DNA from: a virus
IMG/VR virus record: IMGVR_UViG_3300033463_000182
Location: 1 to 53,902 of that record
Length of the DNA: 53,902 nt
Reading direction: 5' to 3' (one strand)
Shown: piece after piece, positions 1 through 53,902 of the stretch
How positions within the stretch are numbered: position 1 is the first letter of the stretch
How the letters are laid out: every line of letters starts with the position of its first letter
Translations under genes and position numbers: made by a program
The notes under the pieces: generated by a model
Databases searched by the model: none
What the model was told of the DNA's origin: nothing
The model's input: only the letters and a program-made list of their open reading frames with translations

Positions 1-127
1 TCCCGGATGCGCTCGCGGTAGGTTTCGTCGTCCTCCGCCTCGTTTCCGCCCGTGGCGTCCGTCGCCACAATGATGCTGTTCACGCCCGCGTTGGTAATGG
101 CAAGGCCCATCTGTGTGCCTGTCAGCA
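1..127. repeat. Terminal overlap copy 1, identical to 53776-53902 (circular-contig signature)
   Basis: Read directly: the first 127 nt (tcccggatgcgctcgcggtaggtttc...gtgcctgtcagca) recur verbatim as the last 127 nt. Confidence 0.95.
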
Positions 128-581
128 GGCCGTTTCCCACGCTGCCTGTGCGGTCTGCGATCACGTCCACGGTCACGCTCTGCGCGTAGCCGGTCAGCGT
201 CAAGTCCTCCGTCAGCAGATAGAAGATTTCGCCATCCGCCGTCATGGCCGTGCCCGCCTCCAGCACGTCGGTTTGTCCCGTCGCGTTGCTGGTAATGGTC
301 ACGGTGGCGCGGGCGGCGCTGGCCGCGATGCGGTGGCATCCTCGCTGTTCGCCCAGGATGTTCAGATAATCGCCCACTGCATAGCGGAGCGTCTGCATCC
401 GCAGGGCGTTGTCCACGCCCGCGAAAACCTGTACGATGTCCTCCTGTACGGCCCGCAGCAGCATTTCCTTTTCGTCGCCGGGGTAGAGCACGTCGCCGCC
501 CGCCTCGACGTAGTTAATCATCATCTGTTCCCATATCGCTTCGGGGTCATAGGTCAGATAATGCAATTCGGTATTGTCCAT
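1..581 (-). CDS. Baseplate J-like protein (P2 gpJ / Mu gp47 family), N-terminal part; continues across the circular junction into 53256-53775
   Basis: ATG at 579-581 (minus) gives MDNTELHYLTYDPEAIWEQMMINYVEAGGDVLYPGDEKE.... Joined to 53256-53775 the ORF is 1101 nt (366 aa) and stays in frame through the overlap. Confidence 0.8.
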   Translation of the reverse strand, partial: MDNTELHYLTYDPEAIWEQMMINYVEAGGDVLYPGDEKEMLLRAVQEDIVQVFAGVDNALRMQTLRYAVGDYLNILGEQRGCHRIAASAARATVTITSNATGQTDVLEAGTAMTADGEIFYLLTEDLTLTGYAQSVTVDVIADRTGSVGNGLLTGTQMGLAITNAGVNSIIVATDATGGNEAEDDETYRERIR

Positions 582-597
582 GTTCTCACCGTCCTTT

Positions 598-918
598 CTA
601 TGCCCCTTCGTTAATGGTCACTTCGATAATGACCTTGATATACACGTCGCCGTTTTCAAGCAGCGTCGCTTCCGCGTCCACCACTTCCACGTCCGGCTCC
701 CACATCATCACGCGGTCAAGCTCCGGCAGCAGTTCTACCCGCAGCTCGTCAATGGGCAGATCATACAGCGCCGGGTCGAATCCCCGGTATCTGTCATAGG
801 GCACTTCGCCCATACGGCACATCAGCAGATTTTTGGCGTTTTGCAGCGTCCGCAGGATGATGTCGTCCTCCTGGAAGTTGATCGGGGAGGCGACGTTATC
901 AATCTGGTATTGCGCCAT
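598..918 (-). CDS. Baseplate wedge protein, gpW/gp25-like
   Basis: 106-aa ORF directly upstream of the gpJ-like gene. Size and position match P2 gpW / Mu gp46 / T4 gp25. Confidence 0.65.
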   Translation of the reverse strand: MAQYQIDNVASPINFQEDDIILRTLQNAKNLLMCRMGEVPYDRYRGFDPALYDLPIDELRVELLPELDRVMMWEPDVEVVDAEATLLENGDVYIKVIIEVTINEGA

Positions 919-930
919 GCGTCCCCCTCC

Positions 931-1701
931 TTACTTAACCATGTTCACGCGCTTACCGCCGCCACCGCCGCCGGTGGATTTGGTGGTGGTGGTTTTCTTC
1001 TGTGTGGTGACGGCCTTTGCCGCGCTCACAACGCTTTTGATCTTCGTCACCGCCGTACTTACGGCTTTTGCAAGCGGGCTTTGCGTGGTCGTCTTGCCGG
1101 TCAGGGCGTTCTTGACCTTCGTAACCGTGTCTTTGACCTTGTTGACAACGGTTGTTACGGCTGTCTTTATGCCGTCCGCGACCTTCTGCAATACGTTGGT
1201 TGTGGTGGTCTTTTTGGTGGTTGTCGTCGATTTCTTTTTGACGGATGTTTTGTTGCTTCCTCCTCCGCCTCCACCGCCGCCGCTGGAGCCTCCCGTGCTG
1301 CCGTCGTTCTTACTGCATTGCTTGAAGGTTAGCTTTACGTCGGCCTTGACCCATTTTCCGCCGTTGGTGATCCCGATTTCGGAAACGCTTGCCTCTGTCA
1401 GCATCAGGCTGCACGTCAGGAGCTTCTTGCTGCCGATATAGAAATAGTCCTTGCTGCCGGATGTGGCCTGATTAACAAAGCTCATGGCTTCGGTCTGCAC
1501 GTCGCATCCGAGCTGCGCGGAAAGGTGCGCCGTCAGGCTGATTTCCTTTGGCTGCCCCTGTTTCCGGGACACATACCCCTGTCCGCCGCTTTCCTTGTCC
1601 TCGGTCTTGCTGCTTCCCTTGATGTTCAGCCCCGTAAAGCTGCGGATCACGCTCGGCGTCACTTCAAACTTGTGCCCGTTCCATCGTGCGATTTCTCCCA
1701 C
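931..1701 (-). CDS. Tail/baseplate protein with a Gly/Thr/Lys low-complexity C-terminal half (possibly Mu gp43-like by position)
   Basis: 256-aa ORF between the tail-X-like and gpW-like genes. The globular N-terminus (WNGHKFEVTPSVIRSF...) is followed by GGGGGGGG, TTTTKKTTTT and repeated KxxK helices. Confidence 0.4.
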   Translation of the reverse strand: MGEIARWNGHKFEVTPSVIRSFTGLNIKGSSKTEDKESGGQGYVSRKQGQPKEISLTAHLSAQLGCDVQTEAMSFVNQATSGSKDYFYIGSKKLLTCSLMLTEASVSEIGITNGGKWVKADVKLTFKQCSKNDGSTGGSSGGGGGGGGSNKTSVKKKSTTTTKKTTTTNVLQKVADGIKTAVTTVVNKVKDTVTKVKNALTGKTTTQSPLAKAVSTAVTKIKSVVSAAKAVTTQKKTTTTKSTGGGGGGKRVNMVK

Positions 1702-1704
1702 GGT

Positions 1705-1941
1705 TTATCCCTCCTTCCACGGGGCGCGATCCGGCATCTTCTCCGTGTCCCCGTCGTCCTCCGGGATTTCCACCACGGGAAGCGCCAGGATTTCGCCGCC
1801 GGTAAAGATCGGGATGGTGCAAAGGGCGGGGTTGGCGTTCAGCAGTTCGCAGGCGTACTTTTCATCGCCGTAAACATTAAGCGCCACGCTGTCAAAGGTT
1901 TCTCCCGCGCTGCATCTGTATCCCTGTCCGCTTAACGTCAT
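1705..1941 (-). CDS. Tail protein X-like small protein (LysM-like fold)
   Basis: 78 aa, overlaps the tape-measure stop. Motif GETFDSVALNVYGDEKYACELLNANP resembles P2 gpX. Confidence 0.55.
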   Translation of the reverse strand: MTLSGQGYRCSAGETFDSVALNVYGDEKYACELLNANPALCTIPIFTGGEILALPVVEIPEDDGDTEKMPDRAPWKEG

Positions 1942-4900
1942 GTGTACACCTCCACCGCATCCCGCATTTTCTTTTCTTCAAACCACTTGTCCAGCCGTTT
2001 CTTGTCCTCCTGGAGCACCTGTTCAACGCCCGTCGCGTCCGCCGCGTTGATGGTCGGGCTGTAAACAATCGTCGTGGGCGTGTGGCCCGCGTCCGCGTTC
2101 AGCCCGCCGAAGCGGGCCAGGATGTCCGGCCAGGTGAAGCCGCTGGCCGCGCGTGCCGCGTCCAGCAGTTCCGCCGTGCGCTCGCTGTGTTCCTCCGGGA
2201 TAGCCCATTCCGGCCCAGCCTCGCCGAAGATCGACGCGCTGGTGGCGCGTCCGCCCTCGGCAAACAGCTTTTTGCCCGCGATGTTGACGGTGATCGTCCG
2301 CCCGTTGTAGCTGGCGATGGCTGCCGCAAGGGCGCTGGTGTTGCCGTTCACGATCTCGGTCAGCACCTTGCCGTCCTCGCCCATGATAACCATGTGAAGG
2401 TCGGTGGCGTCGCCGTTCAGATATTCAAGCAGCGTTTGTCCGTCCGCGCCGTCGATGGTGGCTTGCAGTTGCGTATCGTCCGCGCCCACGTCCACCGTCA
2501 CGCCCTGCTCTTGCAGGCTGGTCATGGCGTCCTCGCCCTCGACCTTCGGCTTGACGGGGATCGCCACGGGTTCCATGTCCGGCATATCGCCCATTTCCGG
2601 CGTCACGGGTACGGTGATCCTGTAATCCTCCGCGTGCTTGCTGGCTTCTCCGTACATGAGTTCCCATGCTGCATAGTCGTACCTGAAAGCGTTTCCTTCT
2701 CCCGCAAGAAAGCTGCTGCTGTCCGCAAGAATCCGCTCAAAGTCGTAATTCTGCATGAGCTGGTCAACGAGATTGTTGTACTCTTTTGCGGCATTGCCTT
2801 TAAGGCTCGCGCTGTTGATGGCCCTTACCGTTCCCTCGTTCACGCTTTGCCCGATGGCGTCGAAATAGGCGCTCATGCTGCCTTTGCCGCTTCCCAACGC
2901 GGCAATGGTCGCCCTTGCTGTCGCCGTAGTATAGTCGCTCTGCCCAAGCAGTACGGCTTCGGCGTTCTTTTTGTTCATCGCACTCGGCAGATGTTCGTCT
3001 GCGTTTGTGTTCATGTAGTCCGCCGTCAGGTTCAGAATATCCCAGGCAGGCTTATCAAGCGCTGTACTATAACCGAAGTTATTGATAAGCTGCTCCATGG
3101 CGTACATCTGCCGCAGCCGTCCGGCCATTGCGGTATCGCCGATTCCTTCATAGTAGGCGATCCGTTCTTCCACGCCCTCGTTGCCGCCCATGCTGCTAAT
3201 CATATAGCCCATGAGGCGTCCAAGCTGTGCGCGGTCTGTGTTCTTCATGCTCGGTATCCAGCCGGCATCTGCGCCCGTATAGACGCTTGCGCCCATCTGG
3301 TCTTTGAGCAGATTATAGATTGTGTCGCTTGTCAACTCGCCGGACATATATTGATTCGCATATCCGGCAAGTATTCCGTAATTCTCCGCCTGCCCGCTTT
3401 GCTGGAGCTGGCTGTCCCACAGCGTAAACAGAAATTCGTCGTAGGCGGCATTGGTTTTCTGCTGCTCCGCCTTGTACTTCGCTTCCGCGCGGGCCAGGGT
3501 TTCCGCGTCCGCCCCCCGGTATTGCAGCCGGAAGTATTCGGTTTCAAACCGATCCTGCTGCGCCGCCAGGATTTCGTCGCGCTCCGTCGTGGCTGTTTCC
3601 GCAAGGCCCTTGATGTCCTCAAGGCTGGCCGTTTGGGCCTGCTTGAGCCACTTATTCATCTTGATATAATCTTCTTCGCTTTGGGCCTCCGCCGCCGCCC
3701 GCGCCACGGCGTCGTTATAGCTTTTCATGTACGAAAGTATCTGTTGATACTCCTCGTCGCTGATTTCGCCGTCCGCAAAGGCGCTGGTCATGGCCGCGCG
3801 CAAGCCCTGGCTGATTGTGGTTGCTTCGGCCATCGCGTCCTCATACGCCTGGTTGGTCAGGTCGATAATCTGCTGATAGGCCGGGTCGTATTCCGCCGTC
3901 CCGTCCCCGCCGAAAAGCGTCTGCCAGTAGCTCATGCTGGCCGCCGTGCTGTTGGCAATGGCCCCCTGTACAGCCAGAAACATATCTTGTCCCAGGCTTT
4001 CCAGCGCGGCCTTGTCTGCGTCGGTCAGCTTCGCGTTGGTAATCATGTCCTGGAACAGCGTCGCGCTGAATGTGCTGCTGGCCGTCTTGTAGGATTCCAC
4101 GCTGTTGTCGAGGGCCTGCTTGAATCCGTCCACTTCGGCATAGGCCGCCTTGAAATCCTCGCCCAGCGTCTTGACGTAGCTCTGGATGCCCTGCGTGTCC
4201 AGCTCCATGTTGCCGAAGTTCTTTGCAAAGTCGGCTTCTTCAAGCTGTTTAATGGCCGTCGCCGCCGCCGTCAGCGCAATAAGGCCCAGGCCGATGCCGC
4301 CCGCCGGGGTCAGTAAATAGCCGATCATGCGGAAAGCGCCGCCCGCCAGCAGCAGGCCGGGGCCTGCCGCCGCGATAACCTCCAGCCCGGACACGAGCGC
4401 GCCGAGCTGGTCGCTGTCCATTTCCGCCAGCTTGTCCACCAGGCCGCCGATAAAGCCGGTAGCCTGTTCAACCTGGCCGGAAAGCTCCTCGCCGACGAGC
4501 TGCTTTAGGCGCTCCACCTTGCTTTCAAAGGTTTCGATCTTGCCGTCCAGCGTGTCCATCATGGTTTCGGCGGCGTACTGGCCGTAGCCCGCCGCGTCGC
4601 CGCCCATCATGGCCTCATACAGCCCATCGTAGCCCTCCGCAGCGCCCCGCAGCAGGGTCAAAGCCTCGGTGATGGTACGGGTCGGGAAGATGGCGGACAG
4701 CACGGACAGCGCCGCGCCGTTGCGGTCTATGTTCTCATAGCCGCCCGCGATGTCGCCCAGGGCGACGTACAGCTCCCGGTAGATGTCCAGCACGTTCTTC
4801 ATCTGCCCCTGCTTCGGGCCGTCTGTATAGAACGCGCTGAATCCGTGGGCCGCCAGCTCCGCGTTGGCCGCCGCCAGCGATTCGTCGTTCAGCAGGGCCG

Positions 4901-5645
4901 CCGTTTCGGTGCTGGTCGCGCCGAGCTGTGCCATGGCCTTTTTGGCCTTGTCCGTCGGGGCGATCAGACGCATCATGGAGTTGCGGATCATGGTGCCCGC
5001 TTCGCTGCCCGTCGCGCCCGCGTTGGCCGTCACGGCGATAAGGGTCATAAGCTCCTCGGTATTGCCAGCAAAGCGCATGGTGCTTCCCATGCGCAGCATG
5101 GCGTCGCCAAACTCGCCGATGGTGCTTGCGCTGCTGTTCGCCGCGAAAGCCCAAAGGTCGATGAAGTTCCCCAAATCCTCAAAGCCGATGCCCGCCGCGT
5201 TGGTGCTTTTTACGATGTAGTTCACCGCTTCGGACAGGTCAAGCCCGCCCGCCTGCGCAAGCTGCATCGCCGCCGGGATGCCACTCATGATCTGGTCAAA
5301 GTCCCAGCCTGCGTGCGCGGCCTCCGATATGGCGTTTGCCACGTCGTTTGTGTGGAAAATCGTCGTCGCGGCCCATTCCGTCGCGGAAACGTCCAGTTGG
5401 GTCATAACTTGGTTCAGTTCCCGCGTGCCGCGCCCGTACACCGTCGAAAGAGCTACCTCCGCGTCGGCCATGCTCTTTTCGTATTCCCGATATACTTTTA
5501 CGCTGTCCTTGCCAAAGTTGATAAGCTGCTGGCTTACCCCGTTGACCATGCTCCCAAGTTCGGTGAGTGTCGCACCCACCTGGGCAAAACCGTTTCCTAC
5601 TCGCGCGTTAATCGCAATAACAGTTTCAAGCGTCTGGCTCGCCAC
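1938..5645 (-). CDS. Tail tape measure protein
   Basis: 1235 aa. The N-terminal TP901-type tape-measure motif region (IGEFGDAMLRMGSTMRFAG..., GSEAGTMIRNSMMRL) is followed by long helical repeats. Lies downstream of the tube and chaperone genes. Confidence 0.9.
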   Translation of the reverse strand: MASQTLETVIAINARVGNGFAQVGATLTELGSMVNGVSQQLINFGKDSVKVYREYEKSMADAEVALSTVYGRGTRELNQVMTQLDVSATEWAATTIFHTNDVANAISEAAHAGWDFDQIMSGIPAAMQLAQAGGLDLSEAVNYIVKSTNAAGIGFEDLGNFIDLWAFAANSSASTIGEFGDAMLRMGSTMRFAGNTEELMTLIAVTANAGATGSEAGTMIRNSMMRLIAPTDKAKKAMAQLGATSTETAALLNDESLAAANAELAAHGFSAFYTDGPKQGQMKNVLDIYRELYVALGDIAGGYENIDRNGAALSVLSAIFPTRTITEALTLLRGAAEGYDGLYEAMMGGDAAGYGQYAAETMMDTLDGKIETFESKVERLKQLVGEELSGQVEQATGFIGGLVDKLAEMDSDQLGALVSGLEVIAAAGPGLLLAGGAFRMIGYLLTPAGGIGLGLIALTAAATAIKQLEEADFAKNFGNMELDTQGIQSYVKTLGEDFKAAYAEVDGFKQALDNSVESYKTASSTFSATLFQDMITNAKLTDADKAALESLGQDMFLAVQGAIANSTAASMSYWQTLFGGDGTAEYDPAYQQIIDLTNQAYEDAMAEATTISQGLRAAMTSAFADGEISDEEYQQILSYMKSYNDAVARAAAEAQSEEDYIKMNKWLKQAQTASLEDIKGLAETATTERDEILAAQQDRFETEYFRLQYRGADAETLARAEAKYKAEQQKTNAAYDEFLFTLWDSQLQQSGQAENYGILAGYANQYMSGELTSDTIYNLLKDQMGASVYTGADAGWIPSMKNTDRAQLGRLMGYMISSMGGNEGVEERIAYYEGIGDTAMAGRLRQMYAMEQLINNFGYSTALDKPAWDILNLTADYMNTNADEHLPSAMNKKNAEAVLLGQSDYTTATARATIAALGSGKGSMSAYFDAIGQSVNEGTVRAINSASLKGNAAKEYNNLVDQLMQNYDFERILADSSSFLAGEGNAFRYDYAAWELMYGEASKHAEDYRITVPVTPEMGDMPDMEPVAIPVKPKVEGEDAMTSLQEQGVTVDVGADDTQLQATIDGADGQTLLEYLNGDATDLHMVIMGEDGKVLTEIVNGNTSALAAAIASYNGRTITVNIAGKKLFAEGGRATSASIFGEAGPEWAIPEEHSERTAELLDAARAASGFTWPDILARFGGLNADAGHTPTTIVYSPTINAADATGVEQVLQEDKKRLDKWFEEKKMRDAVEVYT

Positions 5646-5672
5646 AATCTCACCGCCCTTTATAACGCGGCC

Positions 5673-5870
5673 TTATGCGCCGCAGAGTATTTTCCCCGTT
5701 CCGTCCGGGAAAAGAAAAAAATACACCAGGTCGCCCGTGGTGTAGGTGTTGCCGTTGATAGGTTGGATCGGCGGCGTCTGGATGCCCGCCCGGTCACAGG
5801 AGGCCACGCAATAGCCGCCCGCCTCGACGCTGGCGATATAGCCGCGTTCAATCATCGCGCCCTTTTCCAT
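5673..5870 (-). CDS. Small OB-fold-like tail spike/plug candidate (gpV/XkdR-like by position)
   Basis: 65-aa ORF immediately after the hub-like gene; no diagnostic motif. Confidence 0.3.
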   Translation of the reverse strand: MEKGAMIERGYIASVEAGGYCVASCDRAGIQTPPIQPINGNTYTTGDLVYFFLFPDGTGKILCGA

Positions 5871-5882
5871 GCCGTCCCTCCG

Positions 5883-6818
5883 TTACTGTATCGTCTGGAT
5901 GCACCGAAACAGCTTTGCCCTGGAAGTCTTGTTTTTGAAGTCGTGCTCCGCTTCTTCGATGATCCATTCCCCGGTGCCGTCCGTTCCGCCCGTTATGTCA
6001 ATGCGCGTCATGGCCGAAAAGCCGGGGTTAAAATCCGTTTCAATCGTCAGCGTTTCGTCCTGCCGGTTGTGGTGGAGCAGCAGGCCCCGCGCCCAGCGTC
6101 CGGCCTGGATGTCGTTTCTGGCCGGAAGGTCTGCCGTGATCTGCGCGTGCGTGCTGGGCACGATCAAATCCTCCGCTGTCGCTTTCGCGTAGGGTGTCAG
6201 CACGGTAACGCTCCTGTATTTCCCGCCTCCCCGGCGGTATTCCGTGCCCCGCTGTTTGGCGGTGATCTCGATTGTCTGGTGTGCCTGCCTCTCCTGCGCG
6301 TAGCTGATCCCGATTGCGACGTACTGGCCGTTCACGCATTTAAGTTGCGCGCCCTCCCATTTCAGCAACCGACAAAGGAAAGCCGCCGCGCTTTCGTTCT
6401 CCTGCTGGATGTACGGGATCACGGTATTTCCGTCGATGCCGTACACGGCAAAGCCCATGCCCGTGACCATGCCGCAGGCGCGCATGATTTCCTCAATGGT
6501 CTTGCCGGTAAAGCTCTTGTATTCTTTTTTGCGGGCGATGCAGGGGAGCGCGGTTGCCAATACGCGGTATTTCCCGTCCTCCGGCAATACCGTATTCAGA
6601 TACATCACGCCCGTATCGTAGCCGTTCATGGCGACAATGATCTGGTCGTCCTCCTCCGGCCCCCAGTTGTACCAGCCCGCCGCGTTTTCAAACTCAATTT
6701 CCAGGCTGTCGCAGCGCCCGCCGCAAGTGTCCCGCGAAACGCATTTGCGCACTTGCACAAGGTCGGTGATGTCCTTGCCCTGATAGTAGATTTCCACGCC
6801 GCAACCTCCCTTCTGCAA
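5883..6818 (-). CDS. Baseplate hub protein, late-control-D / XkdQ-like
   Basis: 311 aa. Pattern ...KTIEEIMRACGMVTGMGFAVYGIDGNTVIPYIQQENESAAAFLCRLLKWEGAQL... resembles the gpD/XkdQ family. Confidence 0.55.
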   Translation of the reverse strand: MQKGGCGVEIYYQGKDITDLVQVRKCVSRDTCGGRCDSLEIEFENAAGWYNWGPEEDDQIIVAMNGYDTGVMYLNTVLPEDGKYRVLATALPCIARKKEYKSFTGKTIEEIMRACGMVTGMGFAVYGIDGNTVIPYIQQENESAAAFLCRLLKWEGAQLKCVNGQYVAIGISYAQERQAHQTIEITAKQRGTEYRRGGGKYRSVTVLTPYAKATAEDLIVPSTHAQITADLPARNDIQAGRWARGLLLHHNRQDETLTIETDFNPGFSAMTRIDITGGTDGTGEWIIEEAEHDFKNKTSRAKLFRCIQTIQ

Positions 6819-6854
6819 AGAAACGGCGGCGAGATCGTCCCGCCGCCGCTGTTT

Positions 6855-7495
6855 TTATCCGCCGTGCTTCCGCTTTTCCATCACGTCGCAAATGCTCACG
6901 AACACCTGATAGAATCGGCGAATGGTCATATTCATAAAATCAGGTATCGACGTGTGCGTGACCATGCCTGCGATGATTACTTTTTCGAGATACGCAGACG
7001 ACCCGCCCGCGTCGATGCGGTGAAAAAAAGCGTTGCAAGCTGCACGCCCTCCACCGCGTCGGTCACGCCGATGCGGCTCACGATGTCCTCCATGTCCACG
7101 TTGTCCATCTGCTTTGCGGCAGCCTTGGCGAACAGGGAAAGCGCCTGCCGGTAGGTGATGCGGTGATAGGCGCTGCTGTTGGCGTTGATGTCGCTATCCA
7201 TCGCGTCGGTATATTCCATGCCCGTGAGGGCTGTAAAGTCGTAGATAAGCTCCTTGATCTCCTGGTCGCGGCTGATAAAGGGCGTTTCCAACGTCAGGCG
7301 GCCTTTGCCCTGGCCCATGGCTTCCTGGGCCTCCAGCGTCCGCCTGCGCACTTCCTCCATCTTCTGTTTGAGGATTTCCTGCATTTCCTCCCGCGTCTTT
7401 TGGGGTTCCGCTTCCTTGGCGGCGGGCTGTTCTGTCTTTTCCTCCGCGCCGGTCTGCTCCGGCTGAATGTTCTTGATTTCTTCCATGTCAGACAA
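6855..7495 (-). CDS. Tail assembly chaperone, predicted -1 frameshift fusion product (213 aa)
   Basis: A shift at CTT TTT TTC opens a 55-codon -1 frame (HRIDAGGSSAYLEKVIIAGMVTHTSIPDFMNMTIRRFYQVFVSICDVMEKRKHGG) ending at TAA 6855-6857. 641 nt equals 3n-1. Confidence 0.6.
6977..7495 (-). CDS. Tail assembly chaperone (gpE/XkdN-like), zero-frame product
   Basis: 172-aa acidic ORF between the tube gene and downstream tail genes; ends just after a T7 slippery run. Confidence 0.7.
   Translation of the reverse strand: MSDMEEIKNIQPEQTGAEEKTEQPAAKEAEPQKTREEMQEILKQKMEEVRRRTLEAQEAMGQGKGRLTLETPFISRDQEIKELIYDFTALTGMEYTDAMDSDINANSSAYHRITYRQALSLFAKAAAKQMDNVDMEDIVSRIGVTDAVEGVQLATLFFTASTRAGRLRISKK
7022..7030 (-). 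promoter_or_regulatory. Slippery heptanucleotide T TTT TTC (programmed -1 frameshift site)
   Basis: A7 run at 7023-7029 on the + strand. The zero-frame reading CTT TTT TTC was verified by codon phase from the ATG at 7495. Confidence 0.6.
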
Positions 7496-7575
7496 ATCCT
7501 TTCTTTGAAAGAATCAGGCGGGAAAAGCGCGAGCGTTCGCGCTTTTCCGCGCCTGCTGGTGTTGGTTTTCTCCGC

Positions 7576-8091
7576 TTATTTCAGCAGATTGTCCACGACG
7601 TTGGTACAATCCTTGCCGTTGTACTTGATGAGGCCCGCCATAGCGTCGGCGATGATAACCACCTTGCCGTTGACCTCCTCCTCGTACCGCAGCACGGAAT
7701 ACTTTTCGGTGCTGCCGTAGGGATTGCCGGTTTCGATGTCGCCCTTCTGCGTTTCGACGTGGACACAGGTAATGCGGAATTTCACGCTTTCGTGTGCGAT
7801 CTCGCCCTTGGGCACGTCGTAGCGCTGGCGCGCCGTGCGCGCCTCGATGAAGTGCTTGCCCGGTTCGGACAGGTAGTTGCAGTTCACGCCGTTGTTGTGG
7901 TAGATGGTGAAGTCCATCGCCTCAAGGTGCGTGGTGTCCGGCATGTCCACGTTCATAGCCATGCCGGAGCTTTTCACTTCGGTGGTGGGGTGCTTGATCG
8001 TGGGCAGGCCAAACTTGGTCACGTCCTCGATCTCGCGCTTGTTGTCGAGAATCCGATGCTTCTCAATGTTGCAATATACCTTCTGCGGCAT
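7576..8091 (-). CDS. Tail tube protein (P2 FII-like)
   Basis: 171 aa directly downstream of the sheath gene. FGLPTIKHPTTEVKSSGMAMNVDMPDTTHLEAMDFTI resembles the FII family. Confidence 0.8.
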   Translation of the reverse strand: MPQKVYCNIEKHRILDNKREIEDVTKFGLPTIKHPTTEVKSSGMAMNVDMPDTTHLEAMDFTIYHNNGVNCNYLSEPGKHFIEARTARQRYDVPKGEIAHESVKFRITCVHVETQKGDIETGNPYGSTEKYSVLRYEEEVNGKVVIIADAMAGLIKYNGKDCTNVVDNLLK

Positions 8092-8111
8092 TGTTTAGGC
8101 CCTCCTTTCCT

Positions 8112-9611
8112 TTAGTCGCCCACGCTTTCAAAGTAGGTGACAAAGCCCTCGTCAGTCCAGTTGACGATAGCCGTCAGGCTCTTTGCAAGCGGGGTCGTGG
8201 TGATGTCGAACAGGAAGGAGTAGTCGCCGTTCATGATGTCGCTGCGGGCCTGCGCGTCGGCGTTCAGAGAAACGACGCCACGGGTCAGCGCGCCGATGTT
8301 CAGCAGCGCGTCAATCCGGGTCTGCTCCTCGGCGATGATCGTCTGGAGATCGTTCGCCGTCATGGGCTTGTCCACGTCGGGCGTCCGCCGGTGCTGGAAA
8401 TCATTGCTGATGTAGTACAGCATCATGCGGTTGGTTTCCGCGACGTTGATCTGGTCGCCGTTGCTCTGGTCGTAGTCGGCGCTGTGGCAGCCCCAAATAG
8501 CCCACCGTCCGCCCACAAAGGCGGCGCTGGCGATACCGTTCTTGTTCAGCTTCTCGTTGATGAGGCTGTCGTCGTAAACCTTGCCCACGGCGGACGCGCC
8601 CATGTACAGGTTTTCGATGATGGCACAGTCGGTATTGCTCGCGGTCTTGTAGGGGATGCCGTCCTGGGCCAGAAGAAGCTCCTGGAAGTTGGCGGCGGCC
8701 AGCACAGACAGATGGTAGATATTCCCGTCGGTGCCCTGCGCCAGCGGGAAGAATACCGTTTCGTTCTCCTTGGTGTAGCCGTTGCCGTCCTTGTAGGTCT
8801 TGATGGTGTCCAGGGTCAGCGCGGTCTGGCCGTTCATCAGCGGCAGATCGACGAACATGTACACGTCCCAATGCCCATTGACCTTCACGCTGTTCTGATA
8901 CATCGCCGCGTGGACGGCGGGAACAGAGGAGAAGCCAGGGCAGCCCAGGTAGGCCGGGATGTAGCCGGTGAGCTGGTACACGTTCTTGATGGCGAAGATG
9001 CCGGTGTTGGTGCCCAGCCCGTCGGAAGCGCCGATCACGTCCGCAGACGTGACGCCGGTTGCGTCGATCTCGTAGTATTCCACGGAGAGGGCCGCGCTGC
9101 CCAGCGCGCCGGTGGTCAGCTCGGTAATGACCACGGACTTCTTCTCGATGTTGTACGCAATCGCGTAATCGGTTCCCTTCACCTTCGTTACGGGCGTCTG
9201 GTCGGTGGTCTTGATAACAACGGTATCAATAATCACGTCCTGCCCAGAGGGGATGGTGATGCGGCCATTCTCCGGGGTCTTGGTGGCCGTGACCTTGGTG
9301 CCCTTTTTGTGGGCGGCCTTGGTGGGATCGAGCACGTTAATGAACACCAGGGGGCCGACGCCCTTGTTTTCCAGGTGGACGTGCATCGCTTCGCAGAGCG
9401 TGTACTTATCCCATTCGTCGGAATAGGAGAAGTATTTGCGCGCCTCGGCGATGTTGTTTACGACGATAGGCACGTTGACGTTGTTCGCGCCGCCCTCCAG
9501 GTTGTGCACGGGGGCCGTGCCAACATAGACGATAGCGCCCTGGCTTTCGTCCGCCACGCGGCTTCCGACGGCCTGGATCACGCCATACGCACCATGCTTG
9601 TAATCAGCCAT
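8112..9611 (-). CDS. Contractile tail sheath protein
   Basis: 499 aa. N-terminus MADYKHGAYGVIQAVG...VYVGTAPVH is typical of the FI/gpL sheath family; followed by the tube gene. Confidence 0.85.
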   Translation of the reverse strand: MADYKHGAYGVIQAVGSRVADESQGAIVYVGTAPVHNLEGGANNVNVPIVVNNIAEARKYFSYSDEWDKYTLCEAMHVHLENKGVGPLVFINVLDPTKAAHKKGTKVTATKTPENGRITIPSGQDVIIDTVVIKTTDQTPVTKVKGTDYAIAYNIEKKSVVITELTTGALGSAALSVEYYEIDATGVTSADVIGASDGLGTNTGIFAIKNVYQLTGYIPAYLGCPGFSSVPAVHAAMYQNSVKVNGHWDVYMFVDLPLMNGQTALTLDTIKTYKDGNGYTKENETVFFPLAQGTDGNIYHLSVLAAANFQELLLAQDGIPYKTASNTDCAIIENLYMGASAVGKVYDDSLINEKLNKNGIASAAFVGGRWAIWGCHSADYDQSNGDQINVAETNRMMLYYISNDFQHRRTPDVDKPMTANDLQTIIAEEQTRIDALLNIGALTRGVVSLNADAQARSDIMNGDYSFLFDITTTPLAKSLTAIVNWTDEGFVTYFESVGD

Positions 9612-9625
9612 GGGTTAATTCCTCC

Positions 9626-10282
9626 TTACAAAAGTTTTTCAATGTCCGGGTTGTAGCCCTCGTTGACGTGGCATCCGAATACCACGTTGACGAAGCCGTA
9701 ATAGATGGGCCGCCTGTCCACGACGTAGCTCTGATCCGTGTACAGGCTGTACGTTATGGTGTCCTCCTGCACGAAAAGGTCTGTTTTCGGGATCATCTTC
9801 TGCCCAAGCAGCTTTTCCATGCAATCGTCCATCCAGTTCATCAGCGTAAAAAGGCCCTGCTCCGTGCCCTCCAGAATGAGGGACGGATCAAGGCCCTGCC
9901 CCTTCTCGCCCACGGTGTCGATGAAACCGGGCAGGCGGACGCCGGGTTCGTACACGCTGAACAGGATGCTCACGGCAAGGTGCTGTCCCATTTCCTGCGG
10001 TCTGTGCACGTTGTTGTAGCGGTCAAACCGCTTTTCCTCCATGTACTTTGCGTAGGTCTGGTTGGGCATGATGAGGATGCCGGGAACGGTGGACAGGGGG
10101 ATTTCTTTCAGATTGCCCGCCTTGTCCATCCGCGCCGGTGCCCATGCTAGGTAACAGGGCGGCTCCTGCCGCTTGATTGTTCCTATGTCCATGTTCTCCG
10201 CCGGAGCTTTCATCATGCGCCCCTTGCACAGTTCCTTGATCGTCCAGTTTTTAAGGCCGGTCAGTCGTTCAGTAAAGCGCAT
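9626..10282 (-). CDS. Virion structural protein (tail completion/neck candidate by position)
   Basis: 218-aa ORF between the head-completion genes and the sheath gene; no motif recognised. Confidence 0.3.
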   Translation of the reverse strand: MRFTERLTGLKNWTIKELCKGRMMKAPAENMDIGTIKRQEPPCYLAWAPARMDKAGNLKEIPLSTVPGILIMPNQTYAKYMEEKRFDRYNNVHRPQEMGQHLAVSILFSVYEPGVRLPGFIDTVGEKGQGLDPSLILEGTEQGLFTLMNWMDDCMEKLLGQKMIPKTDLFVQEDTITYSLYTDQSYVVDRRPIYYGFVNVVFGCHVNEGYNPDIEKLL

Positions 10283-10284
10283 AA

Positions 10285-10629
10285 TTACATCAGCTCCCTT
10301 GGATCGCGGCTTTCAAGCAGAATATCCAGCATCCCCATATTGATATTGACATCCAGCACGCGCATGGGCTTTCTGTCGAAAATAATATGGGTGTTCGGTT
10401 CCGGCGGCTCCGCTTCGGGGAAGTCCGCCTCCTTGACGTGGATCAATATTTTGCGGGTGTTGGAATCCCAGCTTATATCGTTCACGTTGTTGTTTTTCCG
10501 CTTGAGCGCTTCTTCTTCGTCTGGTACACAGGTGATTTCCTCGCCGTTCCAGTAGTGCGTTTCCGCAAAGTGATCCATTTGCAGGAATACGCGGTTGATG
10601 TCGTCGGCGATGCGGTCTTTCAGCGCCAT
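10285..10629 (-). CDS. Head-tail connector/completion candidate
   Basis: 114-aa ORF, position only. Confidence 0.3.
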   Translation of the reverse strand: MALKDRIADDINRVFLQMDHFAETHYWNGEEITCVPDEEEALKRKNNNVNDISWDSNTRKILIHVKEADFPEAEPPEPNTHIIFDRKPMRVLDVNINMGMLDILLESRDPRELM

Positions 10630-10814
10630 TACTTGCGCTTGCCCTTGGCCGGGGCTTCGGCATACGCTTCCTCGGCGGGGTTCTCGGCGGGCTTTTCCTC
10701 CGCCTTTTTCTCCGCTTTGGGCGGGATCACAGCCTTGCCCTGCTCAATCAGGCGCGCGCCGTAGCTGTCGTTGACTTCCTCGACGGTCTGGTTGGAAAGA
10801 ATCAAAACCTTCAC
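10629..10814 (-). CDS. Hypothetical small protein with a Lys/Ala/Glu/Pro-rich tail
   Basis: 61-aa ORF, start/stop coupled to its neighbours. Confidence 0.3.
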   Translation of the reverse strand: MKVLILSNQTVEEVNDSYGARLIEQGKAVIPPKAEKKAEEKPAENPAEEAYAEAPAKGKRK

Positions 10815-11182
10815 TTGGTTTTACCTCCTTTCGCCGCTTTGGCGGCAGGCTTGCGCGCCGCTGTCTTGGCGGGCTTCTTCGGCTCCTCCTTTTCAGCGGC
10901 CACCACGCCGTCCATTACGTCGATTTCGGGGGCTTCCGCGTCCTCGTCGATTTCGTCCTCCGGCGCTTCGGTTTCCGGGTCGTCAGGTTCCGGGTCGGGC
11001 GCTTGCGCTTCCGGCCCCTTGTCCTCCGGCGCTTCGGCCACGACCGGCGCTTCCGGGTCGGGCGCGGCCTCGCGGATCGCGCCCGCCCGTTTCAGCCAGT
11101 CCAGCTTCTCCTTGGGCGTATCTTCGGAAATGATCTCGCCGGGAACATATCTACTGCCTATGTAGGTGACTGCAATATACAT
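10811..11182 (-). CDS. Hypothetical protein, acidic Pro/Glu-rich linker plus a basic AKKPAK tail
   Basis: 123-aa ORF immediately after the capsid gene; mostly low complexity. Confidence 0.3.
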   Translation of the reverse strand: MYIAVTYIGSRYVPGEIISEDTPKEKLDWLKRAGAIREAAPDPEAPVVAEAPEDKGPEAQAPDPEPDDPETEAPEDEIDEDAEAPEIDVMDGVVAAEKEEPKKPAKTAARKPAAKAAKGGKTK

Positions 11183-11203
11183 TTCCCTTGCTCCTTTCCG
11201 TAG

Positions 11204-12241
11204 TTACCGCACCTTGGCGATGGCCCATGCGTCCACGTTGAAGGGGATAACCGTCGGGCGGCTGGTCAGCCGGTTCTTGATGCTGTTGCCGTCCACGCTG
11301 CCGTGACGCAGGGGCACTTCCTTCTTGATGTAGGTCTTGTGCTTCGCGCCGGGGCCGGGTTCCTCAACCTGGGTCACGGGGCCGTAGGGCATCTTCACGA
11401 TGTCGCTGCCGCCCGCGATCAGCGTACCGGCGGGCATGACGGGCTTTTTCAGGCCGTCGTCGTCGATGAACGTCCCGGCGAGGCTGTACAGCTCCACGCC
11501 GTCGGCGTTGTGGCCCAGGAAACGCAGGCCGCTTCCACGGTACTTCTGCTTGATGTCGCCCATGTCCACGTTGCGCATATCCAGCAGCTTCATGAAAGCG
11601 CTGTCGTTGCGCATCGCCGCCCACACGTCGGGGGCCATGACGATCTTCTCCACTTCGCCCAGGCCGTCATAGACCAGGTTGTAGATTTCCTCCATGTCGC
11701 CCGCGATGTCCGCGCCCACCTGTCCCCAGGCGGTGTCGGGGGTGAAGTAGTTGGTAAACTGATAGTCGGCAACCATCGTCGCCTGCGCGCTGCGGCCCTC
11801 GTTGGTGTACTCAAAGATATTCAGCTTGCCGGTCAGGAGCACCTGGCGCACCATCCACTCCCTGCGGCGCTGAATCGCCTTGCGCATTTCGGTGAGGTCG
11901 CGGGCCAGAATCTTCTTCTCCCGCTGTTCGGGGGTCAGAGCGCCCAGCACGGCTTCGCCGAACAGGCGGCCCTTGAGGTTCTGATCTTCGATCAGGCGTT
12001 CCGGGGCGATGGTGCAGAAGCCGATCTCGCGGGTTTCGTAACCGTCGCGCTCCATGATGACGCCGCCCGTGCCGGGATGCACGGTGGGGGCCATCGCCTT
12101 GGTGCCCTTGCGGAAATCATAGATGGCCTTGTCGTTTTCTTCGACGCCCTCCTCCTTGCAGAAGAAGTCCATCAAAACGCTGCACTCACGGGGCATCAGC
12201 TCAAGCGCCTTGAGCTGGCTCCGAACATCATACAGATCCAT
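11204..12241 (-). CDS. Major capsid protein, lambda gpE family
   Basis: 345 aa. Lies after the decoration gene in the lambda order W-B-C-D-E; the C-terminal ...PTVIPFNVDAWAIAKV is typical of the E family. Confidence 0.85.
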   Translation of the reverse strand: MDLYDVRSQLKALELMPRECSVLMDFFCKEEGVEENDKAIYDFRKGTKAMAPTVHPGTGGVIMERDGYETREIGFCTIAPERLIEDQNLKGRLFGEAVLGALTPEQREKKILARDLTEMRKAIQRRREWMVRQVLLTGKLNIFEYTNEGRSAQATMVADYQFTNYFTPDTAWGQVGADIAGDMEEIYNLVYDGLGEVEKIVMAPDVWAAMRNDSAFMKLLDMRNVDMGDIKQKYRGSGLRFLGHNADGVELYSLAGTFIDDDGLKKPVMPAGTLIAGGSDIVKMPYGPVTQVEEPGPGAKHKTYIKKEVPLRHGSVDGNSIKNRLTSRPTVIPFNVDAWAIAKVR

Positions 12242-12278
12242 AGTTCATGTTCTCCTTTCGTTATTGGTCGTCGGGGGA

Positions 12279-12935
12279 TCAAGCCCACACCGCGTACAGC
12301 GTCAGGTCGGCGTTGGCGGTGTAGCTGGCCGCTGCGGCGTAGTCCGTGCCGCTGCCGTCCGCCTTGGTGTTCCACTTGCTGAAAGCCTTGGTAGCGGGCG
12401 CGGTGAAGCCCAGCTTGGAATCGGTGTTGTTCAGCACCGTATAGCTGCCGCCGCGCGCGGTTTCGATCACCACATCAGCCTCGGCGGGGCTGGCCCCGTT
12501 GTTGGCCTTGTAGGTGATGAGGGCGGGGCCGTTCTGGAAGGTTCCGGCGCTCTCAACGCTCTGGTTGAATTTGATGCCGAACAGGCGAAGCACAACCTTG
12601 TGGGCGGCGGTCACGGGGGCCATGGTGCCGCTGTTGTTGTACTTCACCTTGCCGTCAATGAAGGTGCCCTCGCGGTACGCGGCGGCAACCTCGGCGACGG
12701 CGGTTCCGTCGTTGCCGGTGTCCACGTCCTCATTCAGCACAACCAGGTCGTAGCTGGTGCTGATGTTCGCGTTGCCCGCCTTGACGTAGAAGCCGTTGGC
12801 GTCCTTGTAAAGCACGGTGCCGCGCTTGAGTTCTCCCTGGCCGGGAAGCAGATTGACCGCAATCGGATCAGCCTCAACCTTCGCAAGAAGCTGGTCGGGC
12901 GTGCTGGTGCCGATGGTATCATACAGTTTGCTCAT
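12279..12935 (-). CDS. Head decoration protein (gpD-like N-terminus) fused to a Listeria-Bacteroides (Flg_new) repeat
   Basis: 218 aa. Sits between the protease/scaffold and capsid genes. The C-terminus FSKWNTKADGSGTDYAAAASYTANADLTLYAVWA matches the repeat consensus. Confidence 0.65.
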   Translation of the reverse strand: MSKLYDTIGTSTPDQLLAKVEADPIAVNLLPGQGELKRGTVLYKDANGFYVKAGNANISTSYDLVVLNEDVDTGNDGTAVAEVAAAYREGTFIDGKVKYNNSGTMAPVTAAHKVVLRLFGIKFNQSVESAGTFQNGPALITYKANNGASPAEADVVIETARGGSYTVLNNTDSKLGFTAPATKAFSKWNTKADGSGTDYAAAASYTANADLTLYAVWA

Positions 12936-12959
12936 GCTTGTTTCTCCTTTCCGTATGCC

Positions 12960-14102
12960 TTAAAACATACCTTCGTTGTCGTTACCGGCGTAAGCGGCGG
13001 CATAGGCGGCGATCTCCTTGGCGTTGGCCTCGATTTCCGCCTGCTCGGTCTGCTTGTCGTCGGTGGGCGCGCCGCCCGCCACGTCCTTTGCGGGGGCGGT
13101 TTCTTCCTTGCGATTGTTCAGAAAGTCGGTGCCCTTCTGCTTCTTCGCGGCGATGAGCTGCTTGTGGAAGTCCATCGCGGAAGTCCCGTCGGCCTTGGCC
13201 TTGGCGGCCAGTTCCTCGTAGCCCGGATCGGTCAGCGCGTCGATGTCCTCCTGGCGCTGGCGTTCTGCGGCAATCGCGGCCTGCTGAATCTGCTCAAGCA
13301 GCGCCGGGTTCTCCGCACGAAGCTGATCCACGTTGATGTCCTTGATGTCCATGGTTGGATTTTCCTCCTCGTGTTGATTTATTTCAGTCGAGGCCCCGGC
13401 AACTGGAGCTTCGTGACTGACTTCTTTTGCGGCGGGCTTGTCGTCCTGCCGGATGGTGATGCCCTTCGGCACCGCCTTGTAGATGCCGCACATCACGGCC
13501 ATTTCGTGCGTGCTGACGCAGGCCGCCACAGGCTCCGCCGAAAGCATTTCGTCGCAGAAACCATAGTCGCAGGCTTCCTTCGCCGTAAACCACGTTTCGG
13601 CGTCCATCCATTCTTTGATCTGATCCTCGGTCTGGCCGGTCTTGGCGGCGTACATCCCGTGAAACTGGCTTTCCAGCTTGTGCAGATGATCCACCGTCTT
13701 TTCCAGCTCCGCCGCGTTGCCCCAGGCAATCGTCATGGGGTTGTGGATCATAAATTCGCTTCCCTCGGCAATGACCACGCTCGCGTCCGGGATGGTCGCA
13801 AACAGCGTGGCCGCGCTGGCGCACAGCCCTTCGATCATCACCCGCACGCTTTCAAAGCCTGCGTTGATAATCATGCTGCGCATGGCGACGGCGCTGTACA
13901 CGTCCCCGCCGGGGCTGTTGATCCGCACGTTGAGCTTGGTCGCGCCGTTCTTCCGCGCTTCTTTCAGCGCCTTGTCAAAGTCGGCGGGGGTCGTTTCGTC
14001 GCCCCACCACTTTTCGCTGTCGATGGCGCTGTAAATCATCACTTCGGCTTCGTCGCCCTCGGCTTTCATGCTAAAGCGGATTAGGTATCGCTCCTTGTTC
14101 AC
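12960..14102 (-). CDS. ClpP/S49-type head maturation protease fused to a scaffold-like C-terminal domain
   Basis: 380 aa. SPGGDVYSAVAM...GLCASAATLF protease core, then a coiled acidic C-terminal half. Same position as lambda C/Nu3. Confidence 0.8.
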   Translation of the reverse strand: MNKERYLIRFSMKAEGDEAEVMIYSAIDSEKWWGDETTPADFDKALKEARKNGATKLNVRINSPGGDVYSAVAMRSMIINAGFESVRVMIEGLCASAATLFATIPDASVVIAEGSEFMIHNPMTIAWGNAAELEKTVDHLHKLESQFHGMYAAKTGQTEDQIKEWMDAETWFTAKEACDYGFCDEMLSAEPVAACVSTHEMAVMCGIYKAVPKGITIRQDDKPAAKEVSHEAPVAGASTEINQHEEENPTMDIKDINVDQLRAENPALLEQIQQAAIAAERQRQEDIDALTDPGYEELAAKAKADGTSAMDFHKQLIAAKKQKGTDFLNNRKEETAPAKDVAGGAPTDDKQTEQAEIEANAKEIAAYAAAYAGNDNEGMF

Positions 14103-15748
14103 TTGTCCTCGTCCTCCTTTTCGTCTGGATCGTCGGGCGGCGGGGCCGTGCTGCTGTCCTCCGCGCCGCCCATGTCGGCCCTTTCCGCGATTTCCTTCTT
14201 GCGCTGCCGCACGATGGCCGATCTGTCGTTGCCGTTGTATTCCATGGCCTCTTGTTCCTCGGTGGTGATATTGTTGCGGATGCGCACTTCCGCCGCGTTG
14301 ACCTCTTTCAGCGGGTCAACATGGCCCATGCTCGCGCCCATCCAGGAACAGCCGCACCACGCAAGCCGCACCGCCGGATCATCGAAAAAACCGGGCGCGT
14401 CGATGCGTCCGGCTGCCACGGCTTCGGAAAGCCATTGTTCGTAGATCGGTTGATTGAAAGCGGTATTGAATCGTGTGCGGTACACCCGCACCGTCCGCCA
14501 GAAGTCCAGCAGGGCCGCCCTTGCGGCGGTGTAGTTGCTCTCGTACTTCTTGATAAGCACTTCCTTGGGGATGCCCATGCTGGACGCTATCACGGTGATA
14601 CAGGTATTGACGAAGCTCTCAAACTGCGTGTCGCTGCGCTTCGGGTCAACGGTGGTCACGTCCTTGCCGGGGGGTAGGTCGTAGATCGCGCCGGGGGCAA
14701 GTTCAAGTTTCAGCTCGTCGTCCGTTACCTTCTCGTCCTCGTTTACCGCGTCCTCCATGCCCGCCTTGCCGTCGTCCTCCTTGGACGTGATAAACAGCGT
14801 CAGCATGGCGGAAACGACCTTGCCCGCAAGCTCGGCGTTCATGTACCGGGTGAATTGCTTGATAAGCTCGATTTCCGCCGATACAAAGGGGATGCCGCGC
14901 CGCTGCTCCGGGCGCTCCCAGGTCATGATGTGCAGGATGTTGGGATAGCCCGTGTCCTTGCCGTAGGCGTCAATCGCCGTCCACGTCAATTCGCTGTTGT
15001 CGTTCCCGGCAATCGGGCTTCTGCTGGCGATGTAGTAACGGATCACGGCTCCTTCCTTGTCGATCTCCACACCGTCGATGATCCGACCGCCGCTGTCGCT
15101 CTCCTTGCTTTCGCTGTCGCCGCTGCTGTCGGGGTTGCAGATGCGGTCAGCCTCCAGCAGCCGCACGGTGGTCTGGTAGGGCGTCCGCTTGTTTTCCTTC
15201 ATGCCGAAAAGGGCGAACACGTCACCACTCATCAGCATGGACAGGAAAGCGAGCTGCTGCAAGCCGTAGAAGTTTTGCTGCCTTTCCGCGTCGCACATGG
15301 TATTTTCGGCCCATAGCTTCCATTCCCGAAGGATCGCCTGTTCCGCTTCCTCCCGCGCGTCGTCCGTCATGCCCAGGAAATCGCCGTCGATTTTGGGTTT
15401 CGGCTGGATGCCCCAGCCCACAACGGAGGTCGTCAGCGTTTCCGGGCCGCTTCGCGCAAGCCCGCCTCCTTCGTACAGGTCGCGGGCGCGCTGCCGCAGT
15501 TTGGAGCTTTGAAGGTCGATGCTGTCCTCCGCGTTGCCCGCGTCCACGATCCAGCCGATCAGGCTGTTTAGCGTGCTGCTGGCCCCGTGGCTGGCGTAGC
15601 TCATGCGGGGGCCGCCTCCCGCCCGCTGGTTTTCCTTCGGCGCTTCCTGCGCCCGTTCTTTCCGCAGGCGGGCGTTGTATGCGTCGTTGCCCTTCTTCGG
15701 ATTGACCAGGTAAAGGGCGCGCTCTCTGAATGTCGGTCTTTCGTTCAT
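14099..15748 (-). CDS. Portal protein, lambda gpB family
   Basis: 549 aa between the gpW-like and protease genes. N-terminal ...SLIGWIVDAGNAEDSIDLQSSKLRQRARDLY... is typical of lambda-family portals. Confidence 0.85.
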   Translation of the reverse strand: MNERPTFRERALYLVNPKKGNDAYNARLRKERAQEAPKENQRAGGGPRMSYASHGASSTLNSLIGWIVDAGNAEDSIDLQSSKLRQRARDLYEGGGLARSGPETLTTSVVGWGIQPKPKIDGDFLGMTDDAREEAEQAILREWKLWAENTMCDAERQQNFYGLQQLAFLSMLMSGDVFALFGMKENKRTPYQTTVRLLEADRICNPDSSGDSESKESDSGGRIIDGVEIDKEGAVIRYYIASRSPIAGNDNSELTWTAIDAYGKDTGYPNILHIMTWERPEQRRGIPFVSAEIELIKQFTRYMNAELAGKVVSAMLTLFITSKEDDGKAGMEDAVNEDEKVTDDELKLELAPGAIYDLPPGKDVTTVDPKRSDTQFESFVNTCITVIASSMGIPKEVLIKKYESNYTAARAALLDFWRTVRVYRTRFNTAFNQPIYEQWLSEAVAAGRIDAPGFFDDPAVRLAWCGCSWMGASMGHVDPLKEVNAAEVRIRNNITTEEQEAMEYNGNDRSAIVRQRKKEIAERADMGGAEDSSTAPPPDDPDEKEDEDK

Positions 15749-15763
15749 GCCGTATCACGCCCC

Positions 15764-16006
15764 TTACAGATCGCGCGGGACAACCCGCGTCACGCGCTTG
15801 GTTCTTACTTGGCCGGACAGGGCTTCCACCAGGTTTCCGAAATAGTTGATCGCCGCCCTGATGTCCTCCATGTCCACAAGCGTACATTCCCGCGTGCCCA
15901 CACGGTAGCTTGTCACCTGTCCGCTTGCCAGCGCTCTTTCCGCGCTTTTCCACAGTTCAAGCATTTCCTGGGCTTCGGCCAAAGAGTATGCGGATATTGC
16001 CGCCAT
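15764..16006 (-). CDS. Head-tail joining protein gpW-like
   Basis: 80 aa between terminase and portal, as in lambda. Pattern L..A..AL.....G..V......R.......D...I matches gpW. Confidence 0.6.
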   Translation of the reverse strand: MAAISAYSLAEAQEMLELWKSAERALASGQVTSYRVGTRECTLVDMEDIRAAINYFGNLVEALSGQVRTKRVTRVVPRDL

Positions 16007-16020
16007 GCTGTCACGCTCCT

Positions 16021-17883
16021 TTATATCTGGATTCCCCGGCTCACCACGCGCTTGTTTTTGCGCTTGGTTTCTTCCTGCCGGGTGATGATCTTTTTCGGTT
16101 CTTCGATGCCGTTCACAAGGCGCTCCAGCTCGTCAAAGCGCCAGTTGAAATATCGGTACGCGGCCCGCGCGTAGTTGCGGCAGTCCAACGGTTCGTTGCG
16201 TTCATAGAATTGCTCCCATACCGCCACGCCCTGCCCGCCGCGCCGGTGTATTTCCAGCCTTTCGGAAATCAGGCCCTTAAAATACTCCATGTCGTAGCCC
16301 GCCCGGTATTCGATGGGGAAGTGCATATAGTTTGGCCCCGGCTCCTCCACGGCGGCTTCATACATGATCCCGGCCTTTCCTTCGTCAACGCCCAGCATGA
16401 ATTTAGCGCCCTCGCCCTGGCCGCGCTTCATGGGCCTGCACTCCGGCTTTCCTTCGCCCTTTTCGCCCTTGATAGGCCATATCCGCTTGCTGGCGCGCTT
16501 CGCGCACTCCTTGTAGATGGGGGTGGTGAAGTGGCCGCCGGAGTCAATGAACGTCGCAAGGATGCGCATTTTCATTCCGTTGGCGAGCTTCCATTCCCGA
16601 TCCAGCAGGGCGTCAACCTCCTGCCATACGCCGGGGGCGTCGGCCCGTCCGGGGATCACGCCACGGTTGATGCCCCAGCTCTGCCCGTTCCGATCCCAGC
16701 CCACAACCTCGTATTCCAGGCGGTTGTCCTGCGTGTCCATGCCCATTGTCAGAAGCAAAACGCCCGTCGGCACTTCCGCGTCGTAATGCTCCCGGCGCTT
16801 GTACAGCGCTTCGTCAAGGCCGCTGTTGGTATGTATTTCCCATACCTCGCCCAAAATCGTGTTGTAGAAGGTTTGCAGCTTCGTTGCGTCCTTGTGGGCC
16901 TTGAGGAATTTCCACACAATATCCTTCCAGTCGCTCCAGGGTGACATAAAGGCGTTCAGCCGGAAGGATCGGATGCCGTTTTCAAGGGCTTTTGGATTCT
17001 TGCTGACCCACTTTGCGGGCAGGCGCTTACATTCGTATTCCCCAATGTCGCGCTTGCACGTCGGGCACCGCCATGTGACCACCTTAACGTGATAGTCCTC
17101 GTCGCCGCCCTCGTTCACATAGTCCTCTTTTTCAAAGTGGATGTCCGCAAACCGAATGTAGTTGTAGGTATGGCAATGCGGGCACTCCGTATGCCATTCC
17201 TCTTGCGTGCCGTTCATGTAATCCGTTTCAATCTTCGATTTCCCCTTTATGGTCGGTGTGCTGGTCTTTACGATCTTGCGGTTATGCCGGAAGGTTTCTG
17301 TACGCCTTTCGGCCAATTCCTGCGGGTCGCCCTCGGTGCCTGCGCTGGCAGGGAAGCGGTCTGTTTCGTCCATGAAGATATACCGTACCGGCTTACTGGA
17401 AAGGTCGGCGGGGGAGTTGGCCCCGATAATGGCAAGGCTCCCGCCTGGAAAGGTTTTCATGGTGATGGTGTTTGCCGCGTCCCGGCTCCGCGCTTTGAAA
17501 ACCTTGTCCCGCAGCGTCGGGCATGCCTGGATCATCGGCGCGATACGCCGTTTGGAATAATCCTCGGCCACCTTGTCCGTCGGCTGGATATACAGCATCG
17601 GGCCTGGGTCGTTGTCGATGGCGCAGCCCATCATATTCAGTTCGATTTCGCTTTTGCCCACCTGTGCGCTCGCCATAATCACGATCTGCCAGATGCCCGG
17701 TTGGGTAAAGCTGTCCATGATCTCCCGCTGATAGGGGGCGCGGTCAGTCCGCCACGCGCCCGGTTCCGCGCTGCTCTCGGACACCAGCACACGGTTTGCG
17801 TCCGCCCATTCCGACACGGTTTGCTGTGCCGGTGGCCGGAACATGGCATAGGTGTATCGGGCGAGTTCGGCAATGGCGCTCAT
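16021..17883 (-). CDS. terL: Terminase large subunit, GpA family
   Basis: 620 aa. VSEWADANRVL...WRTDRAPYQREIMD...MASAQVGKSE (Walker A-like)...IFMDETDRF. Confidence 0.9.
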   Translation of the reverse strand: MSAIAELARYTYAMFRPPAQQTVSEWADANRVLVSESSAEPGAWRTDRAPYQREIMDSFTQPGIWQIVIMASAQVGKSEIELNMMGCAIDNDPGPMLYIQPTDKVAEDYSKRRIAPMIQACPTLRDKVFKARSRDAANTITMKTFPGGSLAIIGANSPADLSSKPVRYIFMDETDRFPASAGTEGDPQELAERRTETFRHNRKIVKTSTPTIKGKSKIETDYMNGTQEEWHTECPHCHTYNYIRFADIHFEKEDYVNEGGDEDYHVKVVTWRCPTCKRDIGEYECKRLPAKWVSKNPKALENGIRSFRLNAFMSPWSDWKDIVWKFLKAHKDATKLQTFYNTILGEVWEIHTNSGLDEALYKRREHYDAEVPTGVLLLTMGMDTQDNRLEYEVVGWDRNGQSWGINRGVIPGRADAPGVWQEVDALLDREWKLANGMKMRILATFIDSGGHFTTPIYKECAKRASKRIWPIKGEKGEGKPECRPMKRGQGEGAKFMLGVDEGKAGIMYEAAVEEPGPNYMHFPIEYRAGYDMEYFKGLISERLEIHRRGGQGVAVWEQFYERNEPLDCRNYARAAYRYFNWRFDELERLVNGIEEPKKIITRQEETKRKNKRVVSRGIQI

Positions 17884-17886
17884 CCG

Positions 17887-18411
17887 TTACACCTCCTCGT
17901 CGCCCTCCTCCTCGCTTTCGTCGCTTTCTTCCGTCGCCGCGTAGGTCGGCAGGGGAGTGTCCGCCACGGCTTCAAGCGCCTTGCGAATCTCCTTGTCGAT
18001 CATGTCTGCGATAACCTCCGTGTTATCCAGCATCCGCAGCATGGGAGCCAGCTTGCTCGGAAGGTGCAAAAGGTTTTGTGTCACGGTGTTGGCGATGTCG
18101 CCCCACAGCCTTTTCACGTCCTGCACGTCAATAAGCTGCCCGCGCATCCGCGCCACTTCAAGCTCGGTCTTTTGTGTCTTGACCACTTCATGCCGCGCCT
18201 TTACCGTGTCCAGGTCGTCCACGTCGGCGGTTTCGTTATTCACGTTGTAGTCAACCCACCGCTGCACAAAAATAGCGAGGTCGTACTTGCCGCCCTCGCC
18301 CTCTACAAACAGTTTCTTTTCCTGCGGCTGATCCCGGTCTATGTCGTACAGCCGCCGGTATGTATAGCCTGCGATGGTCGCAAGCTCTTTTTTCGTCATT
18401 GATATGCCCAT
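17887..18411 (-). CDS. terS: Terminase small subunit (N-terminal HTH, acidic tail)
   Basis: 174 aa directly upstream of terL; MTKKELATIAGYTYRRLYDI HTH-like start. Confidence 0.7.
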   Translation of the reverse strand: MGISMTKKELATIAGYTYRRLYDIDRDQPQEKKLFVEGEGGKYDLAIFVQRWVDYNVNNETADVDDLDTVKARHEVVKTQKTELEVARMRGQLIDVQDVKRLWGDIANTVTQNLLHLPSKLAPMLRMLDNTEVIADMIDKEIRKALEAVADTPLPTYAATEESDESEEEGDEEV

Positions 18412-18422
18412 AGGATCACCTG

Positions 18423-19040
18423 TCAGACGCGCATAGCCCGCATAAATTCGTGTTCGATGCGCTGCTCCATGTATTCAAGTATATCCTTCTGCACTTCCGC
18501 TTGGCTTCTGTTCATGGGCATCTGCGGGATGGCGATGCCCACAACCTTTTTGATGGGGAATCGTCCCTTGCCCGCGCGGGTAAAGGTCAGGCCGCCCAGC
18601 TTGCTTCCCAGGTTTCGGAAAGGCGGCTGTCCGCCGTAGCTGCTCATGTGGGTGGGCAGGGTGCTCACGCCCGCCTTGACAACCTTGCCCTTGACGCGGT
18701 ATTTCCGCTTTAGGCTGTTCCAGCCGTGCGCGCCGCCGCTGGCCCCGTACCGTCCGCCGATGGTTCCCCGGCTGTCCCGGATGGGGATTGCGCAGCCCAC
18801 GCCGCCCGCGCCGCTGGTCATTTTCGGGCTTCCCACGGCGGCGTTGATCTGGCCCGCCTTAACGTGGTAGTCCACGGGCAAGTCCTGGCGCAGTATCATC
18901 TTTACATGGCCGCCCGTCCGCTGGAAGATGGAATACATGATCTGGTTGAATCTTTCCGGCGTCACCACGGCCTTGAGCGCGTCGATCTTGCCCTGCAATT
19001 CGCTGGCGTCTATTTCCAGGTAAATGCTCGGCGTAGCCAT
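18423..19040 (-). CDS. Hypothetical protein, weak resemblance to minor tail protein Z family
   Basis: The track ORF is 256 aa. I place the start at ATG 19038-19040 (MATPSIYLEID...) behind GGAGG. First gene after the late promoter/terminator leader. Confidence 0.35.
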   Translation of the reverse strand: MATPSIYLEIDASELQGKIDALKAVVTPERFNQIMYSIFQRTGGHVKMILRQDLPVDYHVKAGQINAAVGSPKMTSGAGGVGCAIPIRDSRGTIGGRYGASGGAHGWNSLKRKYRVKGKVVKAGVSTLPTHMSSYGGQPPFRNLGSKLGGLTFTRAGKGRFPIKKVVGIAIPQMPMNRSQAEVQKDILEYMEQRIEHEFMRAMRV

Positions 19041-19060
19041 GGTTTCGCCTCCTTCCGGGC

Positions 19061-19094
19061 ATAAAAATAAGCGGGCAACGAATGTTGTCCGCTT
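19061..19094 (-). terminator. Intrinsic terminator-like hairpin inside the late-operon leader
   Basis: Minus strand AAGCGGACAAC-ATTC-GTTGCCCGCTT (11-bp stem, 1 mismatch) followed by ATTTTTAT. Confidence 0.6.
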
Positions 19095-19115
19095 TCCACT
19101 TCTGGCGACAATAGC

Positions 19116-19144
19116 ATCATAGCACATTCGGCTTTTTATTTCAA
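19116..19144 (-). promoter_or_regulatory. Strong sigma-A-type promoter (late operon)
   Basis: Minus strand TTGAAA (19139-19144), 17 nt, TGcTATGAT (extended -10, 19116-19121). Confidence 0.65.
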
Positions 19145-19170
19145 CCCGTTTTTGGAAAAAATTTTTGGGC

Positions 19171-19698
19171 CTATTTTTCGCCTTTCTGCACAACGATGTA
19201 ACGCTCCTGCCACTTCACCGCCGCCATGTTCGGCGCGTCCTCCACGGCGCGGCGCGCCCGGTCAAATCCGCGCCACGTCATATTAAGCTCCTGCCTGATC
19301 TTCACGTCCGGCACGTCCATGACGTACTTCATCACAACAAACGTCCGCATGGTTCGGCTCTCGATCCCGTTCAAAATCTTCTGCGCCTTGCGGAGTTGCC
19401 GCGCGTATTCCTTGCATTGCGCTTCGTGCTCCTCGTCGATCTCCGCCAGGATCGCAAAGGCGCTGTCAAGCCCTTTCGGCAAGCCTCCGCCTCCCGGCAT
19501 CCCCGTTAAGTGCTGGGTAATGCTGGTCATGCGGTCACGTTGCCAGTCCCGCCGCTGCTCCAGCAGGCAAACATCCTGCATGATATACAGGATTTCCGTC
19601 AAAAGAGGGATGTCCTTGTTGCGCACCGCAACAGGGCCTTGCTCCTTTTGAATGGGCGTCCCGCCCCGTTCAGCTTCTTTGTTCTTATCCAAGGTCAT
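19171..19698 (-). CDS. Putative late-gene regulator (sigma-70 region-4-like / ArpU-RinA-like, or antiterminator)
   Basis: About 175 aa immediately upstream of the late promoter. C-terminal RTMRTFVVMKYVMDVPDVKIRQELNMTWRGFDRARRAV looks like a region-4 HTH. The start codon is uncertain. Confidence 0.4.
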   Translation of the reverse strand: MTLDKNKEAERGGTPIQKEQGPVAVRNKDIPLLTEILYIMQDVCLLEQRRDWQRDRMTSITQHLTGMPGGGGLPKGLDSAFAILAEIDEEHEAQCKEYARQLRKAQKILNGIESRTMRTFVVMKYVMDVPDVKIRQELNMTWRGFDRARRAVEDAPNMAAVKWQERYIVVQKGEK

Positions 19699-19728
19699 TC
19701 CCTCCAAATCCGCGAGCGCTCGCGCTTT

Positions 19729-20115
19729 TCATTGTTCCATGCCGTCTATGGTTTTGATCCAGTCCGGCGGGATAAAACCCCGGTACACCCTCCAGCACTC
19801 CGAGCCTTTCCAGCCGATGAAAAGCACCTTACTTCCCGGCAAATGCCTTTCCAGCGCGTCCCTGTCCATGATCCTGTCCGCGTACTCGTCCGGGATTTCT
19901 ACCGTCAGCCGGTATGCCGTCCGGCTGTACTTCACCATCTGCCTTGTGGCCCAGCTCTGCCGCTTCGGGTCGCCGTCCGTCGTCAGCCAGCTATACCCGC
20001 TGTACAGGTGAAAGCCCTTTGGCCCTGGAACATAGACGCCGCCCACGCGCAGCCCCTCATACTTGATCCGCTTCACATGACGCGCCGCGCAGAAATGGTA
20101 TAATGTCGTGCTCAT
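19729..20115 (-). CDS. Hypothetical protein
   Basis: Start refined to ATG 20113-20115 (MSTTLYHF...), GAGGAGG 8 nt upstream, ATGA overlap with the upstream stop. Confidence 0.5.
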   Translation of the reverse strand: MSTTLYHFCAARHVKRIKYEGLRVGGVYVPGPKGFHLYSGYSWLTTDGDPKRQSWATRQMVKYSRTAYRLTVEIPDEYADRIMDRDALERHLPGSKVLFIGWKGSECWRVYRGFIPPDWIKTIDGMEQ

Positions 20116-20612
20116 GCTCTGAACCTCCTCGGAGGGTTTGCGATTCTCGGCGTTCCGCAATCCCTGTCCGGCCTGTTCTCAAAATAGGATTCACCCTCCG
20201 GCAGTTCTGCGTATTTTGTGTTTGGAAGCGGCAAATACCCGGAAACGTCGTAGGCATGGAAGCCTCCGCAGAATGGACAGACGATGCCGAAAGGCACGGG
20301 CTTTCGATCTTCGCACACTTCTTCCAGCCCCTTTTCAAGATACATCACCCATTGGCTCCCGCAGTCTTGGCACCCGTAGATCATGGCCCCGTGGATGATG
20401 ATTTTTCTGTCAAAGCTCGGCGGCTGCTTTCGCATGGATTCCAGGATTTCGCGCATCATATCCTCCCGCCGCGTCGCCGCCAGGATTTCACGCGCCTTTT
20501 TCTTGGCCTCATTCTCGGCCTTTCGCTTGTTTGCCGTGCATTGCTTATGGCAATACTTCGCGCGCCTGCACTCCTTGCAATTTCCCGTGTCCTTCCACGC
20601 TTCCGTGCTCAT
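20112..20612 (-). CDS. Cys-rich (zinc-ribbon-like) hypothetical protein
   Basis: 166 aa with CKECRRAKYCHKQC and CQDC...CPFC clusters; ATGA-coupled on both sides. Confidence 0.5.
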   Translation of the reverse strand: MSTEAWKDTGNCKECRRAKYCHKQCTANKRKAENEAKKKAREILAATRREDMMREILESMRKQPPSFDRKIIIHGAMIYGCQDCGSQWVMYLEKGLEEVCEDRKPVPFGIVCPFCGGFHAYDVSGYLPLPNTKYAELPEGESYFENRPDRDCGTPRIANPPRRFRA

Positions 20613-20983
20613 GGTCGTACTTCTCCTTCAATTCGTTGTACAAAGCCGCTTTCCTCTGCGCGCTTTAGCCAGCGTTGATATGCTTCTTCTCGCCAGTTAC
20701 CTTCTTCGTCGTGTTCCTCTCCGTGAAAATTCAACAATTCTTCATCCGCACAATCAATGCAGTAATGAATGTAAAACGGTTTCTTGTCCCATCCGTCTAA
20801 AAAACCGCTTGCCGCAAGAGCATAATCGCCTTTGGCAATTTTTGTTCCGCAGTACATACATTGACTTTCTTTCCTGGTTTTGACTAATTTGCTTTTGAAT
20901 CCAGTAATGCTTGTGTCCATATCATCGGACGGCATATCAAGACCTATGTATTCTTCTACTGGATATTTGGGCTGTTTTCCCAT
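20609..20983 (-). CDS. Hypothetical Cys-rich protein in an AT-richer island
   Basis: Start refined to ATG 20981-20983 (MGKQPKYPVEEY...). CMYCGTKI...CIDC motif. Local G+C is 42% over 20701-20880 (counted). Confidence 0.45.
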   Translation of the reverse strand: MGKQPKYPVEEYIGLDMPSDDMDTSITGFKSKLVKTRKESQCMYCGTKIAKGDYALAASGFLDGWDKKPFYIHYCIDCADEELLNFHGEEHDEEGNWREEAYQRWLKRAEESGFVQRIEGEVRP

Positions 20984-20987
20984 GGTC

Positions 20988-22568
20988 TTATCCCGCCTTT
21001 CTGCAAAGCTCCGGCAGATTCGCCCGCACAAGCGCCGTCGGGATCGGCGGGCATACCGCGTTCCCGCAGCGCGCCACCTGTTCGGATTTCGGATAGGGCT
21101 TGCCGTCCGCGTCCACGTCGATGATATAATCCTTCGGGAAGCCCTGGGCGTTGAAAAGCTCCCTCGGCGTCAGCATCCGCAGGCCAATATCGACGATCTG
21201 GCAATCCTGCCCCTTCACGGTCACAAGGCCCATTCTGTCCTTTGCTGTCACCGTCGGGGCTGGTTTGTCGCATGGCACGGCGTTTTCGCCGTTCCCGTAA
21301 TACTTCACCAGGAACGCGCAGACCTCCCCGAAATGGTTTGTTTGTGCCGTCATGGTGTTCAGCGGTTTATCCACCGGCTGCCCGTCGCAATGGTTGTTGA
21401 ATTGCGTCACGGCCACGGCGCACACCGCGTTATGGTCAATGGCCGTCACCGTCGGCAGGGGCTTGTCCGCCCCGCTTGCCACGTTATCCCCGCCGTAATA
21501 CTTGCTGATGAAGGTCGATACCAGCCCGTAGCGGTTGCTGGCGTCCACGGTCATGAGGGGATCGTCCACTTCCTGCCCGCGTGCCCCGCCGCCTTGTTCG
21601 TCATGGTATTGGATCAGGCTCGGCGCAATCTGTTCTTTGCCGTCCGTATTCACGATGTACGGGCGCGGATTTTCAATAACAAACTTCTGGATGCCCCGCG
21701 CGATCCTGCGCATGGTCGCGTCCGCCAGTGGCCGCACCGCGCGGATGTGGTATTCGTCCCATATTTCTTCCGACGTGGCAAAGATGGACGGGCAGGGCAG
21801 GGAGAAATCCAGCACGTCCGCAACCGGCTTCCACGGCTTTTTCAGTCCGGCGTTTACCTCTATGCTTTCCGGGTCGCCGTGGGTTGGTTTCGGCCAGGTG
21901 ATCGGCTTCCCGTCGCAGCGTGCGATCAGGAAAAACCGTTTGCGGATGGTCGGCGCGCCATAGTCGCAGGCGCGCAGCTCCCGGTGTTCGACGTGATAGC
22001 CCAGCCCCAGCGCCAGCTTGAGCGCTTCCTGCGTGTTCGGCTTCAAGAAGTCGCAGGCTTCCCGGTATGCGGGATGATCCAGCGATATGCCGGTTGTCAG
22101 CATGGAGATAAAGCCCTGGAAGGTTTCGCCCGCCCGCGCGGGGTCGGGAATGGTCTTGCCGTCCTTCCGCTTCATCAGCGGCCCCCAGGTCTGTATTTCC
22201 TCCACGTTCTCCATCATAATCACGCGGGGACGCACCGTCATAGCCCAGCGCAGGATCACCCAGGAAAGGCCCCGAATGTGCTTGCTGACCGGCTTTCCGC
22301 CCTTCGCTTTGGAAAAGTGCTTGCAATCCGGCGAAAACCACGCCAGACCGACGGGTTTTCCCTCGCAGGCTTCCACGGGATCGACCATCCAAATATCTTC
22401 CGTGTAGTGTTTGCTGTCCGGGTGGTTGGCCCGGTGCATGGCGATGGCCGCCGGATCGTGATTGATTGCCACGTCCACACTCCGGCCCATCGCTATTTCA
22501 ATGCCGGTGCTGGCCCCGCCGCCTCCGGCGAAATTATCAACCACGATTTCCCTTGTGCCGTTCATCAT
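20988..22568 (-). CDS. DNA (cytosine-5)-methyltransferase, orphan
   Basis: Motifs DNFAGGGGAS (I), FSPDCKHFS (IV), MMENVEE (VI). Start set at ATG 22566-22568 (AAGGAGG upstream, ATGA overlap with the upstream ORF) rather than the track start at 22790. Confidence 0.85.
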   Translation of the reverse strand: MMNGTREIVVDNFAGGGGASTGIEIAMGRSVDVAINHDPAAIAMHRANHPDSKHYTEDIWMVDPVEACEGKPVGLAWFSPDCKHFSKAKGGKPVSKHIRGLSWVILRWAMTVRPRVIMMENVEEIQTWGPLMKRKDGKTIPDPARAGETFQGFISMLTTGISLDHPAYREACDFLKPNTQEALKLALGLGYHVEHRELRACDYGAPTIRKRFFLIARCDGKPITWPKPTHGDPESIEVNAGLKKPWKPVADVLDFSLPCPSIFATSEEIWDEYHIRAVRPLADATMRRIARGIQKFVIENPRPYIVNTDGKEQIAPSLIQYHDEQGGGARGQEVDDPLMTVDASNRYGLVSTFISKYYGGDNVASGADKPLPTVTAIDHNAVCAVAVTQFNNHCDGQPVDKPLNTMTAQTNHFGEVCAFLVKYYGNGENAVPCDKPAPTVTAKDRMGLVTVKGQDCQIVDIGLRMLTPRELFNAQGFPKDYIIDVDADGKPYPKSEQVARCGNAVCPPIPTALVRANLPELCRKAG

Positions 22569-22777
22569 TGTGCCTCCTTGAGCTTCGCCAAATCGAATAA
22601 GGTTATCTGTCCTTTCGGCGGCTTTTCCCGCTGCCTTGTCGGTTCCTGCCGGTATGGGTACAGATTGCATCCCTTGAGCCTGCAATTCTGTACCTCCTTC
22701 CGGCTGCCGCCGCTGCACTCCAAACAATGCTTGTGGATTGCTACCAGCAATTCGTCGGGTGTTGGCTTCTTGCTCAT
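22565..22777 (-). CDS. Small zinc-finger protein
   Basis: 70 aa, HCLECSGGSRKEVQNCRLKGCNLYPYR; coupled to the methyltransferase start. Confidence 0.5.
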   Translation of the reverse strand: MSKKPTPDELLVAIHKHCLECSGGSRKEVQNCRLKGCNLYPYRQEPTRQREKPPKGQITLFDLAKLKEAQ

Positions 22778-23058
22778 AGGTCATATTCACCAGATTGCAG
22801 ATACTCGATTTCCCGCAAAAGGTCGCTGACCATTTCCTGATAAACGCGCTCTCTGGTATGCACTTTGCCCCACAAGGGCCGGTCTTTCCCGTTGCGCTGT
22901 TCCCAGGTCTTTACGCACTTCGGGCAGTAGAACGCGCTTCCGAAGCTGTCCCAGCCCGCCTTGACGATTTCCTCTGCCGGTTCGATCCGGCTGAATCTGT
23001 CATACTTGAATTTCCTGCTTTTGTGTCCGCAGCAGGAGCACATGATCTGCAAATACAT
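22774..23058 (-). CDS. Hypothetical zinc-ribbon protein
   Basis: Start refined to MYLQIMCSCCGH... behind GGAGGCCAACACC; second CPKC pair. Confidence 0.45.
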   Translation of the reverse strand: MYLQIMCSCCGHKSRKFKYDRFSRIEPAEEIVKAGWDSFGSAFYCPKCVKTWEQRNGKDRPLWGKVHTRERVYQEMVSDLLREIEYLQSGEYDL

Positions 23059-23074
23059 AGTGGTGTTGGCCTCC

Positions 23075-23473
23075 TTATTTTTCTTTCTTCTGTACCCGGT
23101 CAAACGGTTCATCAAGCATCAGCTCAAGCCCCGTCTTTTCCAGCACTTCGTCGCATAGCTCCGAATGGTTCAGCGCCCAAATGATCTTCTCGTCCACGGC
23201 CTTGATTGCGCGGTAGGCGCGGTTTTCCCCAAAGCCAAATTCATCATGCAGGGCAAGGATGATCCCTGCGTAGCAGCACTTGATGATCGGCTCCGCCGCC
23301 TGCTTAAATCCAGCCTGCCGCCCCTTTTCGTATTCATCCTCAAGGTCTTTCTGCGTGATCCCGTTCTGTATAAGTCCGGCGATCCGTTGCTGTTTGGTAT
23401 AATCCGCAATCAGCGCCTTGTTTTTTTCTGTCTGATTGCGCATCATGGCGCGCCTCTGCGCCCTGTTCGGCAT
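23075..23473 (-). CDS. Hypothetical protein
   Basis: 132-aa ORF with the GGAGGCCAACACC-ATG initiation region. Confidence 0.45.
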   Translation of the reverse strand: MPNRAQRRAMMRNQTEKNKALIADYTKQQRIAGLIQNGITQKDLEDEYEKGRQAGFKQAAEPIIKCCYAGIILALHDEFGFGENRAYRAIKAVDEKIIWALNHSELCDEVLEKTGLELMLDEPFDRVQKKEK

Positions 23474-23488
23474 GGTGTTGGCCTCCTT

Positions 23489-24238
23489 TCAGTCCCAGGG
23501 AAATTCCTGCTTGAAGTCGCTGCCCGTCAGCTCCCGCAGGCTTTCCTTCATAAACAGCGGGATATGATGCTCCGCGCATCCGTTGATAATCCCGTCCAGC
23601 CAGTCCCTTTCCGGCTTCACCTTGCCTTTTCGGTTGCCGGTTTCCGCGCCGGTGATGATCCAGTCCGGCAGTTCGATATGATTCAGCCCTGGCACCCAAT
23701 CGAAAGGCTCAAGGATCGGCTCGATGCTGGCAAAGGTCTTGTATCTGTCGCTGAAAAAGAAAGGTTCCTCCGGGCGTGTCACGCTGCATCCGTACCAGAA
23801 GTTTTCCCTGTCCACAAGCACGCCGTTCTTCGCCAGTTCCATGTATCGCTTCCCGTTCTTCGTCAGGAACAGATACCGATGTTGCGGCGCGGCAAGGCAA
23901 GCCGTGAAAATCTGGTCGATCCAGTCCTCCGGCACCCAATCCCCGAACATATCCGCCATACTGCACACAAATATGGTCTGCGGTTTCTTCCATTCCTGCG
24001 GGATGGTAAGCCGGTATTTGTGATATGTCGGGTCGAATCCGTAAGGATATGGGTTGATCGTGCCATCCGCCCGCCGCGCCGGTTCGTCCAGGATATACAG
24101 GTGGTCGTGCCCGGTGATGATCTTCCCGCCGAAGCGCCGCGCCATGCCCCGCGCATAGCAGTAAGGGCACCCATGCAGACAGCCGGTAATCGGATTCCAG
24201 GAGCTATCGCACCAGTCGATTTTCGTTTTCTGTCCCAC
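23489..24238 (-). CDS. Phage Gp37/Gp68 family protein (DUF5131)
   Basis: N-terminus KIDWCDSSWNPITGCLHGCPYCYA is the family hallmark. Confidence 0.8.
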   Translation of the reverse strand: MGQKTKIDWCDSSWNPITGCLHGCPYCYARGMARRFGGKIITGHDHLYILDEPARRADGTINPYPYGFDPTYHKYRLTIPQEWKKPQTIFVCSMADMFGDWVPEDWIDQIFTACLAAPQHRYLFLTKNGKRYMELAKNGVLVDRENFWYGCSVTRPEEPFFFSDRYKTFASIEPILEPFDWVPGLNHIELPDWIITGAETGNRKGKVKPERDWLDGIINGCAEHHIPLFMKESLRELTGSDFKQEFPWD

Positions 24239-24240
24239 GG

Positions 24241-24741
24241 TTAATCCTCCTCGTTGTGGATCGTTACGCCAATATGCCGCCCCAGGAATTCAAGCCCCCT
24301 GCGCGTCAGGTAGTAATACGGCATCCCGCCTAACAATTTCGGCTCCTGCTTCTCCACAAGGCCAAGCCCCCCGCTCATATAGTCCAAATACTTGTTAAAT
24401 CCGGCCCAGTGATTTCGGTATGGCTTATAAAACAGCTTCCCGTGACGCTTGTACGGTTTGTGTTTCAGCATATCCAGACCGATCATGTGCCGCATATCGT
24501 CAAGGGCCTTTTCCATTTCCCAGCCCTTATTGTTGAAATCCAACTGGATTCCCATGTCGTCGCCCATGTTGCCCAGGTAATCGCTGTATTCCTCGTTCAT
24601 TTTGTCAAGCTGCCGCCGGGTCAGCGTGCATCCGTCCTCTCCGTCCTTCCACGTCGTCCACTTTTCTTCCGGCGCAGGGCAATCCGGGTAATCTCCCGCC
24701 TCGCTTCGCTCCGGCAAATATGGACACCTGTTGCACTTCAT
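24241..24741 (-). CDS. Hypothetical protein
   Basis: Start refined to MKCNRCPYLPE... (GAGGAGGG upstream, ATGA overlap). Confidence 0.45.
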   Translation of the reverse strand: MKCNRCPYLPERSEAGDYPDCPAPEEKWTTWKDGEDGCTLTRRQLDKMNEEYSDYLGNMGDDMGIQLDFNNKGWEMEKALDDMRHMIGLDMLKHKPYKRHGKLFYKPYRNHWAGFNKYLDYMSGGLGLVEKQEPKLLGGMPYYYLTRRGLEFLGRHIGVTIHNEED

Positions 24742-25142
24742 TTTACGCCCTCCTCGTTTGCCTTTACGTCCGCTTCCATCGCCGCCAGCAGGGAAGGATT
24801 CAGCAGACGTTTGAACACAAGCGGGCACTCAAAGCACCGTTCCTTGTCGCACTTTTCGTAAAAGTCCTCCTCGGTGCATTGCCATTTGGCGAACAGCTCC
24901 CCGCAGATGTCCGAAACAAATTCCTGCACTTCATCGTCCGAATACTCGCTTTCGCTGCTCACGTCCAGATAGGCGTCCAGGATCGCGTCGCAATGCAGAT
25001 GGCGCTTGAGGTCGTTAAATTCCCCGTCGTACTTCTGCTTTTCGTGGATGTACTCGCAACCGGGCAAGATCGCTTTCCCGCAGATATGGCACCTGTGGCG
25101 CTTCCGCGCCCGCGTCTGCTTCTTCTCGAAAAATTCAAGCAT
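24738..25142 (-). CDS. Hypothetical zinc-ribbon protein
   Basis: Start refined to MLEFFEKK... behind AAGGAGCCAACACC; CHICGK...C motifs. Confidence 0.45.
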   Translation of the reverse strand: MLEFFEKKQTRARKRHRCHICGKAILPGCEYIHEKQKYDGEFNDLKRHLHCDAILDAYLDVSSESEYSDDEVQEFVSDICGELFAKWQCTEEDFYEKCDKERCFECPLVFKRLLNPSLLAAMEADVKANEEGVK

Positions 25143-25159
25143 GGTGTTGGCTCCTTTCG

Positions 25160-25558
25160 TCAAAATGGTGTGTCCCCGTCGTCAACCGGCATATAGCCGT
25201 CGTCCGGCGGCGCGGCTTCCGCTTCCTGTCCGCCCTCCGGCTTCCCGGACAGGTATTCGATTTCCTCCGGGCGCTGGATTTCAAGGCTCACCTTCGGCTG
25301 CCCGTCGCTGCCCATGTAAGCCCGCCCCGTAACGGGGCCGGTCACGGCCACCTTGCGGCCCTTCGCCAGATACTTCATGGCGTTGTCCGCCTGCTTTTCC
25401 CAGCAACTCACCCGGAAATACTCGGTGATCTTCTGTCCCCGCACAACGCGGTTGACTGCCACCGTGAAATTGCATACGGTTTTCGCGCCGTTCTGTGTGT
25501 TCGCCACGCGGCTTTCCGGGTTGTGCGTCAGGTTTCCGATAATCGTCAATCGGTTCAT
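25160..25558 (-). CDS. ssb: Single-stranded DNA-binding protein
   Basis: OB-fold N-terminus MNRLTIIGNLTHNPE...; acidic C-terminal tip DDGDTPF. Confidence 0.9.
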   Translation of the reverse strand: MNRLTIIGNLTHNPESRVANTQNGAKTVCNFTVAVNRVVRGQKITEYFRVSCWEKQADNAMKYLAKGRKVAVTGPVTGRAYMGSDGQPKVSLEIQRPEEIEYLSGKPEGGQEAEAAPPDDGYMPVDDGDTPF

Positions 25559-26127
25559 TCGTCCTCTCCTTCCTCCAGCCGATAGGCTGCTCCCTGCAAG
25601 GCTTCCGGCGGCATCATCAGCCCCCGGATCATGTCGCCTCCCGCCAGCGCGCCGCGCCTTTCGGCGCTGTCCACCATGGCGGAAAGGGTCAATCCGTTCT
25701 CGTTCCCGCGCTCTCCCCGCGCAAGGTTCCCGGTCTTTGCCAGGATGTTGTCGGCTACTGCCCGTTGTGTGGCCCGGTGCCGGTCAATCCTTGCCTGTTC
25801 CTCCGGCGTCCGCCGCAGGCTCGGATCGTCTGACCGTGCGCAAAACTCGTCCATTTCTTCCGCGCTGCGGATTTCAAACAGCATAGAGCTTGCTTCGTGA
25901 TGCAGTTTTCCGGCCTGTTCCCGGATTTCCGCCACCGTAGGAAGCCACTTGCTCGTCGAAAGAAGCTGCATAAAGGCCAGCATCACAATATCCGTGGGGA
26001 TGTCCTGCAAGGCAAAGGCCCAGCTCTGCACCAGCATGAGCTTTTCCTGGTTGGTCATGGTCTTAAAGGCGTAGCTGTAATTGGCTTTCGCCAGGGCCAG
26101 CAGTTTGTTGGCGTCCTCCGTCGTCAC
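25555..26127 (-). CDS. Helicase-loader-like protein (G39P-like N-terminal domain)
   Basis: ANYSYAFKTMTNQEKLMLVQSWAFALQDIPTDIV... resembles the SPP1 G39P family. GTG start at 26125-26127 overlaps the upstream stop (GTGA). Confidence 0.5.
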   Translation of the reverse strand: MTTEDANKLLALAKANYSYAFKTMTNQEKLMLVQSWAFALQDIPTDIVMLAFMQLLSTSKWLPTVAEIREQAGKLHHEASSMLFEIRSAEEMDEFCARSDDPSLRRTPEEQARIDRHRATQRAVADNILAKTGNLARGERGNENGLTLSAMVDSAERRGALAGGDMIRGLMMPPEALQGAAYRLEEGEDE

Positions 26128-26822
26128 CTTCTCACCCCCGGATCGTCCCACGGTAAGGGCACCAGTCCTTCCGTGCCGGTAAAGGTTCCGTTGAGATCAA
26201 CCAGCCCTTCGCACGCCTGCGCGCGCGCTGCCATCCTCCTTTTTGCTTCTGCCGCTATGCTTGTGTCTGTTTTTGCCGTACCCCTGTTTGTATTTATATA
26301 CATACCAGGAGAGGAAGGAGGATATAAGGGATCGCCTGCATTACCGGCGGCATTTTTGCTCCCGATACGGGGCGCGTCGCCTGCATGACCGCTTACAGCA
26401 TCGCCTACACCATCGCCTACACTACCGACTACACTACCGGCGGCGTTTTTGCTCCCGATAGGCGGGTTATCGCCTACACTACCGGGTACAATTTTGTACC
26501 CGATAACAGACAGATAATTGATTTTGTAATAGGGGTCATGCCGTTTCCCGTCCCCTTTCTGAAAATCAATCAATCCGATCTGTTTCAGCCGGTTCCGGCT
26601 GTTCCTGATCGCCCGTTCCTCCAAACCAGCCCAATCATCAAGCTCGGAATTACTCACCTGGAAAAAGTCGTCGGGCCATTCGTGATTTTCGGCTCCCATT
26701 GCCAGCCTGTTTGCACAGTAGAACAATCCCAGCCAGAAAATGCGGTCATAGCTTGTCAGTCTGTTTCGGCGTGCGTATTCCATGAACAGGTTGATTTGTT
26801 GAACGAAATTAACTTGGCTCAT
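26124..26822 (-). CDS. Replisome organizer / replication initiator (DnaD-like N-terminal winged helix)
   Basis: 232 aa. N-terminus FMEYARRNRLTSYDRIFWLGLFYCANRL.... The central part is encoded by DNA iterons. Confidence 0.6.
   Translation of the reverse strand: MSQVNFVQQINLFMEYARRNRLTSYDRIFWLGLFYCANRLAMGAENHEWPDDFFQVSNSELDDWAGLEERAIRNSRNRLKQIGLIDFQKGDGKRHDPYYKINYLSVIGYKIVPGSVGDNPPIGSKNAAGSVVGSVGDGVGDAVSGHAGDAPRIGSKNAAGNAGDPLYPPSSPGMYINTNRGTAKTDTSIAAEAKRRMAARAQACEGLVDLNGTFTGTEGLVPLPWDDPGVRR
26343..26501. repeat. Iteron cluster plus palindrome inside the initiator gene (candidate ori)
   Basis: ACCGGCGGC(A/G)TTTTTGCTCCCGATA at 26343 and 26436. TCGCCTACAC at 26401, 26413 and 26470. GGGTACAATTTTGTACCC at 26484-26501. 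Confidence 0.5.
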
Positions 26823-26843
26823 GGTGTTGGCTCCTTCTGCCGG

Positions 26844-27257
26844 TTATGATCTCCCTGTGCTTCCAAAACCGGCGTCCCCGCGTTCACCGCCGCCGATCTC
26901 GTCCACGATCTCCACCGGCTCGTATTTCACGGGGATAATCACAAGCTGGCTGATCTTGTCGCCTGCCTTAACCTCGTAATCGCGCCCGCTGTGGTTGTAT
27001 AGCTTCACGGTGATTTCCCCGCTGTACCCCTCGTCGATAAGGCCGGTGCTGGTGTTCCCGTATCGGACGTTCAGCCCGCTTTTGCTGACGAGCAATCCGG
27101 CGCACCCGTGGGGTATCTGGACGTGGACGCCGGTATGGAAAATGGCGTCGCCCTTGGCTTCCACGATACAGCCGTCCCTTGCGTACAGGTCAAGCCCCGC
27201 GTCCGTTTCGTGGGCGCGCGTCGGCGCAATCGCGCCGGGGTCAAGTTTGATCTTCAT
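26844..27257 (-). CDS. dut: dUTP diphosphatase
   Basis: AGLDLYA, GLIDEGYSGEI and GDAGFGSTG motifs of trimeric dUTPase. Confidence 0.9.
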   Translation of the reverse strand: MKIKLDPGAIAPTRAHETDAGLDLYARDGCIVEAKGDAIFHTGVHVQIPHGCAGLLVSKSGLNVRYGNTSTGLIDEGYSGEITVKLYNHSGRDYEVKAGDKISQLVIIPVKYEPVEIVDEIGGGERGDAGFGSTGRS

Positions 27258-27329
27258 GTGCCTGCTCCTTTCAAGAAATGGAGGTAAACAGCGCTTACGC
27301 GGTTGATCCAGCGCGCGGGCAGGCGCTTT

Positions 27330-27851
27330 TTAACCATCCATACCCGCAGATTGTTCAGCGCTTTCAGCACGGCTTCTTGCCTCCTTTACCACGTCGCGCA
27401 CGGTCAGCATATCGTTCCACATCCCGATCTGCTGCAAGGCGACGTTGTACTCGTGCTTCGGTACTTCCCGAAGGGTTGAAACGCCGTACCTTGACAGTAC
27501 GGCTTTGCGTATGTGGTTCCCCAGCTTCACGGTGGCCTTGCCGTCGTCCACGTCCCGCTTGTCCAGCAGTTCCCGCGCCCGTGCCCGGATCGCGTCGTTG
27601 AGGTAGGAAACCTGTTTGCCGGAAACCGGCGTCTGCAATCGGATTTGTTTTTCCAGCGCCTCCAGCCGGTCATTCTGTACCGATTGCGCGGCGGAAAGCT
27701 GCTCCAGGGCCGCCGTGTTGTTTTCCAGCATCTTGCCGATGGTCTGCATCACGGGCCGCATCAGCTCCGTAATGATCCCGCCCAGGGCCTCCGGCGTCAC
27801 CACCAGCGCGCCTGTTTCTTCCGGCTTCATAGGCAGATTGTTATTACTCAT
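27330..27851 (-). CDS. Hypothetical protein (ORF6C-like C-terminal region?)
   Basis: 173-aa ORF; only a weak family impression. Confidence 0.3.
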   Translation of the reverse strand: MSNNNLPMKPEETGALVVTPEALGGIITELMRPVMQTIGKMLENNTAALEQLSAAQSVQNDRLEALEKQIRLQTPVSGKQVSYLNDAIRARARELLDKRDVDDGKATVKLGNHIRKAVLSRYGVSTLREVPKHEYNVALQQIGMWNDMLTVRDVVKEARSRAESAEQSAGMDG

Positions 27852-28800
27852 GATAGATCACCGTCCCGTCAACATACGTCGTTTCCAGCGCCTTGCGGCT
27901 GTCCTCGGCCCACTTTTCCACGGTTTCCAGCAATACGCTGTACTCCTGTTTTTCGGAAAGCGACATCGTGGAAAACACCATCCTCATGTGCGGCATCCGG
28001 GCCACCGTGCCGATAAAGGCGCGGACGGCGCTTGCAAAGGCGTCCGCCGTCAGTTGGTCGGCGGGCACGCGCTCCGCGTCGCCCTTGGCGATGGCGCTTT
28101 GCACGTTCAAAAGCTCCTGCTGCGCGCGGCTCAAGTCCTCCTGCTGTTCTGTCAGCATTTCGTCCCGTTCCCGCACTTCCCGTTGAAGGTCGGCGTTTTC
28201 CTTGGAAAGCCGCCGCTGCTCCGCCAGGGCTTCGTTGCCCAGCTCCGCAAGCCGCTGTACCTCGATCTTCTGCTGTTCGATGGTTTCCTTGCTGGCACGC
28301 AGTTCGTCCGTCAGCTCGTCCGGGATCACCGGCGGCCTGTTCTCCGCTTCCTCGGCGCGGCGTTCCGCTTCCAGGCGGGCCTTGCGTTCCCGGTCAATCT
28401 CCGCCTGCGCTTCGTCCCGTACCTTCTTCACGGCTTCCTGCACTTCCCGCGTGCTCATGGCGGCCACGTCGTGCTCCTCCATGAATTTTTCCTCGGTTCC
28501 GGCAGGCAGGGGCAGGAGCTTGAAGGTCTTGGCCTGTCCCAGCCCATCAAACTGCGGATTGTCCCCAAACCGCTTGTAGGCCGCCATCATGTCCTGTGCT
28601 GTGCGCACGCTCACGTCGGCGTTGTCCTTGAGCCATTGCTCCCACTCGCCGTGCGGGACAAGCTCTTTCGCTTCCGTGAATACCCTGGCAAGCTGCCACA
28701 TATTCACGTTGATGGACAGCCGCAGCGCGCGGGCCTGCAATGCCAGCCCGTCGATCACCCTGATACTCTGTCCGCTGGTGTTGGCTAATTCTGTCGTCAT
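27844..28800 (-). CDS. DUF3102-like N-terminal domain protein with a long coiled coil
   Basis: 318 aa. ...WQLARVFTEAKELVPHGEWEQWLKDN... followed by a roughly 150-aa heptad-rich region. Confidence 0.4.
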   Translation of the reverse strand: MTTELANTSGQSIRVIDGLALQARALRLSINVNMWQLARVFTEAKELVPHGEWEQWLKDNADVSVRTAQDMMAAYKRFGDNPQFDGLGQAKTFKLLPLPAGTEEKFMEEHDVAAMSTREVQEAVKKVRDEAQAEIDRERKARLEAERRAEEAENRPPVIPDELTDELRASKETIEQQKIEVQRLAELGNEALAEQRRLSKENADLQREVRERDEMLTEQQEDLSRAQQELLNVQSAIAKGDAERVPADQLTADAFASAVRAFIGTVARMPHMRMVFSTMSLSEKQEYSVLLETVEKWAEDSRKALETTYVDGTVIYHE

Positions 28801-28809
28801 GGTTCCTCC

Positions 28810-29172
28810 TTAATCCGCGCCGTCGCGCAGTTCTTGATAGTTGTCCGGCGGCCCCGGCGGCGGCATCCAGAAAACGCCCTCCGCCATTTCCGCGACCAGG
28901 TGCCATCCCCTCATGTGGATTTCGCCCCATTTGTCCCTGATGATTACGCAATTCTGCGGGTCTGCGTCCCGGCGCGTCGGCGGCTTTATCGCGGCGTCGA
29001 TCCAGCCCTCCGGGATTTCCTGCCAATATACATTGAATCGGTTATCCCGCGCCTTTTGCGTGTTCGTGACCATCACCCTTTGAAAAACGTGCCATATCAG
29101 GACAGGCCGCGCCTCCTCCGGCTTCTCCGCAATCGGACAGCTTTGTATGTCAAGCCATCCGTTATTGCCCAT
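28810..29172 (-). CDS. Hypothetical protein (DUF551-like?)
   Basis: 120-aa ORF. Confidence 0.3.
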   Translation of the reverse strand: MGNNGWLDIQSCPIAEKPEEARPVLIWHVFQRVMVTNTQKARDNRFNVYWQEIPEGWIDAAIKPPTRRDADPQNCVIIRDKWGEIHMRGWHLVAEMAEGVFWMPPPGPPDNYQELRDGAD

Positions 29173-29437
29173 CCTTCACCGCGTCCTCTGGTACTTCCAC
29201 GACGATGCCCCGCTTTTTCAGCTTGTCCCTCCAGATGGCTTGCGTCATGGCGCTGCAATGGCTCATGGCGTCCGCCCACGTCGGGAAGCGTTTGTGCAGC
29301 TTGTAAAACTGGTTCTGATAATACAGGCTGTCCCTGTCGTGCGGATCGCGCTCGTCGTGCTTCGTCGCGCAGACGGGGCACGTCCCCGGCCCCGGCGCGG
29401 TGATCCTGATTTCCTCCATGCTGTCGGTTGGACGCAT
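29162..29437 (-). CDS. Hypothetical protein
   Basis: 91-aa ORF with CPVC and an RBS GGAGGGAG. Confidence 0.4.
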   Translation of the reverse strand: MRPTDSMEEIRITAPGPGTCPVCATKHDERDPHDRDSLYYQNQFYKLHKRFPTWADAMSHCSAMTQAIWRDKLKKRGIVVEVPEDAVKDGQ

Positions 29438-29466
29438 GGCTCCCTCCTTCCCGTGGTGTTGGCAAA

Positions 29467-29488
29467 TGCCGGTCTTTCCCGGCTGCCA
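29467..29488 (-). repeat. Conserved hairpin repeat, copy 1 (GCCGG-N6-CCGGC core)
   Basis: tgccggtctttcccggctgcca; near-identical copies at 29789 and 30245. Confidence 0.8.
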
Positions 29489-29710
29489 GACAGAGAAAAC
29501 GGCCTCTTGGTTGGCTGTCGCAACCGCAATTACAGCGTGCCGCTTGAGGGGGATCGTTCAGGACTTCCTACCCCATCCGACGTATTCCCTGACGGGCAAC
29601 GATATTGCACCAGCACCGGCTGGGAATCGAACCGTGACCGGTTTGCAGAATCGGACTGCGCTTCACGTTGCCATAGCGTCCAGCTATGCCTCCGGGCGTC
29701 CACGGAGAAT

Positions 29711-29783
29711 TGGCGCGGGCGGCAGGGTACGGGCCTGCAACTGCCGATTTTGGAGATCGGGGCTTTCTATAAGCTACACCCAC
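29711..29783 (-). tRNA. Atypical tRNA-like gene, anticodon CCA (Trp) with encoded CCA end
   Basis: Hand fold: GTGGGTG-TA-GCTT-ATAGA-AAGC-C-CCGAT-CTCCAAA-ATCGG-CAGTT-GCAGG-CCCGTAC-CCTGC-CGCCCGC-G-CCA (73 nt). Two G-U pairs in the acceptor stem, a 5-nt D loop without GG, and a non-canonical T loop. Confidence 0.45.
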
Positions 29784-29788
29784 ATGGA

Positions 29789-29810
29789 TGCCGGTCTTTC
29801 CCGGCTGTCA
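29789..29810 (-). repeat. Conserved hairpin repeat, copy 2
   Basis: tgccggtctttcccggctgtca, 6 nt upstream (minus sense) of the tRNA-Trp-like element. Confidence 0.8.
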
Positions 29811-29817
29811 GTCCGCG

Positions 29818-30117
29818 TTATTTGGACATCGCTTTGAGAAGATCAGCCAGCGGGTTATTATCTTCTCGGATGTACTTTTTACCCTCGCGCATGGCATGGG
29901 CAATCAGGGACGAAGCCATCAGCGCGCCGCTTCCGGCGATGTGTGCGGCGAGATCAATGTTGGATATTGCGTGCAGGCAAACCGTACCGCCTTTTCCTTG
30001 ATTGGCGATGATGGCAAAGCCGTCACACTCTACCCCCCCCCGCAGCGTTTCGTCGATTTCGTTGCCCTTCTCGTCCCCGACGATCTCAACCTTGATGCGA
30101 TAGATCGGATTTTCCAT
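29818..30117 (-). CDS. Hypothetical protein containing a G9 homopolymer
   Basis: 99 aa, AGGAGGCCAAAACT-ATG start. G9 (C9 on +, 30033-30041) encodes RGG. Flanked by tRNA-like elements. Confidence 0.5.
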   Translation of the reverse strand: MENPIYRIKVEIVGDEKGNEIDETLRGGVECDGFAIIANQGKGGTVCLHAISNIDLAAHIAGSGALMASSLIAHAMREGKKYIREDNNPLADLLKAMSK

Positions 30118-30158
30118 AGTTTTGGCCTCCTGTTGTAGTATTTTTGCCCGTGTCGGGC

Positions 30159-30240
30159 TGGTGCGGACGCCCGGATTTGAACCGGGAGCGGCGTATTTCA
30201 GCCGTTTGCCATTGGCGATCTTTCAGCCAATCACGCCCGC
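30159..30240 (-). ncRNA. tRNA-like RNA: canonical acceptor stem, T arm and CCA, non-canonical body
   Basis: GCGGGCG...CCCGG-TTCAAAT-CCGGG-CGTCCGC-A-CCA. The body is two similar hairpins, TTGGC-UGAAAGAUC-GCCAA and CGGC-UGAAAUAC-GCCG. 82 nt. Confidence 0.4.
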
Positions 30241-30244
30241 ATGA

Positions 30245-30268
30245 TTGCCGGTCTATTTCCGGCTGTCA
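30245..30268 (-). repeat. Conserved hairpin repeat, copy 3
   Basis: ttgccggtctatttccggctgtca, 6 nt upstream (minus sense) of the 82-nt tRNA-like RNA. Confidence 0.75.
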
Positions 30269-30321
30269 CGCTTCTTTGTTCTTTTGTGTAGTTGCTTTTG
30301 AAGCGTAGCGCACCAATCTAC

Positions 30322-30456
30322 TGGAGCGACGGGGCGGAATCGAACCGCCCAGGCGTTGCGTTCGCGTGATTTTCGGGTTTTTATTTCAAAGGAGGTAACT
30401 CTGAAACAGCATGAAGAAGGTCTTATCATCACGCACGCCCGCAATCCTGCCGCCGC
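30322..30456 (-). ncRNA. tRNA-like 3' module (T arm + acceptor + CCA) with a distant 5' acceptor partner; possibly a 135-nt structured RNA
   Basis: GGCGG-TTCGATT-CCGCC-CCGTCGC-T-CCA at 30322-30349. The only complementary 5' strand, GCGGCGG, is at 30450-30456. The interior carries GUUACCUCCUUUGAA (anti-SD-like). Confidence 0.3.
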
Positions 30457-30460
30457 ATGG

Positions 30461-30751
30461 TCAGTCGTACACTTCCCGCAAGTTCTTTTCGCACCAGTTC
30501 AGCGCCAGGTTATAGCGCAGCGTCGCGCAGTACACCAATTCGCCGTTGGCGTCGATCCGCACAACCTCCGCCGTCCGCCTCCGATCCCCGGAAAAGCCGA
30601 CAAAGATTGCATTGTCCCAGCGCGTCGCGCCCTGCCGCCGCTTTGTGGCCGTCCACACGCTTATCATGGTGTTCAGCTTCCCGTCCTTCACAAATTCCGC
30701 CAGCGCCCGTAGCTGATCCGGCGTGGCGATGTGAAAACGCTTTGCGGCCAT
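30461..30751 (-). CDS. Hypothetical protein
   Basis: 96-aa ORF. Confidence 0.4.
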   Translation of the reverse strand: MAAKRFHIATPDQLRALAEFVKDGKLNTMISVWTATKRRQGATRWDNAIFVGFSGDRRRTAEVVRIDANGELVYCATLRYNLALNWCEKNLREVYD

Positions 30752-30752
30752 G

Positions 30753-31160
30753 CTATACCTCCTGTATCTCGATCCCCCAGCAGGCTTTCATCTGCTTTTT
30801 CTTGTTGATGTACGTCCTGTTCTTCTTTGTGATGGGGCTTTTAGCGTCATAAACGCCCTCTACGGTCATATCTGGCCGGATGGTCACAAAGTCCGCCACA
30901 TACACGATCCCGCCCGGAAGGTCAAATTTCACTTGGCGGCAGACGGTTTTCAGTTCCCCGGCCCGCACGCGGATCATCAATGTCTGGTAGAAATTGGCCT
31001 CGTGCTGGCTGTCAAACCATATCCCGTCAACCTCCACGCGCCGGTTGCCGTATTTCTGGCGTTTCGGCGTTTCCTGTTCCACGCGGGCCGTGTAATCCGG
31101 CTTCTGGATGATCCGCTGTTTATGCTGCCGCTGAAACTCCGCAAATTCTTCCTCGGTCAT
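30753..31160 (-). CDS. DUF1064-like putative endonuclease/resolvase
   Basis: KYGNRRVEVDGIWFDSQHEANFYQTL...VYVADFV...VYDAKS pattern. Start set at the ATGA overlap (31158-31160). Confidence 0.55.
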   Translation of the reverse strand: MTEEEFAEFQRQHKQRIIQKPDYTARVEQETPKRQKYGNRRVEVDGIWFDSQHEANFYQTLMIRVRAGELKTVCRQVKFDLPGGIVYVADFVTIRPDMTVEGVYDAKSPITKKNRTYINKKKQMKACWGIEIQEV

Positions 31161-31657
31161 TCGCAGCGCCATAGCTTCCACCACGCTTTCAAGCGTCCCC
31201 ACAGCGTCTTGCCGGGAAGGATAAAGGGCGTTGTTTTTCCATCCGGGGACAGCGCATACAGCGCCTCGTCGGTTCCCTTCCACCGCTTCACCATCACGCC
31301 GCCGTCGCCGTAGTAGTTCCGATAGACGATGTTCGTCACCGGCCCAGCGTTGACGACAAGGGCCGATTTGTCGTCCCAATACTCGGAAGCCCATACCTTG
31401 CGGCTGTTGTTCCCGAAATACTCCTTGTTTTCTTCCAGGTTGTCGTTGATGGCGTCGAATTTCAGCCCGTGGTTAAGGCACCACATCACCGCCGCCTGGA
31501 GCTGCTGCCCCTCCCGGCACGTCCACAGGATCAGCTTCGCGCCGTCGGCCTGCTGTTTGCGCAGTTCATTGATAACATTCCAGCGCGGCGCGCCGATGTC
31601 GGGCCACTTCGCTTCGCACAGGCACCCGTCGAAATCAACGGCGATTGTCTTTTTCAC
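31157..31657 (-). CDS. HAD-superfamily-like hydrolase
   Basis: IAVDFDGCL motif I near the N-terminus. GTG start 31655-31657 overlaps the upstream stop (GTGA). Confidence 0.45.
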   Translation of the reverse strand: MKKTIAVDFDGCLCEAKWPDIGAPRWNVINELRKQQADGAKLILWTCREGQQLQAAVMWCLNHGLKFDAINDNLEENKEYFGNNSRKVWASEYWDDKSALVVNAGPVTNIVYRNYYGDGGVMVKRWKGTDEALYALSPDGKTTPFILPGKTLWGRLKAWWKLWRCE

Positions 31658-31878
31658 ACTTCCGCCCCCGCTTCCCGGCACCCGTCAACATAGGCTTTCA
31701 TCCGGCGGGCCAGCAGATTGCCGATGTCGTCAATCACCTTCTGCTCCGCTTCGCCCGCGTCGCCCTCCGCCTTGATGTACAGGGGCACAGCGGGCAGATA
31801 GTCCCCGGTTTTCGGGTCGCGCAGGGCGGTATATCCGATCTGGATATATTCTTCCTTCTTTTCCGCTGCCATGGTCAC
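31654..31878 (-). CDS. Hypothetical protein
   Basis: 74-aa ORF. Confidence 0.4.
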   Translation of the reverse strand: MTMAAEKKEEYIQIGYTALRDPKTGDYLPAVPLYIKAEGDAGEAEQKVIDDIGNLLARRMKAYVDGCREAGAEV

Positions 31879-32090
31879 ACCGCCACTTCTCCCTTTACAG
31901 GCTCAAAGAGATAACAAAGATCGTATTCCGGGAACATATTGACTTTGATTTTGACCGCTTCCGGCATCGTGAAATCCGTAATTCCACGGATTTTATTGTA
32001 GGCGGTCTTTTCCGTCGTCCCAATGAGCTGTGCCAGCGCCAAAGTGGAGATGTTTTTTACATCCATTGCCGTGATAAGATGGAGCAGCAC
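31875..32090 (-). CDS. Cro-like HTH regulator
   Basis: HTH ISTLALAQLIGTTEKTAYNKIRG. I prefer the GTG at 32088-32090 (AAAGGAGGA 6 nt upstream) because the promoter -10 abuts the upstream ATG. Confidence 0.55.
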   Translation of the reverse strand: MLLHLITAMDVKNISTLALAQLIGTTEKTAYNKIRGITDFTMPEAVKIKVNMFPEYDLCYLFEPVKGEVAV

Positions 32091-32111
32091 CCCTATTCCT
32101 CCTTTCCGAAA

Positions 32112-32188
32112 TACCGTTCTCGGTAACTCGCTTACCATGATATACCGGTTTCGGTAGCTTGTCAATACCTTTTTTACCTTTTTCGGTA
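32112..32188. promoter_or_regulatory. Three operator palindromes TACCG-N4-CGGTA
   Basis: taccgttctcggta 32112-32125, taccggtttcggta 32143-32156, tacctttttcggta 32175-32188; spacing 31 and 32 bp. Confidence 0.65.
32137..32165 (-). promoter_or_regulatory. Leftward (lytic/early) promoter
   Basis: Minus strand TTGACA (32160-32165), 17 nt, TATCAT (32137-32142); operator 2 lies in the spacer. Confidence 0.55.
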
Positions 32189-32197
32189 ATTTTTTTC

Positions 32198-32226
32198 TTG
32201 ACCTGGGAGGGGTAATATCCTATAAT
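32198..32226 (+). promoter_or_regulatory. Rightward (repressor/lysogeny) promoter
   Basis: TTGACC (32198-32203), 17 nt, TATAAT (32221-32226). Confidence 0.65.
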
Positions 32227-32248
32227 GGAATGGACAGGAGGGAAAACC

Positions 32249-32641
32249 ATGACCTTTTTAGAAAAATTGGACTGGCTGATGGAGCGTGAAAAGCTGAACA
32301 AGCACACGCTGGCCCAGCAAAGCGGCGTCCCGTACACAACGATTGTCGGCCTGTATGAGCGCGGCCCGGAAAACGCGCGCCTTTCTACGGTCAACAAGCT
32401 ATGTGCTTTCTTCGGCGTCCCTCTGGACTACCTGGCGCTGGATGAATACGAAAGGCCGGAGGATTTTACCCCAAACGGAAACACCGTCGCGCTGACATGC
32501 GCGACGGATCAGGAAACGGAGCTTGTTTCTCTGTTTCGGGGGTTATCTGCCGCCGCCCGTGAAACGGTGCTTACAACCGTGCGCGGCTTCGCCGGTAATC
32601 CTTCCATGCAAAAAGAAAGTACAAAATCCGAAACGGCATAA
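32249..32641 (+). CDS. cI-like XRE-family repressor (no S24 peptidase domain)
   Basis: MTFLEKLDWLMEREKLNKHTLAQQSGVPYTTIVGLYERG HTH. The ATG at 32249 lies downstream of the -10, with GGAGGG upstream. Confidence 0.75.
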   Translation: MTFLEKLDWLMEREKLNKHTLAQQSGVPYTTIVGLYERGPENARLSTVNKLCAFFGVPLDYLALDEYERPEDFTPNGNTVALTCATDQETELVSLFRGLSAAARETVLTTVRGFAGNPSMQKESTKSETA

Positions 32642-32678
32642 TCTACCCGGAAGCATGGTGGAAAGGATGGGATATACC

Positions 32679-33260
32679 ATGAAGAAACTAATTGCCCTGT
32701 TCCTCGTCGCCCTGATGATCCCTTGCGTCGCCGTGGCGGAATCCACGAACACGCGCGGCCTGGTGGAATTTCTTGAATTGTATTCCTCGCGCTTTGCGGC
32801 CTACGCCTGCCAGAATGGCCTTGAATTTGACGCGAGCACCTATTCGGCCCTTCCGCCGTATAAATCCGGCGACTACCTTGTGTTTGAATCCAGCGCCGGG
32901 AGCATAGGTGTATATCCCGGATCGTATGACATTCACGACGTAACCATGACCTTCTACTCCATGACCGACGACGACGCGGACAATGAGCTTTTCGCCACGA
33001 GCTGCATCATGGCGATTTCCGCCCTGGAATTTGATGCTTCTTATGAAAAAGGCCCATCCCTTGCAAGGAAGTCCGCGACGGACGATGCCGTGCGGATTTT
33101 CGATGAAGAAATAGGCGGCAGGCTGGAAGAATCGCTCGCGCAGGCCATTGAAACAGGAAAGAGGGTCTATGTCTGCTCCTGCAATTATGATTATTACATC
33201 GACTACTTTGTTTCCGGCGCGCACGAATTTGTATATCTGATTGCGGAAGAACGCAAATAA
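32679..33260 (+). CDS. Signal-peptide protein in the lysogeny module (moron candidate)
   Basis: MKKLIALFLVALMIPCVAVAES... signal-like N-terminus; lies between the repressor and the integrase. The start could instead be 32655. Confidence 0.5.
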   Translation: MKKLIALFLVALMIPCVAVAESTNTRGLVEFLELYSSRFAAYACQNGLEFDASTYSALPPYKSGDYLVFESSAGSIGVYPGSYDIHDVTMTFYSMTDDDADNELFATSCIMAISALEFDASYEKGPSLARKSATDDAVRIFDEEIGGRLEESLAQAIETGKRVYVCSCNYDYYIDYFVSGAHEFVYLIAEERK

Positions 33261-33372
33261 GAAATGCCCGCCCCGGTTTCCCAGGACGGGCCGCAAAATC
33301 AGCCAACACCACTTGTCCGATTTGCTATTTTATTATAGCGCGGAGAACGTGAAAAGTCAAGGAGTTTCGCGC

Positions 33373-34947
33373 ATGAAAGCTGTAATTTACGCACGCTATT
33401 CTTCCCACGGCCAGACGGAGCAATCCATCGAAGGACAGCTCCGCGATAATTACGCCTGGGCCAAGCAGCAGGGGATCACCGTCATAGCGGAATACATAGA
33501 CAGGGCCTTGACCGGCACCAAGGATCAGCGCCCGGATTTTCAGCGCATGATCGAGGACGCGGCCAAGCGTCAGTTTGAAATGGTTATCGTCTGGAAGCTG
33601 GACAGGTTTGCCCGCAACCGTTACGACAGCGCGATCTACAAGGCCAAGCTCAAGAAATACGGCGTCAAGGTGGTGTCCGTCAAGGAGAACATCACCGACA
33701 GCCCGGAGGGCATCATCCTGGAAGGGCTGCTGGAAAGCATGGCGGAGTATTACAGCGCCAACCTGTCACAGAATATCCGGCGCGGCCAGCGTGAGAGCAT
33801 GGCGAAGGGAACATACTGCGGCGGCCCTGTACCCTACGGCTACAAGGTGGCGAATAAGAAGCTCGTCATTGACGACAAGGCCGCAGAAGTGATCCGCTAT
33901 GTGTTTGACCAGTACGCCCAGGGCGTCCCCAAGAAAGAGATCATCGACGAATTGAACCGGCGCGGCGTCCGTGGAAAGACTGGCAAGCCGCTTTCCATCA
34001 CGGCATTTCAGCGCGCCTTGCCGAATCCTGCCTATGTCGGGCGCTTCACCTATAAGGGTGAAGTGATCCCCGGCCTTTCCGAGCGCATCATAGACGACGA
34101 CACTTTCCAGAAAGTGCAGGAGCGCTTGAAGCTCACCGCCCGCGCGCCTGCTGCGAACAAGGCAAAGGTGGAATATCTCTTGCAGGGGAAAGCCTACTGC
34201 GGCCATTGCGGTGCGCCCATGATCGGGGAATCTGGCCGGTCACGGAACGGGGAAACGTACAATTACTATGCTTGCGCGGACAAAAAGAAGAAGCATACCT
34301 GTAAGAAGAAGAACGAGCGCAAGGATTTTATCGAATGGTATATTGTCGAACAGACGATGCAGTATATCTTGACGCCCGCCCGCGCTGCCCGCGTCGCAAA
34401 GGCCGTCGTGCAGGAGTACAAAAAAGAGTTTTCCGATAGCCGCGTGGACGATCTGGACAAAGCCTTGAAGCAGATAGACCGCGAGCTGGACAAGCTGGTG
34501 GACGCCCTGGTGGACAGCCCCAAGGTAGCGCACAAGAAAATCTACGCCCGCATGGAAACGCTGGAAGCGCAGAAAGCGGAAATGGAAACAGACCTTGCCC
34601 GCCTGCGCATCGCCCAGGAAATCCAGCTCACCGAAACAGAAGTGCGCGCATGGCTAAAGAAATTCTGTACCGGCGATCCGCTGGATGAGGAATTTCGCAA
34701 GCGCATCATCGACGTGTTTATCAATGCCGTCTATCTCTACGACGATAAGCTCATTACCTTCTACAACATACGCGGCGGCAAACAGGTTTCCTATATCGAC
34801 CTTATCAATTCCGCCGACCTTCCCGCCCCGGAGTGTTCGGATTTGAAAGCGTATGCTCCACCAAACGCATCCAAATCCGAACCGCAATACGTCTTTGTAA
34901 ATGGCGTGTTCGGCTGCATCTTCCATAGGAAGAAGGACGAGGATTGA
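33373..34947 (+). CDS. Large serine recombinase (integrase)
   Basis: MKAVIYARYSSHGQ...SIEGQ resolvase catalytic domain, recombinase domain, a zinc-ribbon region (CGHCG...C..C) and a coiled coil. AAGGAG 9 nt upstream of ATG 33373. Confidence 0.9.
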   Translation: MKAVIYARYSSHGQTEQSIEGQLRDNYAWAKQQGITVIAEYIDRALTGTKDQRPDFQRMIEDAAKRQFEMVIVWKLDRFARNRYDSAIYKAKLKKYGVKVVSVKENITDSPEGIILEGLLESMAEYYSANLSQNIRRGQRESMAKGTYCGGPVPYGYKVANKKLVIDDKAAEVIRYVFDQYAQGVPKKEIIDELNRRGVRGKTGKPLSITAFQRALPNPAYVGRFTYKGEVIPGLSERIIDDDTFQKVQERLKLTARAPAANKAKVEYLLQGKAYCGHCGAPMIGESGRSRNGETYNYYACADKKKKHTCKKKNERKDFIEWYIVEQTMQYILTPARAARVAKAVVQEYKKEFSDSRVDDLDKALKQIDRELDKLVDALVDSPKVAHKKIYARMETLEAQKAEMETDLARLRIAQEIQLTETEVRAWLKKFCTGDPLDEEFRKRIIDVFINAVYLYDDKLITFYNIRGGKQVSYIDLINSADLPAPECSDLKAYAPPNASKSEPQYVFVNGVFGCIFHRKKDED

Positions 34948-34951
34948 CAGC

Positions 34952-34981
34952 ACAGCGCCGGGTGAAATATCCCGGCGCTGT
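34952..34981 (+). terminator. Perfect 11-bp hairpin after the integrase gene
   Basis: acagcgccggg-tgaaatat-cccggcgctgt; the downstream T tract is weak. Confidence 0.5.
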
Positions 34982-35079
34982 TCCTGTATTCAGAGGTGAA
35001 ATCAGGCTCACCGTCAATTTCATTCCCGCATCAGGCATCAGGGCAACCGCCGCCCTGGTGCCTATTTTTGCCCCCTTCT

Positions 35080-35950
35080 AATTATCCGCGCGCGCGTGCG
35101 CGAGGGGCCTTTTCTGGCCTGCCCAGGTGAATGAAATTCATAAAAAAAATAAAAAAATTAGCCAAATGGTGGGCTCCCAGCGCCCGCGTAGGAGAAAAAT
35201 CACGCGCGCAGTACCTACACGCGCAAGCGGGCGGGCGCGCACACGGGCGGGCGGGCGCGAGCGCGCGACAGGCGCGTGTGCGGGGGCGCGAGGGCGCGCG
35301 CGTGAGGGCGCGCGTAGGGGCGCGCGTGAGGGCGCGGGGGCGTGAGGCGCGGACGCGGACGCGCAAGGGCGCAGGGGCGCGGGCGGATGCGGGCAGGCGT
35401 GGCGCGTTGCGCGGTAAAAGCAACCCCGGAGGGGTTGCATCCAGGGCGCGCGGGGCCGCGTGATGGCGCGGGCCGCCGGACGCGGGCGGCCAGGGGACGC
35501 AACGCGGGAACGCGGGCGGACGGGCCGAAACATAAAACGCGCGGCGCGGGGCGGACGGGGCCGGGACGGGGCAGGCCGTTCCCGCGTCCAGGATCGCCGC
35601 CGGACGGATCGCCCGCCGGGACGGTTTACAATTCCGGCCAGCGTCCAGGCAGCAGCCAGCTCCCCGCACGCGCGCCCGCGCAGGCCGCCGGGGCGACGTG
35701 TCCAGGGATCGCCGCCGGGGACGTTGCCAGGGATGCAGGCAGCAGCCCCCGCGCGCGTGGAGGCGTCCAGGGGCCGCCGGGGGCCGGATGCCAGGACGCC
35801 GCCGGGGGCCTATAACCGTTTGCGCCATTCGGGGCGGATCGTTCACCGTCGGGGCCGTCCATGTTTCCGCCGGACGGATCGCCGCCCGCGTCCAGGCGGG
35901 GCGGGCTGGATGCGCTCACGCATACACGCGGGAACATAAAACGCGCGTGC
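35080..35950. repeat. Extreme-GC non-coding repeat block
   Basis: 104 of 120 nt are G+C in 35221-35340 (counted). Contains (CG)n, GGGC repeats, about 12-bp tandem repeats and five GYGTCCAGG iterons. All six frames give Arg/Pro/Ala/Gly junk. Confidence 0.85.
35129..35160. other. AT-only island with an 11-nt palindrome inside the GC block
   Basis: ATGAAATTCAT (35131-35141) followed by A8-T-A7-TTA. Confidence 0.8.
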
Positions 35951-36009
35951 GCCCGTTACGGCCCGAAAAATTTTTTTACCCCCGTAGGGGGTACATGCCC
36001 CGAAAAACA

Positions 36010-36036
36010 GGCCCCTTCCCGCCGGGGCCGTTTTTT
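36010..36036 (+). terminator. Intrinsic terminator upstream of promoter P1
   Basis: GGCCCC-ttcccgcc-GGGGCC-g-TTTTTT. Confidence 0.65.
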
Positions 36037-36117
36037 GTGCTATGCTTTTCACGTCGGCGGGAAACACCGCCGGACGGCCCCGAAAAAATTTCCCGAAAAA
36101 AATTTTTTGAAAAGGGG

Positions 36118-36146
36118 TTGACAAACGGGGTACACCGTGATAATAT
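36118..36146 (+). promoter_or_regulatory. Promoter P1 of the accessory array
   Basis: TTGACA, 17 nt (aACGGGGTACACCGtga), TAATAT with an upstream TG; A/T-tract UP-like region 36080-36113. Confidence 0.7.
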
Positions 36147-36215
36147 GGGCACCGTGGACGGGGTACACCGAACACAACACAAGGCGAAAAAATCATTTTG
36201 AAGGAGGCCAACACC

Positions 36216-37112
36216 ATGAAAGACCTGTACACCGAAATTGCCAACGGCATCATTGAGCAGCTGGAAAAGGGGATCATCCCCTGGAAAAAGCCCTGGACGG
36301 GCGTTAATTCTGGCGCTATCTCCCACGCAACCGGCCGCGCCTATTCCCTGCTGAATCAGATGCTCCTCAACCGCCCCGGCGAATACATCACGTTCAATCA
36401 GTGCAAGCAGGAGGGCGGCATGGTCAAGAAGGGCGCGAAAAGTAAAATCGTCGTGTTCTGGAAAGTGCTCCAGCGTGAAAAGAAGGACGCCGCCGGGAAC
36501 GTGGTCACGAACGCCGACGGAAAGCCGGTCATTGAGGGGCTGCCCGTGTTGCGGTATTTCCAGGTGTTCCATATCGACGATTGCGACGGGATCGCGCCGA
36601 AATGGGATAAAAAGCTGCCCGCCGTTGCATCCCCCGACGAACACGCCGAAAGCATCTTGACTGATTATGTGCGCCGTGAGGGCATCCGCCTTGAGAACGT
36701 GATCGGGGATCGGGCGTATTATTCCCCGTCCAGGGATTATATTTGCCTGCCCCTGATGGAGCAATTCGATAGCACCGGCGAATATTACGGCACCGCTTTC
36801 CATGAGGCGACGCATAGCACCGGCCATGTAACGCGGCTGAATCGTTTTGAAAGCGGGATCGCCGCCGCCGCTTTCGGCTCCGAATCGTACAGCAAAGAGG
36901 AGCTTGTCGCGGAAATCGGCTCCGCCTGCATCCTGCACGAAATCGGCATGGAAACGCCGTCCACGTTCAAAAATTCCGCCGCCTATATTCAGTCCTGGCT
37001 CCGCGTTTTGAAGGACGACAAACGGATGATTATTTCCGCCGCCGCCCGCGCCGAAAAGGCTGTAAAACTGATTCTCAACATCACCGACGAAAAGCAGGCG
37101 GACGGGGAATAA
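36216..37112 (+). CDS. ardC: ArdC-type antirestriction protein (ssDNA-binding N-domain + zincin metalloprotease domain)
   Basis: IIEQLEKGIIPWKKPWTG...ITFNQCKQEGGMVKKGAK (ArdC-N) and YYGTAFHEATHSTGH...YSKEELVAEIG (HExxH peptidase domain). Confidence 0.85.
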   Translation: MKDLYTEIANGIIEQLEKGIIPWKKPWTGVNSGAISHATGRAYSLLNQMLLNRPGEYITFNQCKQEGGMVKKGAKSKIVVFWKVLQREKKDAAGNVVTNADGKPVIEGLPVLRYFQVFHIDDCDGIAPKWDKKLPAVASPDEHAESILTDYVRREGIRLENVIGDRAYYSPSRDYICLPLMEQFDSTGEYYGTAFHEATHSTGHVTRLNRFESGIAAAAFGSESYSKEELVAEIGSACILHEIGMETPSTFKNSAAYIQSWLRVLKDDKRMIISAAARAEKAVKLILNITDEKQADGE

Positions 37113-37140
37113 TCCCCGCCCCGCCCGCAACGCCCCGCAA

Positions 37141-37209
37141 CCATTCCGCCCGACGATGGCCCGCCGGTCACGGGCCGAAACGATCCCGCCGGGATCGTCG
37201 CGGAAAACC
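37141..37209 (+). repeat. Structured intergenic repeat, copy 1
   Basis: ccattccgcccgacgatGGCCCGccggtcaCGGGCCgaaACGATCCCGcCGGGATCGTcgcggaaaacc. Confidence 0.85.
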
Positions 37210-37246
37210 GCAACGAAACGAAATCATTTTGAAGGAGGCCAACACC

Positions 37247-37858
37247 ATGAAAACCGTTTACACCTTCACCGCGTCCAGCATCACCGTCAAGGGCAAGACT
37301 TTCCCCGCAGAATATTCTGTTACCCCGTCCGGCTCCGTTTTCGTGTTCGTCCAGCATGACGGCAAGCCCGAAAAAACGCGCATCCGTTTCAATCCCGATC
37401 ATCCCGAATACGCCGCCGCCCTGGCCGCCGCCCGCAACGAGCAGCCCGCCCCGGCCCCGGTTGCCGATCCTGCTCCCGCCGCCGATGAACGCCCCGAAAT
37501 CATTTCCCCCGCCGCCGTGGAAGAAACGCCCGCCGCCCCCGCTGCCGATCCTGCTCCCGCCGCCGATCCCGCGCCGGTTGTCAAGGCCGACGGAAAAGCG
37601 ACGCGCGGCCCCGTCCCGGAAAAAACCTTTATCGGGGAAAGCATCAAGGGCAAGGGCTGGAAAATCCTCTTTGACGGCGAAACAAGCCGCACACGGATCA
37701 TCTTTGAAAGCAAGCCGACGGACGCCGCCCGCGCCGCCCTGGAAAAAGCAGGATTCTTCTTTTCCGCCGGTATGAATAGCTGGAATAAAAAGCTCACTTT
37801 CAAGGCATACCGCGCCGCGCAAGCCCTGGCCGGTGAATTGTCCGCCCTGTACGCTTGA
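37247..37858 (+). CDS. Hypothetical protein with a central Pro/Ala-rich linker
   Basis: MKTVYTF... behind the conserved junction. Confidence 0.5.
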   Translation: MKTVYTFTASSITVKGKTFPAEYSVTPSGSVFVFVQHDGKPEKTRIRFNPDHPEYAAALAAARNEQPAPAPVADPAPAADERPEIISPAAVEETPAAPAADPAPAADPAPVVKADGKATRGPVPEKTFIGESIKGKGWKILFDGETSRTRIIFESKPTDAARAALEKAGFFFSAGMNSWNKKLTFKAYRAAQALAGELSALYA

Positions 37859-37861
37859 AAA

Positions 37862-37931
37862 CCATTCCGCCCGACGATGGCCCGCCGGTCACGGGCCGAA
37901 ACGATCCCCGCCGGGATCGTCGCGGAAAACC
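37862..37931 (+). repeat. Structured intergenic repeat, copy 2
   Basis: Identical to copy 1 except for one extra C. Confidence 0.85.
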
Positions 37932-37967
37932 AAACGCCGCAAAATCATTTTGAAGGAGGCCAACACC

Positions 37968-38867
37968 ATGAAATACAACGAGAAAACCGCCGCCGCCGTC
38001 GTCAATGCCCTTTTGCGGGCCGCCCGCAAGCTGCCCCGCGAGGGCCTGCACGACGCCTGGACGGACGAGCAGGGCCGCACTTGCGCGATGGATGGTTTTC
38101 GGGCCTATTGTCTGAACGCCGCCCCCGCCGGTATGCGGGAAACCTGGACTTGCCGCCCCGATCCGGCCCGCGCCGCCGCCCGCGCTGCCGCGAATAACAA
38201 CATTCTGGCTCATGTATTCGCCGCCCTGGACGCCGGAAAAGTGGTCGAAATGCCCGCGCCGGACGCCGACGCCGTGAAAACCTTTATCGCCGCCGAAAAG
38301 CAGCAGCCGACGCACAAGGGGATTTACGACCTGGGCACCGAATTTCCCGCCGTCAACATGAAGTATCTGTATGATATTATTCGCCTGTTCCCCGCCGCGA
38401 AATGGTATGTAAACGTCGATCCCTACGCCCGCATGGTTAGCCCGATTTTCATTGTAGCCGACGAGGGCCGCGCCTGCCTGCTGCCCGTCCGCGTGGATAG
38501 CAAGCCCTGGAAAGCGCCGGAAGCGCCCGCCGCGCCGGTTGAAAAGCCCGCCGCGACGCAACGCCCCGAAACCATTTCCGACGATAAAGCCCCCTGGACG
38601 TATGATTACTTTGTTTATTCCCGGCCCGCCGGTGAAAAGCGTTTCCTCTTGACGAATCTCCGCGAGGGCACCGTGGGCATGAAAAGGTTTTATGCCCCGC
38701 GCTATAAGAAGCAGGACGCCGAGAAGATTATGGAAATGCTGGACGCCGTGGCCGCCGATAATCCCGGCTGCATCTTCCAGTTGCGAAAACTGGACGGGAA
38801 AACGGTTGTATATACCGCCGTCCCGACGGTGACGCCGGAACAGTTTGCCGCAAGCATCGCCGCCTGA
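37968..38867 (+). CDS. Hypothetical protein with a beta-clamp (DnaN domain)-like segment
   Basis: FPAVNMKYLYDIIRLF...SPIFIVADEGRACLLPVRV resembles the C-terminal DnaN signature (fN.kYl.D.l ... lMP.R). Confidence 0.3.
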   Translation: MKYNEKTAAAVVNALLRAARKLPREGLHDAWTDEQGRTCAMDGFRAYCLNAAPAGMRETWTCRPDPARAAARAAANNNILAHVFAALDAGKVVEMPAPDADAVKTFIAAEKQQPTHKGIYDLGTEFPAVNMKYLYDIIRLFPAAKWYVNVDPYARMVSPIFIVADEGRACLLPVRVDSKPWKAPEAPAAPVEKPAATQRPETISDDKAPWTYDYFVYSRPAGEKRFLLTNLREGTVGMKRFYAPRYKKQDAEKIMEMLDAVAADNPGCIFQLRKLDGKTVVYTAVPTVTPEQFAASIAA

Positions 38868-38919
38868 TTATTCCAGCGCCCGCCCGTGGGCCTTGTACGC
38901 GGGCAGGAGGGCCGCCGCT

Positions 38920-39312
38920 ATGAAGTATTGGTATTTATATATCCCCGCCGCCGTGTTCTTCCTGCTGCCCATTCTGAACGCCCTGCACGCATCCGCAAAG
39001 GAGCGCGCCGCTGCCCGCGAAAAGGAAGCAAAACGCGCCGCTGCTGCCGCCGCGAAAAAGGCCGCAAAGGAAGCGCAGGCCCCCGCCACCGCTGCCCCTG
39101 CCGCCGATCCGGCCCCCGCGCCAGCTCCCCGCAAGCGTGGACGGCCCCGCAAGAATCCGCCGCCGGAGCCGCAACGCCCCGCAACCATTTCAAACGATCC
39201 AGCGCCCGCCCCCGTCCAGGTTGTGACGATCCAGCGCGCCAGCATTTTCCCGGATATAAACAAGATGGAGCCGCCCTGCTCCCCGGAAGAATTTGCCGCC
39301 CGCATCCGCTGA
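38920..39312 (+). CDS. Membrane-anchored protein with an AT-hook (RKRGRPRKNP)
   Basis: MKYWYLYIPAAVFFLLPILNAL TM helix, then an Ala/Lys/Pro-rich region containing GRP. Confidence 0.45.
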   Translation: MKYWYLYIPAAVFFLLPILNALHASAKERAAAREKEAKRAAAAAAKKAAKEAQAPATAAPAADPAPAPAPRKRGRPRKNPPPEPQRPATISNDPAPAPVQVVTIQRASIFPDINKMEPPCSPEEFAARIR

Positions 39313-39344
39313 AAATTTCCCCGAAAAAATTTTGCAAAGGGGGC

Positions 39345-39373
39345 TTGACAAACGGGGTACACCGTGATAATAT
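39345..39373 (+). promoter_or_regulatory. Promoter P2 of the accessory array
   Basis: Same TTGACA-aACGGGGTACACCGtga-TAATAT as P1; a second TTGACAAACGGGGTACACCGT copy sits at 39378-39398. Confidence 0.7.
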
Positions 39374-39422
39374 GGCATTGACAAACGGGGTACACCGTAA
39401 CAAACAGAAGGAGGCCAACACC

Positions 39423-39968
39423 ATGAGTTACAACACATTGAAAGCCATCGACGCCGAAGCCATTGAAACCGCGCGCAAAAAGGCCCTTGCGGATATTGGC
39501 AAGGAGCGCCGCGAGGCCGCCGCCCTGCGCATCATGGCCGACAAGCTGAACGGCCAGTACATCACAAAGCGCATTGAGCCGCAGCTTGTGAGCCTGTTTC
39601 CCGGAGCCGTCCGCGCCTATATGAGCCAGTCTTATGACCATGTGGATGTTACCATTTCTTACAGCGCCAGCAATTACAATGACCGGGATTATCTCACCAT
39701 TTGCAGCACCAGCAACCGCCGCATTGACCCCGCCGCCATGATCGCCCGCGCGGAGCAGAAGGAAAAGGAAGCGCGCTCCCTGGAAGCGGCCTTGGAGCAC
39801 ATCGAGCCTCTTGTGGACGCTTACAACGCGATAGCGATTCACTTTGCCGAAATCCGCGACGATGTAGAGCGCTTTTTCCCCGAAATCCCCTATGCAGATT
39901 GGGGGCTTGAAAGAAAATACCGCGCCAGCTTTACCCCGGAACGGTTTGCCGAAATCATTTCAGCGTAA
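39423..39968 (+). CDS. Hypothetical protein
   Basis: MSYNTLKAIDAE... behind GGAGGCCAACACC. Confidence 0.5.
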   Translation: MSYNTLKAIDAEAIETARKKALADIGKERREAAALRIMADKLNGQYITKRIEPQLVSLFPGAVRAYMSQSYDHVDVTISYSASNYNDRDYLTICSTSNRRIDPAAMIARAEQKEKEARSLEAALEHIEPLVDAYNAIAIHFAEIRDDVERFFPEIPYADWGLERKYRASFTPERFAEIISA

Positions 39969-40001
39969 CGCCGCAAAATCATTTTGAAGGAGGCCAGCAC
40001 C

Positions 40002-40709
40002 ATGAAAACCCCGTACAATACCCCCATTGAAAAAAGCTCCGTCAACCCCATGTGCCCCGATTGCACCCGCTTTGGGAAGGATTGCGAGGGGACGGCCTGC
40101 CAGACCTGGACGGGCTGCATTTACAAGCAGCGCACCGATCCGGCGGAAACCATTTGCAAGCCGAAGCTGATCTATCAGCCGGACGCCCCGAAGGAGGCCC
40201 GCTATAACGTCCAGTTGTGGCATAGCTACGACGGCGGCAAGACCTTCTATTATGCCGGTTATGGTCGCTTCTTTGAAAACCAGTATGATGCCGAAGCGTG
40301 GCGCAAGCAGCAGCGGAAAAATCTTGCTTACGATCTCATGTTTGGCCGCCTGGGCAACGGGACGACGGTTTTCAACCTGGCCCGCGAGGAGTACGGCGAT
40401 TATCAGAATGTCGCCCACATCGACGATTGCGGCGCTGTGCGGTGGTATGTCGATACCAGCAAGCTCCCGCCCTACGTCCTGGAAGATGTCAACGCGCAGG
40501 CCGCCGCGCAGGAGCGCAATTTCAAACACGGCTTTATGCACCTTCCGAAGCCCGACGCCCTTCAAATGCTGGGCGACCTTCTGAACATCGGGCAATTCCT
40601 GATCGTGTTCCGCGATGAGAATATTGCGGACAAGAGCATGGAGGAAATCTATCAAGCCTATATCAAGTATGTGTGCAAGAACGGCAAGCGCACCATGCCC
40701 GCAGCATAA
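40002..40709 (+). CDS. Hypothetical protein with an N-terminal Cys cluster
   Basis: MKTPYNTPIEKSSVNPMCPDCTRFGKDCEGTACQ... Confidence 0.5.
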   Translation: MKTPYNTPIEKSSVNPMCPDCTRFGKDCEGTACQTWTGCIYKQRTDPAETICKPKLIYQPDAPKEARYNVQLWHSYDGGKTFYYAGYGRFFENQYDAEAWRKQQRKNLAYDLMFGRLGNGTTVFNLAREEYGDYQNVAHIDDCGAVRWYVDTSKLPPYVLEDVNAQAAAQERNFKHGFMHLPKPDALQMLGDLLNIGQFLIVFRDENIADKSMEEIYQAYIKYVCKNGKRTMPAA

Positions 40710-40719
40710 CGCCGCAAAA

Positions 40720-40789
40720 CCATTCCGCCTGATGATGGCCCGCCGGTTACGGGCCGAAACGATCCCCGCCGGGATCGTCGCGGAAAACC
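40720..40789 (+). repeat. Structured intergenic repeat, copy 3
   Basis: Three C-to-T changes relative to copies 1 and 2: one gives a G-U pair in the outer stem, one is in the bulge, one is in a loop. Confidence 0.85.
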
Positions 40790-40824
40790 AACGCCGCAAG
40801 ATTATTTCAAAGGAGGCCAACACC

Positions 40825-41304
40825 ATGACCATCAACAAAACCCGGTATTCATCTTTCAACTACAAGCGCCTCGCGCCCTTCCTGGACGCCGTGCGCGAGC
40901 TGCCGGAGCAGTCCTTCACCTTCACCCACGAGGGCTACGAGCCGCTTTCTATCGAAAGCCTGGGCTATACCTTCAAGGGCTATCCCGTTTGGGGTATGAT
41001 GCACACCTACCAGCAGAACGGCGACACCATGCGCGACCCGGATATGACCTTCCTGGTGGATCGTGAAACCGGCAACATCATCCCGCACACCTTCCAGCAG
41101 GATAATTGCCCCTTCACGAAGTACGGCACCCTGTATCAAGAAGTATGGGAGGACGAAACGCATTGGCGGCCCAGCCTGCGCGCCGAGCTTGACCGCTTCT
41201 TGAAAGACTGGATCACAAACATTCTGGATCAGGGCTTTTCCCCGGATCAGGCCCGCGCCGGTGAAGTCACCCCGGAACAGTTTGCCGCCGCCGTCGAAGG
41301 ATAA
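40825..41304 (+). CDS. Hypothetical protein
   Basis: MTINKTRYSSFNYKRL... behind the conserved junction. Confidence 0.5.
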   Translation: MTINKTRYSSFNYKRLAPFLDAVRELPEQSFTFTHEGYEPLSIESLGYTFKGYPVWGMMHTYQQNGDTMRDPDMTFLVDRETGNIIPHTFQQDNCPFTKYGTLYQEVWEDETHWRPSLRAELDRFLKDWITNILDQGFSPDQARAGEVTPEQFAAAVEG

Positions 41305-41337
41305 CGCCGCGAAATCATTTTGAAAGGAGTTTTGACT

Positions 41338-41553
41338 ATGGCATACGATAGCATCCGCCGTCTGTTGAAAGACGGCTATCCCTGGAAGATCAAGGGCAAC
41401 GATGGATATACCGCCGTATTGGTGGGCATCCAGCCCCTTGTCGATCACGATTATTGCGGCATCTACCGCTACCCCGGCGGCGAGTGCTGCCACGGTTTGC
41501 AGGAAATCAGATCATGCTTCACCGTCCTGGAGCAGCGCCCGCCGGAAGATTGA
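41338..41553 (+). CDS. Hypothetical small protein
   Basis: MAYDSIRRLLKDGYPW... Confidence 0.45.
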   Translation: MAYDSIRRLLKDGYPWKIKGNDGYTAVLVGIQPLVDHDYCGIYRYPGGECCHGLQEIRSCFTVLEQRPPED

Positions 41554-41599
41554 TAATAAGCCCGCCCGTGGGCATATACACGGGAGAAGGAGGTACACC

Positions 41600-41845
41600 A
41601 TGAAAAGCATCACATTCAAAACAAACGTCGCCGCCCCCGGCGCGGCATCCGCTGACATCGTGGACGAGCTGCCGGAGATTGGCGACACCTTCCATGGGCG
41701 AACAGTCCTTGAGGTTTGTCCTTTTCCCCTGGTGGACGAGCAGGACGATCCAGAAGTGTATCAATTCGCCGTCTGGAAGCTGCACCTGTCCGGGGATGTA
41801 TATTACTACGTCGCCATCCACGAAGCCGAAGCGGAGAAAATCTAA
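41600..41845 (+). CDS. Hypothetical small protein
   Basis: MKSITFKTNV... behind GAAGGAGGTACACC. Confidence 0.45.
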   Translation: MKSITFKTNVAAPGAASADIVDELPEIGDTFHGRTVLEVCPFPLVDEQDDPEVYQFAVWKLHLSGDVYYYVAIHEAEAEKI

Positions 41846-41878
41846 CGCCGCGAAATCATTTTGAAAGGAGCCAACACC

Positions 41879-42082
41879 ATGAAAGCCAACACCACTTTGC
41901 AGAAGATCACGAAGTCCATCCGCCGCTTCTTTGTCGGCGAAGCGTACACAGTCGCCGCGTGCGTGCCCGGTTACGGCACGTTCACCTGTACCATCACGGC
42001 CCCGAACCAGCAGCGCGCTATGGAGGAAGCGGAAGCAATGGCAGACCCCGGCTTTGTCCTGTCCTGCGAATTGGCCGCCTGA
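41879..42082 (+). CDS. Hypothetical small protein
   Basis: MKANTTLQKITK... behind the conserved junction. Confidence 0.45.
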   Translation: MKANTTLQKITKSIRRFFVGEAYTVAACVPGYGTFTCTITAPNQQRAMEEAEAMADPGFVLSCELAA

Positions 42083-42105
42083 CGCTGCCGATCCCTCCGC
42101 GCGCG

Positions 42106-42134
42106 TTGACAAACGGGGTACACTAATATATAAT
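42106..42134 (+). promoter_or_regulatory. Promoter P3 (consensus TTGACA-17-TATAAT)
   Basis: TTGACA 42106-42111; the spacer starts aACGGGGTACACt; TATAAT 42129-42134. Confidence 0.75.
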
Positions 42135-42164
42135 ATGGGCATTGATCGAAAGGAGGCCAGCACC

Positions 42165-42371
42165 ATGCCGCGAGGAACCACACCCGAACAGCGACGCGCG
42201 AAAAACATTCTCGGTGAAAGGTGGGACAGGGAAAACACCCGTCAAGTCAAGTTCAAGTTCAACCTCCGCACCGATGCGGATATACTCGCCCATCTGGACG
42301 CCCAGCAGAACGTCCAGGGCTATGTGAAAAGGCTGATCCGGGACGATATAGCCCGCACCAGCAAAGGATAG
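42165..42371 (+). CDS. Ribbon-helix-helix (CopG/Arc-like) DNA-binding protein
   Basis: VKFKFNLRTDADILAHLDAQQNVQGYVKRLIRDDI fits a strand-helix-helix pattern. Confidence 0.5.
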   Translation: MPRGTTPEQRRAKNILGERWDRENTRQVKFKFNLRTDADILAHLDAQQNVQGYVKRLIRDDIARTSKG

Positions 42372-42390
42372 CAAATTGGAGGCCAACGCC

Positions 42391-42627
42391 ATGAGAAAGT
42401 ATTTTGTGAACGTGATCGCCGATGTTATTCCCGGTGATAGCCCCTATCAACAGACGACCATCGCAGCGTATCACGTCGAGGCAGATACCGAAAGGCACGC
42501 TGCCGACGCCGCCATTGCCGAATTGATAAAGAACAACCGCGCAATCGACACCATGACAATCAAGCACACGGCGGTTTATCCCGTTGATGAAATGCCGCTT
42601 CTGGTATATCATCCGAAGGAAGCATAA
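42391..42627 (+). CDS. Hypothetical small acidic protein
   Basis: MRKYFVNVIADV...; last gene before the terminator. Confidence 0.45.
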   Translation: MRKYFVNVIADVIPGDSPYQQTTIAAYHVEADTERHAADAAIAELIKNNRAIDTMTIKHTAVYPVDEMPLLVYHPKEA

Positions 42628-42645
42628 CGCGCCACGATCATTCTT

Positions 42646-42683
42646 AACGTGCATCTTTCCCGTAAAGGTGCACGTTATTTTTG
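42646..42683 (+). terminator. Intrinsic terminator ending the accessory array
   Basis: AACGTGCA...TGCACGTT stem (inner CTTT/AAAG pairs) followed by ATTTTTG. Confidence 0.7.
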
Positions 42684-42850
42684 TGCCCGCGCGCTCTGTT
42701 CCGGGGTTATACATAATCGGGGGTTGTGTTAAACTCGCCCCCGCGCCGTTCCTTCCTATTATATGCCGGAAATTTAACATGGTTTTTCGGGGCTGTGTTT
42801 TACCATGCCTTAATATGACAAACAGACGCCACCACACCCTGCAAATAGGC

Positions 42851-42884
42851 ATAAAAATAACGCCCCCGGATCGCTCCAGGGGCA
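42851..42884 (-). terminator. Intrinsic terminator (convergent)
   Basis: Minus strand CCCCTGGA-GCGA-TCCGGGGG, then GCGTTATTTTTAT. Confidence 0.6.
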
Positions 42885-42888
42885 TTGT

Positions 42889-43089
42889 TTATTTCCGGCC
42901 TTGCCGTTCTCGCTTCTGTTTGCGTTTCAGCGCCCTTTCCAGTCCCGGCCCCGCTGCCTTGAGCTTGCCGATCCTGGCCCTTTCGTGCCGCCGTTCCTCG
43001 CACCACGCGGCATAACGCGCGTACTTCTCACATTCTCCGTGACAGGTTGGCGTCCTGTCCGGGCAGTTCTTCACGCATGGATTGTCCAC
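42889..43089 (-). CDS. Small Cys-rich basic protein
   Basis: 66 aa, CVKNCPDRTPTCHGEC. Confidence 0.45.
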   Translation of the reverse strand: MDNPCVKNCPDRTPTCHGECEKYARYAAWCEERRHERARIGKLKAAGPGLERALKRKQKRERQGRK

Positions 43090-43102
43090 TTTCTTTTCCC
43101 TT

Positions 43103-43869
43103 TCATAAATCGAATAGACTGATCTGGTTCATTTCCGCGTCCAGCCGTTCCTTTGCGGCCCTATAATACTCCGGGTCGATCTCAAAGCCCACAAATTCCA
43201 GCCCCGCGCGGCGGCAGGCTATCAGGCTGCTTGCGCTCCCGCAATGCGTGTCCAGTATCTTGTCCCCTTCCTTGGCGTACCGGGACAGGAGCCATTGATA
43301 CAGCTTGACCGGCTTCTGTGTCGGGTGGAATCGCTTTTCCCTTGCCGATCCCTGCGGCATACACTCAAACAGCTTCGCGTTGTCGTTGAAGCTCGTCCAG
43401 GCGTATTCGCACATCGCCATGGTGAAATTCTCGCTGATGGTCAGTTTCCGCCACACGATAAAACACCGCGTCGGCGGCAGGCGAAAGTAATTCCCGCCCC
43501 AAATGATTTGATTTTTGCTGACGCGGGCCAGCTCCTTGAAATAATCCTCGCCGGGGGCCACGTCCCAATGCTTGATGTTTGCGCTGCTAAAGAGGCCCCC
43601 TGGCTTGTATTTCTGAAAGTACCCTCCGCCCGTCCGGGCCGCCTTGATCGTCGTTTGCAAAGTGATACTGCCGGAATCGTCCGCCGAAGCGTCCGTTTTT
43701 ATGTTTCTCCCAATCAGTACCCCCCCCCCGCCAGGTTTCCGGCGTCTGCATCCTCGGCCCGTCCGCCGCCTCCGTAGGGCGGATCGACGATTGCCAGGTC
43801 AAAATACTTGTCGGGAAATTCCTTCATCCCCTCCATGCAATCCATGTTGTAGAATCCGGGATCAAGCAT
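43103..43869 (-). pseudogene. N6-adenine/N4-cytosine DNA methyltransferase interrupted by a frameshift at a G10 tract (phase-variable, recoded or a homopolymer error)
   Basis: The ATG at 43867-43869 gives MLDPGFYNMDCMEGMKEFPDKYFDLAIVDPPYGGG...LAGGGY-stop. The frame reached by one extra G continues ...NQIIWGGNYF...FHPTQKPVKLYQWLL...DTHCGSASS... to 43103. Confidence 0.75.
43720..43729 (-). repeat. G10 homopolymer (C10 on the + strand)
   Basis: Counted directly: c at 43720 plus nine c at 43721-43729. Confidence 0.9.
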
Positions 43870-44476
43870 TTCCCTTCACCCGCTTTCCGGCCAGCATATT
43901 GAATTTCATAAGGCTTTCGTCGATGTTCTCCTGGATCACGCCGATATATACCAGCGTTTCCCGCTGGTAGCTGTGGCAGAGAATCCTTTGCAGGCTCACC
44001 ACGTCGCCGGTCATTTTGTAGTAATGATACCCAAACGTCTTGCGCAGCGTATGGCATCCGATCCTGTCCTCTATGCCCGCTTCCTTGGCAATCTCGTTGA
44101 TGATCTGATAGCACCGCTGCCGCGTAATGGGCCGGTATTTGTGCGTCGCCGCGTCCTTTTGGCGGCTCTGGAAGATATACTCGTCCGACTTTCTTCCCGC
44201 CAGCAGGCGGTTGATTTCCCGCCGCGCCTGGGGGTTTATCAGGATGCGGGCCTCCTTCCCGGTTTTCTTGGCCTGTATCTGCGCATAGTCCTTCCCCTTG
44301 AGGTCTGCCACCTTGAAGCGCCGAAAGTCGCTCACGCGCAGGCTGGTATTAAATCCCACGAGCAAGATCAATTCCCAGCATACTTCCCCGGTCTTTCGGT
44401 TCTTATCGTGATCCCGCGCAATCTCATAGCACTTTTGCAGCACGTCCAGATCGCGGATGGGCTGTACCACCTTCAT
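43862..44476 (-). CDS. Small tyrosine recombinase (catalytic domain only)
   Basis: 204 aa. LRVSD (Arg I), HTLRKTF (His-x-x-Arg), HSYQRETLVYIG (His...Tyr). Confidence 0.75.
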   Translation of the reverse strand: MKVVQPIRDLDVLQKCYEIARDHDKNRKTGEVCWELILLVGFNTSLRVSDFRRFKVADLKGKDYAQIQAKKTGKEARILINPQARREINRLLAGRKSDEYIFQSRQKDAATHKYRPITRQRCYQIINEIAKEAGIEDRIGCHTLRKTFGYHYYKMTGDVVSLQRILCHSYQRETLVYIGVIQENIDESLMKFNMLAGKRVKGNA

Positions 44477-44511
44477 TGTGTTTTCACTCCCTCCAAATAT
44501 GACAAATAAAA

Positions 44512-44542
44512 ACGGTCAAAAAAGGAAAGCCCCGGCGGGGGC
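44512..44542 (-). terminator. Intrinsic terminator after the lysis cassette
   Basis: Minus strand GCCCC-cgcc-GGGGC followed by TTTCCTTTTTT. Confidence 0.6.
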
Positions 44543-44568
44543 CGTTCCCGTCGGGGCCGTTGGCTGTA

Positions 44569-44898
44569 TCAGTTGTTCGTGTCGGGCGGTTCGCCTTCCG
44601 CCGCCTTGCGGATGCGCTGCCACAAATCCCAAATGAAGGACGGCCCGCGCCCCAGCGCAACGCCCGTCAGCGCGTAGAAGATATAGTGGACGAATACGGG
44701 CGCTTCCGCCAGAAACTGCTCGTCGGCAAAATACGCCAGCATATTCAGCTTGCAGGAAACCGCCAGCACCACGCCCAGCACGATGCTCACGATTTCCGCC
44801 ACGCTCATTTTTTCGCCGTCCTTGCTCCAGATCGGCTTGATCGCCGTCACGACGGCTTCAATGAACAGCGCGACCAGAAGAATGTTGATGTACTGCAT
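44569..44898 (-). CDS. Holin-like membrane protein
   Basis: 109 aa with about 3 hydrophobic helices and a charged C-terminus; lies in the lysis cassette. Confidence 0.55.
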   Translation of the reverse strand: MQYINILLVALFIEAVVTAIKPIWSKDGEKMSVAEIVSIVLGVVLAVSCKLNMLAYFADEQFLAEAPVFVHYIFYALTGVALGRGPSFIWDLWQRIRKAAEGEPPDTNN

Positions 44899-44985
44899 TT
44901 TGTTCCTCCCTTTGATTATTTTTCGGCGCGGTTGCCTCCCTTGCGGGACGTGCCGTAGAAGTAAAAGCGCGAGCGCTCGCGCTTT

Positions 44986-45315
44986 TTACTGCTTCCCGAT
45001 GTTCCCTTGCAGATAGCGCATGATGTCGTCACGGGCTTTCTGCATTTGTTCCCCGTTCCCGTTGTGCAGTTCATGATCCAGCAGGGCCATGATGCCGGAA
45101 CACAATACCTGGTTGCTTTCCTGCAAGCTCTGAATGGCCTTGTCGTGACCGTCCAGCCTTGTCTTGTCTGCGGCGAGCTTCTTTGCCGTGTCCGTGCTTG
45201 GGCTTCGCCACTTCTTGAAGATGTCGATCACCTTGTCCACCGTGACGATAGCTGCAAATACGGCCAGCAGCACAACCACGGTGTTCATGAGCTGATCCGG
45301 CGTCACCTTATCCAT
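44986..45315 (-). CDS. Membrane-anchored lysis-associated protein (N-terminal TM + coiled coil)
   Basis: Start refined to MDKVTPDQLMNTVVVLLAVFAAIVTV... Confidence 0.4.
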   Translation of the reverse strand: MDKVTPDQLMNTVVVLLAVFAAIVTVDKVIDIFKKWRSPSTDTAKKLAADKTRLDGHDKAIQSLQESNQVLCSGIMALLDHELHNGNGEQMQKARDDIMRYLQGNIGKQ

Positions 45316-45319
45316 AGAT

Positions 45320-46795
45320 TCACCCCCTAACCTCCGCATATTTGCCGCTGATCCAGGCGACTTGCTTCTTGTACACCACGGCGTGCCAGCCGTTTTCGGC
45401 GGTTGCCACCCATTCCAGCAGCGTACCCTTGGAAACGCTGGTGATCCGGCTGAATTGCGTCCCGTTGCCAACGCGAATATTCACGCTGCCCCCGGTCACA
45501 ACCACCGTCTTTCCGGCGGTTTCCTTTCCAGGCTCCGGCTGGTCGGGCTGGGGCTGGGTCGGTGTCGGCTGAATCGTGGTGCCTGCGGCATAATTGGGGC
45601 GTCCATAGCCCGCTATGCGGTTGTAGTTGAGCTTGTACTTTTTCCGGCACACCCCGCCGCCGTTAGCGATCACGCCGCTTGCCCCGCTGGTGTTGCCCTC
45701 GATGGTGTAAACGTAGCTGTTATCCACCTTGTACACAAGGCCGGTGTGGGAAATGGCGCTGCCGCCGATCCCGTCCGCCGGGTAGAAGAAAATCTGGTCG
45801 CCCGGTTCGGGACTTTCAAACAGGCGGCCCTTGTTCTTGTAGTATTGGCGGCTGTATTTGCATCCAGCCCCGCAGCTCTTGAGGGGCTGGCACAGCAGGG
45901 CGCGCCCGTCGTCCACGCCGTAGGCGGTCACGAAGCACCAGTCCACAAACACGTCGCACCAGGCGTAGCCGTTCTTCTTGCCGTTGTAGAAGCCTGGTAT
46001 GGCGTCCAGGTCGCGCGCGTACTTGGTATAGTTCTTGTTGCCCGCGTTGGCCGTTTTGCTGTCCAGGTCTTTGTTGCTGGCCTTTTCCAGATACCCTTCC
46101 TCGGCCAAAGCGATGTCGATTACCTTCTGCCTGTCAAATCCCATGTCTGCCGCCTCCTCTTGTTTTTCTGCCGGTTCTTCCGTCTGTTCCTCCGCCGCGC
46201 CGCCCCCGGTGAACCATTCCAGGGGCTTGTCGCCGTACAGCATATCCAAATCCACGTTGCCGCTGATCCCGTTCACCCTGCCCTTGCTGGTGTATTGCCA
46301 AAGGTCGCAGTAGTATTTCGGCGCGGACGATTGCGCGGGGATATTGCCGTCGTTCTTTCCCCAATGGGGAATCCACATAATATCGCACAGGGCAATCGCC
46401 CTGCCCGCCCACTTGTAGCGCGTGTTGATGTACAGGCCGATCTTCTCACAGCCCAGCGCCCGCAGCTCCTCCAGGAACGCCACGCATACCGCCTCGGTTG
46501 TCGTGGCTGTCTGCGCTTCGTATTCGATGTCGGCGATATAAAAAAGCGGCCTGCGCTTCGCCTTGTTCGCGCACGCCACAAACCACCTTGCTTCCGTCCG
46601 GGCCGCCTCCGCCGTCCCGGCCTTGACGTAGTGATACGCGCCGTAGGGAATCCCGCAATCCTCCGTATATTGCAGATAGCGCTTGTCCGCGTTGCTCCCC
46701 ACGCTGGCGCGGAAAATCGCCATCTCCAAATCTTCCCTTGCCAGTTTCCAGTCGATTGCTCCCTGGTAATGGCTGATGTCCGCAATCTTCTTCAC
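45320..46795 (-). CDS. Endolysin: GH25 muramidase + CHAP peptidase + SH3b
   Basis: DISHYQG...DLDMLYG (GH25); GYAWCDVFV...SHTGLVY...EGNTS (CHAP); VVTGGSVNIRVGNG...GWHAVVY (SH3b). Confidence 0.85.
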   Translation of the reverse strand: MKKIADISHYQGAIDWKLAREDLEMAIFRASVGSNADKRYLQYTEDCGIPYGAYHYVKAGTAEAARTEARWFVACANKAKRRPLFYIADIEYEAQTATTTEAVCVAFLEELRALGCEKIGLYINTRYKWAGRAIALCDIMWIPHWGKNDGNIPAQSSAPKYYCDLWQYTSKGRVNGISGNVDLDMLYGDKPLEWFTGGGAAEEQTEEPAEKQEEAADMGFDRQKVIDIALAEEGYLEKASNKDLDSKTANAGNKNYTKYARDLDAIPGFYNGKKNGYAWCDVFVDWCFVTAYGVDDGRALLCQPLKSCGAGCKYSRQYYKNKGRLFESPEPGDQIFFYPADGIGGSAISHTGLVYKVDNSYVYTIEGNTSGASGVIANGGGVCRKKYKLNYNRIAGYGRPNYAAGTTIQPTPTQPQPDQPEPGKETAGKTVVVTGGSVNIRVGNGTQFSRITSVSKGTLLEWVATAENGWHAVVYKKQVAWISGKYAEVRG

Positions 46796-46941
46796 GCTTT
46801 ATCCTCCTTCTTGCGTTTTCGTCGTATGCCATACGGATAATGCGTCCATGCGATAGCAATAATGACAACTGCGCTGAAAATCAAAAAGAGCAGGGCCAGA
46901 ACGCCCAGCCCGATAGCTGCCCAAAGCAGCGCGCGCAGCAT
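46792..46941 (-). CDS. Small single-TM protein (holin/antiholin candidate)
   Basis: MLRALLWAAIGLGVLALLFLIFSAVVIIAIAW...RRKRKKEDKA, 49 aa. Confidence 0.45.
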   Translation of the reverse strand: MLRALLWAAIGLGVLALLFLIFSAVVIIAIAWTHYPYGIRRKRKKEDKA

Positions 46942-46943
46942 CT

Positions 46944-47036
46944 TTACCTCCCATTGGCATAGATGAGCGCCGCAAGGATCATGCCAAAAAGGGCCGATGC
47001 GGGAACAATCCAAACCAGGTGCCATGCAGAAATCAT
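46944..47036 (-). CDS. 30-aa single-TM peptide (not in the ORF track)
   Basis: GGAGGTG RBS. The ATG overlaps the RT stop (ATGA). MISAWHLVWIVPASALFGMILAALIYANGR. Confidence 0.35.
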   Translation of the reverse strand: MISAWHLVWIVPASALFGMILAALIYANGR

Positions 47037-48400
47037 AAATAAATCACCTCCGCGCTTTCCAGCCAGTCGCCATAGTGCATCCGTATGTGTTCTTCAAGGC
47101 TTCCGCCCCATTGAGGATCTTTTGGGTCGATCCCGCGCACCGAAAGCACGCGGATGTCAAAGTCCATTCGTCCCGTCAGGTCGTCGTAGGCCGGAACAGC
47201 CTCGCCCGGTGTCAGCCAAATATCCACAAGGCCGTCCTCCGCCTCGACGATTCTATAAAAATGCCGCCTGTTCCCCGGCGGCTGATCGCTCGCGTTATTC
47301 ATGTTTTCGCACCTTTGCAGTACAAAGTGTTCCTCGATCCAGCGCAGCATATTGTAGCCGTTACAATGCTTGCACATGCCGATGTAGCAGATCACGCTTT
47401 CCATCGCCGCGTCATAGCTGATCGCCCCGTAGGCGAAAGCGCTCATAACGTGTTTCAGCGCCCGCTTGATATGCCGCGTTGTTTTCTTCCTCATGCGGAT
47501 GCCGTGTGGCGTCAGCAGATACCCCACAAACTCCACCGGGGCCGTCGCTTTCTGGATGCGGCTTTTGGGGCTGATGTCAAGCGCCAGCTCGTCCCGCAGG
47601 AAAGCGCTCACGGTGGCGAATACCCGCCGCGCTTCTTCCTTGCCTTTCACAAGGATGCAGAAATCGTCCATGTAGCGCACATAGAAATGGAGCCGCAGGA
47701 CGTGTTTGCAGTATTTGTCCAGCTTGTCCAGGAACAGGTTGGCCGTTTCCTGGCTGGTCAGGTTGCCGATGGGCATACCTACATCGTACAGCCGCAGGGC
47801 GCGCGGGCAATCGTCCGGCCTCATTCCCGGCGGCAGGCCAAAGGGCACGTCCGGGTTGTTGATGATAACGCCCATGAGCCAGCGATACCATTGATCGTCG
47901 CTGGTTTCGTCGTAGCTCTGCAACACCTTCCCGTGATCCACGCGGTAAAAGTATTTGCTGATGTCGCCCTTTATCAGATACCAGTCGTCCGCGTCCGGCT
48001 TCCGGCTGATAAGCTGCTGCCAGCTTTGCAGGCACTCCGCCGCCGCCAGCGTGCCCTTGTCGCGCCTGCATCCGTAGCTGTGTTCGATATAGCGCTTGTC
48101 AAGATAGGGGTTGATCTGCCGGTAGATGGCCCATTGCACCACGCGATCCCGGAAGCCCAGCGCCATGACCAGGCGCGGCTTCGGATAGCGTACATAAAAT
48201 TCTCTGTACGGGCCGACCTTATAGGTCATTTCACGTAATTCCTTCTGTATCTGGAGCAGATTTTCGCCCAGGTTGAAGGTGAAATCCAAAACCTCGTTGC
48301 GATACCGCTTGCTCTTTGCGGCGTCACGGTATGCGCCCATCAGGTTTTCAAAGTCGCAGATGCGGTCTTTCAGATTGTGCAGCCCTTCCAAAATGTTCAC
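47033..48400 (-). CDS. DGR reverse transcriptase with an extra C-terminal domain of roughly 100 aa
   Basis: IGNLTSQ (DGR-type motif 4) and YVRYMDD (motif 5); lies downstream of TR. Confidence 0.9.
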   Translation of the reverse strand: MNILEGLHNLKDRICDFENLMGAYRDAAKSKRYRNEVLDFTFNLGENLLQIQKELREMTYKVGPYREFYVRYPKPRLVMALGFRDRVVQWAIYRQINPYLDKRYIEHSYGCRRDKGTLAAAECLQSWQQLISRKPDADDWYLIKGDISKYFYRVDHGKVLQSYDETSDDQWYRWLMGVIINNPDVPFGLPPGMRPDDCPRALRLYDVGMPIGNLTSQETANLFLDKLDKYCKHVLRLHFYVRYMDDFCILVKGKEEARRVFATVSAFLRDELALDISPKSRIQKATAPVEFVGYLLTPHGIRMRKKTTRHIKRALKHVMSAFAYGAISYDAAMESVICYIGMCKHCNGYNMLRWIEEHFVLQRCENMNNASDQPPGNRRHFYRIVEAEDGLVDIWLTPGEAVPAYDDLTGRMDFDIRVLSVRGIDPKDPQWGGSLEEHIRMHYGDWLESAEVIYL

Positions 48401-48449
48401 CCCGCCCTGCGTGGGCCGCGCGTGATGTTTCCATGCGGCTTTGACTGTA

Positions 48450-48473
48450 ATACCCTAAAAGGCTTTAGGGTAT
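48450..48473 (-). other. Perfect 10-bp hairpin in the TR-RT spacer
   Basis: ataccctaaa-aggc-tttagggtat. Confidence 0.7.
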
Positions 48474-48664
48474 GCTGCTGACAGCCTCGGCCTTTCGTCC
48501 TCCCGGACGCTTCGCGGCGATTCCCGCGCCGCCTTTTCCCCCGGAGCGTTCTTGCCGGAGCAGCACGGGATTTTTGTTTAGGCGGTTTTCACCGCCACGG
48601 AAACGCACCCCTCCCATCAGAAGGATGGCCGCTGATTCGTGATCTCGCGGCGCGTGATGTATGC

Positions 48665-48785
48665 TGGGAGCGCGGGCGGCAGCCATAGTTGTTGTTCGCA
48701 TTGCCGCGCTCGTTGTTGGAGTTGACATACCCCAAGCCCGCGTTGGAGCCGTTGTTGTAGTTGCCGCCGCGACGCGGGAAGCGCT
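48665..48785 (-). repeat. DGR template repeat (TR)
   Basis: 121 nt, collinear with VR at an offset of 710 nt. All 18-19 mismatches are at TR adenines (T on the + strand). Sense translation: RGGNYNNGSNAGLGYVNSNNERGNANNNYGCRPRS. Confidence 0.9.
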
Positions 48786-48816
48786 AACGAACGCATGGCG
48801 ATCCAGGCCGTCCAAT

Positions 48817-49239
48817 TCACGGCACGTTCCCTTTATAGTCGCTGCTTTTCCGGCCAGATACGCTATTGATCCAGCCGCCGATTAAGGCCCCGATTTCCGC
48901 GATCTTTTCAGACCACACGCCGTAACTTTGATCGGTGAGCAGACGCCTTTCCTGTCCGTTCTTTGCGGTGAATACGGTCTTGTTGGCCTGCTGGATCAGC
49001 ACGTCCAATACGGCCTTGCTGGTGTCCAGGTCGCCCAGCGTGCTTTTGTTCATGTACTTGAGCCGCGCTTTCGTCGCCAGCCGGAGCATGGTGTACATTT
49101 CCTGCATGATGTCCACGCCCAGGCTCTTTTGATGGAAGTACGGCCATCTTTGCACAATGGGCCGCGCCCAGCAGATCATGTCGTCGATCTTCTGGCAGCA
49201 CGGCCCCGGATTCTTTGCGTCGTACCTAAATTCTGGCAT
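48817..49239 (-). CDS. avd: Accessory variability determinant (Avd)
   Basis: 140 aa helical basic protein. ...IAEIGALIGGWINSV matches the Avd C-terminal helix pattern. Lies between the target gene and TR. Confidence 0.8.
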   Translation of the reverse strand: MPEFRYDAKNPGPCCQKIDDMICWARPIVQRWPYFHQKSLGVDIMQEMYTMLRLATKARLKYMNKSTLGDLDTSKAVLDVLIQQANKTVFTAKNGQERRLLTDQSYGVWSEKIAEIGALIGGWINSVSGRKSSDYKGNVP

Positions 49240-49264
49240 ACCGTTTCACCTTATCAGAACATCA

Positions 49265-49302
49265 TCACGCGCGCGTGACCGATTCTATTCACGCGCGCGT
49301 GA
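49265..49302. promoter_or_regulatory. Two identical 14-bp palindromes TCACGCGCGCGTGA upstream of avd
   Basis: 49265-49278 and 49289-49302, 24 bp centre to centre. Confidence 0.6.
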
Positions 49303-49314
49303 TGGAGAGGGACG

Positions 49315-49339
49315 GGGGCGCGCCCTACCGGGCGGCCCC
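49315..49339 (-). other. GC hairpin downstream of VR (DGR target-recognition element candidate)
   Basis: 10 bp with one bulge and a 4-nt loop (tacc on the + strand), 35 nt beyond the VR end. Confidence 0.6.
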
Positions 49340-49370
49340 ATCAGGGATTCAGTTTTCAGTCGTCAGGGGT

Positions 49371-50585
49371 TCAGAGGGAGCGCGGGCGGCAGCCAAAGGG
49401 GTAGACCGCACCGCCGCGCTCGTCGCTGGAGTAGACAAACCCCAAGCCCGCGGCGGAGCCGCTGATGAAGTAGCCGCCGCGACGCGGGAAGCGCTCGCCC
49501 GCCGTGAAGTTGACGTAGTAATAGCCGGGGGTGTCGTCGTTTGCGTCGGTCTTGATAAGGCCCAGCTCCTTGACGATGCTCGGCACATATGGAAGGTTCG
49601 TGCTGTTCACGGCAACCGTGCTGAAGCTCTCGCCCTTGCTGCCAACGGTCAGGTCGTCGCATTGCGTGTCCAGGGTAATATGCCCGTTCAGCCAGTTCCA
49701 ATGCAGCGTGCCGGTGGTGCCGGGGGCAACCAGCGTGTAGCCGTCGTCGCCCGCGTTGGGCAGGATCGCTTTCCACGCGGCGGAAGAAGCGGACAGGTCG
49801 GCGTCCGGGTCGGCGGCGTTGTTGTTCTCCAGGATTTGCAGCTCGCAATCGACGATCCGATAGCCGTACTGCTGTTCCAAGGAAGAACCGATGATGTCCG
49901 CCAGCAGCGCGGGATCGCTGCCAAGATACCAGTCCAGCGGGCCGCTGCCGTTCAGCGTCCGATAGCCGGTCTGGTGCGCGGCGTCCGGCGTGCCGTCGTT
50001 GCTGATGCCGCCCACATACTTGCCGCGCTCCCAATAGGTCGGGGCGATGTCAGGCCGCAGCTCCGCCGCGCTGGTGTGCGCTTGCAGGGCCTTGTAGATA
50101 TAGCCGTTGTAGGCGCGCTCGTTGTTCACCGAAATGCTCTTGCCGGTTTCCCATGCCGTCGCGTCCTGGTGCGCCTGCCCCCACGCGGTATTGCCGTGCG
50201 GCTTCCAGCCCATCTTCTGCGCCAGCAGCTTGATAAAGCCGTAGTCCGCACAGGTCATGCCGGTAATACCGCTGCCCGCCAGCTTCATGCGGGACAGGCA
50301 TTGATCCGCGCCCAGGGAGCGAATCGGGTTGATGTTCGGCAGGGACAGGATCGCGCCGCCGGAAACGCCGTTGTCGCCGCCCTTGTACTTGCCCAGCAGA
50401 ATATAATCCTGCTCCACGCCGTTGATGATAAAGGCGGGGTGGGTGTGGTTCGGCAGGCCGGAAACCAGGTCAGAGGATTTCATCTTCGGGAATTTCACGA
50501 AGATACCGGCCACGTTGCCGTTGGCGTCGTACTTCACGATGTTGCCGTACTTCTTCGCCAGAAATTCAAGCGGGCTGTTATTCAT
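49371..50585 (-). CDS. DGR target protein, putative receptor-binding tail-fibre protein with a C-type-lectin-fold VR
   Basis: 404 aa, last gene of the fibre cluster; the VR occupies the C-terminal 40 codons. Confidence 0.8.
   Translation of the reverse strand: MNNSPLEFLAKKYGNIVKYDANGNVAGIFVKFPKMKSSDLVSGLPNHTHPAFIINGVEQDYILLGKYKGGDNGVSGGAILSLPNINPIRSLGADQCLSRMKLAGSGITGMTCADYGFIKLLAQKMGWKPHGNTAWGQAHQDATAWETGKSISVNNERAYNGYIYKALQAHTSAAELRPDIAPTYWERGKYVGGISNDGTPDAAHQTGYRTLNGSGPLDWYLGSDPALLADIIGSSLEQQYGYRIVDCELQILENNNAADPDADLSASSAAWKAILPNAGDDGYTLVAPGTTGTLHWNWLNGHITLDTQCDDLTVGSKGESFSTVAVNSTNLPYVPSIVKELGLIKTDANDDTPGYYYVNFTAGERFPRRGGYFISGSAAGLGFVYSSDERGGAVYPFGCRPRSL
49375..49495 (-). repeat. DGR variable repeat (VR), 3' end of the target gene
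   Basis: See TR. Encodes RGGYFISGSAAGLGFVYSSDERGGAVYPFGCRPRSL-stop. The invariant GC-rich 3' end (49376-49394) is IMH-like. Confidence 0.9.
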
Positions 50586-50829
50586 TCGTGCCGCCCTCCT
50601 CCATCATTTCGACGAGTTCCTGGTATTCCTCCACGGTGATGCGGTCAGCCATCAGGAACACGTCGAGCTTCTGCATAGTCGCTTCGCGGTCAAGGTTGCC
50701 TTTCTTGAGGCCGTTTTCAATGAGCCGCTTCATCAGCTTGTAGGTCATGGTGTTTACCTCCAATCCTTTCAGAATTTTGTTGTACTGCCGGTCAATGATT
50801 TTCCCGGCGATCCAGGCCGTCAGGCTCAT
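50578..50829 (-). CDS. XkdX-like small protein (paralog 2)
   Basis: MTYKLMKRLIENGLKKGNLDREATMQKLDVFLMADRITVEEYQELVEMM core. The start may be 50829 or 50749. Confidence 0.5.
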   Translation of the reverse strand: MSLTAWIAGKIIDRQYNKILKGLEVNTMTYKLMKRLIENGLKKGNLDREATMQKLDVFLMADRITVEEYQELVEMMEEGGTNE

Positions 50830-50987
50830 TCGTCCATCAGCCCCACAAGTTCCTGGTACTGCGCCGTGGTCAGGCGGTCAGCGGCCAGAAAGGCGTCCAG
50901 CTTGTCCATGATCCCGGCCCGCTTTTCCTCCAGCGTGCCGTCTTTCTTCGCGGTGTTGATGATCCGCTTCATCAGGTTATAAGCCAT
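50826..50987 (-). CDS. XkdX-like small protein (paralog 1; not in the ORF track)
   Basis: GGAGGAATAACC-ATG; MAYNLMKRIINTAKKDGTLEEKRAGIMDKLDAFLAADRLTTAQYQELVGLMDE. Confidence 0.5.
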   Translation of the reverse strand: MAYNLMKRIINTAKKDGTLEEKRAGIMDKLDAFLAADRLTTAQYQELVGLMDE

Positions 50988-50989
50988 GG

Positions 50990-51220
50990 TTATTCCTCCA
51001 TTTCTCCCAGCTCAAGCAGGGTAACTTCGTACAGCGTTTCCGCCATCAGTTCGTCGTGCTCGTTGATCGTCTGCCGCAGGGCCTTGAACGGGGCCAGCTT
51101 CGCTTCCCATTCCTCGCGGCGCTTGCGCTCCCATTCCTCCGGGTCGTCCTCCGGGAAGTCGGGCATGATGTCCTCCGCCTGGATTTCTTCTTCCGGGGTC
51201 AGGATTTCGTTTTCATCCAT
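50990..51220 (-). CDS. Hypothetical acidic protein
   Basis: 76-aa ORF. Confidence 0.4.
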   Translation of the reverse strand: MDENEILTPEEEIQAEDIMPDFPEDDPEEWERKRREEWEAKLAPFKALRQTINEHDELMAETLYEVTLLELGEMEE

Positions 51221-51242
51221 CGGGTGATCCTCCTTTGCTTCG

Positions 51243-51560
51243 TTATGTCATGGCCGCCAGTTGCGCTTCCGCTGCCGCAAGCCGCTTCTGCATGTCGCGC
51301 AATTCGGCCTGGAACAGCATATAGGCGTAATTAAACGCCGTGCGGTCTATCACGGCGTCCTTGTCCAGAGTGGGATAGCCTGCTGCGGCGGTGTTGGCCG
51401 CCGCTGCTGCGGCGTTCGCGGAAGTCGCCGCGTTATTCGCCGCTGTCGCCTTGTTGTTGGCGTTGGTGGCCGCGTCGCTTGCGTCCTGGGCCGCCTGCTG
51501 GGCTGCTGCCGCCGCGTTGCCGGTCAGGGCAAGGGCCGCGCCGATGCTCAATGCGTCCAT
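51243..51560 (-). CDS. Ala/Asn-rich coiled tail-fibre-associated protein
   Basis: Start refined to MDALSIGAALALTGNAAAAAQQ... Confidence 0.35.
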   Translation of the reverse strand: MDALSIGAALALTGNAAAAAQQAAQDASDAATNANNKATAANNAATSANAAAAAANTAAAGYPTLDKDAVIDRTAFNYAYMLFQAELRDMQKRLAAAEAQLAAMT

Positions 51561-51564
51561 TTCA

Positions 51565-51759
51565 TCAGCCCCCGATCTGCGTCCAGGTGCCATCAATGGC
51601 TTTCATGTACATGGCGCTCAAGCTCGCGGTATAGGCCATGCTTCCGGGCGCAAGGTCAGCGGGAAGGTTGGCAAGGTCGCTGCTCGATTCGATCAGCACT
51701 TCGCATTTGTTCTCGCTTTCCGGGGTTCCGCTGCTGGATTTTACGATCTTGTATGCCAT
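51565..51759 (-). CDS. Hypothetical small protein
   Basis: 64-aa ORF. Confidence 0.35.
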   Translation of the reverse strand: MAYKIVKSSSGTPESENKCEVLIESSSDLANLPADLAPGSMAYTASLSAMYMKAIDGTWTQIGG

Positions 51760-51771
51760 CGCTCATCCCTC

Positions 51772-52062
51772 CTATTCGGTGGCAAGGGCCGCGACCTGGG
51801 CTTGCAGCGTGGCAATTTCATCCTGTGCCGCCCGAAGCTCCGCCTGCATCGTCATTTGAAGCTCGTCAAACGCAATGCAGATATGCTGGATCGCTTCGTC
51901 CATGGTGTTGAAATTGGTCGCGCTCTGCGGCGTCCCTTGCTGGATCACGGTGCCGGGGGCCGCCGTGAAGGTCTTGCTGCCGTCGCCGTTGACCGTTTCC
52001 GTGTATGTTCTCGGACGCTCTACGACGTGATCCTTCCAGCCGATCCGCTGGTTATAACTCAT
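51772..52062 (-). CDS. Tail-fibre N-terminal/collar-like protein
   Basis: TPQSATNFNTMDEAI resembles the conserved fibre motif (a.nlN.mE.gi), followed by a coiled coil. Confidence 0.45.
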   Translation of the reverse strand: MSYNQRIGWKDHVVERPRTYTETVNGDGSKTFTAAPGTVIQQGTPQSATNFNTMDEAIQHICIAFDELQMTMQAELRAAQDEIATLQAQVAALATE

Positions 52063-52080
52063 TGTGTTTCACTTCCTCCC

Positions 52081-52440
52081 TTACAGCGCGTCATACGCGC
52101 CGGTATTGCTGGTGTTCTCCTTCACTTGGAACAGACTGAACCGGCACACATACAAGATGCCCTCCGTAGCGTCCGCCCGCGTGATGCTTACCGTCTTACT
52201 GCCGATTCGCTGCCCGTTGTGGTCGTACAGCTCAACGCCCGTCACCGTAATGTTGCCGCTTACGGTATGGTCGATGAGGAAAGTAACCTCCACAACGCCG
52301 CTTGCCAGCACGACGGCATTTTGGATCGCCGCCTGATACCAGCTACTCCCGACCTTGTACCGCGCGTAGGCAATATCATTCTTGATCTCCGTGCGCTTTC
52401 CGGCCAGATAGTTGCTGTCCAGGGTGAATACATCCGCCAT
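52081..52440 (-). CDS. Hypothetical tail-fibre-module protein
   Basis: 119-aa ORF after the gpI-like gene. Confidence 0.35.
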   Translation of the reverse strand: MADVFTLDSNYLAGKRTEIKNDIAYARYKVGSSWYQAAIQNAVVLASGVVEVTFLIDHTVSGNITVTGVELYDHNGQRIGSKTVSITRADATEGILYVCRFSLFQVKENTSNTGAYDAL

Positions 52441-52460
52441 GATGTCGCTCCTCCTTTTCG

Positions 52461-53240
52461 TCAGATTTCATCCTGTCCGCACAGCTTGTATAGGATTCTG
52501 GCGTATGTGTCCTCCGCGTGTGCGGCTGGGATGTCGATTTCGCCCAGCACGCCCGCCGTGCTGATCTCCGGCTGCGTGCCTGTCATTTCGTAGGGGAAGG
52601 GATAGCCCACGGCGTCCGCCGCAAGGCCCGCCTTGCCGCTTTCGTCCAGGACGCCCTTTGTGTTCTCCTGCGGCCAGCGTCCGGCCCAATTCTCCGCGCC
52701 GGTCAGCGGGTAGGTAAACCGGGCCAGCACTTTTCCCTCGGCCACGATCCCGATGTGGCATTTGGCCCCTATGCGCAGAGAATCAAGCACGCTGCGCACG
52801 TTCTTTGCGGCAGCGATGGCTTTCCGCGCCCAGGCTTCATTTTCCGGCGTCCATTCTCCTTCCACCGTCACGCGGAAGTGATAGGCCGATCCGTTGTACT
52901 GCCAGTTTTCTTCCAAGTCCATGCCGCCGAAGTAGCTTGCGATGTACTGATACACAGCCCTCGGCGTGCCGAACAGCCGGTACAGCGGGATCGCGTTCTT
53001 GATCCATTGCCGCTTCGTGGCGATGTCGGCGTTGTAGTCGTACAGGCAGTTGGTTTCCCAGGCCAATTCGTCAAGCCGCCATTCCGGCATCGTGTCGTAG
53101 TCATAAATGCAGTTCACGCCCTGCTGGATCGTGTCATTCATGATCTGGATTCCGGCCTCGATGGCCTTTGCCAGCGCGTAGCCGTTCTTATCCTCCAGCA
53201 GAAAACGCGGGACGTGCTTTGTCACGTCGAATGTAAACAT
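52461..53240 (-). CDS. Tail protein I-like (P2 gpI / Mu gp48)
   Basis: MPEWRLDELAWETNCLYDYNADIATKRQWIKNAIPLYRLFGTPRAVYQYI matches the gpI family core. Confidence 0.7.
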   Translation of the reverse strand: MFTFDVTKHVPRFLLEDKNGYALAKAIEAGIQIMNDTIQQGVNCIYDYDTMPEWRLDELAWETNCLYDYNADIATKRQWIKNAIPLYRLFGTPRAVYQYIASYFGGMDLEENWQYNGSAYHFRVTVEGEWTPENEAWARKAIAAAKNVRSVLDSLRIGAKCHIGIVAEGKVLARFTYPLTGAENWAGRWPQENTKGVLDESGKAGLAADAVGYPFPYEMTGTQPEISTAGVLGEIDIPAAHAEDTYARILYKLCGQDEI

Positions 53241-53255
53241 TCTTCGTCACCGCCT

Positions 53256-53902
53256 TTAGGAAGAAATCGCCGTCAGCGTAATGGTGCCCTTGCACCGTTC
53301 GTTGGCGTTGATCTCCGTGTATTCCACCGTCCCGCTGTCGAAATTGCTCCCCGTGTCCCAAATAACGCGCGTCGCGCCTGCCTGGTAGATGGCCGCCATC
53401 AGCCGGTCAGGGTTAAAAGCCCGCCCGATGGTGTTGTCCTGCCATTCCTGGTAGTCGCTCACCGCCGCCGCAATCGCCGCGCTGGTGGCGCTGCTGTTGT
53501 CGCTGGCGTATTTCACGTTCAGCGTATAGGGTACGTTGGTCGCCTGATAAACGCTTACGTTGTCCGTCAGCGGGCGCACGTCCTCCGCAGAAAGCGCGTC
53601 CAGCACGCTTTGAAGCAGCGCCGCAGCGCCCGTCTGTGTGGATAGGATCAGATAGATTGCCACGTTGCCCGCACTGGCGTTGATGGCCCTGGCGTCCAGG
53701 ATCACGCTGCTTACAGCCTTTGCCGCCGCCTCGTACTGCCTTGCCGGGCCGGTGGAAACGCTCGCAAGGCCGTATTCCCGGATGCGCTCGCGGTAGGTTT
53801 CGTCGTCCTCCGCCTCGTTTCCGCCCGTGGCGTCCGTCGCCACAATGATGCTGTTCACGCCCGCGTTGGTAATGGCAAGGCCCATCTGTGTGCCTGTCAG
53901 CA
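53256..53902 (-). CDS. Baseplate J-like protein, C-terminal part (continues from 1-581 through the circular junction)
   Basis: GLAITNAGVNSIIVATDATGGNEAEDDETYRERIRE... is typical of the gpJ family; the ORF runs off the window end. Confidence 0.8.
   Translation of the reverse strand, partial: LTGTQMGLAITNAGVNSIIVATDATGGNEAEDDETYRERIREYGLASVSTGPARQYEAAAKAVSSVILDARAINASAGNVAIYLILSTQTGAAALLQSVLDALSAEDVRPLTDNVSVYQATNVPYTLNVKYASDNSSATSAAIAAAVSDYQEWQDNTIGRAFNPDRLMAAIYQAGATRVIWDTGSNFDSGTVEYTEINANERCKGTITLTAISS
53776..53902. repeat. Terminal overlap copy 2 (identical to 1-127)
   Basis: Verbatim identity read directly. Confidence 0.95.

Follow-up and report, generated by a model that had tools for sequence, protein, structure and literature searches.

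Putative tRNA-shaped RNAs and a widespread leader hairpin in the early operon of a temperate phage

Introduction

Phage tRNA genes are usually regarded as helpers in codon usage or as substitutes for tRNAs that host defences have destroyed, and some phage tRNAs are known to escape or counteract defences that attack tRNA. In the tRNA region of phage T4, tRNAs are encoded together with the RNA species 1 and 2, and the tRNA-processing enzymes of the host mature them all from one shared transcript. TRNA-like processing elements also include mascRNA at the 3' end of MALAT1 and the c4 RNA precursor of phages P1 and P7. Bacterial Y RNAs of the YrlA type and engineered tRNA scaffold RNAs join a tRNA-like module for stability or processing to a module with a functional loop. 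Among short phage hairpins, boxB of lambda and P22 has a 5-bp G+C-rich stem and a purine-rich GANAGA loop, and the PeSL mobile regulatory cassettes of T4-type phages, which Arbiol et al. reportedly described in 2010, are said to be units of a promoter and a stem-loop that flank protein genes. Plant mitochondrial t-elements are tRNA-like processing elements as well (Forner et al. 2007, PMC1920247).

Here we analyze a 53,902-nt viral record (IMGVR_UViG_3300033463_000182), referred to as the window. Its minus strand at 29467-30456, about 1 kb that is mostly untranslated, holds a tRNA-Trp, two tRNA-shaped RNAs and a folded spacer RNA. As in the T4 region, phage-encoded tRNAs stand together with non-tRNA small RNAs, and their co-processing is predicted here. 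Unlike in T4, the array is flanked by protein genes within the early operon of a temperate phage, and each of its non-tRNA members joins a tRNA top half to a replacement body. To our knowledge, a conserved leader hairpin for each unit has not been described for T4.

The t-elements, mascRNA and c4 are acceptor and T-arm mimics in longer transcripts, where cleavage by RNase P or RNase Z sets the ends of mRNAs or ncRNAs. An acceptor stem and T-arm mimic embedded between same-strand genes is found in our locus too, with cleavage being a prediction; it differs from these systems in its encoded CCA, its diverse covarying bodies, the turnover of its cassettes and a sequence-specific upstream hairpin. 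The modular design of YrlA-type Y RNAs and tRNA scaffolds is common to the units described here. Membership among the Y RNAs is unsupported: Rfam gave no match to any of its Y RNA families, and the neighbourhood has no Rsr/Ro60 gene. As with PeSL, short repeated stem-loop modules flank small cassettes that are gained, lost and swapped exactly at the modules, whereas the leader hairpin here is not a promoter and flanks RNA genes.

Results and Discussion

The array and its relatives

All four RNA elements and three hairpins proposed in a first-pass annotation of this DNA were found on the minus strand at their given positions (Table 1). The array lies within a leftward early operon whose genes are tightly packed on the same strand, and a signal scan of the window gave no convincing internal promoter or terminator within it. 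We infer that the array is transcribed with this operon and that the temperate phage carrying it has rumen Clostridiales as hosts. The 96-aa gene had no Pfam or PHROG match, a weak AF2 model and no fold match; the 99-aa gene had no family match, an unusable AF2 model (pLDDT 44) and no fold match.

Table 1. Positions of the RNA features and neighbouring genes in the window
Feature	Positions	Strand	Description
96-aa early gene	30461..30751	-	Stop codon 4 nt before element 3; conserved in relatives
Element 3, tRNA-shaped RNA, 135 nt	30322..30456	-	Acceptor GCGGCGG/CCGTCGC, T arm, discriminator U, CCA
A-rich linker	30269..30321	-	Between element 3 and leader hairpin copy 3
Leader hairpin copy 3	30246..30268 (stem-loop 30247-30263)	-	UGACA, GCCGG-AAAUAGA-CCGGC, A
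Element 2, tRNA-shaped RNA, 82 nt	30159..30240	-	Acceptor stem, two purine-loop hairpins, T arm, discriminator A, CCA
Small hairpin	30146..30158	-	GCCCG-ACA-CGGGC; directly after the CCA of element 2
99-aa gene	29818..30117	-	Flanked by tRNA-shaped units; contains a G9 tract
Leader hairpin copy 2	29789..29810 (stem-loop 29790-29805)	-	UGACA, GCCGG-GAAAGA-CCGGC, A
Element 1, tRNA-Trp(CCA), 73 nt	29711..29783	-	G73, encoded CCA; found by ARAGORN and Rfam
Structured spacer RNA, ~220 nt	29490..29710	-	Conserved, covarying; holds element 4
Leader hairpin copy 1	29467..29488 (stem-loop 29468-29483)	-	UGGCA, GCCGG-GAAAGA-CCGGC, A
91-aa gene	29162..29437	-	Ends the array

BLAST of the whole region against a phage database and single-protein searches of viral contigs gave no match. 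Relatives were found through homologous proteins and the contigs encoding them, with the 99-aa gene as an anchor. The equivalent positions in these relatives are occupied by canonical tRNAs for Ser, Thr and Gly and by further tRNA-shaped units of non-canonical type, each preceded by the leader hairpin. The bodies or "payloads" vary widely between units, with the acceptor stem, T arm and CCA retained. Units of 260 nt and 242 nt are present or absent among relatives, and both breakpoints fall at the start of a hairpin; judged from these boundaries, the hairpin is also a DNA-level junction for cassette exchange.

Element 1 was recognised by ARAGORN and by Rfam, both among the tools that the first-pass annotation had suggested: ARAGORN at default settings reports tRNA-Trp(cca), and the score against the Rfam tRNA family RF00005 is 41.7 bits (gathering score 29). 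Its anticodon arm is canonical, with a 5-bp stem and the 7-nt loop CUCCAAA that has U33 and a purine at 37. The D loop AUAGA has no GG (no G18/G19) and the T loop CCCGUAC is without U54-U55-C56 and A58, which bears out the earlier description of both loops. Recognition by bacterial TrpRS depends on the anticodon CCA and the discriminator G73, both of which are present. By the ARAGORN and Rfam results, element 1 is a real, structurally atypical tRNA-Trp. The elbow nucleotides of a tRNA are normally used by RNase P and other tRNA-binding factors; that element 1 is without them speaks against the tRNA-type processing considered below.

The acceptor stem of element 2 has 7 bp as described earlier, one of which is a G-U pair, so that the stem is not strictly perfect. 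The T arm CCCGG-TTCAAAT-CCGGG and the CCA are as stated earlier; the T loop UUCAAAU is standard, and A stands between the T arm with its acceptor strand and the CCA. There is no D arm; GAAAGA-type hairpins with 9-nt and 8-nt loops and non-standard stems replace the D and anticodon arms, and these loops share the GAAAGA hexamer with the leader hairpin. The string UGAAA, previously likened to a tRNA-Phe anticodon loop, does occur here, but it belongs to the GAAAGA-type purine loop and does not persist as an anticodon loop in relatives. The fold z-score is -3.1. Element 2 has five distinct homologues with 90-93% identity, of which two come from rumen Clostridiales MAGs. All cells of the acceptor stem are paired (100%, 5 lineages), its third pair being G-C, U-A or A-U. 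The small hairpin behind element 2, followed by an A-run and then by the ribosome-binding site of the 99-aa gene, is kept in two relatives (L007 and L008), and in L015 its stem covaries to GCCAG/CTGGC.

Element 3 had been proposed as a module of T arm, acceptor 3' strand and CCA (30322-30349). This module is present and its complementary 5' strand GCGGCGG lies at 30450-30456, completing a long unit that the first-pass annotation had missed. The T arm GGCGG-TTCGATT-CCGCC has a standard T loop (UUCGAUU), and there is no D arm. The body consists of a long-range helix GGGCGU/ACGCCU with two hairpins in a three-way arrangement and has no anticodon arm. One hairpin has a 10-bp stem and a 7-nt loop, UUACCUC, resembling the anti-Shine-Dalgarno sequence; the string itself had been noticed before, its position in a hairpin loop had not. 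In the minimum free energy (MFE) fold (z -3.58), the acceptor stem and the T arm form by themselves.

A homologue of element 3 (L016:1277-1419) with 77% identity keeps the structure with three compensatory pairs. Acceptor pair 3 changes from G-C to U-A, compensatory changes occur in the inner helix as well, and the loop UACCUC(C) is common to the two lineages at this identity. Pattern scans for the element gave one extra viral copy (L261), which carries the unit in a different downstream context, and metagenome matches that were all due to chance. A small plus-strand ORF at 30411-30515, which follows a perfect Shine-Dalgarno sequence, was considered and discarded: a 5-nt indel in L016 shifts its frame, and the nucleotides stay conserved.

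Elements 2, 3 and 4 gave no match to RF00005 at E<=10. In elements 2 and 3 other hairpins stand where the D and anticodon arms would be, and thus neither can decode. The earlier suggestion of suppressor or recoding tRNAs does not hold, since the sole decoder of the array carries the ordinary Trp anticodon together with G73.

ARAGORN detects element 2 only with the -ps80 setting, where it reports a 2-nt "anticodon". With the same setting it calls a 284-nt tmRNA across elements 3 and 2 (30442-30159) with the tag ATTQKNKEA, and Rfam tmRNA models give weak partial matches of ~13 bits to the T arms. A phage tmRNA is nevertheless barely credible, as no tmRNA model exceeds 14 bits against gathering scores of 47-84. 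The stretch said to encode the tag is the A-rich linker, which is unconserved upstream of the element 2 homologues and replaced by unrelated sequence in L261. The strand GCGGGCG used by ARAGORN as the 5' strand pairs within the covarying helix of element 3, and elements 2 and 3 occur independently of one another in relatives. The tmRNA reading was rejected on the model scores, the unconserved tag and the element 3 helix.

Element 4 (GGTTCGATTCC; as RNA, GGUUCGAUUCC) is present at 29623-29633 in the spacer RNA and conserved in all four aligned sequences. The spacer also contains a T-arm-like hairpin, GCAG-UCCGAUU-CUGC, at 29645-29659. Spacer homologues in L140, L171 and L206 show 76-81% identity, and the consensus fold of the four sequences has 43 pairs, seven of them with compensatory changes such as GCAG/CUGC to GGGG/CCCC. 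A short form without the T-loop part occurs in L008-type relatives. The position given earlier for element 4 was correct, but the label "degenerate" was not: the element is part of a conserved, covarying spacer RNA that had been overlooked.

One could still regard elements 2-4 as functionless, being decayed tRNA genes or attP-type fragments left by integration or recombination. The attP sites of tyrosine integrases typically hold tRNA 3' halves, and partial tRNA-like 5' strands follow some of the relatives' hairpins (e.g., L008:2884). We consider this origin highly unlikely and rejected it, as both acceptor strands are present and covary, and the integrase of this phage is a large serine recombinase (33241-34947, 3 kb from the array), not a tyrosine integrase. 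Four lineages retain element 4 and the adjacent hairpin, with compensatory changes, and units of the array are kept at 77-93% identity in different genomic contexts. Compensated stems in relatives contradict the idea of randomly drifting remnants, which the first-pass annotation had named as a refuting outcome, and agree with the earlier claim that these are genuine non-canonical tRNA-like RNAs.

The leader hairpin

The leader hairpin begins with C-UGRCA, continues with a 5-bp stem whose closing pair is G-C and whose loop is GAAAGA, and ends in A. Copies 1 and 2 fit the consensus proposed before; copy 3 is slightly off, with its 7-nt loop AAATAGA, and its homologues in relatives have GAAAGA or GAGAGA loops. 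The gap of 6 nt between hairpin and RNA 5' end described in the first-pass annotation is exact for elements 1 (copy 2) and 2 (copy 3), and copy 1 indeed lies upstream of a gene start, 30 nt before the ATG at 29437. In relatives, the module of spacer and copy 1 hairpin precedes a tRNA-shaped unit, not a gene. The pattern GCCGG-N5-8-CCGGC has six matches in the window (1.3 expected), and the TGRCA flank is found only in the three leader copies.

The hairpin had been seen as a local repeat, which it is in the window, while its distribution as a phage motif across phyla had been missed. We found exact copies in at least 119 viral contigs, in at least 120 genome contigs from many phyla and in cultured phages. 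Culturable phages with the hairpin include mEp390 of E. coli and those of Stenotrophomonas, Acinetobacter, Pseudomonas, Klebsiella and Cronobacter. Hosts of the phages belong to Proteobacteria, Firmicutes, Bacteroidota, Spirochaetota, Actinobacteria and other phyla, with loop and flank nearly invariant. If the hairpin were a simple protective cap, the invariant GAAAGA loop and UGRCA flank across phyla would be left unexplained, which counts against the processing model discussed below. The loop variants have six bases (GAAAGA, GAGAGA, GACAGA) or seven.

More than 25 different stem sequences were found, with the closing G-C pair and the loop constant, and at 233 of 236 exact-pattern sites the two degenerate positions of the stem complement each other. 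Among relaxed copies, 41 of 100 with the flank are fully paired versus 36 of 3773 without it. Rfam at permissive thresholds (window and three cultured-phage loci) gave no family covering the hairpin or the tRNA-shaped units. The hairpin 16-mers were in no paper found in our literature search, and word searches gave nothing on the hairpin. We take it to be a sequence-specific RNA signal in phages of many phyla; it matches no catalogued RNA family.

A strict tRNA-shaped unit begins 2-10 nt downstream of 46 of the 229 distinct hairpin sites, compared to 5 of 2290 control positions (~90x); 18 of these 46 units are longer than 100 nt. Overall, a tRNA-shaped unit follows only 20-31% of the hairpin sites. 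Gap lengths have their peak at 4-6 nt, and the base at -1 of the unit is U in 25 of 37 viral cases, U at this position being preferred by bacterial RNase P. The function of the hairpin is not limited to that of an RNase P leader, since most sites have no tRNA unit, copy 1 stands before a gene, and cultured lambdoid phages and an E. coli prophage have the hairpin in early-operon leaders that hold no tRNA.

Another reading takes the hairpin as a promoter, with TGACA as the -35 element, or as a terminator, each unit then being its own transcription unit. TGACA does resemble a -35 hexamer, GTGACA-17-AATCAT at 30269-30241 is promoter-like with 9/12 matches, and a T-run follows the hairpin in 28 of 186 sites elsewhere (~15%). 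We find this reading very improbable. A -10-like hexamer at a spacer of 16-18 is present at only 5 of 236 sites, and the base before TGACA is C in 53% and T in 12% of sites. A start 7 nt after such a -10 would fall within the acceptor stem, and the stem covariation is unexpected for a promoter spacer. The promoter reading of TGACA-N17 was rejected because the -10 and -35 context fails across the 236 sites, and the terminator reading was rejected for the window copies, none of the three being followed by a T-run.

Processive antitermination offers a different view of the same hairpin, as a boxB- or put-type (anti-Rho) signal read by RNA polymerase or a Nus factor. Placed before untranslated or structured stretches, it would keep early transcription going, and the tRNA-shaped units would merely be protected. 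Like boxB of lambda and P22, the hairpin has a short G+C-rich 5-bp stem and a purine-rich GA-type loop and occurs in early operons of temperate phages; its near-identity across phyla points to a universal partner. In a search for proteins that co-occur with the hairpin, only CI-type repressors (HTH_3 + Peptidase_S24) recurred, and no RNA enzyme did. They are its commonest neighbour family, within 3 kb in 27 loci and usually encoded on the other strand, an arrangement that assigns the hairpin to temperate-phage early operons. In mEp390 and the E. coli prophage it stands in the leftward early leader after the repressor gene, in the prophage as three copies after a PL-like promoter.

We nonetheless consider antitermination unlikely. 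The loop has six bases versus five in the GNRA-like boxB loop, and no boxA-like sequence was found, there being no information upstream of -3 across 236 sites. By inspection, no N-like arginine-rich protein was seen in the window or in two lambdoid examples. One nut site per operon would suffice, whereas here each cassette has its own hairpin, and the tight spacing of 4-6 nt to tRNA 5' ends is not predicted by such a signal. The hairpin is also spread far beyond enterobacterial lambdoid phages. Terminators after the E. coli prophage hairpins were only partly confirmed by a scan.

Proposed processing and possible roles

We slightly favour a tRNA-type punctuation of the early transcript that would release non-decoding, tRNA-scaffolded RNAs. 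Processing signals were among the functions suggested earlier and are the best fit to the context, namely the position within an operon, the hairpin 6 nt upstream, U at -1 and the encoded CCA. The operon would be transcribed as a single RNA from which host tRNA-maturation enzymes would excise each tRNA-shaped unit, with RNase P cleaving the 5' end of the unit 6 nt after the leader hairpin and after U, and with the 3' end trimmed to the encoded CCA. Excision would split the early mRNA into segments whose new ends bear small hairpins. It would also free stable non-decoding RNAs displaying GAAAGA-type loops (element 2) and the anti-Shine-Dalgarno-like loop (element 3). The leader hairpin most likely marks or assists processing or protects the upstream fragment.

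The released RNAs could be effectors of anti-defence or host takeover, a reading compatible with the processing model to which it adds a function of the products. They could serve as decoys, as the first-pass annotation had proposed, or as sponges that occupy host proteins which bind tRNA (anticodon nucleases, enzymes that modify tRNA or add CCA, EF-Tu), or as tRNA scaffolds delivering payload loops, for instance an anti-Shine-Dalgarno loop that masks ribosome-binding sites. Such roles are guesses, and we consider the reading unlikely. It would account for bodies that are diverse on a constant acceptor stem, T arm and CCA, for cassette turnover in a fast-changing accessory position of the early operon, for the conserved loop of element 3 and for the hexamer shared between element 2 and the leader hairpin, and phage tRNAs that counter tRNA-targeting defences are a precedent. 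On the other hand, units without an anticodon arm would make poor decoys for anticodon nucleases, and the element 3 loop does not covary with any ribosome-binding site. Pairing of this loop with one particular ribosome-binding site was considered and dropped: the loop does not covary with that of the neighbouring gene, and gene starts are not enriched in GGAGGTAW.

A broader interpretation, which we put forward tentatively and as doubtful, is that the UGRCA-stem-GAAAGA hairpin is an undescribed signal across phyla for a universal host machine, and that phages use the tRNA top half as a general scaffold for the production, processing and stabilisation of diverse small effector RNAs from early operons. 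Element 3 would then be one such effector, presenting an anti-Shine-Dalgarno loop. In a concrete version, the hairpin may recruit the RNase P holoenzyme. Its conserved single-stranded parts, GACAG and GGAAAG(A)CCGG, are similar to both strands of the region around the catalytic P4 helix in RNase P RNA, with GACAGAACCCGG at position 346 and GGAAAGUCCGG at position 63 as the counterparts in E. coli rnpB; the comparison is post hoc, and shuffled rnpB matches the 11-mer equally well in 21 of 2000 trials.

Most tRNA-shaped genes of this array are unable to decode, yet their stems are under clear selection. If the processing model and the universal partner are right, annotation pipelines lack one class of non-coding phage RNA as well as one RNA signal, and the array would represent a natural tRNA-scaffold system for small-RNA expression that may interest RNA engineers. 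ARAGORN and Rfam overlook about a third or more of the hairpin-led units. The hairpin is present in culturable phages with laboratory hosts, and its function is therefore directly testable.

Setting of the array and host

The record is complete, at 53.9 kb with direct terminal repeats, and carries a large serine recombinase gene. All genes from the start of the leftward early operon to about 27 kb lie tightly packed on the minus strand, and the array lies 1.7-2.7 kb into this operon. The host belongs to a rumen Clostridiales lineage. Copies of element 2 with 90-91% identity were found in L226 and L231, both of them MAGs from the rumen labelled 'uncultured Clostridiales', and the Clostridiales MAG GCA_015055915.1 carries a syntenic relative.

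Coordinates of the array and of other features in the window
Feature	Position	Strand	UGRCA-flanked match
91-aa gene	29162-29437	minus	
Leader hairpin	29467-29488	minus	29468-29483
Spacer RNA	29490-29710	minus	
Element 4, in spacer RNA	29623-29633	minus	
Element 1, tRNA-Trp(CCA)	29711-29783	minus	
Leader hairpin	29789-29810	minus	29790-29805
99-aa gene	29818-30117	minus	
G9 homopolymer	30033-30041	minus	
Element 2, 82 nt	30159-30240	minus	
Leader hairpin	30246-30268	minus	30247-30263
Element 3	30322-30456	minus	
GCGGGCG in element 3	30436-30442	minus	
96-aa gene	30461-30751	minus	
Serine recombinase gene	33241-34947		

tRNA-shaped elements and spacer RNA

All elements and hairpins described in the first-pass annotation were found in the window sequence. 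Element 1 was called tRNA-Trp(cca) by ARAGORN in default mode and reached 41.7 bits with the Rfam tRNA model (gathering score 29). Its CUCCAAA anticodon loop and discriminator G are those of bacterial tRNA-Trp; the elbow nucleotides are missing from both the D loop (AUAGA) and the T loop (CCCGUAC). Hairpin-led tRNA-Trp(CCA) genes with non-standard D arms were also seen in unrelated viral contigs (L067:176-254, L068:605-681, L130:601-674). The 23 hairpin-led tRNAs called by ARAGORN in default mode are most often Leu(CAA), Pro(UGG) and Trp(CCA).

Elements 2 and 3 had no match in the Rfam tRNA search even at E<=10. Unaided folding gave an acceptor stem and a T arm in both (z-scores -3.1 and -3.6), and their conservation, like that of element 4, indicates that each is under selection. 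Covariation in relatives had been proposed as a check, and compensatory pair changes were indeed present in elements 2 and 3 and in the spacer RNA holding element 4. The acceptor stem of element 2 is paired in all sequences (five distinct homologues from few independent lineages): pair 3 is G-C, U-A or A-U, a G-U wobble shifts between pairs 4 and 5, and neither the first inner hairpin nor the T arm varies. The UGAAA string of element 2, earlier likened to the tRNA-Phe loop, is better read as a purine loop of the leader-hairpin type, because relatives have a GAAAGA-like sequence in the second inner loop.

Element 3 is a complete 135-nt unit beginning 4 nt past the stop codon of the 96-aa gene. 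Its fold is preserved in the lineage of one relative, L016 (77% identity), with three compensatory pairs from few independent lineages, of which one falls within the long-range acceptor stem and the other two within the inner helix GGGCGU/ACGCCU. GUUACCUCCUUUGA forms a 10-bp hairpin with the 7-nt loop UUACCUC, which is AUACCUC in L016. A plus-strand SD-ATG reading at this site fails because a 5-nt indel in L016 shifts the frame while the nucleotides stay conserved.

Second copies of the acceptor 5' strand were seen upstream of the real one in two places. In the window, GCGGGCG sits and pairs within element 3. In the relative L008 (position 2884), GCTGCTG directly follows a hairpin, 224 nt before the tRNA-Thr 3' strand, and looks like a remnant of cassette insertion. 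A Clostridia MAG from water deer (L248) has a hairpin-led, oversized tRNA-shaped unit of 140 nt, whose body contains TTCTTCATG and AACCTCTCTTTA. Both are reminiscent of conserved blocks in element 3, and the two units may be distantly related within one payload family.

Element 4 had been taken for a degenerate motif; it is present, but conserved rather than decayed. It lies within a ~220-nt spacer RNA with 76-81% identical homologues in three MAG contigs, and 7/43 consensus pairs show compensatory change over the four sequences. The second T-arm-like hairpin, for example, changes from GCAG/CUGC to GGGG/CCCC among homologues. GGUUCGAUUCC is kept in 4/4 sequences. Element 4 belongs to a structured RNA as one of its modules and is no decayed tRNA. 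The spacer module ended by the window's third hairpin (29467-29488) is the one preceding a tRNA-shaped unit in L008.

Leader hairpin

Among hairpins in the window, the UGRCA flank is found only in these three copies. An exact-pattern scan with TGRCDGCCSGGAAAGACSGGC, whose counts are lower bounds, matched at least 119 viral contigs and at least 120 genome contigs, the latter covering, among the matches listed, Proteobacteria, Bacteroidota, Firmicutes, Spirochaetota, Actinobacteria, Cyanobacteria, Planctomycetota and other phyla. In cultured phages, BLAST revealed perfect 22-24-nt copies within intergenic DNA that carries no annotation; these phages include mEp390 (E. coli), Pokken (Stenotrophomonas), Alexa (Acinetobacter), Medea1 (Pseudomonas), ESP2949-1 (Cronobacter) and P7641 (Klebsiella). 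The motif occurs in just 5 of 5426 complete E. coli genomes and is therefore prophage-borne, not a host repeat.

Among hairpin copies not pre-selected by the exact pattern, all five stem pairs form at 41/100 sites with a UGRCN flank and GANAGA loop versus 36/3773 without the flank. Stems have more than 25 different sequences, with a loop-closing pair that is always G-C. At exact-pattern sites among the matches listed, the two degenerate stem positions are complementary in 233 of 236, C is preferred at -1 (53%) and A after the stem (75%). At viral loci where flanking coding density gave a clear answer, the coding strand carries the hairpin in 37 cases and the opposite strand in 5, again among the matches listed. 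A sigma-70 promoter is ruled out: a -10-like hexamer is found at 5/236 of the listed sites, T rarely precedes TGACA, and the start site would lie inside the acceptor stem. A terminator scan and a check for T-runs after the hairpins excluded a terminator role for the hairpin copies in the window. The hairpin belongs to no Rfam family in searches of the window and cultured-phage loci, and sequence and word searches of the literature found no paper on it.

Conserved parts of the hairpin resemble, in a post hoc comparison, the two strands around the P4 helix of E. coli rnpB. GGAAAGACCGG of the consensus agrees at 10/11 positions with the CR-I/P4 strand GGAAAGUCCGG of E. coli K-12 rnpB (L268), a post hoc match equalled by shuffled rnpB in 21/2000 trials. 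The GACAG flank, with CCGG after it, is similar to the second P4 strand, GACAGAACCCGG (L268, also post hoc). This resemblance may serve as a further lead on the hairpin.

Strict tRNA-shaped units (7/7 acceptor pairs, 5/5 T-stem pairs, T-loop consensus, start 2-10 nt after the hairpin) follow 46 of 229 distinct hairpin sites among the matches listed, versus 5 of 2290 control positions. Of these 46 units, 18 are longer than 100 nt, oversized like element 3, and several of the oversized units have a normal D arm with multi-hairpin inserts replacing the anticodon arm. Under a looser definition, the hairpin-to-unit gap peaks at 4-6 nt, and U precedes the unit 5' end in 25/37 viral cases among the matches listed, in agreement with what bacterial RNase P is known to prefer in a leader.

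RNA-gene hot spots in relatives

The 99-aa protein has 27 homologues (51-93% identity), while pattern scans of viral contigs with single proteins found no relatives. The homologues' contigs share the order HTH - 72 aa - 166 aa - DUF1064 - 96 aa - [gap] - 99 aa - [gap] - 91 aa - 120 aa - DUF3102. Both gaps flanking the 99-aa gene are RNA-gene hot spots. Their content varies by phage, and ARAGORN and Rfam distinguished three kinds of unit in the relatives: canonical tRNAs (tRNA-Ser(GCT), Thr(CGT) and Gly(TCC), 53-73 bits), non-canonical units called by ARAGORN only, and other tRNA-shaped units of 80-143 nt called by neither program. The same leader hairpin lies 5-7 nt upstream of nearly all of them. 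L009 has a 260-nt insertion relative to L008, and L011 is without a 242-nt block (hairpin, tRNA-Ser, spacer); in both cases breakpoints fall at the start of the hairpin motif, between flanks of 99-100% identity. In L010 the hairpin and the trailer are unchanged, but the tRNA-shaped body between them is a different one.

A ~370-nt ORF-poor, G+C-rich conserved stretch (L008:2666-3033, L009:2926-3293, L010:1901-2277; absent from L011) has a tRNA-shaped unit on one side and canonical tRNA-Thr or tRNA-Gly on the other. It includes a variant hairpin, GCTCG-GACAGA-CGGGT, had no Rfam match at the gathering threshold, and may be another structured RNA.

Structure predictions of the 99-aa and 96-aa proteins gave no usable result. 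The 99-aa gene contains a G9 homopolymer encoding R-G-G(V), and exactly nine G's are kept at the nucleotide level in relatives with proteins just 55-65% identical; length variants would escape detection because every locus was reached by way of an intact protein. A thyX (Thy1) gene, called at lengths varying from 195 to 325 aa, lies downstream of a 102-aa gene in five relatives (L007, L008, L009, L011, L014). In the window this slot holds RNA genes only, and the phage is without thyX.

Possible roles of the array

The best-supported reading of these sequence comparisons is that the array provides tRNA-type punctuation of the early transcript. Host tRNA-processing enzymes would cut the transcript at every tRNA-shaped unit, leaving an upstream fragment with the leader hairpin and 6 further nt at its end. 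On the downstream side of element 2, the fragment would begin with a covarying GCCCG-ACA-CGGGC hairpin just before the ribosome-binding site. The cuts would also free stable tRNA-shaped RNAs. Punctuation accounts neither for the loop and flank being invariant across phyla nor for most hairpin copies lying away from tRNA-shaped units. CI-type repressors are the commonest protein family beside the hairpin (at least 27 loci), the hairpin lies in the leftward early leader of mEp390 and of an E. coli prophage, and a PL-like promoter precedes three copies in the latter. A role of the boxB, put or anti-Rho type for the hairpin therefore stays a serious rival to punctuation.

The leader in the prophage of E. 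coli strain 23GD11002 (L269:2258-2680) is built of the hairpin motif, and tRNA is absent from it. A repressor-like gene is followed by the PL-like promoter TTGACC-17-TAATAT. Between this promoter and the first early-left gene lie three GAAAGA hairpins (2339, 2393, 2495) and another repeat, CGAGGAAAGACCAACG, present twice.

Follow-up and report, generated by a model that had tools for sequence, protein, structure and literature searches.

Comparison with its relatives places a cos site in the span between the integrase gene (int) and the accessory operon of the phage described here, where terminase would cut the concatemer at two positions 11 nt apart, 35173/35174 and 35184/35185. Because a GC-rich, repeat-structured block of 0.6–1 kb lies immediately past the cut, this block would form the left tip of the packaged (virion) chromosome. 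The block would act as DNA and not as a gene, in the termination of packaging or in the entry and survival of the chromosome end; such a role in packaging or entry is favoured and as yet unproven.

The window analysed is the entire IMG/VR virus record IMGVR_UViG_3300033463_000182 (53,902 bp). The direct terminal repeat given for this record is in fact an assembly overlap of 127 nt that falls within coding DNA, which makes the record a circular assembly; it represents the free form of the phage. The phage is a temperate, lambda-terminase-type myophage of rumen Oscillospiraceae. Protein scans identified a tail sheath, a tape-measure protein and a baseplate, together with two DNA methyltransferases and a diversity-generating retroelement, and the portal protein matches the Pfam family Phage_portal_2 (lambda family). 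Integrated relatives are found in metagenome-assembled genomes (MAGs) of rumen and gut Clostridia and Oscillospiraceae. Compared by blastn with 50,697 phage records, the region gave no match. The features on which the argument rests are collected in Table 1.

Table 1. Genes and DNA elements of the window that bear on the cos site and the adjoining block (coordinates of the window).
Feature	Position	Strand	Basis or remarks
Large terminase, lambda GpA-type	16021–17883	minus	Pfam GpA_ATPase (2e-82), GpA_nuclease (6e-77)
Small terminase, TerS	17887–18411		match to phrog_57
Replication genes resembling SPP1 G38P/G39P	25555–26822	minus	protein scans
cI-like repressor	32225–32641		protein scans
Large serine integrase (int)	33241–34947		protein scans
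attP of the large serine integrase	34836–34885	plus	prophage junctions; last ~37 codons of int
Two terminator hairpins 3' of int	34952–34981, 35033–35063 (T-run)	plus	inverted repeat I18; terminator scan
Int-side cos flank (predicted right end of virion DNA)	35075–35173		conserved in relatives
Predicted cosN, 11-nt cohesive end CTCCCAGCGCC	35174–35184		predicted nicks 35173/35174, 35184/35185; relatives' ends
Block-side cos flank (predicted left end of virion DNA)	35185–35230		invariant CAGTACCT at 35209–35216 within a variable palindrome
G-rich degenerate tandem repeats	35227–35410	plus	include 12-bp unit GGCGCGCGTGAG, 35271–35336 (Tandem Repeats Finder)
Hairpin module CGGTAAAA-[ GCAACCCC GGA GGGGTTGC ]-ATCCAGG	35412–35445	plus	hairpin 35420–35438
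Direct repeat AACATAAAACGCGCG	35529 and 35933 (35529–35947)	plus	
Repeat field, five GYGTCCAGG + GGATCGCC(G/C)CCGG units, single orientation	35584–35896	plus	
Conserved hairpin TACCCCCGTAGGGGGTA	35977–35993		inner block edge
Two-way terminator with T-runs	36010–36029		inner block edge
Promoter P1 (TTGACA-17-TAATAT with TG) of the ArdC-led operon	36118–36146	plus	
ArdC-type anti-restriction gene	36198–37112	plus	first gene of the accessory operon; Pfam, PHROGs

The contigs of many relatives stop just past int, and for this reason the position was examined as a cos site. The linear record G006 (55,131 bp, rated 100% complete) carries an 11-nt terminal redundancy homologous to 35174–35184: both of its ends read CTCACAGCGCC, the record ending ...GGGCTCACAGCGCC and starting CTCACAGCGCCCGC.... 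Eight further distinct contigs (L005, which equals L287, L010, L023, L198, L218, L219, L231 and L253), coming from at least six different metagenomes, end at the exact homologous base; L185 ends 1 nt beyond this shared base, and the end of G015, at the position homologous to 35173, corresponds to the other nick. The window itself being a circular assembly, its cut is placed from these relatives and from two contigs with the same 11-mer, one of which, L219, also bears the window's flanks. The large terminase has both the ATPase and the GpA nuclease domains. Taken together, the 11-nt redundancy, the shared contig ends and the GpA-type terminase are the marks of a cos site whose cohesive end is 11 nt long, the fixed ends of the lambda type being seen here in silico. 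Two other readings of the contig ends at about 35165–35190 were considered and discarded: prophage junctions rule out att cores, and the exact common end base together with the 11-nt redundancy indicates physical ends, not GC drop-out.

The sequence around the cut is strongly conserved, over about 100 bp towards int and about 50 bp towards the block. The int-side flank contains a box, CGCGCGCGCGTGCGCG (35087–35102), a palindrome, ATGAAATTCAT (35131–35141), and two phased A-tracts (35142–35157); it is 72–97% conserved in L002, L005, L006, L007, L009, L010, L023, L111 and L115, and is visibly retained also in G006, G011 and several metagenome contigs. Its likeness to cosB of lambda makes it a candidate region for terminase binding and bending. 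The preliminary description had recorded the box as an alternating pyrimidine–purine run prone to form Z-DNA, and had recorded an AT island (35129–35160) made of the palindrome followed by A8-T-A7. Both are present; the run is conserved as a component of the cos flank, for which reason the Z-DNA idea was set aside, and the island and its flanks are parts of the cos site, which had been missed. The block-side flank is retained in L009, L111, G006, G011, L205, L269 and L270.

The arrangement resembles the cosQ–cosN–cosB organization of lambda in its GpA-type large terminase and lambda-family portal, in its fixed ends with a short cohesive overhang (predicted at 11 nt, compared with 12 in lambda), and in a conserved flank beside the cut, in which boxes recur and a bend element is predicted. 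It differs in that the bend would come from intrinsic A-tracts and no known IHF site, and in that lambda has no counterpart of a hypervariable GC-rich block of 0.6–1 kb abutting the cut. It differs also in the location of cos between int and the accessory operon, 17 kb from the terminase genes, a distance that is unusual for Nu1/GpA systems and that we count against the cos reading.

The attachment site lies outside the block. An att region had been among the functions first proposed for the repeat-structured DNA, and this proposal fell when the junctions of integrated relatives mapped to the 3' end of int, about 200 bp upstream of the block. The arms of attP form a perfect 11-bp inverted repeat, GTTCGGATTTG (34836–34846) and CAAATCCGAAC (34875–34885), enclosing 28 bp that resemble the 3' end of a tRNA (GCTCCACCA); the first arm is common, inside the 3' end of int, to all the integrase relatives. 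In the integrated relatives, similarity ends right past this first arm and host DNA follows, namely tRNA-Ala (L107), tRNA-Ser (L113, L114), tRNA-Arg (L116) or a GCTCCACCA end plus a terminator (L108, L119). Moreover, attP and attR could be read directly from the free form L111 and the same-type prophage L114. In the prophage G003, about 51 kb of a single contig separate int from ArdC, and this contig breaks within the GC block upstream of ArdC; thus in the lysogen the block stands at the end opposite int.

The block begins about 45 bp past the cut; at its far end come a conserved hairpin, a two-way terminator and promoter P1, the last flanked by two operator-like sites (ACGGGGTACACCG) and about 945 bp from the chromosome end. 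The preliminary description of the block as non-coding, repeat-structured, cis-acting DNA adjoining the integrase proved correct, and the features that it listed were found again in place, save for one adjustment to a direct repeat. The recounted G+C in 35221–35340 is 104 of 120. The composition is indeed unlike that of the rest of the genome, with 76.8% G+C over 35190–35960 and 58% for the genome; the richest 770-nt stretch outside the block reaches 66.6%, versus 77% for the best one inside it. The non-coding nature is borne out by the indels that separate it from the homologous block of L111, 14 of 18 of which are not multiples of three, and no Pfam match was found for the two block open reading frames (ORFs) tested (the longest, 254 aa, minus strand; 159 aa, plus strand). 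The five GGG tracts are present at 35229–35255; the suggestion that they form a G-quadruplex was dropped, since they are broken in L111, the sole relative aligned base by base there. Tandem Repeats Finder resolved the units of about 12 bp into 5.5 copies of GGCGCGCGTGAG, and the five GYGTCCAGG repeats stand at 35584, 35641, 35698, 35763 and 35888. The direct repeat that brackets them is real; its extent is corrected to 15 exact nucleotides, and its second copy falls within a segment (35898–35947) that is 92% conserved with L111. Composition and repeats alike go beyond what chance would give. The shorter GTCCAGG occurs five times in 771 bp of block versus 0.45 times per kb elsewhere (both strands), and the strand bias is complete, with nine CCAGG versus no CCTGG and five GGATCG versus no CGATCC. 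These repeat numbers rest on this one assembly, near-identical assemblies ending at 35215 (L105) and about 35284 (L184).

Eight phages share the layout, which comprises the cos flanks, one to three hairpin modules, repeats in one orientation, a terminator and a promoter: the phage of the window, L111, L244, L009 (record G007), G006, L205, L269 and G011. In the seven cores measured (all but that of G006), the GC-rich core spans 620–1000 bp with 66–80% G+C, versus 50–58% for the genome pieces, and five of them are G-rich on the top strand. Within this common frame the sequence turns over quickly. The window and L111 are 72% identical over the 846 nt of their homologous blocks, conservation being confined to islands between which identity falls to 21–44%; the indels include sizes of 21–118 bp, and L111 is without 36 bp of the G-rich array, which is exactly three 12-bp units. 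TCCAGG and GATCG keep a single orientation in five phages (the window, L111, L009, G006 and L244), with counts in four phages of 6–11 TCCAGG versus 0 CCTGGA and 5–10 GATCG versus 0 CGATC. The two motifs are few or replaced in L205, L269 and G011, and wholly replaced in the last; the close relative L205 has two copies of each, with other G-rich repeats instead, in a longer and different G-rich array, such that TCCAGG ranges from 2 copies there to 11 in L111. Such differences in motif and copy number, even among close relatives, speak against a precise protein-binding array and are compatible with a neutral, slippage-driven spacer.

Among the conserved islands the hairpin module stands out. It has the form CG(A/G)TAARR-[8–9 bp stem, 3–5 nt loop]-WWCCWSG and occurs in one to three copies per fully read cos block. 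When the flanks alone were used as the query, all 13 distinct module copies in cos blocks had a perfect stem of 8–9 bp, and the chance matches outside cos blocks had none. Four of the eight stem pairs show compensatory changes, and none of 500 shuffles reached the observed covariation score. At the inner block edge, the hairpin TACCCCCGTAGGGGGTA differs in its letters in L111 and G011 and still pairs. Selection appears to act on composition, on the one-way orientation of the repeats and on the hairpin module, and not on exact sequence.

Three readings in which the block would serve replication, partition or transcription fared less well than a role in packaging or entry. The repeats and the AT island, placed in one intergenic region and with the repeats in one direction, had been taken to suggest an origin; here an initiator would bind the GTCCAGG and GATCG repeats and melt the AT island, as an iteron-type origin or copy-control locus. 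SPP1, which has G38P/G39P-like genes, offers a parallel, its second replication origin being far from gene 38. However, some 400 bp separate the repeats from the only AT island, which lies on the far side of the cos cut and does not qualify as an unwinding element; no DnaA box with one mismatch or fewer was found in 34900–36200; the repeat number varies from 2 to 11 across relatives; and the repeats are not linked to the replication organiser, G006 retaining both TCCAGG and GATCG with no detectable homologue of that gene. TerS, by comparison, is 76–89% conserved in G006, G007 and G008, relatives that share the repeat motifs. A compact array of 12-bp iterons inside the organiser gene (26331–26490), the classic place for such an origin, is probably the better candidate, and an origin in the block is accordingly unlikely, the initiator-binding model being one to which we give little weight. 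An iteron look-alike at 24973 falls within coding DNA and was treated as chance. The suggestion of a partition site did not hold either, as no ParA/ParB- or ParM/ParR-type gene appeared in Pfam and PHROGs scans of the 47 ORFs, several small ones of which are unannotated. Least probable of all is a structured non-coding RNA transcribed across the block and bounded by terminator-like hairpins. It would account for the terminator-like sites at both edges (35226–35200 on the minus strand, 36010–36029 in both directions) and for the hairpin with compensatory changes; covariation, however, is limited to that one local hairpin, the only promoter-like site inside the block or at its edges is P1, which points away, and the best Rfam match (E = 0.43) falls below the gathering score. 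Folds of six segments were no better than those of shuffles (z-scores −0.6 to −1.8), large indels and motif turnover run through the block, and the T-run after the minus-strand hairpin is lost in G006 and G011, a loss that also led us to reject the hairpin modules as minus-strand terminators.

A role in packaging or entry can be given a mechanistic form by analogy with lambda. Terminase would bind the int-side flank through its GC box, palindrome and phased A-tracts, as at cosB, and packaging would start there, int side first; on that premise the block would be the last part packaged and the first to reach the cell, preceding the anti-restriction operon. It could then serve as a non-coding leader at the chromosome end, either in packaging termination or in DNA entry and the survival of the end. 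An attempt to settle the packaging direction through phage Lagaffe was abandoned, the record of that phage beginning at terS and not at a mapped end. The serious rival is a neutral, slippage-driven spacer, in which GC-rich DNA beside cos has expanded, e.g. by repeated end resection and repair or by replication slippage, with no function of its own and with selection only on the cos flanks and the promoter region. The fast turnover of repeat type and number, the 21–118 bp indels relative to L111, the different repeats of L205 and G011 and the poorly conserved stretches between islands are what such a process would leave, and in phage FP_Taranis, considered below, the matching end of the record is without a GC-rich block. 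Yet a block of 0.6–1 kb and high G+C recurs in the same place in eight phages whose integrases are about 62% identical and whose capsids are size-limited, its repeats keep one orientation, and it contains a hairpin module under structural selection; we therefore regard neutral expansion as considerably less probable than a role in packaging or entry.

Slightly less probable again is a more specific version of the entry role, in which the block would be an end-defence or entry device. Its one-way repeats and hairpin would hold off or reprogramme a host end-processing nuclease or another DNA-end sensor, the oriented repeats being Chi-like or stalling or modulating an AddAB/RecBCD-type enzyme or another defence that senses DNA ends, for as long as it takes the cos ends to anneal and the neighbouring ArdC-led anti-restriction operon to be expressed. 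The block is terminal, in four phages its repeats all share one direction with respect to the end, and the anti-restriction operon starts about 945 bp from that end, which recalls Ocr, the anti-restriction product encoded at the left end of T7. The 12-bp unit includes GCGCGTG, the Lactococcus Chi sequence; this heptamer is, however, not in the G006 block, and a Lactococcus-type Chi was discarded as a candidate. Furthermore, a G-rich host Chi, if like the known ones, would be on the strand opposite to the one required by an enzyme that enters from this end, and the identity of the first-entering end itself comes from analogy.

Several known systems share part of this organization. In T7-type ends, short repeat arrays lie on either side of a terminal repeat, and early promoters and gene 0.3/ocr come next; these ends are alike in a repeat-filled non-coding first kilobase, strong early promoters and an anti-restriction first gene; they differ in having direct terminal repeats and not cohesive ends, a different terminase, podovirus entry and arrays that are not GC-extreme. 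In the P1 pac system, clusters of GATC-containing hexamers flank the terminase cut and place it under the control of Dam methylation. The likeness lies in short GATC-bearing repeat arrays near a packaging cut, in a phage that here encodes its own DNA methyltransferases; P1 headful cleavage, however, occurs within about 160 bp, whereas the GATCG repeats lie 400–700 bp from the predicted cos and their number is not conserved. Iteron and centromere arrays (the lambda origin in gene O, SPP1 oriL in gene 38, P1 incA and F sopC) are similar as direct repeats of one orientation and as non-coding DNA; in contrast to them, the block has no linked initiator or Par gene, its repeats are unstable in sequence and number, and separate classic iterons are found inside the replication-organiser gene. 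The cultured Faecalibacterium phage FP_Taranis (Taranisvirus) is syntenic with the window and its GpA terminase is 48% identical, the shared order being serine integrase, repressor, early/replication genes, GpA terminase, myovirus tail, diversity-generating retroelement, lysis genes and accessory array. Its record opens with the 3' end of int; it differs in the absence of a GC-rich block at the accessory-gene end of the record, a comparison that is only suggestive, no cos annotation having been seen in the record.

These observations give a physical map, with chromosome ends, attachment site and probable origin, for a group of phages that is widespread in rumen and gut Clostridia. The cos flanks offer a usable annotation signature for setting genome starts in this clade, and the block is a conserved yet fast-changing non-coding element at the chromosome tip, the role of which is now testable. 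Should the block prove to protect or guide the DNA end as it enters, phage counter-defence would gain a layer at the level of DNA beside the protein-based ArdC array, through an element of a kind not described for cos phages. The predicted cut and the block also account for the breaks that assemblies of these phages show here: nine contigs or more terminate at the cos cut, several others end inside the block, and the L025 contig begins in a poly-G artefact inside its own block.

The ends of the record are not the physical ends of the genome. The 'direct terminal repeat' of the record (1-127 / 53776-53902) is a 127-nt overlap within coding DNA and reflects an assembler circle, while the physical ends lie at 35174/35184, the cos cut. 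Because attP is located inside the serine-integrase gene (Table), the C-terminus of the integrase is exchanged upon integration. The attP of the window (GCTCCACCA) mimics a tRNA 3' end, and relatives are found integrated at tRNA-Ser, tRNA-Ala and tRNA-Arg genes.

Features of the window discussed here
Feature	Position	Strand	Remark
12-bp repeat array, about 7 copies, ATCGCCTACAC-like	26331-26490		within the G38P/DnaD-like replication-organiser gene
attP	34836-34885		within the final ~37 codons of the serine-integrase gene (33241-34947)
Hairpin TACCCCCGTAGGGGGTA, then two-way terminator	35977-36036		immediately upstream of P1, the ArdC-operon promoter
Diversity-generating retroelement	47033-50585
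Reverse transcriptase of the retroelement	47033-48400	(-)
Likely target gene of the retroelement	49371-50585	(-)

The 12-bp repeats form two clusters with 93 bp between them. As a candidate origin of replication, the array would belong to the lambda-O or SPP1-oriL kind. At the inner edge of the GC-rich non-coding block beside the cos cut, the hairpin and the two-way terminator are both conserved in relatives with compensating changes, and this hairpin shares a CCCC-GTA-GGGG core with the hairpin module of the block itself.

Several observations concern the block and the cos flank in relatives. One relative's contig (L025:1-60) begins within its own GC block, and it opens on a long stretch of poly-G, as sequencing artefacts of the no-signal type typically do; this contig start shows that the block is difficult to sequence and assemble. 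In a more distant relative (L168, record G011; ~900-1210 and 150-370 on the minus strand), the repeats of the block (GAGGCCGAGC...) and the stretch of the first downstream gene that codes for Ala/Glu/Pro-rich repeats are one and the same DNA, which suggests exchange between coding repeats and the non-coding block. Two human gut contigs (L269 and L173) carry, directly past the cos cut, a long perfect palindrome, CCCGGAACACAGTACC-T6-GGTACTGTGTTCCGGG, within which the invariant CAGTACC is located; the window has only one half of it.

Like the window, Faecalibacterium phage Taranis, a relative in culture, has such a diversity-generating retroelement. Each of the hexamers GCCGGC and CCGCGG is present just once in the whole window (53 kb, 58% G+C), suggesting that restriction sites are avoided.

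Follow-up and report, generated by a model that had tools for sequence, protein, structure and literature searches.

Organization of the array

The window, a stretch of 53,902 nt (54 kb), belongs to a temperate siphovirus-like phage of rumen Clostridia and contains a run of 12 ORFs on the + strand at 36216–42627. A sequence-only reading had described this run as the only long + strand block, of opposite polarity to the rest; the 12-ORF run was recovered, but the block begins earlier, with a cI-like gene (32225) followed by a serine integrase (33349–34947). Together with a lipoprotein-like gene, these two are the upstream neighbours of the array, which sits next to a lysogeny module. Features are listed by coordinates and strand; L numbers denote related arrays.

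36010–36029, no strand: bidirectional terminator-like hairpin insulating the array entry
36085–36169, +: P1; A/T tract, -35 TTGACA at 36118, TG-extended -10 TAATAT at 36141, operator-like ACGGGGTACACC at 36125 (in the spacer) and 36158
36190–36218, +: junction before ArdC (partial H, SD, spacer CCAACACC, ATG), made by X0 deletion between two J copies (comparison with L007)
36216–37112, +: ORF1, ArdC; ArdC-N ssDNA-binding domain and zincin MPTase-PolyVal domain (profile search)
37130–37249, +: H, 83-nt E, H', J (repeat search, folding)
37247–37858, +: ORF2; small N-domain, Pro/Ala linker with in-frame H copy (37487–37506, ERPEIIS), DUF3560-like C-domain
37851–37970, +: E copy 2, H, J (repeat search, folding)
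37968–38867, +: ORF3; beta-clamp-like N-domain (1–187) fused to small C-domain (209–299), disordered linker formed by in-frame H copy (38559–38578), tail TPEQFAASIAA
38868–38919, +: K-type junction; hairpin GCCCGCCCGTGGGC..GCGGGC, then SD
38920–39312, +: ORF4; N-terminal membrane helix, basic Ala/Lys-rich region, in-frame H copy (39172–39191), tail SPEEFAARIR
39312–39425, +: P2 (TTGACAAACGGGGTACAC at 39345, second copy at 39378) and SD-spacer junction
39423–39968, +: ORF5 cassette, tail TPERFAEIISA; absent from L009, L011 and L012, at another position in L036 and L038
39966–40004, +: tight junction TAA-H-SD-spacer-ATG, 33 nt from stop to start, in frame
40002–40709, +: ORF6; Cys-rich N half and C half, C half alone in L002 and L038, position exchanged with ORF2 in L014
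40707–40827, +: H, E copy 3, position-specific H variant (AAGATTATTTC), J
40825–41304, +: ORF7, DUF6908 (6e-26), tail TPEQFAAAVEG (profile search, AF2 model)
41302–41340, +: tight junction, H and SD with divergent spacer
41338–41553, +: ORF8, short form; relatives encode either a longer version (125 aa, additional C-domain) or a different gene of 106 aa
41554–41599, +: K-type junction, copy 2
41600–41845, +: ORF9; two alleles among relatives (42% aa identity) that diverge right up to the stop codon and junction, and no further
41843–41881, +: tight junction before ORF10, within a 52-nt invariant stretch (9 genomes)
41879–42082, +: ORF10, conserved small cassette
42106–42167, +: P3 (12/12 consensus, operator-like ACGGGGTACACT) and SD-spacer junction
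42165–42371, +: ORF11, candidate Aca-like repressor and the array gene with the widest conservation
42391–42627, +: ORF12, present/absent cassette at the position of the AcrIC5 homologue in L022, positional anti-CRISPR candidate
42625–42677, +: H-like remnant (TAACGCGCCACGATCATTC) and exit terminator

ORF1 was matched by the Pfam profiles ArdcN (1.5e-24) and MPTase-PolyVal (5.4e-37) and by phrog_7245 (anti-restriction), which agrees with its earlier reading as an ArdC-type antirestriction protein with a zincin domain; ArdC function has been described (PMC7213743). It was not the only recognisable product, as had been supposed: ORF7 was assigned to DUF6908, the C-terminus of ORF2 was DUF3560-like and the N-domain of ORF3 had a beta-clamp-like fold. 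The AF2 model of ORF7 (pLDDT 87) matched no known fold, and database searches with ORF12 returned no match at all. Several array proteins (for example ORF3, ORF4, ORF5 and ORF7) have a C-terminal tail [ST]PExFA in common; compared with each other, the 12 proteins were unrelated.

Junction modules

Modules designated H, J, E, K and P recur every 0.2–1 kb along the array in direct orientation. H (AACGCCSCRAAATCATTT) sits directly 3' of the upstream stop codon, and J consists of a strong SD (GAAGGAGG), an invariant spacer (CCAACACC) and ATG (often ATGAAA). E is an optional 83-nt two-hairpin element, present three times and predicted to fold as a three-way junction with two GC hairpins; K is an alternative junction of hairpin plus SD before ORF4 and ORF9, and P is a consensus-like sigma70 promoter with an operator-like repeat. 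Stop codon, H, J and ATG share one reading frame, and in-frame copies of H are also found inside ORF2, ORF3 and ORF4. H plus SD was present at seven array starts and SD-spacer GGAGGCCAACACC-ATG at nine. The proposal that ten of the twelve ATGs follow nearly the same string was correct in part: the complete string precedes five only (36216, 37247, 37968, 40002 and 41879), 40825 has a variant, 41338 has H and SD with a different spacer, and at 39423, 42165 and 42391 only the 16–18 nt SD-spacer is in common. The string itself, claimed as hyper-conserved, was strongly non-random, with 5 copies of AAATCATTTTGAAGGAGGCCAACACCATG (at most 3 mismatches) vs 0.00 expected and a 55-nt family of 8 copies in a repeat search; a preceding TAA abuts it at the three reported places (39966, 41302 and 41843) and at a fourth, 40707. 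Apart from the SD-spacer, the repeats are confined to the array. The 11-nt palindrome proposed within it (AAAATCATTTT) did not fold (dG -0.9 to -3.4 kcal/mol), and with z-scores of +0.8 and +1.2 the junction RNA is less structured than shuffled sequences.

In five genomes 89% of intergenic columns were invariant vs 70% of third codon positions, a level of conservation equal to that of codon positions 1 and 2. A 52-nt stretch running from the AA of the stop codon through the junction to the first 13 nt of ORF10 was invariant in 9 genomes, with 42% identity between the ORF9 alleles to its left. The 47 distinct SD-spacer copies before many different genes were essentially invariant, partly by construction since they were selected at ≤3 mismatches. 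This conservation suggests purifying selection on the junctions and was counted in favour of the main reading given below. E was nearly invariant; changes were confined to unpaired or loop stretches, except for one stem change giving a G-U pair. With stems otherwise free of variation covariation gave E no support, its fold z-scores were not significant, and an Rfam search returned no family match.

The junctions might be merely an optimised translation-initiation region (strong SD, C/A-rich spacer, A/U-rich leader, ATGAAA), recombination being an unselected side effect of the repeats. The SD-spacer is indeed found outside the array before five minus-strand genes (23471, exact; 25140, 26820, 30115 and 50746) and as a single copy in unrelated viral contigs, the junction RNA lacks structure, position-specific H variants such as AAGATTATTTC before ORF7 accompany their downstream genes in all genomes, and plasmid leading regions are adapted for translational efficiency (PMC13478746). 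This account, which we consider rather unlikely as the whole explanation, leaves unexplained what ties H to the stop codon and preserves it as in-frame linkers lacking an SD, why E is nearly invariant, and why all 47 copies of an 8-nt spacer without 16S complementarity are invariant. It overlaps the main reading and does not exclude it.

Alternatively, H and/or J might be the target of a phage or host RNA-binding repressor or endoribonuclease that switches off or processes all early cistrons jointly, E serving as a processing or stabilising hairpin; T4 RegA, T4 RegB and the RNase III sites of the T7 early region are the systems for comparison. The fixed orientation and distance to the start codon, conservation above that of synonymous sites and the distribution of changes in E would fit such a role. 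The array yielded no candidate for such an RNA-binding protein or nuclease, however, there was neither an Rfam match nor covariation, and the in-frame H copies inside ORFs would be targets too, which makes the proposal improbable.

Predicted promoters and terminators

Sigma70-like promoters were predicted at 36118 and 39345 (10/12 plus TG) and 42106 (12/12), three of only eight sites scoring ≥10/12 in 54 kb, and terminator-like hairpins at 36010–36029 and 42645–42677; the suggestions that the array has its own promoters and is insulated at entry and exit are thereby borne out at the level of prediction. P1–P3 contain an operator-like repeat (ACGGGGTACAC), and four copies of promoter plus operator-like repeat are present in the array. 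The repeat was absent from the cI/cro switch, and L010 and L024 have a different repeat at the same promoter positions.

H repeats could also be DNA sites comparable to the 'stoperators' of cluster A mycobacteriophages, at which a repressor would stop transcription from reading through the island in lysogens, given that they are asymmetric, in one orientation and at gene boundaries, and that the array adjoins a lysogeny module. We consider this very unlikely: H is unrelated to the P1–P3 repeat and to the cI/cro intergenic repeats, it keeps a set position with respect to stop codon and SD instead of simply being intergenic, and it is retained in L010, a presumably heteroimmune relative with different promoter repeats.

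Cassette shuffling and fusion

The comparison with relatives that had been proposed gave a positive result: across about 25 related arrays recovered from rumen metagenomes the junctions were kept, cassette content and order differed, and most breakpoints were inside repeats. Maps of more than 20 arrays differed even among contigs encoding identical ORF11. X0 was lost via J-J, X1 via H-H and ORF5 via J-J recombination, and X6b was inserted between H and E. L014 and L009 are 96–97% identical, yet the places of ORF2 and ORF6 are exchanged, with all four breakpoints inside P/H/J or E/H/J repeats of 105–125 nt. The left breakpoint of the ORF12 replacement is the ORF11 stop codon. Not all rearrangements involve the repeats: the breakpoints of a large deletion in L001, and those of the event that removed the C-domain from ORF8, are in coding sequence. 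ArdC stands at the head of the array, as described earlier, but only because the small upstream gene X0 was deleted between two junctions.

All relatives are short-read metagenome assemblies and their 105–125 nt repeats are close to the read length, so that an individual rearrangement like the L014 swap, with every breakpoint in repeats, could be a mis-join; as an explanation of the shuffling as a whole, mis-assembly or recent tandem duplication of paralogous genes is nevertheless scarcely credible, as the array proteins are not paralogous, the window's arrangement was found at 100% identity in two independent assemblies, several variants recur across independent samples and assemblers, the ORF9/ORF10 allele boundary is common to 7 contigs, and mis-assembly cannot create the different cassettes of lineages at 50–80% identity.

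In fused genes (ORF2, ORF3, ORF4) the H remnant encodes a flexible (Q)RPE(I/T)IS linker. The ORF3 N-domain is a separate gene in L022, ending CAG TAA CGCCCCGAAACCATTCC, and at the same point the window's ORF3 reads ACG CAA CGCCCCGAAACCATTTCC; the ORF3 C-domain, which matches phrog_35407, has a gene of its own in Faecalibacterium phage FP_Toutatis. In the AF2 model of ORF3 the two domains are separated by a disordered stretch (188–208) that corresponds to the H copy. A different N-domain is joined to the DUF3560-like domain by the same ERPEIIS linker in L010, and the reading frame of the ORF11 homologue in L022 continues across an intact H-J into the following cassette.

Anti-defence content

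The sister array L022, with the same junction system, encodes an AcrIC5 anti-CRISPR homologue (E = 2.2e-9 to PDB 7yhr) behind its ORF11 homologue, at the array end where the window has ORF11–ORF12. Together with ArdC, this homologue at the ORF12 position strengthens the anti-defence reading first made from the sequence. No window ORF other than ArdC matched known anti-defence families, and the remaining cassettes are anti-defence candidates only. A DUF3560 relative of ORF2 is accompanied by antirestriction, methylase, traM and traI genes in a segment of an F-type plasmid. The analogy drawn with plasmid leading regions applies to gene content only; the promoters of the array are ordinary double-stranded sigma70 sites.

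Proposed mechanism

We infer early timing, promoter activity and repression in the array, as well as the function of most cassettes. On entry, host RNA polymerase would fire P1–P3, and the unstructured A/U-rich strong-SD junctions would give uniformly high, coupled translation of each cassette. A dedicated regulator, most likely ORF11, may then bind the ACGGGGTACAC repeats and shut down the promoters as Aca proteins do; control of several neighbouring anti-defence operons by an RHH-type Aca has been published (PMC13551039). ORF11 has a beta-alpha-alpha pattern that no profile confirms, with no detectable RHH or HTH profile match.

As the comparison of arrays shows, the modules act as recombination homology, since they recur at short intervals in direct orientation and are common to co-circulating phages, leading to deletion, insertion, replacement and re-ordering of cassettes. 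Because stop, H, J and ATG share their frame, neighbouring cassettes become fused once the stop is lost, with the H remnant as flexible linker. Strong selection on translation might by itself suffice to maintain the likeness of the junctions, recombination being a by-product. With a probability of about 0.6 we favour the reading of the array as an anti-defence or establishment island whose modular regulatory junctions give both strong early expression and portable homology for cassette shuffling and fusion. The island belongs near the PeSL and start-associated-sequence kinds and is taken as a new form of both.

Array and phage context

A run of 12 ORFs on the + strand at 36216-42627, first described in the sequence-only reading, was confirmed. 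Its genes (ORF1-ORF12) and those lying upstream are as follows.

31875-32165, divergent, cro-like gene
32225-32641, + strand, cI-like HTH gene, upstream of the array
+ strand, lipoprotein-like gene, upstream of the array
33349-34947, + strand, large serine recombinase, upstream of the array
36216-37112, + strand, ORF1, ArdC (ArdC-N and zincin MPTase-PolyVal)
37247-37858, + strand, ORF2, DUF3560-like C-terminus
37968-38867, + strand, ORF3, two-domain fusion
38920-39312, + strand, ORF4
39423-39968, + strand, ORF5
40002-40709, + strand, ORF6
40825-41304, + strand, ORF7, DUF6908
41338-41553, + strand, ORF8
41600-41845, + strand, ORF9
41879-42082, + strand, ORF10
42165-42371, + strand, ORF11
42391-42627, + strand, ORF12

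The ORFs were unrelated to one another: in an all-vs-all BLASTP only low-complexity linkers and tails matched, and tandem duplication of paralogous genes as the source of the repeated junctions was thereby ruled out. ORFs 2, 3, 5, 6, 7, 10 and 12 had zero PDB sequence matches, the model of ORF7 found no credible fold match with Foldseek against PDB and BFVD, and at nucleotide level the array matched nothing in GenBank phages or PLSDB plasmids beyond a 57-nt ArdC patch. The plasmid relative of the DUF3560-like ORF2 C-terminus has antirestriction, methylase, traM and traI genes around it on an F-type plasmid segment.

Elsewhere in the window an endolysin, two DNA methyltransferases, a small tyrosine-recombinase-like gene and a diversity-generating retroelement (DGR) were found, and the large terminase was ~47% identical to Roseburia and Faecalibacterium phage terminases. 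Given this gene context (terminase, endolysin, integrase, cI/cro), the element was assigned to a temperate phage of ~54 kb. Its relatives came from rumen Clostridia MAGs and rumen metagenomes. The DGR (47033-50585, - strand) comprises a reverse transcriptase (47033-48229), a bAvd-like gene (48817-49239) and a TR/VR-like pair of 120 nt (48666-48785 vs 49376-49495, 85% identical), the variable copy lying at the 3' end of a 404-aa gene (49371-50585). Many GCGCGCG runs, together with degenerate tandem repeats of 12 and 24 nt (GGCGCGCGTGAG), fill ~0.9 kb of GC-rich DNA (35080-36000) that lies between the serine integrase and the array, has no convincing gene and could contain attP or some other feature. 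Beyond the array exit, an N6/N4 DNA methyltransferase (43103-43660, - strand) and a 204-aa tyrosine-recombinase-like gene (43862-44476, - strand) are kept in all relatives.

Composition and conservation of the junctions

The junctions were resolved into H, a motif directly after the upstream stop codon; J, comprising SD, spacer and ATG; E, an optional 83-nt element; and K, an alternative hairpin-plus-SD junction. The junction string is non-random (AAATCATTTTGAAGGAGGCCAACACCATG, 5 copies at ≤3 mismatches vs 0.00 expected), and a repeat search of the window gave a 55-nt family with 8 copies. Ten of the starts had been said to carry nearly the same string; the full string stood at five of them (36216, 37247, 37968, 40002 and 41879), and the other five were looser. 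A variant string (AAGATTATTTCAAAGGAGG) precedes 40825, H and SD are present with a different spacer at 41338, and 39423, 42165 and 42391 have only the SD-spacer GGAGGCCAACACC-ATG in common with the rest. The SD-spacer was also found at minus-strand genes beyond the array (23471, 25140, 26820, 30115, 50746), so that copies outside the array are confined to small genes at 22.7-30.1 kb and 50.6-50.7 kb, and the large genes of 1-20 kb, the annotated terminase included, have none. K consists of a hairpin (GCCCGCCCGTGGGC..GCGGGC) followed by the SD and precedes ORF4 and ORF9, the two ORFs without the main junction.

In syntenic alignments, intergenic columns were conserved as much as codon positions 1 and 2; 89% of them were invariant in the first block and 82% in the second, compared with 70% and 59% of third codon positions, and the conservation of the junctions thus exceeds that of synonymous sites. 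The 16-nt SD-spacer-ATG was essentially invariant in 47 distinct copies before many different genes, an invariance that is partly by construction since copies were collected at ≤3 mismatches. This set includes the related array L010, which is presumably heteroimmune and has a different promoter repeat at the same positions. In more distant arrays (L020, L022, L024, L036-L039), H, J, K and E were all retained with small changes.

A pure translational optimum is a less probable rival explanation of the junctions that overlaps with the main reading; the SD-spacer copies outside the array speak for it, and it does not account for the invariant CCAACACC spacer or the near-invariant E element. A second, improbable rival takes H and/or J as an RNA operator or processing site. 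Junction RNA was less structured than shuffled controls (z +0.8 and +1.2), and the 11-nt 'palindrome' emphasized earlier gave no stable fold and was rejected both as hairpin and as operator. E and K may act at the RNA level. E was present in three copies (37130, 37851, 40709); its predicted fold, a three-way junction carrying two GC hairpins, had z-scores that were not significant. It has no U-tract and is therefore not an obvious terminator, and its stems, invariant in 16 distinct copies, give no covariation. An Rfam scan of 35.0-43.2 kb returned a sub-threshold chance match only. A third, very unlikely rival regards the junction repeats as stoperator-like DNA sites. The stoperators of cluster A mycobacteriophages have the sequence of the repressor operator at the early promoter; H matches neither the repeat in the array promoters nor those of the cI/cro region.

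Cassette exchange in related arrays

About 25 related arrays were collected by exact-string scans and protein look-ups, and representative gene orders are listed in the table.

Table. Gene order in the window and related arrays. P, promoter; E, hairpin element; X, gene not in window; numbers, window ORFs.
Window: P-1-E-2-E-3-4-PP-5-6-E-7-8-9-10-P-11-12
L005: P-X0-1-X1-E-P-2-E-3-4-P-5-6-E-7-X8-9-10-P-11
L009: L005 order minus 5, other alleles of 8 and 9
L014: P-6-E-3-4-P-2-E-7...
L036: ...4-[265 aa]-X6b-5-7-9-10
L038: ...4-6C-5-7-[81]-[44]-[104]-9-10-11-[78]-[70]

The cassettes vary and most breakpoints lie inside the repeats. The expectation that cassettes would differ while junctions are retained was borne out across the ~25 arrays. 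X0 was lost from the window by recombination between two J copies, which is why ArdC heads the window array; L007, with an ArdC 97% identical, retains P-J-X0-J-ArdC. Two H copies bound the loss of X1 and two J copies that of ORF5; X6b lies between H and E. In L014 and L009, which are 96-97% identical, the places of ORF2 and ORF6 are exchanged, with 4/4 breakpoints falling within P/H/J or E/H/J repeats of 105-125 nt. ORF9 occurs as two alleles of 42% amino-acid identity; their divergence ends exactly at the stop codon, beyond which nine genomes agree fully over 52 nt, a stretch that takes in the junction and the first 13 nt of ORF10. The ORF11 protein is the same in each of L043 to L050, yet ORFs 5/6, 8, 9 and 12 vary among them. 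Some rearrangements do not use repeats.

That the shuffling is an assembly artefact is unlikely: repeats of this kind might mislead an assembler, but the arrangements are replicated across samples, and two independent assemblies reproduce the window array itself at 100% identity, one over 15.2 and the other over 14.7 kb. An integron-like system was rejected; neither IntI nor attC was found, the neighbouring recombinase is a large serine recombinase and the junctions are direct repeats.

An analogous run of 13 small co-oriented genes was seen at 13.3-23.5 kb of FP_Toutatis, a cultured Faecalibacterium phage (L040, NC_047915.1), with a looser common start region (..CACGAAA..GGAGC..CGAACCATG) and an E-like hairpin (CCCCGCCGGGGGATCGTCACGAAA). 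One of its genes, annotated as 'primase', may be a candidate relative of the ORF2 family.

Gene fusion through the in-frame junction

In tight junctions, TAA, H, SD and ATG stand in one frame, with 33 nt from stop to start, and genes have been fused through such junctions. In-frame H copies (CAACGCCCCGAAAYCATTTC) were found inside ORF2 (37487), ORF3 (38559) and ORF4 (39172), with 6 matches in the window vs 0.01 expected. The N-domain of ORF3 is a separate gene of 204-207 aa in L022 and L024; in L022 it ends CAG TAA CGCCCCGAAACCATTCC, and at that point window ORF3 reads ACG CAA CGCCCCGAAACCATTTCC. In the AlphaFold2 model of ORF3 (pLDDT 85), two domains are split by a disordered stretch (residues 188-208) that is the H copy. 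Residues 1-187 (37968-38530) matched a DnaN clamp-like fold (Foldseek probability 0.99, E = 3e-3) and weakly phrog_947; on this modelled fold, the N-domain could mimic the clamp or act as its decoy. The C-domain, which matches phrog_35407, has a 62-aa gene to itself in FP_Toutatis. L010 has a different N-domain joined to the DUF3560-like domain of ORF2 by the same ERPEIIS linker. The junction occurs in three states: with a stop ahead of H, with one behind it (one ORF in L020, ..EQRRETI*) and with none. The last is represented by L022 (4700-5290), in which a stop-less ORF11 homologue reads through an intact H-SD junction into a homologue of the anti-CRISPR AcrIC5; as judged from its reading frame, this is a predicted regulator-Acr fusion ORF with the downstream start site intact.

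A second shared peptide feature was found at C-termini. The string CCGGAACAGTTTGCCGC, encoding [ST]PExFA, marks the C-termini of ORF3, ORF4, ORF5 and ORF7 (38835-38851, 39283-39299, 39936-39952 and 41272-41288; 4 matches vs 0.33 expected). In the window the tail occurs at 4/82 ORF ends in the array and 0/638 elsewhere, and across all related arrays at least 10 unrelated cassette families have [ST]PExF[AIL]xx[IVL] at their very C-terminus. Its codon pattern suggests peptide-level selection, in a 3-periodicity test that is partly circular as the tails were picked by a peptide regex.

A further-reaching and improbable reading is that the junction is a dual-use 'gene zipper', by which cassettes are reversibly kept as separate cistrons or fused into multi-domain effectors. 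The H-encoded (Q)RPE(I/T)IS linker and the C-terminal tail may then be functional peptide signals, and could be the places where the ArdC zincin protease, or else a common host or virion partner, cleaves or docks. If this were true, the array would be a polyvalent protein caught assembling or disassembling.

Promoters and putative control by ORF11

The promoters predicted earlier (P1-P3: 36118, 39345 and 42106) held up, as did the flanking terminators (36010-36029 and 42645-42677), and a second copy of the 39345 promoter was found at 39378. Only eight sites in the 54 kb reach ≥10/12 against the sigma70 consensus, and P1-P3 are three of them. Four promoter copies at three sites serve the 12 genes, and most junctions consist of stop, H, SD and ATG without a promoter. 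An operator-like repeat (ACGGGGTACACC) lies in the spacer of every array promoter, and at P1 also downstream. The divergent cI/cro-like switch at 31875-32641 has two 11/12 promoters and TTACCGAAA-type repeats; ACGGGGTACACC is absent from it, so that control of the array by CI was rejected and the array seems to be under separate control. In L010 (1470-1540) and L024, another repeat (GGTTCAACCGAC / GTCGGTTGAACC) occupies the place of ACGGGGTACACC, a replacement that would be expected of regulator-specific operators.

ORF11 is the most widespread array gene (58 clusters), has its own 12/12 promoter and is positioned like an Aca. It looks like a beta-alpha-alpha protein; an RHH or HTH assignment found no match in Pfam, NCBIfam or PDB profile searches, hhalign against Arc gave a probability of 0.2%, and ORF11 as an RHH protein was not confirmed by any profile. 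In the proposed scheme, P1-P3 would give early, strong and coupled expression of the cassettes, and ORF11 would then shut the promoters off, putatively via ACGGGGTACAC sites.

Anti-defence content

ArdC is the known anti-defence family in the window. In the sister array L022, and there only, a 64-aa cassette after the ORF11 homologue at the array end is a full-length AcrIC5 homologue (PDB 7yhr, E = 2.2e-9); AcrIC5 orthologues are known in Firmicutes (PMC7913775). A search of the window found no AcrIC5 homologue and no known Acr. ORF12, which had no database match and is present or absent among near-identical genomes, sits where the AcrIC5 homologue sits in L022 and is a candidate anti-CRISPR by position only. 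The remaining cassettes are likewise candidates for anti-defence roles. Avoidance of restriction-site palindromes was not seen within the array.

Comparison with known systems

Among such systems, the PeSLs of T4-type phages and the SAS/ESAS of cluster K mycobacteriophages come nearest; the junctions described here belong to neither, combine features of both and add a fusion-creating in-frame design. PeSLs are composite motifs repeated between genes (stop, A/T tract, sigma70 early promoter, stem-loop, SD, start), which cluster in ORFan-rich plastic regions, bound indels and replacements between related phages and were proposed to let homologous recombination move regulatory signals along with genes (PMC2839356; PMC4122927). 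A further PeSL trait is the excision of mini-circles, each with a cassette and one chimeric motif. The array shares the repeated composite motif, the plastic ORFan-rich setting and the motif-bounded indels and replacements. It differs in that ~8/12 junctions lack a promoter, what stays constant is translational (stop, H, SD, spacer, ATG), gene fusions have arisen at the in-frame junction, the phage is a small temperate Clostridia phage rather than a T4-like myovirus, and there is no sequence similarity to PeSLs.

SAS are short asymmetric SD-core repeats a few bases upstream of the ATG, in one orientation, at non-structural genes of different families; parts that do not pair with 16S are conserved, an extended upstream element is present at about half of the sites and the role is presumed to be translational (PMC3203893). 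Here, too, an asymmetric SD-core repeat lies 3-8 nt before mostly ATG starts of non-structural genes in one orientation. The consensus (5'-GGGATAGGAGCCC there, GAAGGAGGCCAACACC here), the host phylum and the phage lineage differ, which makes the array an analogue and not a member; the motif here is also longer, at 33-55 nt, and tied to the stop codon of the preceding gene, and the recombination and fusion evidenced here by comparison are unreported for SAS (PMC3203893).

Other systems resemble the array in part. Operons of the acr-aca kind are expressed immediate-early and then repressed; in one published case, an RHH-type Aca14 represses several neighbouring anti-defence operons (PMC13551039). 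Like acr-aca operons, the array has a strong repeat-bearing promoter and a small regulator gene beside small variable genes, in the sister array with the AcrIC5 homologue directly after the ORF11 homologue; unlike them, ORF11 matched no known Aca family or DNA-binding profile, and the regulator precedes the variable gene. The analogy with plasmid leading regions (PMC11541004; PMC13478746), drawn in the sequence-only reading, stands for gene content, namely co-oriented small anti-defence genes including ArdC-type antirestriction and DUF3560, with apparent signs of selection for efficient early expression. It fails for context: leading regions are the plasmid DNA that enters the recipient first, beside oriT and the relaxase, and this is a phage (terminase, endolysin, integrase) with no oriT, relaxase or conjugation genes. 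Leading regions also have ssDNA promoters (Frpo/ssi type); the promoters identified here, in a search that covered canonical double-stranded sigma70 sites, are ordinary ones of that class. As with an early-gene motif of archaeal viruses (PMC11065993), a shared regulatory sequence upstream of unrelated genes marks anti-defence candidates; that motif is an archaeal promoter, and a role in recombination or fusion is not described for it.

In polyvalent proteins, ArdC-N + MPTase is the commonest core, effector domains are variably combined and the MPTase was proposed to process the fusions (PMC5512222). ArdC here is ArdC-N + MPTase only and the domains are mostly separate cistrons, with only two- or three-part fusions (ORF2, ORF3, ORF4) that have junction-derived linkers; the array looks like an unfused or partly fused counterpart.

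Implications

With one short string and one promoter string, a whole family of such variable early islands can be retrieved from Clostridia phages of the rumen and gut, a host group for which almost no anti-defence genes are known. Beside ArdC and the AcrIC5 homologue, these islands hold ~40 small gene families, a prioritised set of candidate counters to RM, type I-C CRISPR and other defences. Expression parts for poorly tractable anaerobes could be drawn from the invariant start module and the putative operator/regulator pair. The idea that phage mosaicism exploits conserved boundary sequences is now supported at nucleotide level beyond the T4-like phages, and the fusions suggest that polyvalent effectors can arise from operons via stop-codon loss within an in-frame junction.

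Follow-up and report, generated by a model that had tools for sequence, protein, structure and literature searches.

Phase-variable DNA methyltransferases are known from bacteria, in which the Type III mod genes of phasevarions and the Type II and Type IIG enzymes of Helicobacter, Campylobacter, Neisseria and Haemophilus carry poly-G/C or other repeats. In phages, to our knowledge, contingency loci have been recognized only recently and in few cultured systems (Campylobacter phages and T2/T4). Poly-G tracts have been described in the receptor-binding proteins of Campylobacter Fletchervirus phages (Sorensen et al. 2021), and homopolymer contingency loci in T2/T4 (bioRxiv 10.1101/2025.10.21.683753). 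A poly-G tract is also mentioned for the adenine methylase Bpm of Bordetella phage BPP-1 (Liu et al. 2004, as cited by PMC12633550), and this passing mention was all that a search of the literature for frameshifted or poly-G phage methyltransferases returned. Bpm is a phage DPPY beta-class adenine methylase, as the enzyme studied here probably is; it has a G8 run and its phage carries a diversity-generating retroelement. However, it is only 23% identical, and its G8 lies near motif I (about codon 195) and not in the linker that follows DPPY. We know of no study of this G8 run, nor of any family-wide pattern or allele series reported for it.

The locus considered here lies in a 53,902-nucleotide window, by which we mean the whole stretch of DNA that was analysed. 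The window is a complete phage genome whose Illumina-style assembly is closed, with ends that overlap by 127 nt, and its host probably belongs to the Clostridia. The window also carries a diversity-generating retroelement. The features of the locus, in the direction of transcription, are as follows.

43862-44476, minus strand: upstream tyrosine recombinase gene, 204 aa (PF00589; phrog_216 integrase).
43714-43869, minus strand: N-terminal methyltransferase ORF, frame 0, 51 codons plus TGA with G10, reading MLDPG...DPPYGGGGRAEDADAGNLAGGGY-stop.
43774-43785, minus strand: catalytic motif IV, DPPY, invariant in a 60-sequence alignment.
43720-43729, minus strand: poly-G tract G10, the hypervariable simple-sequence repeat SSR1, inside the methyltransferase ORF.
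43103-43719, minus strand: frame +2 (reached via G8/G11), an alternative linker and then the remaining enzyme, with the stop at 43103-43105.
43587-43719, minus strand: frame +1 segment (reached via G9/G12), TDWEKHKNGRFGGRFRQYHF...ARGPL-stop, containing RFGG.F..Y.
43665-43691, minus strand: conserved RFGG.F..Y motif, frame +1.
43607-43636, minus strand: second conserved linker motif, RTGGGYFQKY, in frame +2, which is the frame of the catalytic domain.
43586-43601, minus strand: putative prfB-like +1 frameshift cassette ending the RFGG frame, made of AGGGGG (SD-like), CCT (spacer), CTT (shift codon), TAG and C.
43562-43570, minus strand: HWD, frame +2.
43310-43330, minus strand: FHPTQKP, frame +2.
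43226-43252, minus strand: motif I, DTHCGSASS, frame +2.

The initial annotation had described a G10 run at 43720-43729 that splits a DPPY-bearing ORF, and we confirmed both the coordinates and the 51-aa product, which stops two codons beyond the run. NQIIWGGNYF, FHPTQKP and DTHCGSASS are indeed open in the frame that it had assigned to G11 or G8, with a product of 255 aa for G11 and 254 aa for G8, and the -1 ribosomal slip that it gave as an equivalent route is arithmetically so. The 8-nt overlap that it reported with the upstream tyrosine recombinase ORF is real as well: the recombinase stop overlaps the methyltransferase start (ATGCTTGA), and relatives are arranged alike. The predicted products by tract length are 254/255 aa for G8/G11, 51 aa for G10/G7 and 93/94 aa for G9/G12, and ORFs matching these tract-dependent products have been called in natural sequences. 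Gene callers give the C-terminal part as a separate 185-aa ORF from a TTG at 43660. At least one G10 was present in 32 of 100 dinucleotide shuffles of the window; a single G10 in the window is not beyond chance, but its position and recurrence are.

The restored protein matches the Pfam family N6_N4_Mtase (PF01555) with 58.5 bits against a cut-off of 26.7 and a PHROG annotated as DNA methyltransferase, and its relatives in the PDB are CcrM, DpnA, M.MboIIA and M.PvuII. The motifs stand in the order of the beta class (IV, target-recognition region, I), with DPPY at residue 29 followed by DTHCGSASS at about residue 206. On this sequence evidence, the restored 254/255-aa protein is a beta-class N6/N4 DNA methyltransferase. 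The DPPY motif (and not SPPY), together with the source annotations, suggests N6-adenine methylation; both activity and target specificity are inferred only, in the absence of methylation data. No adjacent cognate restriction endonuclease gene was found, the neighbours being the tyrosine recombinase and small ORFs that match no family, and we therefore treat the methyltransferase as an orphan phage enzyme. In the AlphaFold model of one relative (P0003), the core has pLDDT values of 80-97, and residues 26-98, which follow DPPY, have values below 50. Judging from this model, the site of the tract after motif IV would be a long, structurally unconstrained loop, and the linker would tolerate changes of length and frame. 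In intact relatives, either frame of the same DNA serves as linker.

We compared the tract in 26 copies of the locus that are 97-99% identical, namely the window and 25 loci from independent runs and assemblies (assemblers MEGAHIT, SPAdes and Logan). The tract flanks had no exact-pattern match in IMG/VR, and the allele series was retrieved via the protein cluster and its contigs. The alleles were G7 (n=1), G8 (n=3), G9 (n=11), G10 (n=9), G12 (n=1) and the interrupted tract G6AG4 (n=1), so that G9 is the commonest allele of the window clade (11/26). Since the copies were looked up via particular ORF products, these counts do not represent unbiased allele frequencies. Across the roughly 770 nt of the gene, gapped alignment columns were confined to the tract in the 26 copies, and four 5-nt homopolymers elsewhere in the gene were constant in all of them. 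One G10 locus (L019) shows 0 mismatches over 893-1161 nt to three G9 loci (L005/6/7); such zero-SNP pairs span only about 1 kb. Public runs in which the allele differs although the background is identical are SRR16606028 (G10) and SRR16606035/36/39 (G9), as well as ERZ27234662/65 (G9) and ERZ27234664 (G8). Over 5000 nt, the window (G10) differs from a G9 locus (L010) by 8 mismatches and one gap, which is the run. The length of the tract changes faster than substitutions accumulate. The G6AG4 tract was found in an intact 255-aa allele, which is the form expected of a locked-ON allele. Two MAG contigs (L163 and L165) both break off within the tract, which is merely suggestive of switching within a clonal population.

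These alleles bear directly on the possibility of an assembly or sequencing error in the homopolymer, in which case the true tract would be G11 or G8 and the gene intact. Homopolymers are error-prone, and a lone G10 in the window would not be improbable. However, the alleles recur in independent samples and with different assemblers: independent assemblies of at least 8 other samples contain the G10 split product, those of 11 contain G9 and those of 3 contain G8. Gene calls on 4 additional contigs, none of them from the window's sample, give exactly the 51-aa product, and uninterrupted 254/255-aa versions (P0128, P0132 and P0133) likewise come from other samples. No other homopolymer of the gene varies, and the window itself is a closed assembly. 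Since there are six alleles and a sole indel site in near-identical genomes, the split is neither an assembly error nor a pseudogene; the error explanation is largely refuted, and hardly any probability remains with it.

The repeat is not restricted to the window clade. In 184 distinct relatives, we counted 107 G runs of at least 7 in 26.1 kb of linker (4.1 per kb), compared to 67 G/C runs of at least 7 in 866 kb of the relatives' flanks (0.077 per kb), which makes the linker 53-fold enriched. A G run of at least 7 is present in 87 of the 184 distinct linkers, with (GA)n or poly-C in others. The N- and C-terminal halves are out of frame in 52 of 96 linkers with a repeat as opposed to 6 of 88 without (Fisher p = 1e-12). 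The in-frame share among repeat-bearing relatives (44/96) is biased upward, because the tblastn ranking prefers contiguous matches.

A simple pseudogene that decays after the frameshift, or, as a variant, a two-piece enzyme from separately initiated halves, would be in line with the window allele encoding only a 51-aa N-terminal fragment and with the separate 185-aa TTG ORF. Nevertheless, a full-length C-domain ORF is kept in 65 of 69 split relatives, intact alleles of the same phage exist, and dN/dS among split alleles is low, with a median of 0.076 (238 pairs) and values of about 0.02-0.1 even at dS 0.7-2.5. Split alleles are under strong purifying selection and are not decaying. The pseudogene alternative, which the initial annotation had left standing, did not survive these results, and we find it, with its variant, scarcely credible. 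For the two-piece variant, re-initiation at the SD-like element was rejected, as there is no in-frame ATG, GTG or TTG at a workable distance and an element 3 nt from CTT is too close for initiation.

We are rather confident that the G10 run is a slipped-strand contingency tract in a functional phage orphan beta-class methyltransferase, whose enzyme activity and target are inferred. What characterizes a contingency locus is present: a repeat in the coding region, a repeat length that varies among near-identical genomes beyond other indels and that toggles a full-length against a truncated frame, and purifying selection on the gene. The polymorphism of the tract, its position as the sole indel site in the gene, the family-wide enrichment of repeats at that site and the purifying selection on split alleles were all observed. 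Replication slippage would alter the tract by single G's and would thereby set which of the three frames leaves the N-terminal domain. G8 or G11 would lead to one contiguous 254/255-aa enzyme, G10 or G7 to a null state (the window allele being G10), and G9 or G12 to the frame holding the conserved RFGG motif. A phage population would then be a mix of methylating and non-methylating genomes, and such a mix may be a bet-hedge between hosts whose restriction the methyl mark would block and hosts in which methylated DNA is the target. This ecological rationale is inferred, as are the reversibility and rate of switching, for which there are no read-level data. Without methylome or transcriptome data, we do not class the locus as a phasevarion, and the self-protection or regulatory methylome that the initial annotation suggested stays conjectural.

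Among the readings that the initial annotation had offered (phase-variable, recoded or homopolymer error), the first is thus supported by the allele series, the repeat enrichment and the purifying selection, the last is not, and a -1 slip on the run has become less likely. Its two-state ON/OFF logic holds for G8/G11 against G10 but is incomplete, since G9/G12 is not plain OFF and joins the RFGG frame that ends in the prfB-like cassette; the conserved motif of this third frame had escaped the initial annotation. Like the bacterial phase-variable methyltransferases, the locus has an in-ORF G tract that would switch the frame, OFF alleles under selection and an interruption that would lock an allele. 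In contrast to them, the phage enzyme is small, Type II-like and of the beta class, it is an orphan that lacks a partner restriction gene, its tract is placed in the loop after motif IV, the non-ON frames are not equivalent, and regulon control has not been established. With the Fletchervirus and T2/T4 loci it shares hypermutable homopolymers in phage ORFs, which in those systems lead to reversibly frameshifted subpopulations and bet-hedging. Those loci are host-range and anti-defence genes of cultured phages with measured rates, whereas the present one is a methyltransferase that is known from metagenomes only and occurs in dozens of divergent phages and prophages.

One arrangement is unexplained by pure DNA-level switching. 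In the clade of L070, L096, L108 and L113, the tract is interrupted and presumably stable, and the split (0,+1,+2) has been kept over dS 0.7-0.9. For selection to maintain such a split, a route that does not act through DNA is required, and one would be recoding at the run itself, in which the G10 DNA is stable and the enzyme is made through -1/+1 ribosomal slippage on G_GGG_GGG or through RNA-polymerase slippage. A tRNA-Gly of any kind pairs perfectly again in all frames of a G run, and G10 is one step away from both productive frames. There is also a precedent in the G7 'savior indel' of herpes simplex thymidine kinase, with low-level compensatory frameshifting (review PMC5009743). There as here, a G-run indel inactivates a viral enzyme in DNA and decoding slippage can give some product, but the herpes case is a drug-selected mutation in a eukaryotic virus and not a conserved family-wide architecture. 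Recoding at the run is hard to reconcile with an unstable DNA tract that has six alleles, contiguous ORFs included, among near-identical genomes. In addition, the contexts at junction 1 vary across relatives and there is no conserved stimulator, an Rfam scan of 42800-44600 having given no matches. We consider this explanation unlikely, although ribosomal or polymerase slippage on the run may add leakiness to all states. Recoding, if any, is more likely at the downstream cassette than at the G run by way of a programmed -1 slip.

The linker contains the two motifs RFGG.F..Y and RTGG.W..KY, which lie in frames offset by +1 in two large lineage groups. The invariant residues of both are retained despite saturated synonymous change, with synonymous codon sets such as CGC/AGA/CGT/AGG, TTC/TTT and GGC/GGA/GGT across clades. 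Pooled pN/pS in their own frames is 0.27 (RFGG) and 0.38 (RTGG) compared to 1.2-1.5 in the other frames (about 1.5 for RFGG), a contrast that is inflated by the motif-based choice of loci. The RFGG motif is conserved even in clades in which it and the catalytic domain are in different frames, and among 37 intact proteins with a GGIF-type junction it is in frame in only one (P0003).

In the window, the RFGG frame stops at the TAG at 43587-43589 (CTT TAG at 43587-43592). There are 15 clades that have no second repeat and in which the catalytic domain lies +1 of RFGG; in 10 of them, CTT or CCC plus a stop ends the RFGG frame. These sites are preceded by an SD-like element rich in G, in most cases with TAT as the spacer and C following the stop. 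CTT and CCC are both classic codons for a +1 shift, and a single clade has either of them at one and the same site, with CTT TAG in L157, CCC TAG in L070/L108/L113 and a change from F to P in the other frame. The cassette of L055 and L107, AGGGGGTATCTTTGAC, equals the E. coli prfB site at 16/16 positions, AGGGGG-CGN-CTT-CGR occurs in two more clades, and AGGGGG is conserved at synonymous positions in at least 6 clades. Strict matches to the cassette number one in the 53.9-kb window (both strands) and 26 in 36.6 kb of linkers, and the 912 kb of flanks from relatives contain none. The cassette lies between RFGG and RTGG in two clades and elsewhere 4-10 nt before the catalytic domain, and it terminates the RFGG frame in every case. 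In P0003/L256, where all parts share one frame, the homologous PGEIFD is encoded as CCC GGC GAG ATC TTC GAC, without SD-like element or stop. Separately, related lineages have an in-phase A_AAA_AAA run at the mirror-image (-1) junction.

The +1 frameshift site of prfB is AGGGGG-UAU-CUU UGA-C (as defined in PMC13245932). The window has AGGGGG-CCU-CUU-UAG-C with identical spacing, and relatives have either the E. coli site in all its 16 nt or versions with CCC and a stop. In the window, a shift-prone codon stands directly before a stop, which is followed by C, and the SD-like element lies 3 nt upstream of that codon. As in prfB, a conserved downstream domain, here the catalytic one, lies in the +1 frame; the upstream RFGG frame is under selection, with the ascertainment caveat given above. 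The RF2 autoregulation of prfB is not matched, as the stop of the window is UAG, which is RF1-specific, and relatives have UAG, UAA or UGA. The cassette further differs from prfB in that it overlaps a second coding frame and would come into play in only one of the states set by the DNA switch upstream; that a frameshift takes place there is inferred.

As an extension of the contingency switch, and not strictly as its rival, we propose a three-route switch in which DNA slippage is combined with a programmed +1 ribosomal frameshift; the frameshifting is inferred, and we regard the proposal as a real possibility that falls short of being favoured. With G9 or G12, the N-terminal domain would be fused to TDWEKHKNG-RFGGRFRQY and translation would run to AGGGGG-CCU-CUU-UAG-C. 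There, the SD-like element 3 nt upstream and the poorly terminated stop would let tRNA-Leu slip from CUU to UUU, as in prfB. After the +1 shift, the product would read ...ARGPL|SSANIKHWD... into the catalytic domain and, at 254 aa, would differ from the direct isoform in a loop of 43 aa. The direct isoform, whose loop carries RTGG, would come from G8 or G11, and G10 or G7 would yield neither.

Several of the above results support this extension, namely the out-of-frame conservation of RFGG and RTGG, the CTT/CCC-stop cassettes in 10/15 clades with the swap inside one clade, the termination of the RFGG frame by the cassette even where it is positioned between the two motifs (two clades), the all-in-frame P0003/L256 as a negative control without cassette, the confinement of the strict cassette to linkers as opposed to flanks, and G9 as the commonest allele. 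A reading of CTT-TAG as a mere shadow of the codons for G-G-[IL]-F-[SDE] was dropped on the CTT/CCC swap and the shared synonymous choices; it is also countered by the shifted cassette in two clades and by its absence in the in-frame L256.

However, there are no expression data. Since the cassette overlaps the direct-isoform codons G-G-[ILV]-[FP]-[SDEN], its conservation may be partly at the protein level. The clades are not phylogenetically independent, the selection of loci inflates the pN/pS contrast, 3-5 clades are without a clean cassette (L054, L115 and L216; L041 and L233 without stop), and the use of UAG, UAA or UGA leaves no RF2 autoregulation logic. Frame states in three clades (direct 15, RFGG route 19, null 12), whose sampling is biased by locus retrieval, do not discriminate. 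Window-type lineages would translate an RTGG 'shadow', yet RTGG is conserved in its own frame; both isoforms must therefore be under selection, which is less parsimonious. In these lineages, no slippery site was found in the RFGG...YH-RTGG spacer, which is variable in length and sequence. Because no single path contains both motifs, a two-isoform model is needed, and this is a weakness of that model. That the tract chooses between two isoforms (RTGG loop directly, RFGG loop via +1 frameshift) and a null, with a linker that is 'frame-convergent' across the family, is accordingly a tentative reading about which we remain rather doubtful.

The contingency tract, which is our preferred reading, would extend the principle described for other phage genes to a DNA methyltransferase in dozens of divergent phages and prophages whose hosts are anaerobes of gut and rumen. 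By implication, such phage populations keep both methylated and unmethylated DNA as a hedge, which bears directly on restriction-modification, methyl-directed restriction and host range. The tract also bears on how such genes are recorded, as assemblies break there and annotation pipelines split the genes or drop them as pseudogenes. A working cassette would be a prfB-type +1 signal outside prfB, a use that is undescribed in the full-text literature searched, and a rare serial wiring of DNA-level and translation-level frame control. If the two-isoform reading is true, coupled slippage and frameshifting could tune the dose, and even the specificity, of phage DNA methylation.

Exactly ten G's are found on the minus strand at 43720-43729, and the frame from the ATG at 43867-43869 reads MLDPGFYNMDCMEGMKEFPDKYFDLAIVDPPYGGGGRAEDADAGNLAGGGY before reaching a TGA stop at 43714-43716. 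The coordinates and reading frame of the split methyltransferase gene, as proposed in the initial annotation, were borne out. Its claim that G11 or G8 would restore the gene also held: adding one G or removing two opens the frame down to 43103, including NQIIWGGNYF, FHPTQKP and DTHCGSASS, and gives 255 aa with G11 or 254 aa with G8. The 8-nt overlap between the methyltransferase start and the stop of the upstream tyrosine recombinase gene (204 aa) is likewise present. The restored protein matches the Pfam N6_N4_Mtase and PHROG DNA methyltransferase families, and its sequence relatives among solved structures are CcrM, DpnA, M.MboIIA and M.PvuII. By sequence it is a beta-class enzyme, in which motif IV (DPPY) precedes motif I. 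A G10 run by itself is not improbable, being present in 32 of 100 shuffles of the window (58% G+C).

The protein cluster around the C-terminal open reading frame contains products of 51, 185, 215, 216, 254 and 255 aa. Its contigs yielded 25 loci that are 97-99% identical to the window and come from independent sequencing runs and assemblies. Tract lengths, including the window (n = 26), were G7 (1), G8 (3), G9 (11), G10 (9), G12 (1) and an interrupted G6AG4 (1). Within this clade the intact genes are the G8 and G6AG4 alleles, and the window carries a null allele. Since loci were fetched through particular ORF products, these counts are a biased spectrum. When about 770 nt of the gene were aligned across the 26 copies, gapped columns were confined to the tract and four 5-nt homopolymers were invariant. 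Within one project, L019 (G10) has no substitutions against L005, L006 and L007 (G9) over 893-1161 nt; between the window and L010 there are 8 substitutions and a single gap, the G run, in 5 kb. An error or one-off event as the source of the G10 is effectively ruled out by the 25 near-identical independent loci with varied tract lengths. Two contigs, L163 (LVAM01000012.1, MAG Clostridiales bacterium Firm_07; …CTGGCGGGGGG) and L165 (JAZRXJ010000126.1; …GCGGGGGGGGGGGGAAGGGGGG), end inside the tract, which is assembler behaviour at a length-heterogeneous or poorly covered homopolymer.

We gathered relatives by scanning viral, genome and metagenome collections, and placed the N-terminal (DPPY) and C-terminal domains at each locus by tblastn. 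With the window clade left out, a coding-strand G run of at least 7 was found in 87 of 184 distinct linkers (the stretch after DPPY). The linkers hold 107 such runs in 26.1 kb and the flanks 67 G/C runs in 866 kb, a 53-fold difference (Poisson p ~1e-141). In place of poly-G or beside it, the linkers of L052, L065, L078, L117, L120, L192, L207, L233 and L246 have 7-13 units of (GA)n/(AG)n at this position, and that of L041 has C12; one linker site has recruited repeats of different types. Among 96 linkers with a G run or other such repeat, 52 have the two halves in different frames, compared to 6 of 88 without (p = 1e-12). A full-length C-domain ORF is kept in 65 of 69 split loci and the median pairwise C-domain dN/dS among split alleles is 0.076, which together mark the split genes as maintained. 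In the AlphaFold model of the relative P0003 (60-sequence alignment) the core is confident and the 70-odd residues after DPPY fall below 50 pLDDT, placing the tract in a long loop able to tolerate sequence change. The phase-variable switch put forward in the initial annotation is supported by the allele series, the family-wide repeats and the low dN/dS of split alleles. The best explanation is that this run serves a functional orphan methyltransferase of the phage as a slipped-strand contingency tract; the core of this reading is well supported, with the reversibility and rate of switching inferred.

Intact relatives read their linker from one or the other of two frames in the same stretch of DNA. 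The frame of G9 and G12 alleles reads TDWEKHKNG-RFGGRFRQY-HF..., and the family as a whole conserves the segment '(A/T)DWE..K.G-RFGG.F..Y' right after the tract; a second conserved motif, RTGG.W..KY, lies further downstream. RFGG is offset by +1 from the catalytic domain, with no repeat between, in many lineages including the window clade. There its invariant residues are kept with varying codons (CGC/AGA/CGT/AGG; TTC/TTT; GGC/GGA/GGT), and this 27-nt motif, if unselected, would not outlast a synonymous divergence of 0.7. The RFGG frame has a pooled pN/pS of 0.27, versus about 1.5 for the other frames, a contrast inflated by choosing loci for motif presence. The RFGG frame of these lineages ends at a stop within a copy of the prfB +1 frameshift site, which consists of AGGGGG, a UAU spacer, CUU UGA and then C (PMC13245932).

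Copies of the prfB-like cassette in the window and in loci of relatives
43586-43601, minus strand, window: AGGGGG CCT CTT TAG C
L055/L107: AGGGGG TAT CTT TGA C (16/16 with E. coli)
L023 clade: AGGGGG TAT CTT TGA G
L117: AGGGGG TAT CTT TAA C
L257: CGGGGC TAT CTT TAG C
L106, L038, L027 clade and L070 clade: TAT/CTG CCC TAG/TAA

CTT and CCC are classic +1 shift codons. One or the other precedes a stop in 10 of 15 clades with the RFGG/catalytic +1 arrangement, two further clades have AGGGGG-CGN-CTT-CGR, and members of one clade carry either CTT TAG or CCC TAG at this position, which replaces F by P in the overlapping frame. In two clades the cassette lies before RTGG, between it and RFGG, and not after it. 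The whole window has one match to the strict pattern, 36.6 kb of linkers have 26, and 912 kb of flanks have none. L256, with all linker parts in one frame, has neither the SD-like element nor a stop at the homologous codons, and among 37 intact proteins sharing this type of junction, its protein alone has RFGG in frame. A +1 shift at CTT_T in a G9 allele is predicted to give a 254-aa protein, with ...IQARGPL joined to SSANIKHWDV.... That the DNA tract is coupled to a prfB-like signal is a testable hypothesis, to which we give somewhat less than even credence, there being no evidence that ribosomes shift. The frameshift route would bypass RTGG in window-type lineages, although RTGG is conserved in the catalytic frame, and thus both isoforms would have to matter; a slippery site joining RFGG and RTGG into one path was sought between both motifs and not found. 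Moreover, part of the direct isoform is encoded by DNA that the cassette overlaps, the clades with the cassette share ancestry, and a clean copy is missing in some clades.

Other frame arrangements were found among relatives. In the L024 type (L024, L034, L042, L052, L065, L082, L084, L119, L122, L125 and L128; linker before the HWD motif) the ORF runs unbroken through RFGG, and RTGGTWAAKYGKK is conserved in the +1 frame (pN/pS 0.12, versus 1.34 in the ORF frame). An A7 run phased A_AAA_AAA closes this motif, and there a -1 shift or one extra A re-enters the catalytic frame, a mirror image of the +1 cassette. L070/L096, L108 and L113 have an interrupted tract, ATCCGGGGCGGCGGGTAGCC, about 60 nt past DPPY, identical in three sequences at dS 0.7-0.9, and the N-frame stop comes directly after GGG (GGG TAG C). 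The (0,+1,+2) frames are kept across this dS range, with a catalytic domain dN/dS of 0.02-0.05. Pure DNA switching does not explain this pattern, and GGG TAG C may be a second +1 shift site in place of a DNA switch.

The window holds the complete genome, about 53.8 kb, of a myovirus-like tailed phage; positions 1-127 are identical to 53776-53902, the signature of circular assembly. Its genes include those for tail sheath, tape measure, major head protein, protease, portal and large terminase, in addition to the following.

Other features of the phage genome
20988-22790, minus strand: second DNA methyltransferase, 600 aa (phrog_116), no repeat noticed in it
47033-50585, minus strand: diversity-generating retroelement (DGR), with reverse transcriptase, template repeat and variable repeat
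47033-48400, minus strand: DGR reverse transcriptase (phrog_1423)
48666-48785 and 49376-49495, minus strand: DGR repeats, the 120-nt template repeat adjoining the reverse transcriptase

Methyltransferases of the phage thus number at least two, of which a single one is switchable. The DGR variable repeat lies at the 3' end of a 404-aa ORF (49371-50585), and each of the 18 mismatches between the repeats is at an adenine in the template copy. Another long G run, G9 at 30033-30041 (minus strand), is read in frame (…LRGGVE…) in ORF 29818-30117 (99 aa, without a family match). In its protein cluster, which would not show out-of-frame variants, one relative has an extra Gly (RGGGV = G12), and this run may be another contingency tract. 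The longest A/T homopolymers of the window are A8 and A7 runs one base apart at 35142-35157. L163, the 46-kb contig binned into 'Clostridiales bacterium Firm_07' that terminates within the G run, shows 99.8% identity across 3.1 kb; MAGs holding more distant relatives are Clostridia, Oscillospiraceae, Lachnospiraceae and Ruminococcus.

Switching of bacterial methyltransferases by poly-G/C is classical. Poly-G tracts in phage genes are already known from Campylobacter phages, and a recent preprint on T2/T4 contingency loci mentions in passing poly-G in the Bordetella phage BPP-1 methylase. This enzyme, Bpm, is a beta-class relative of the window enzyme (23% identity) with a G8 run near motif I, whereas the window tract lies in the post-DPPY linker; both phages combine a DGR with a poly-G methyltransferase. 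No published description of a DNA methyltransferase with a frameshift cassette turned up in our literature search.

DNA methylation shields a phage from classical restriction-modification systems, yet exposes it to methyl-directed restriction. On the basis of restriction biology, and not of a test here, since methylation both protects and exposes, a mixed phage population of methylating and non-methylating members would hedge across hosts.
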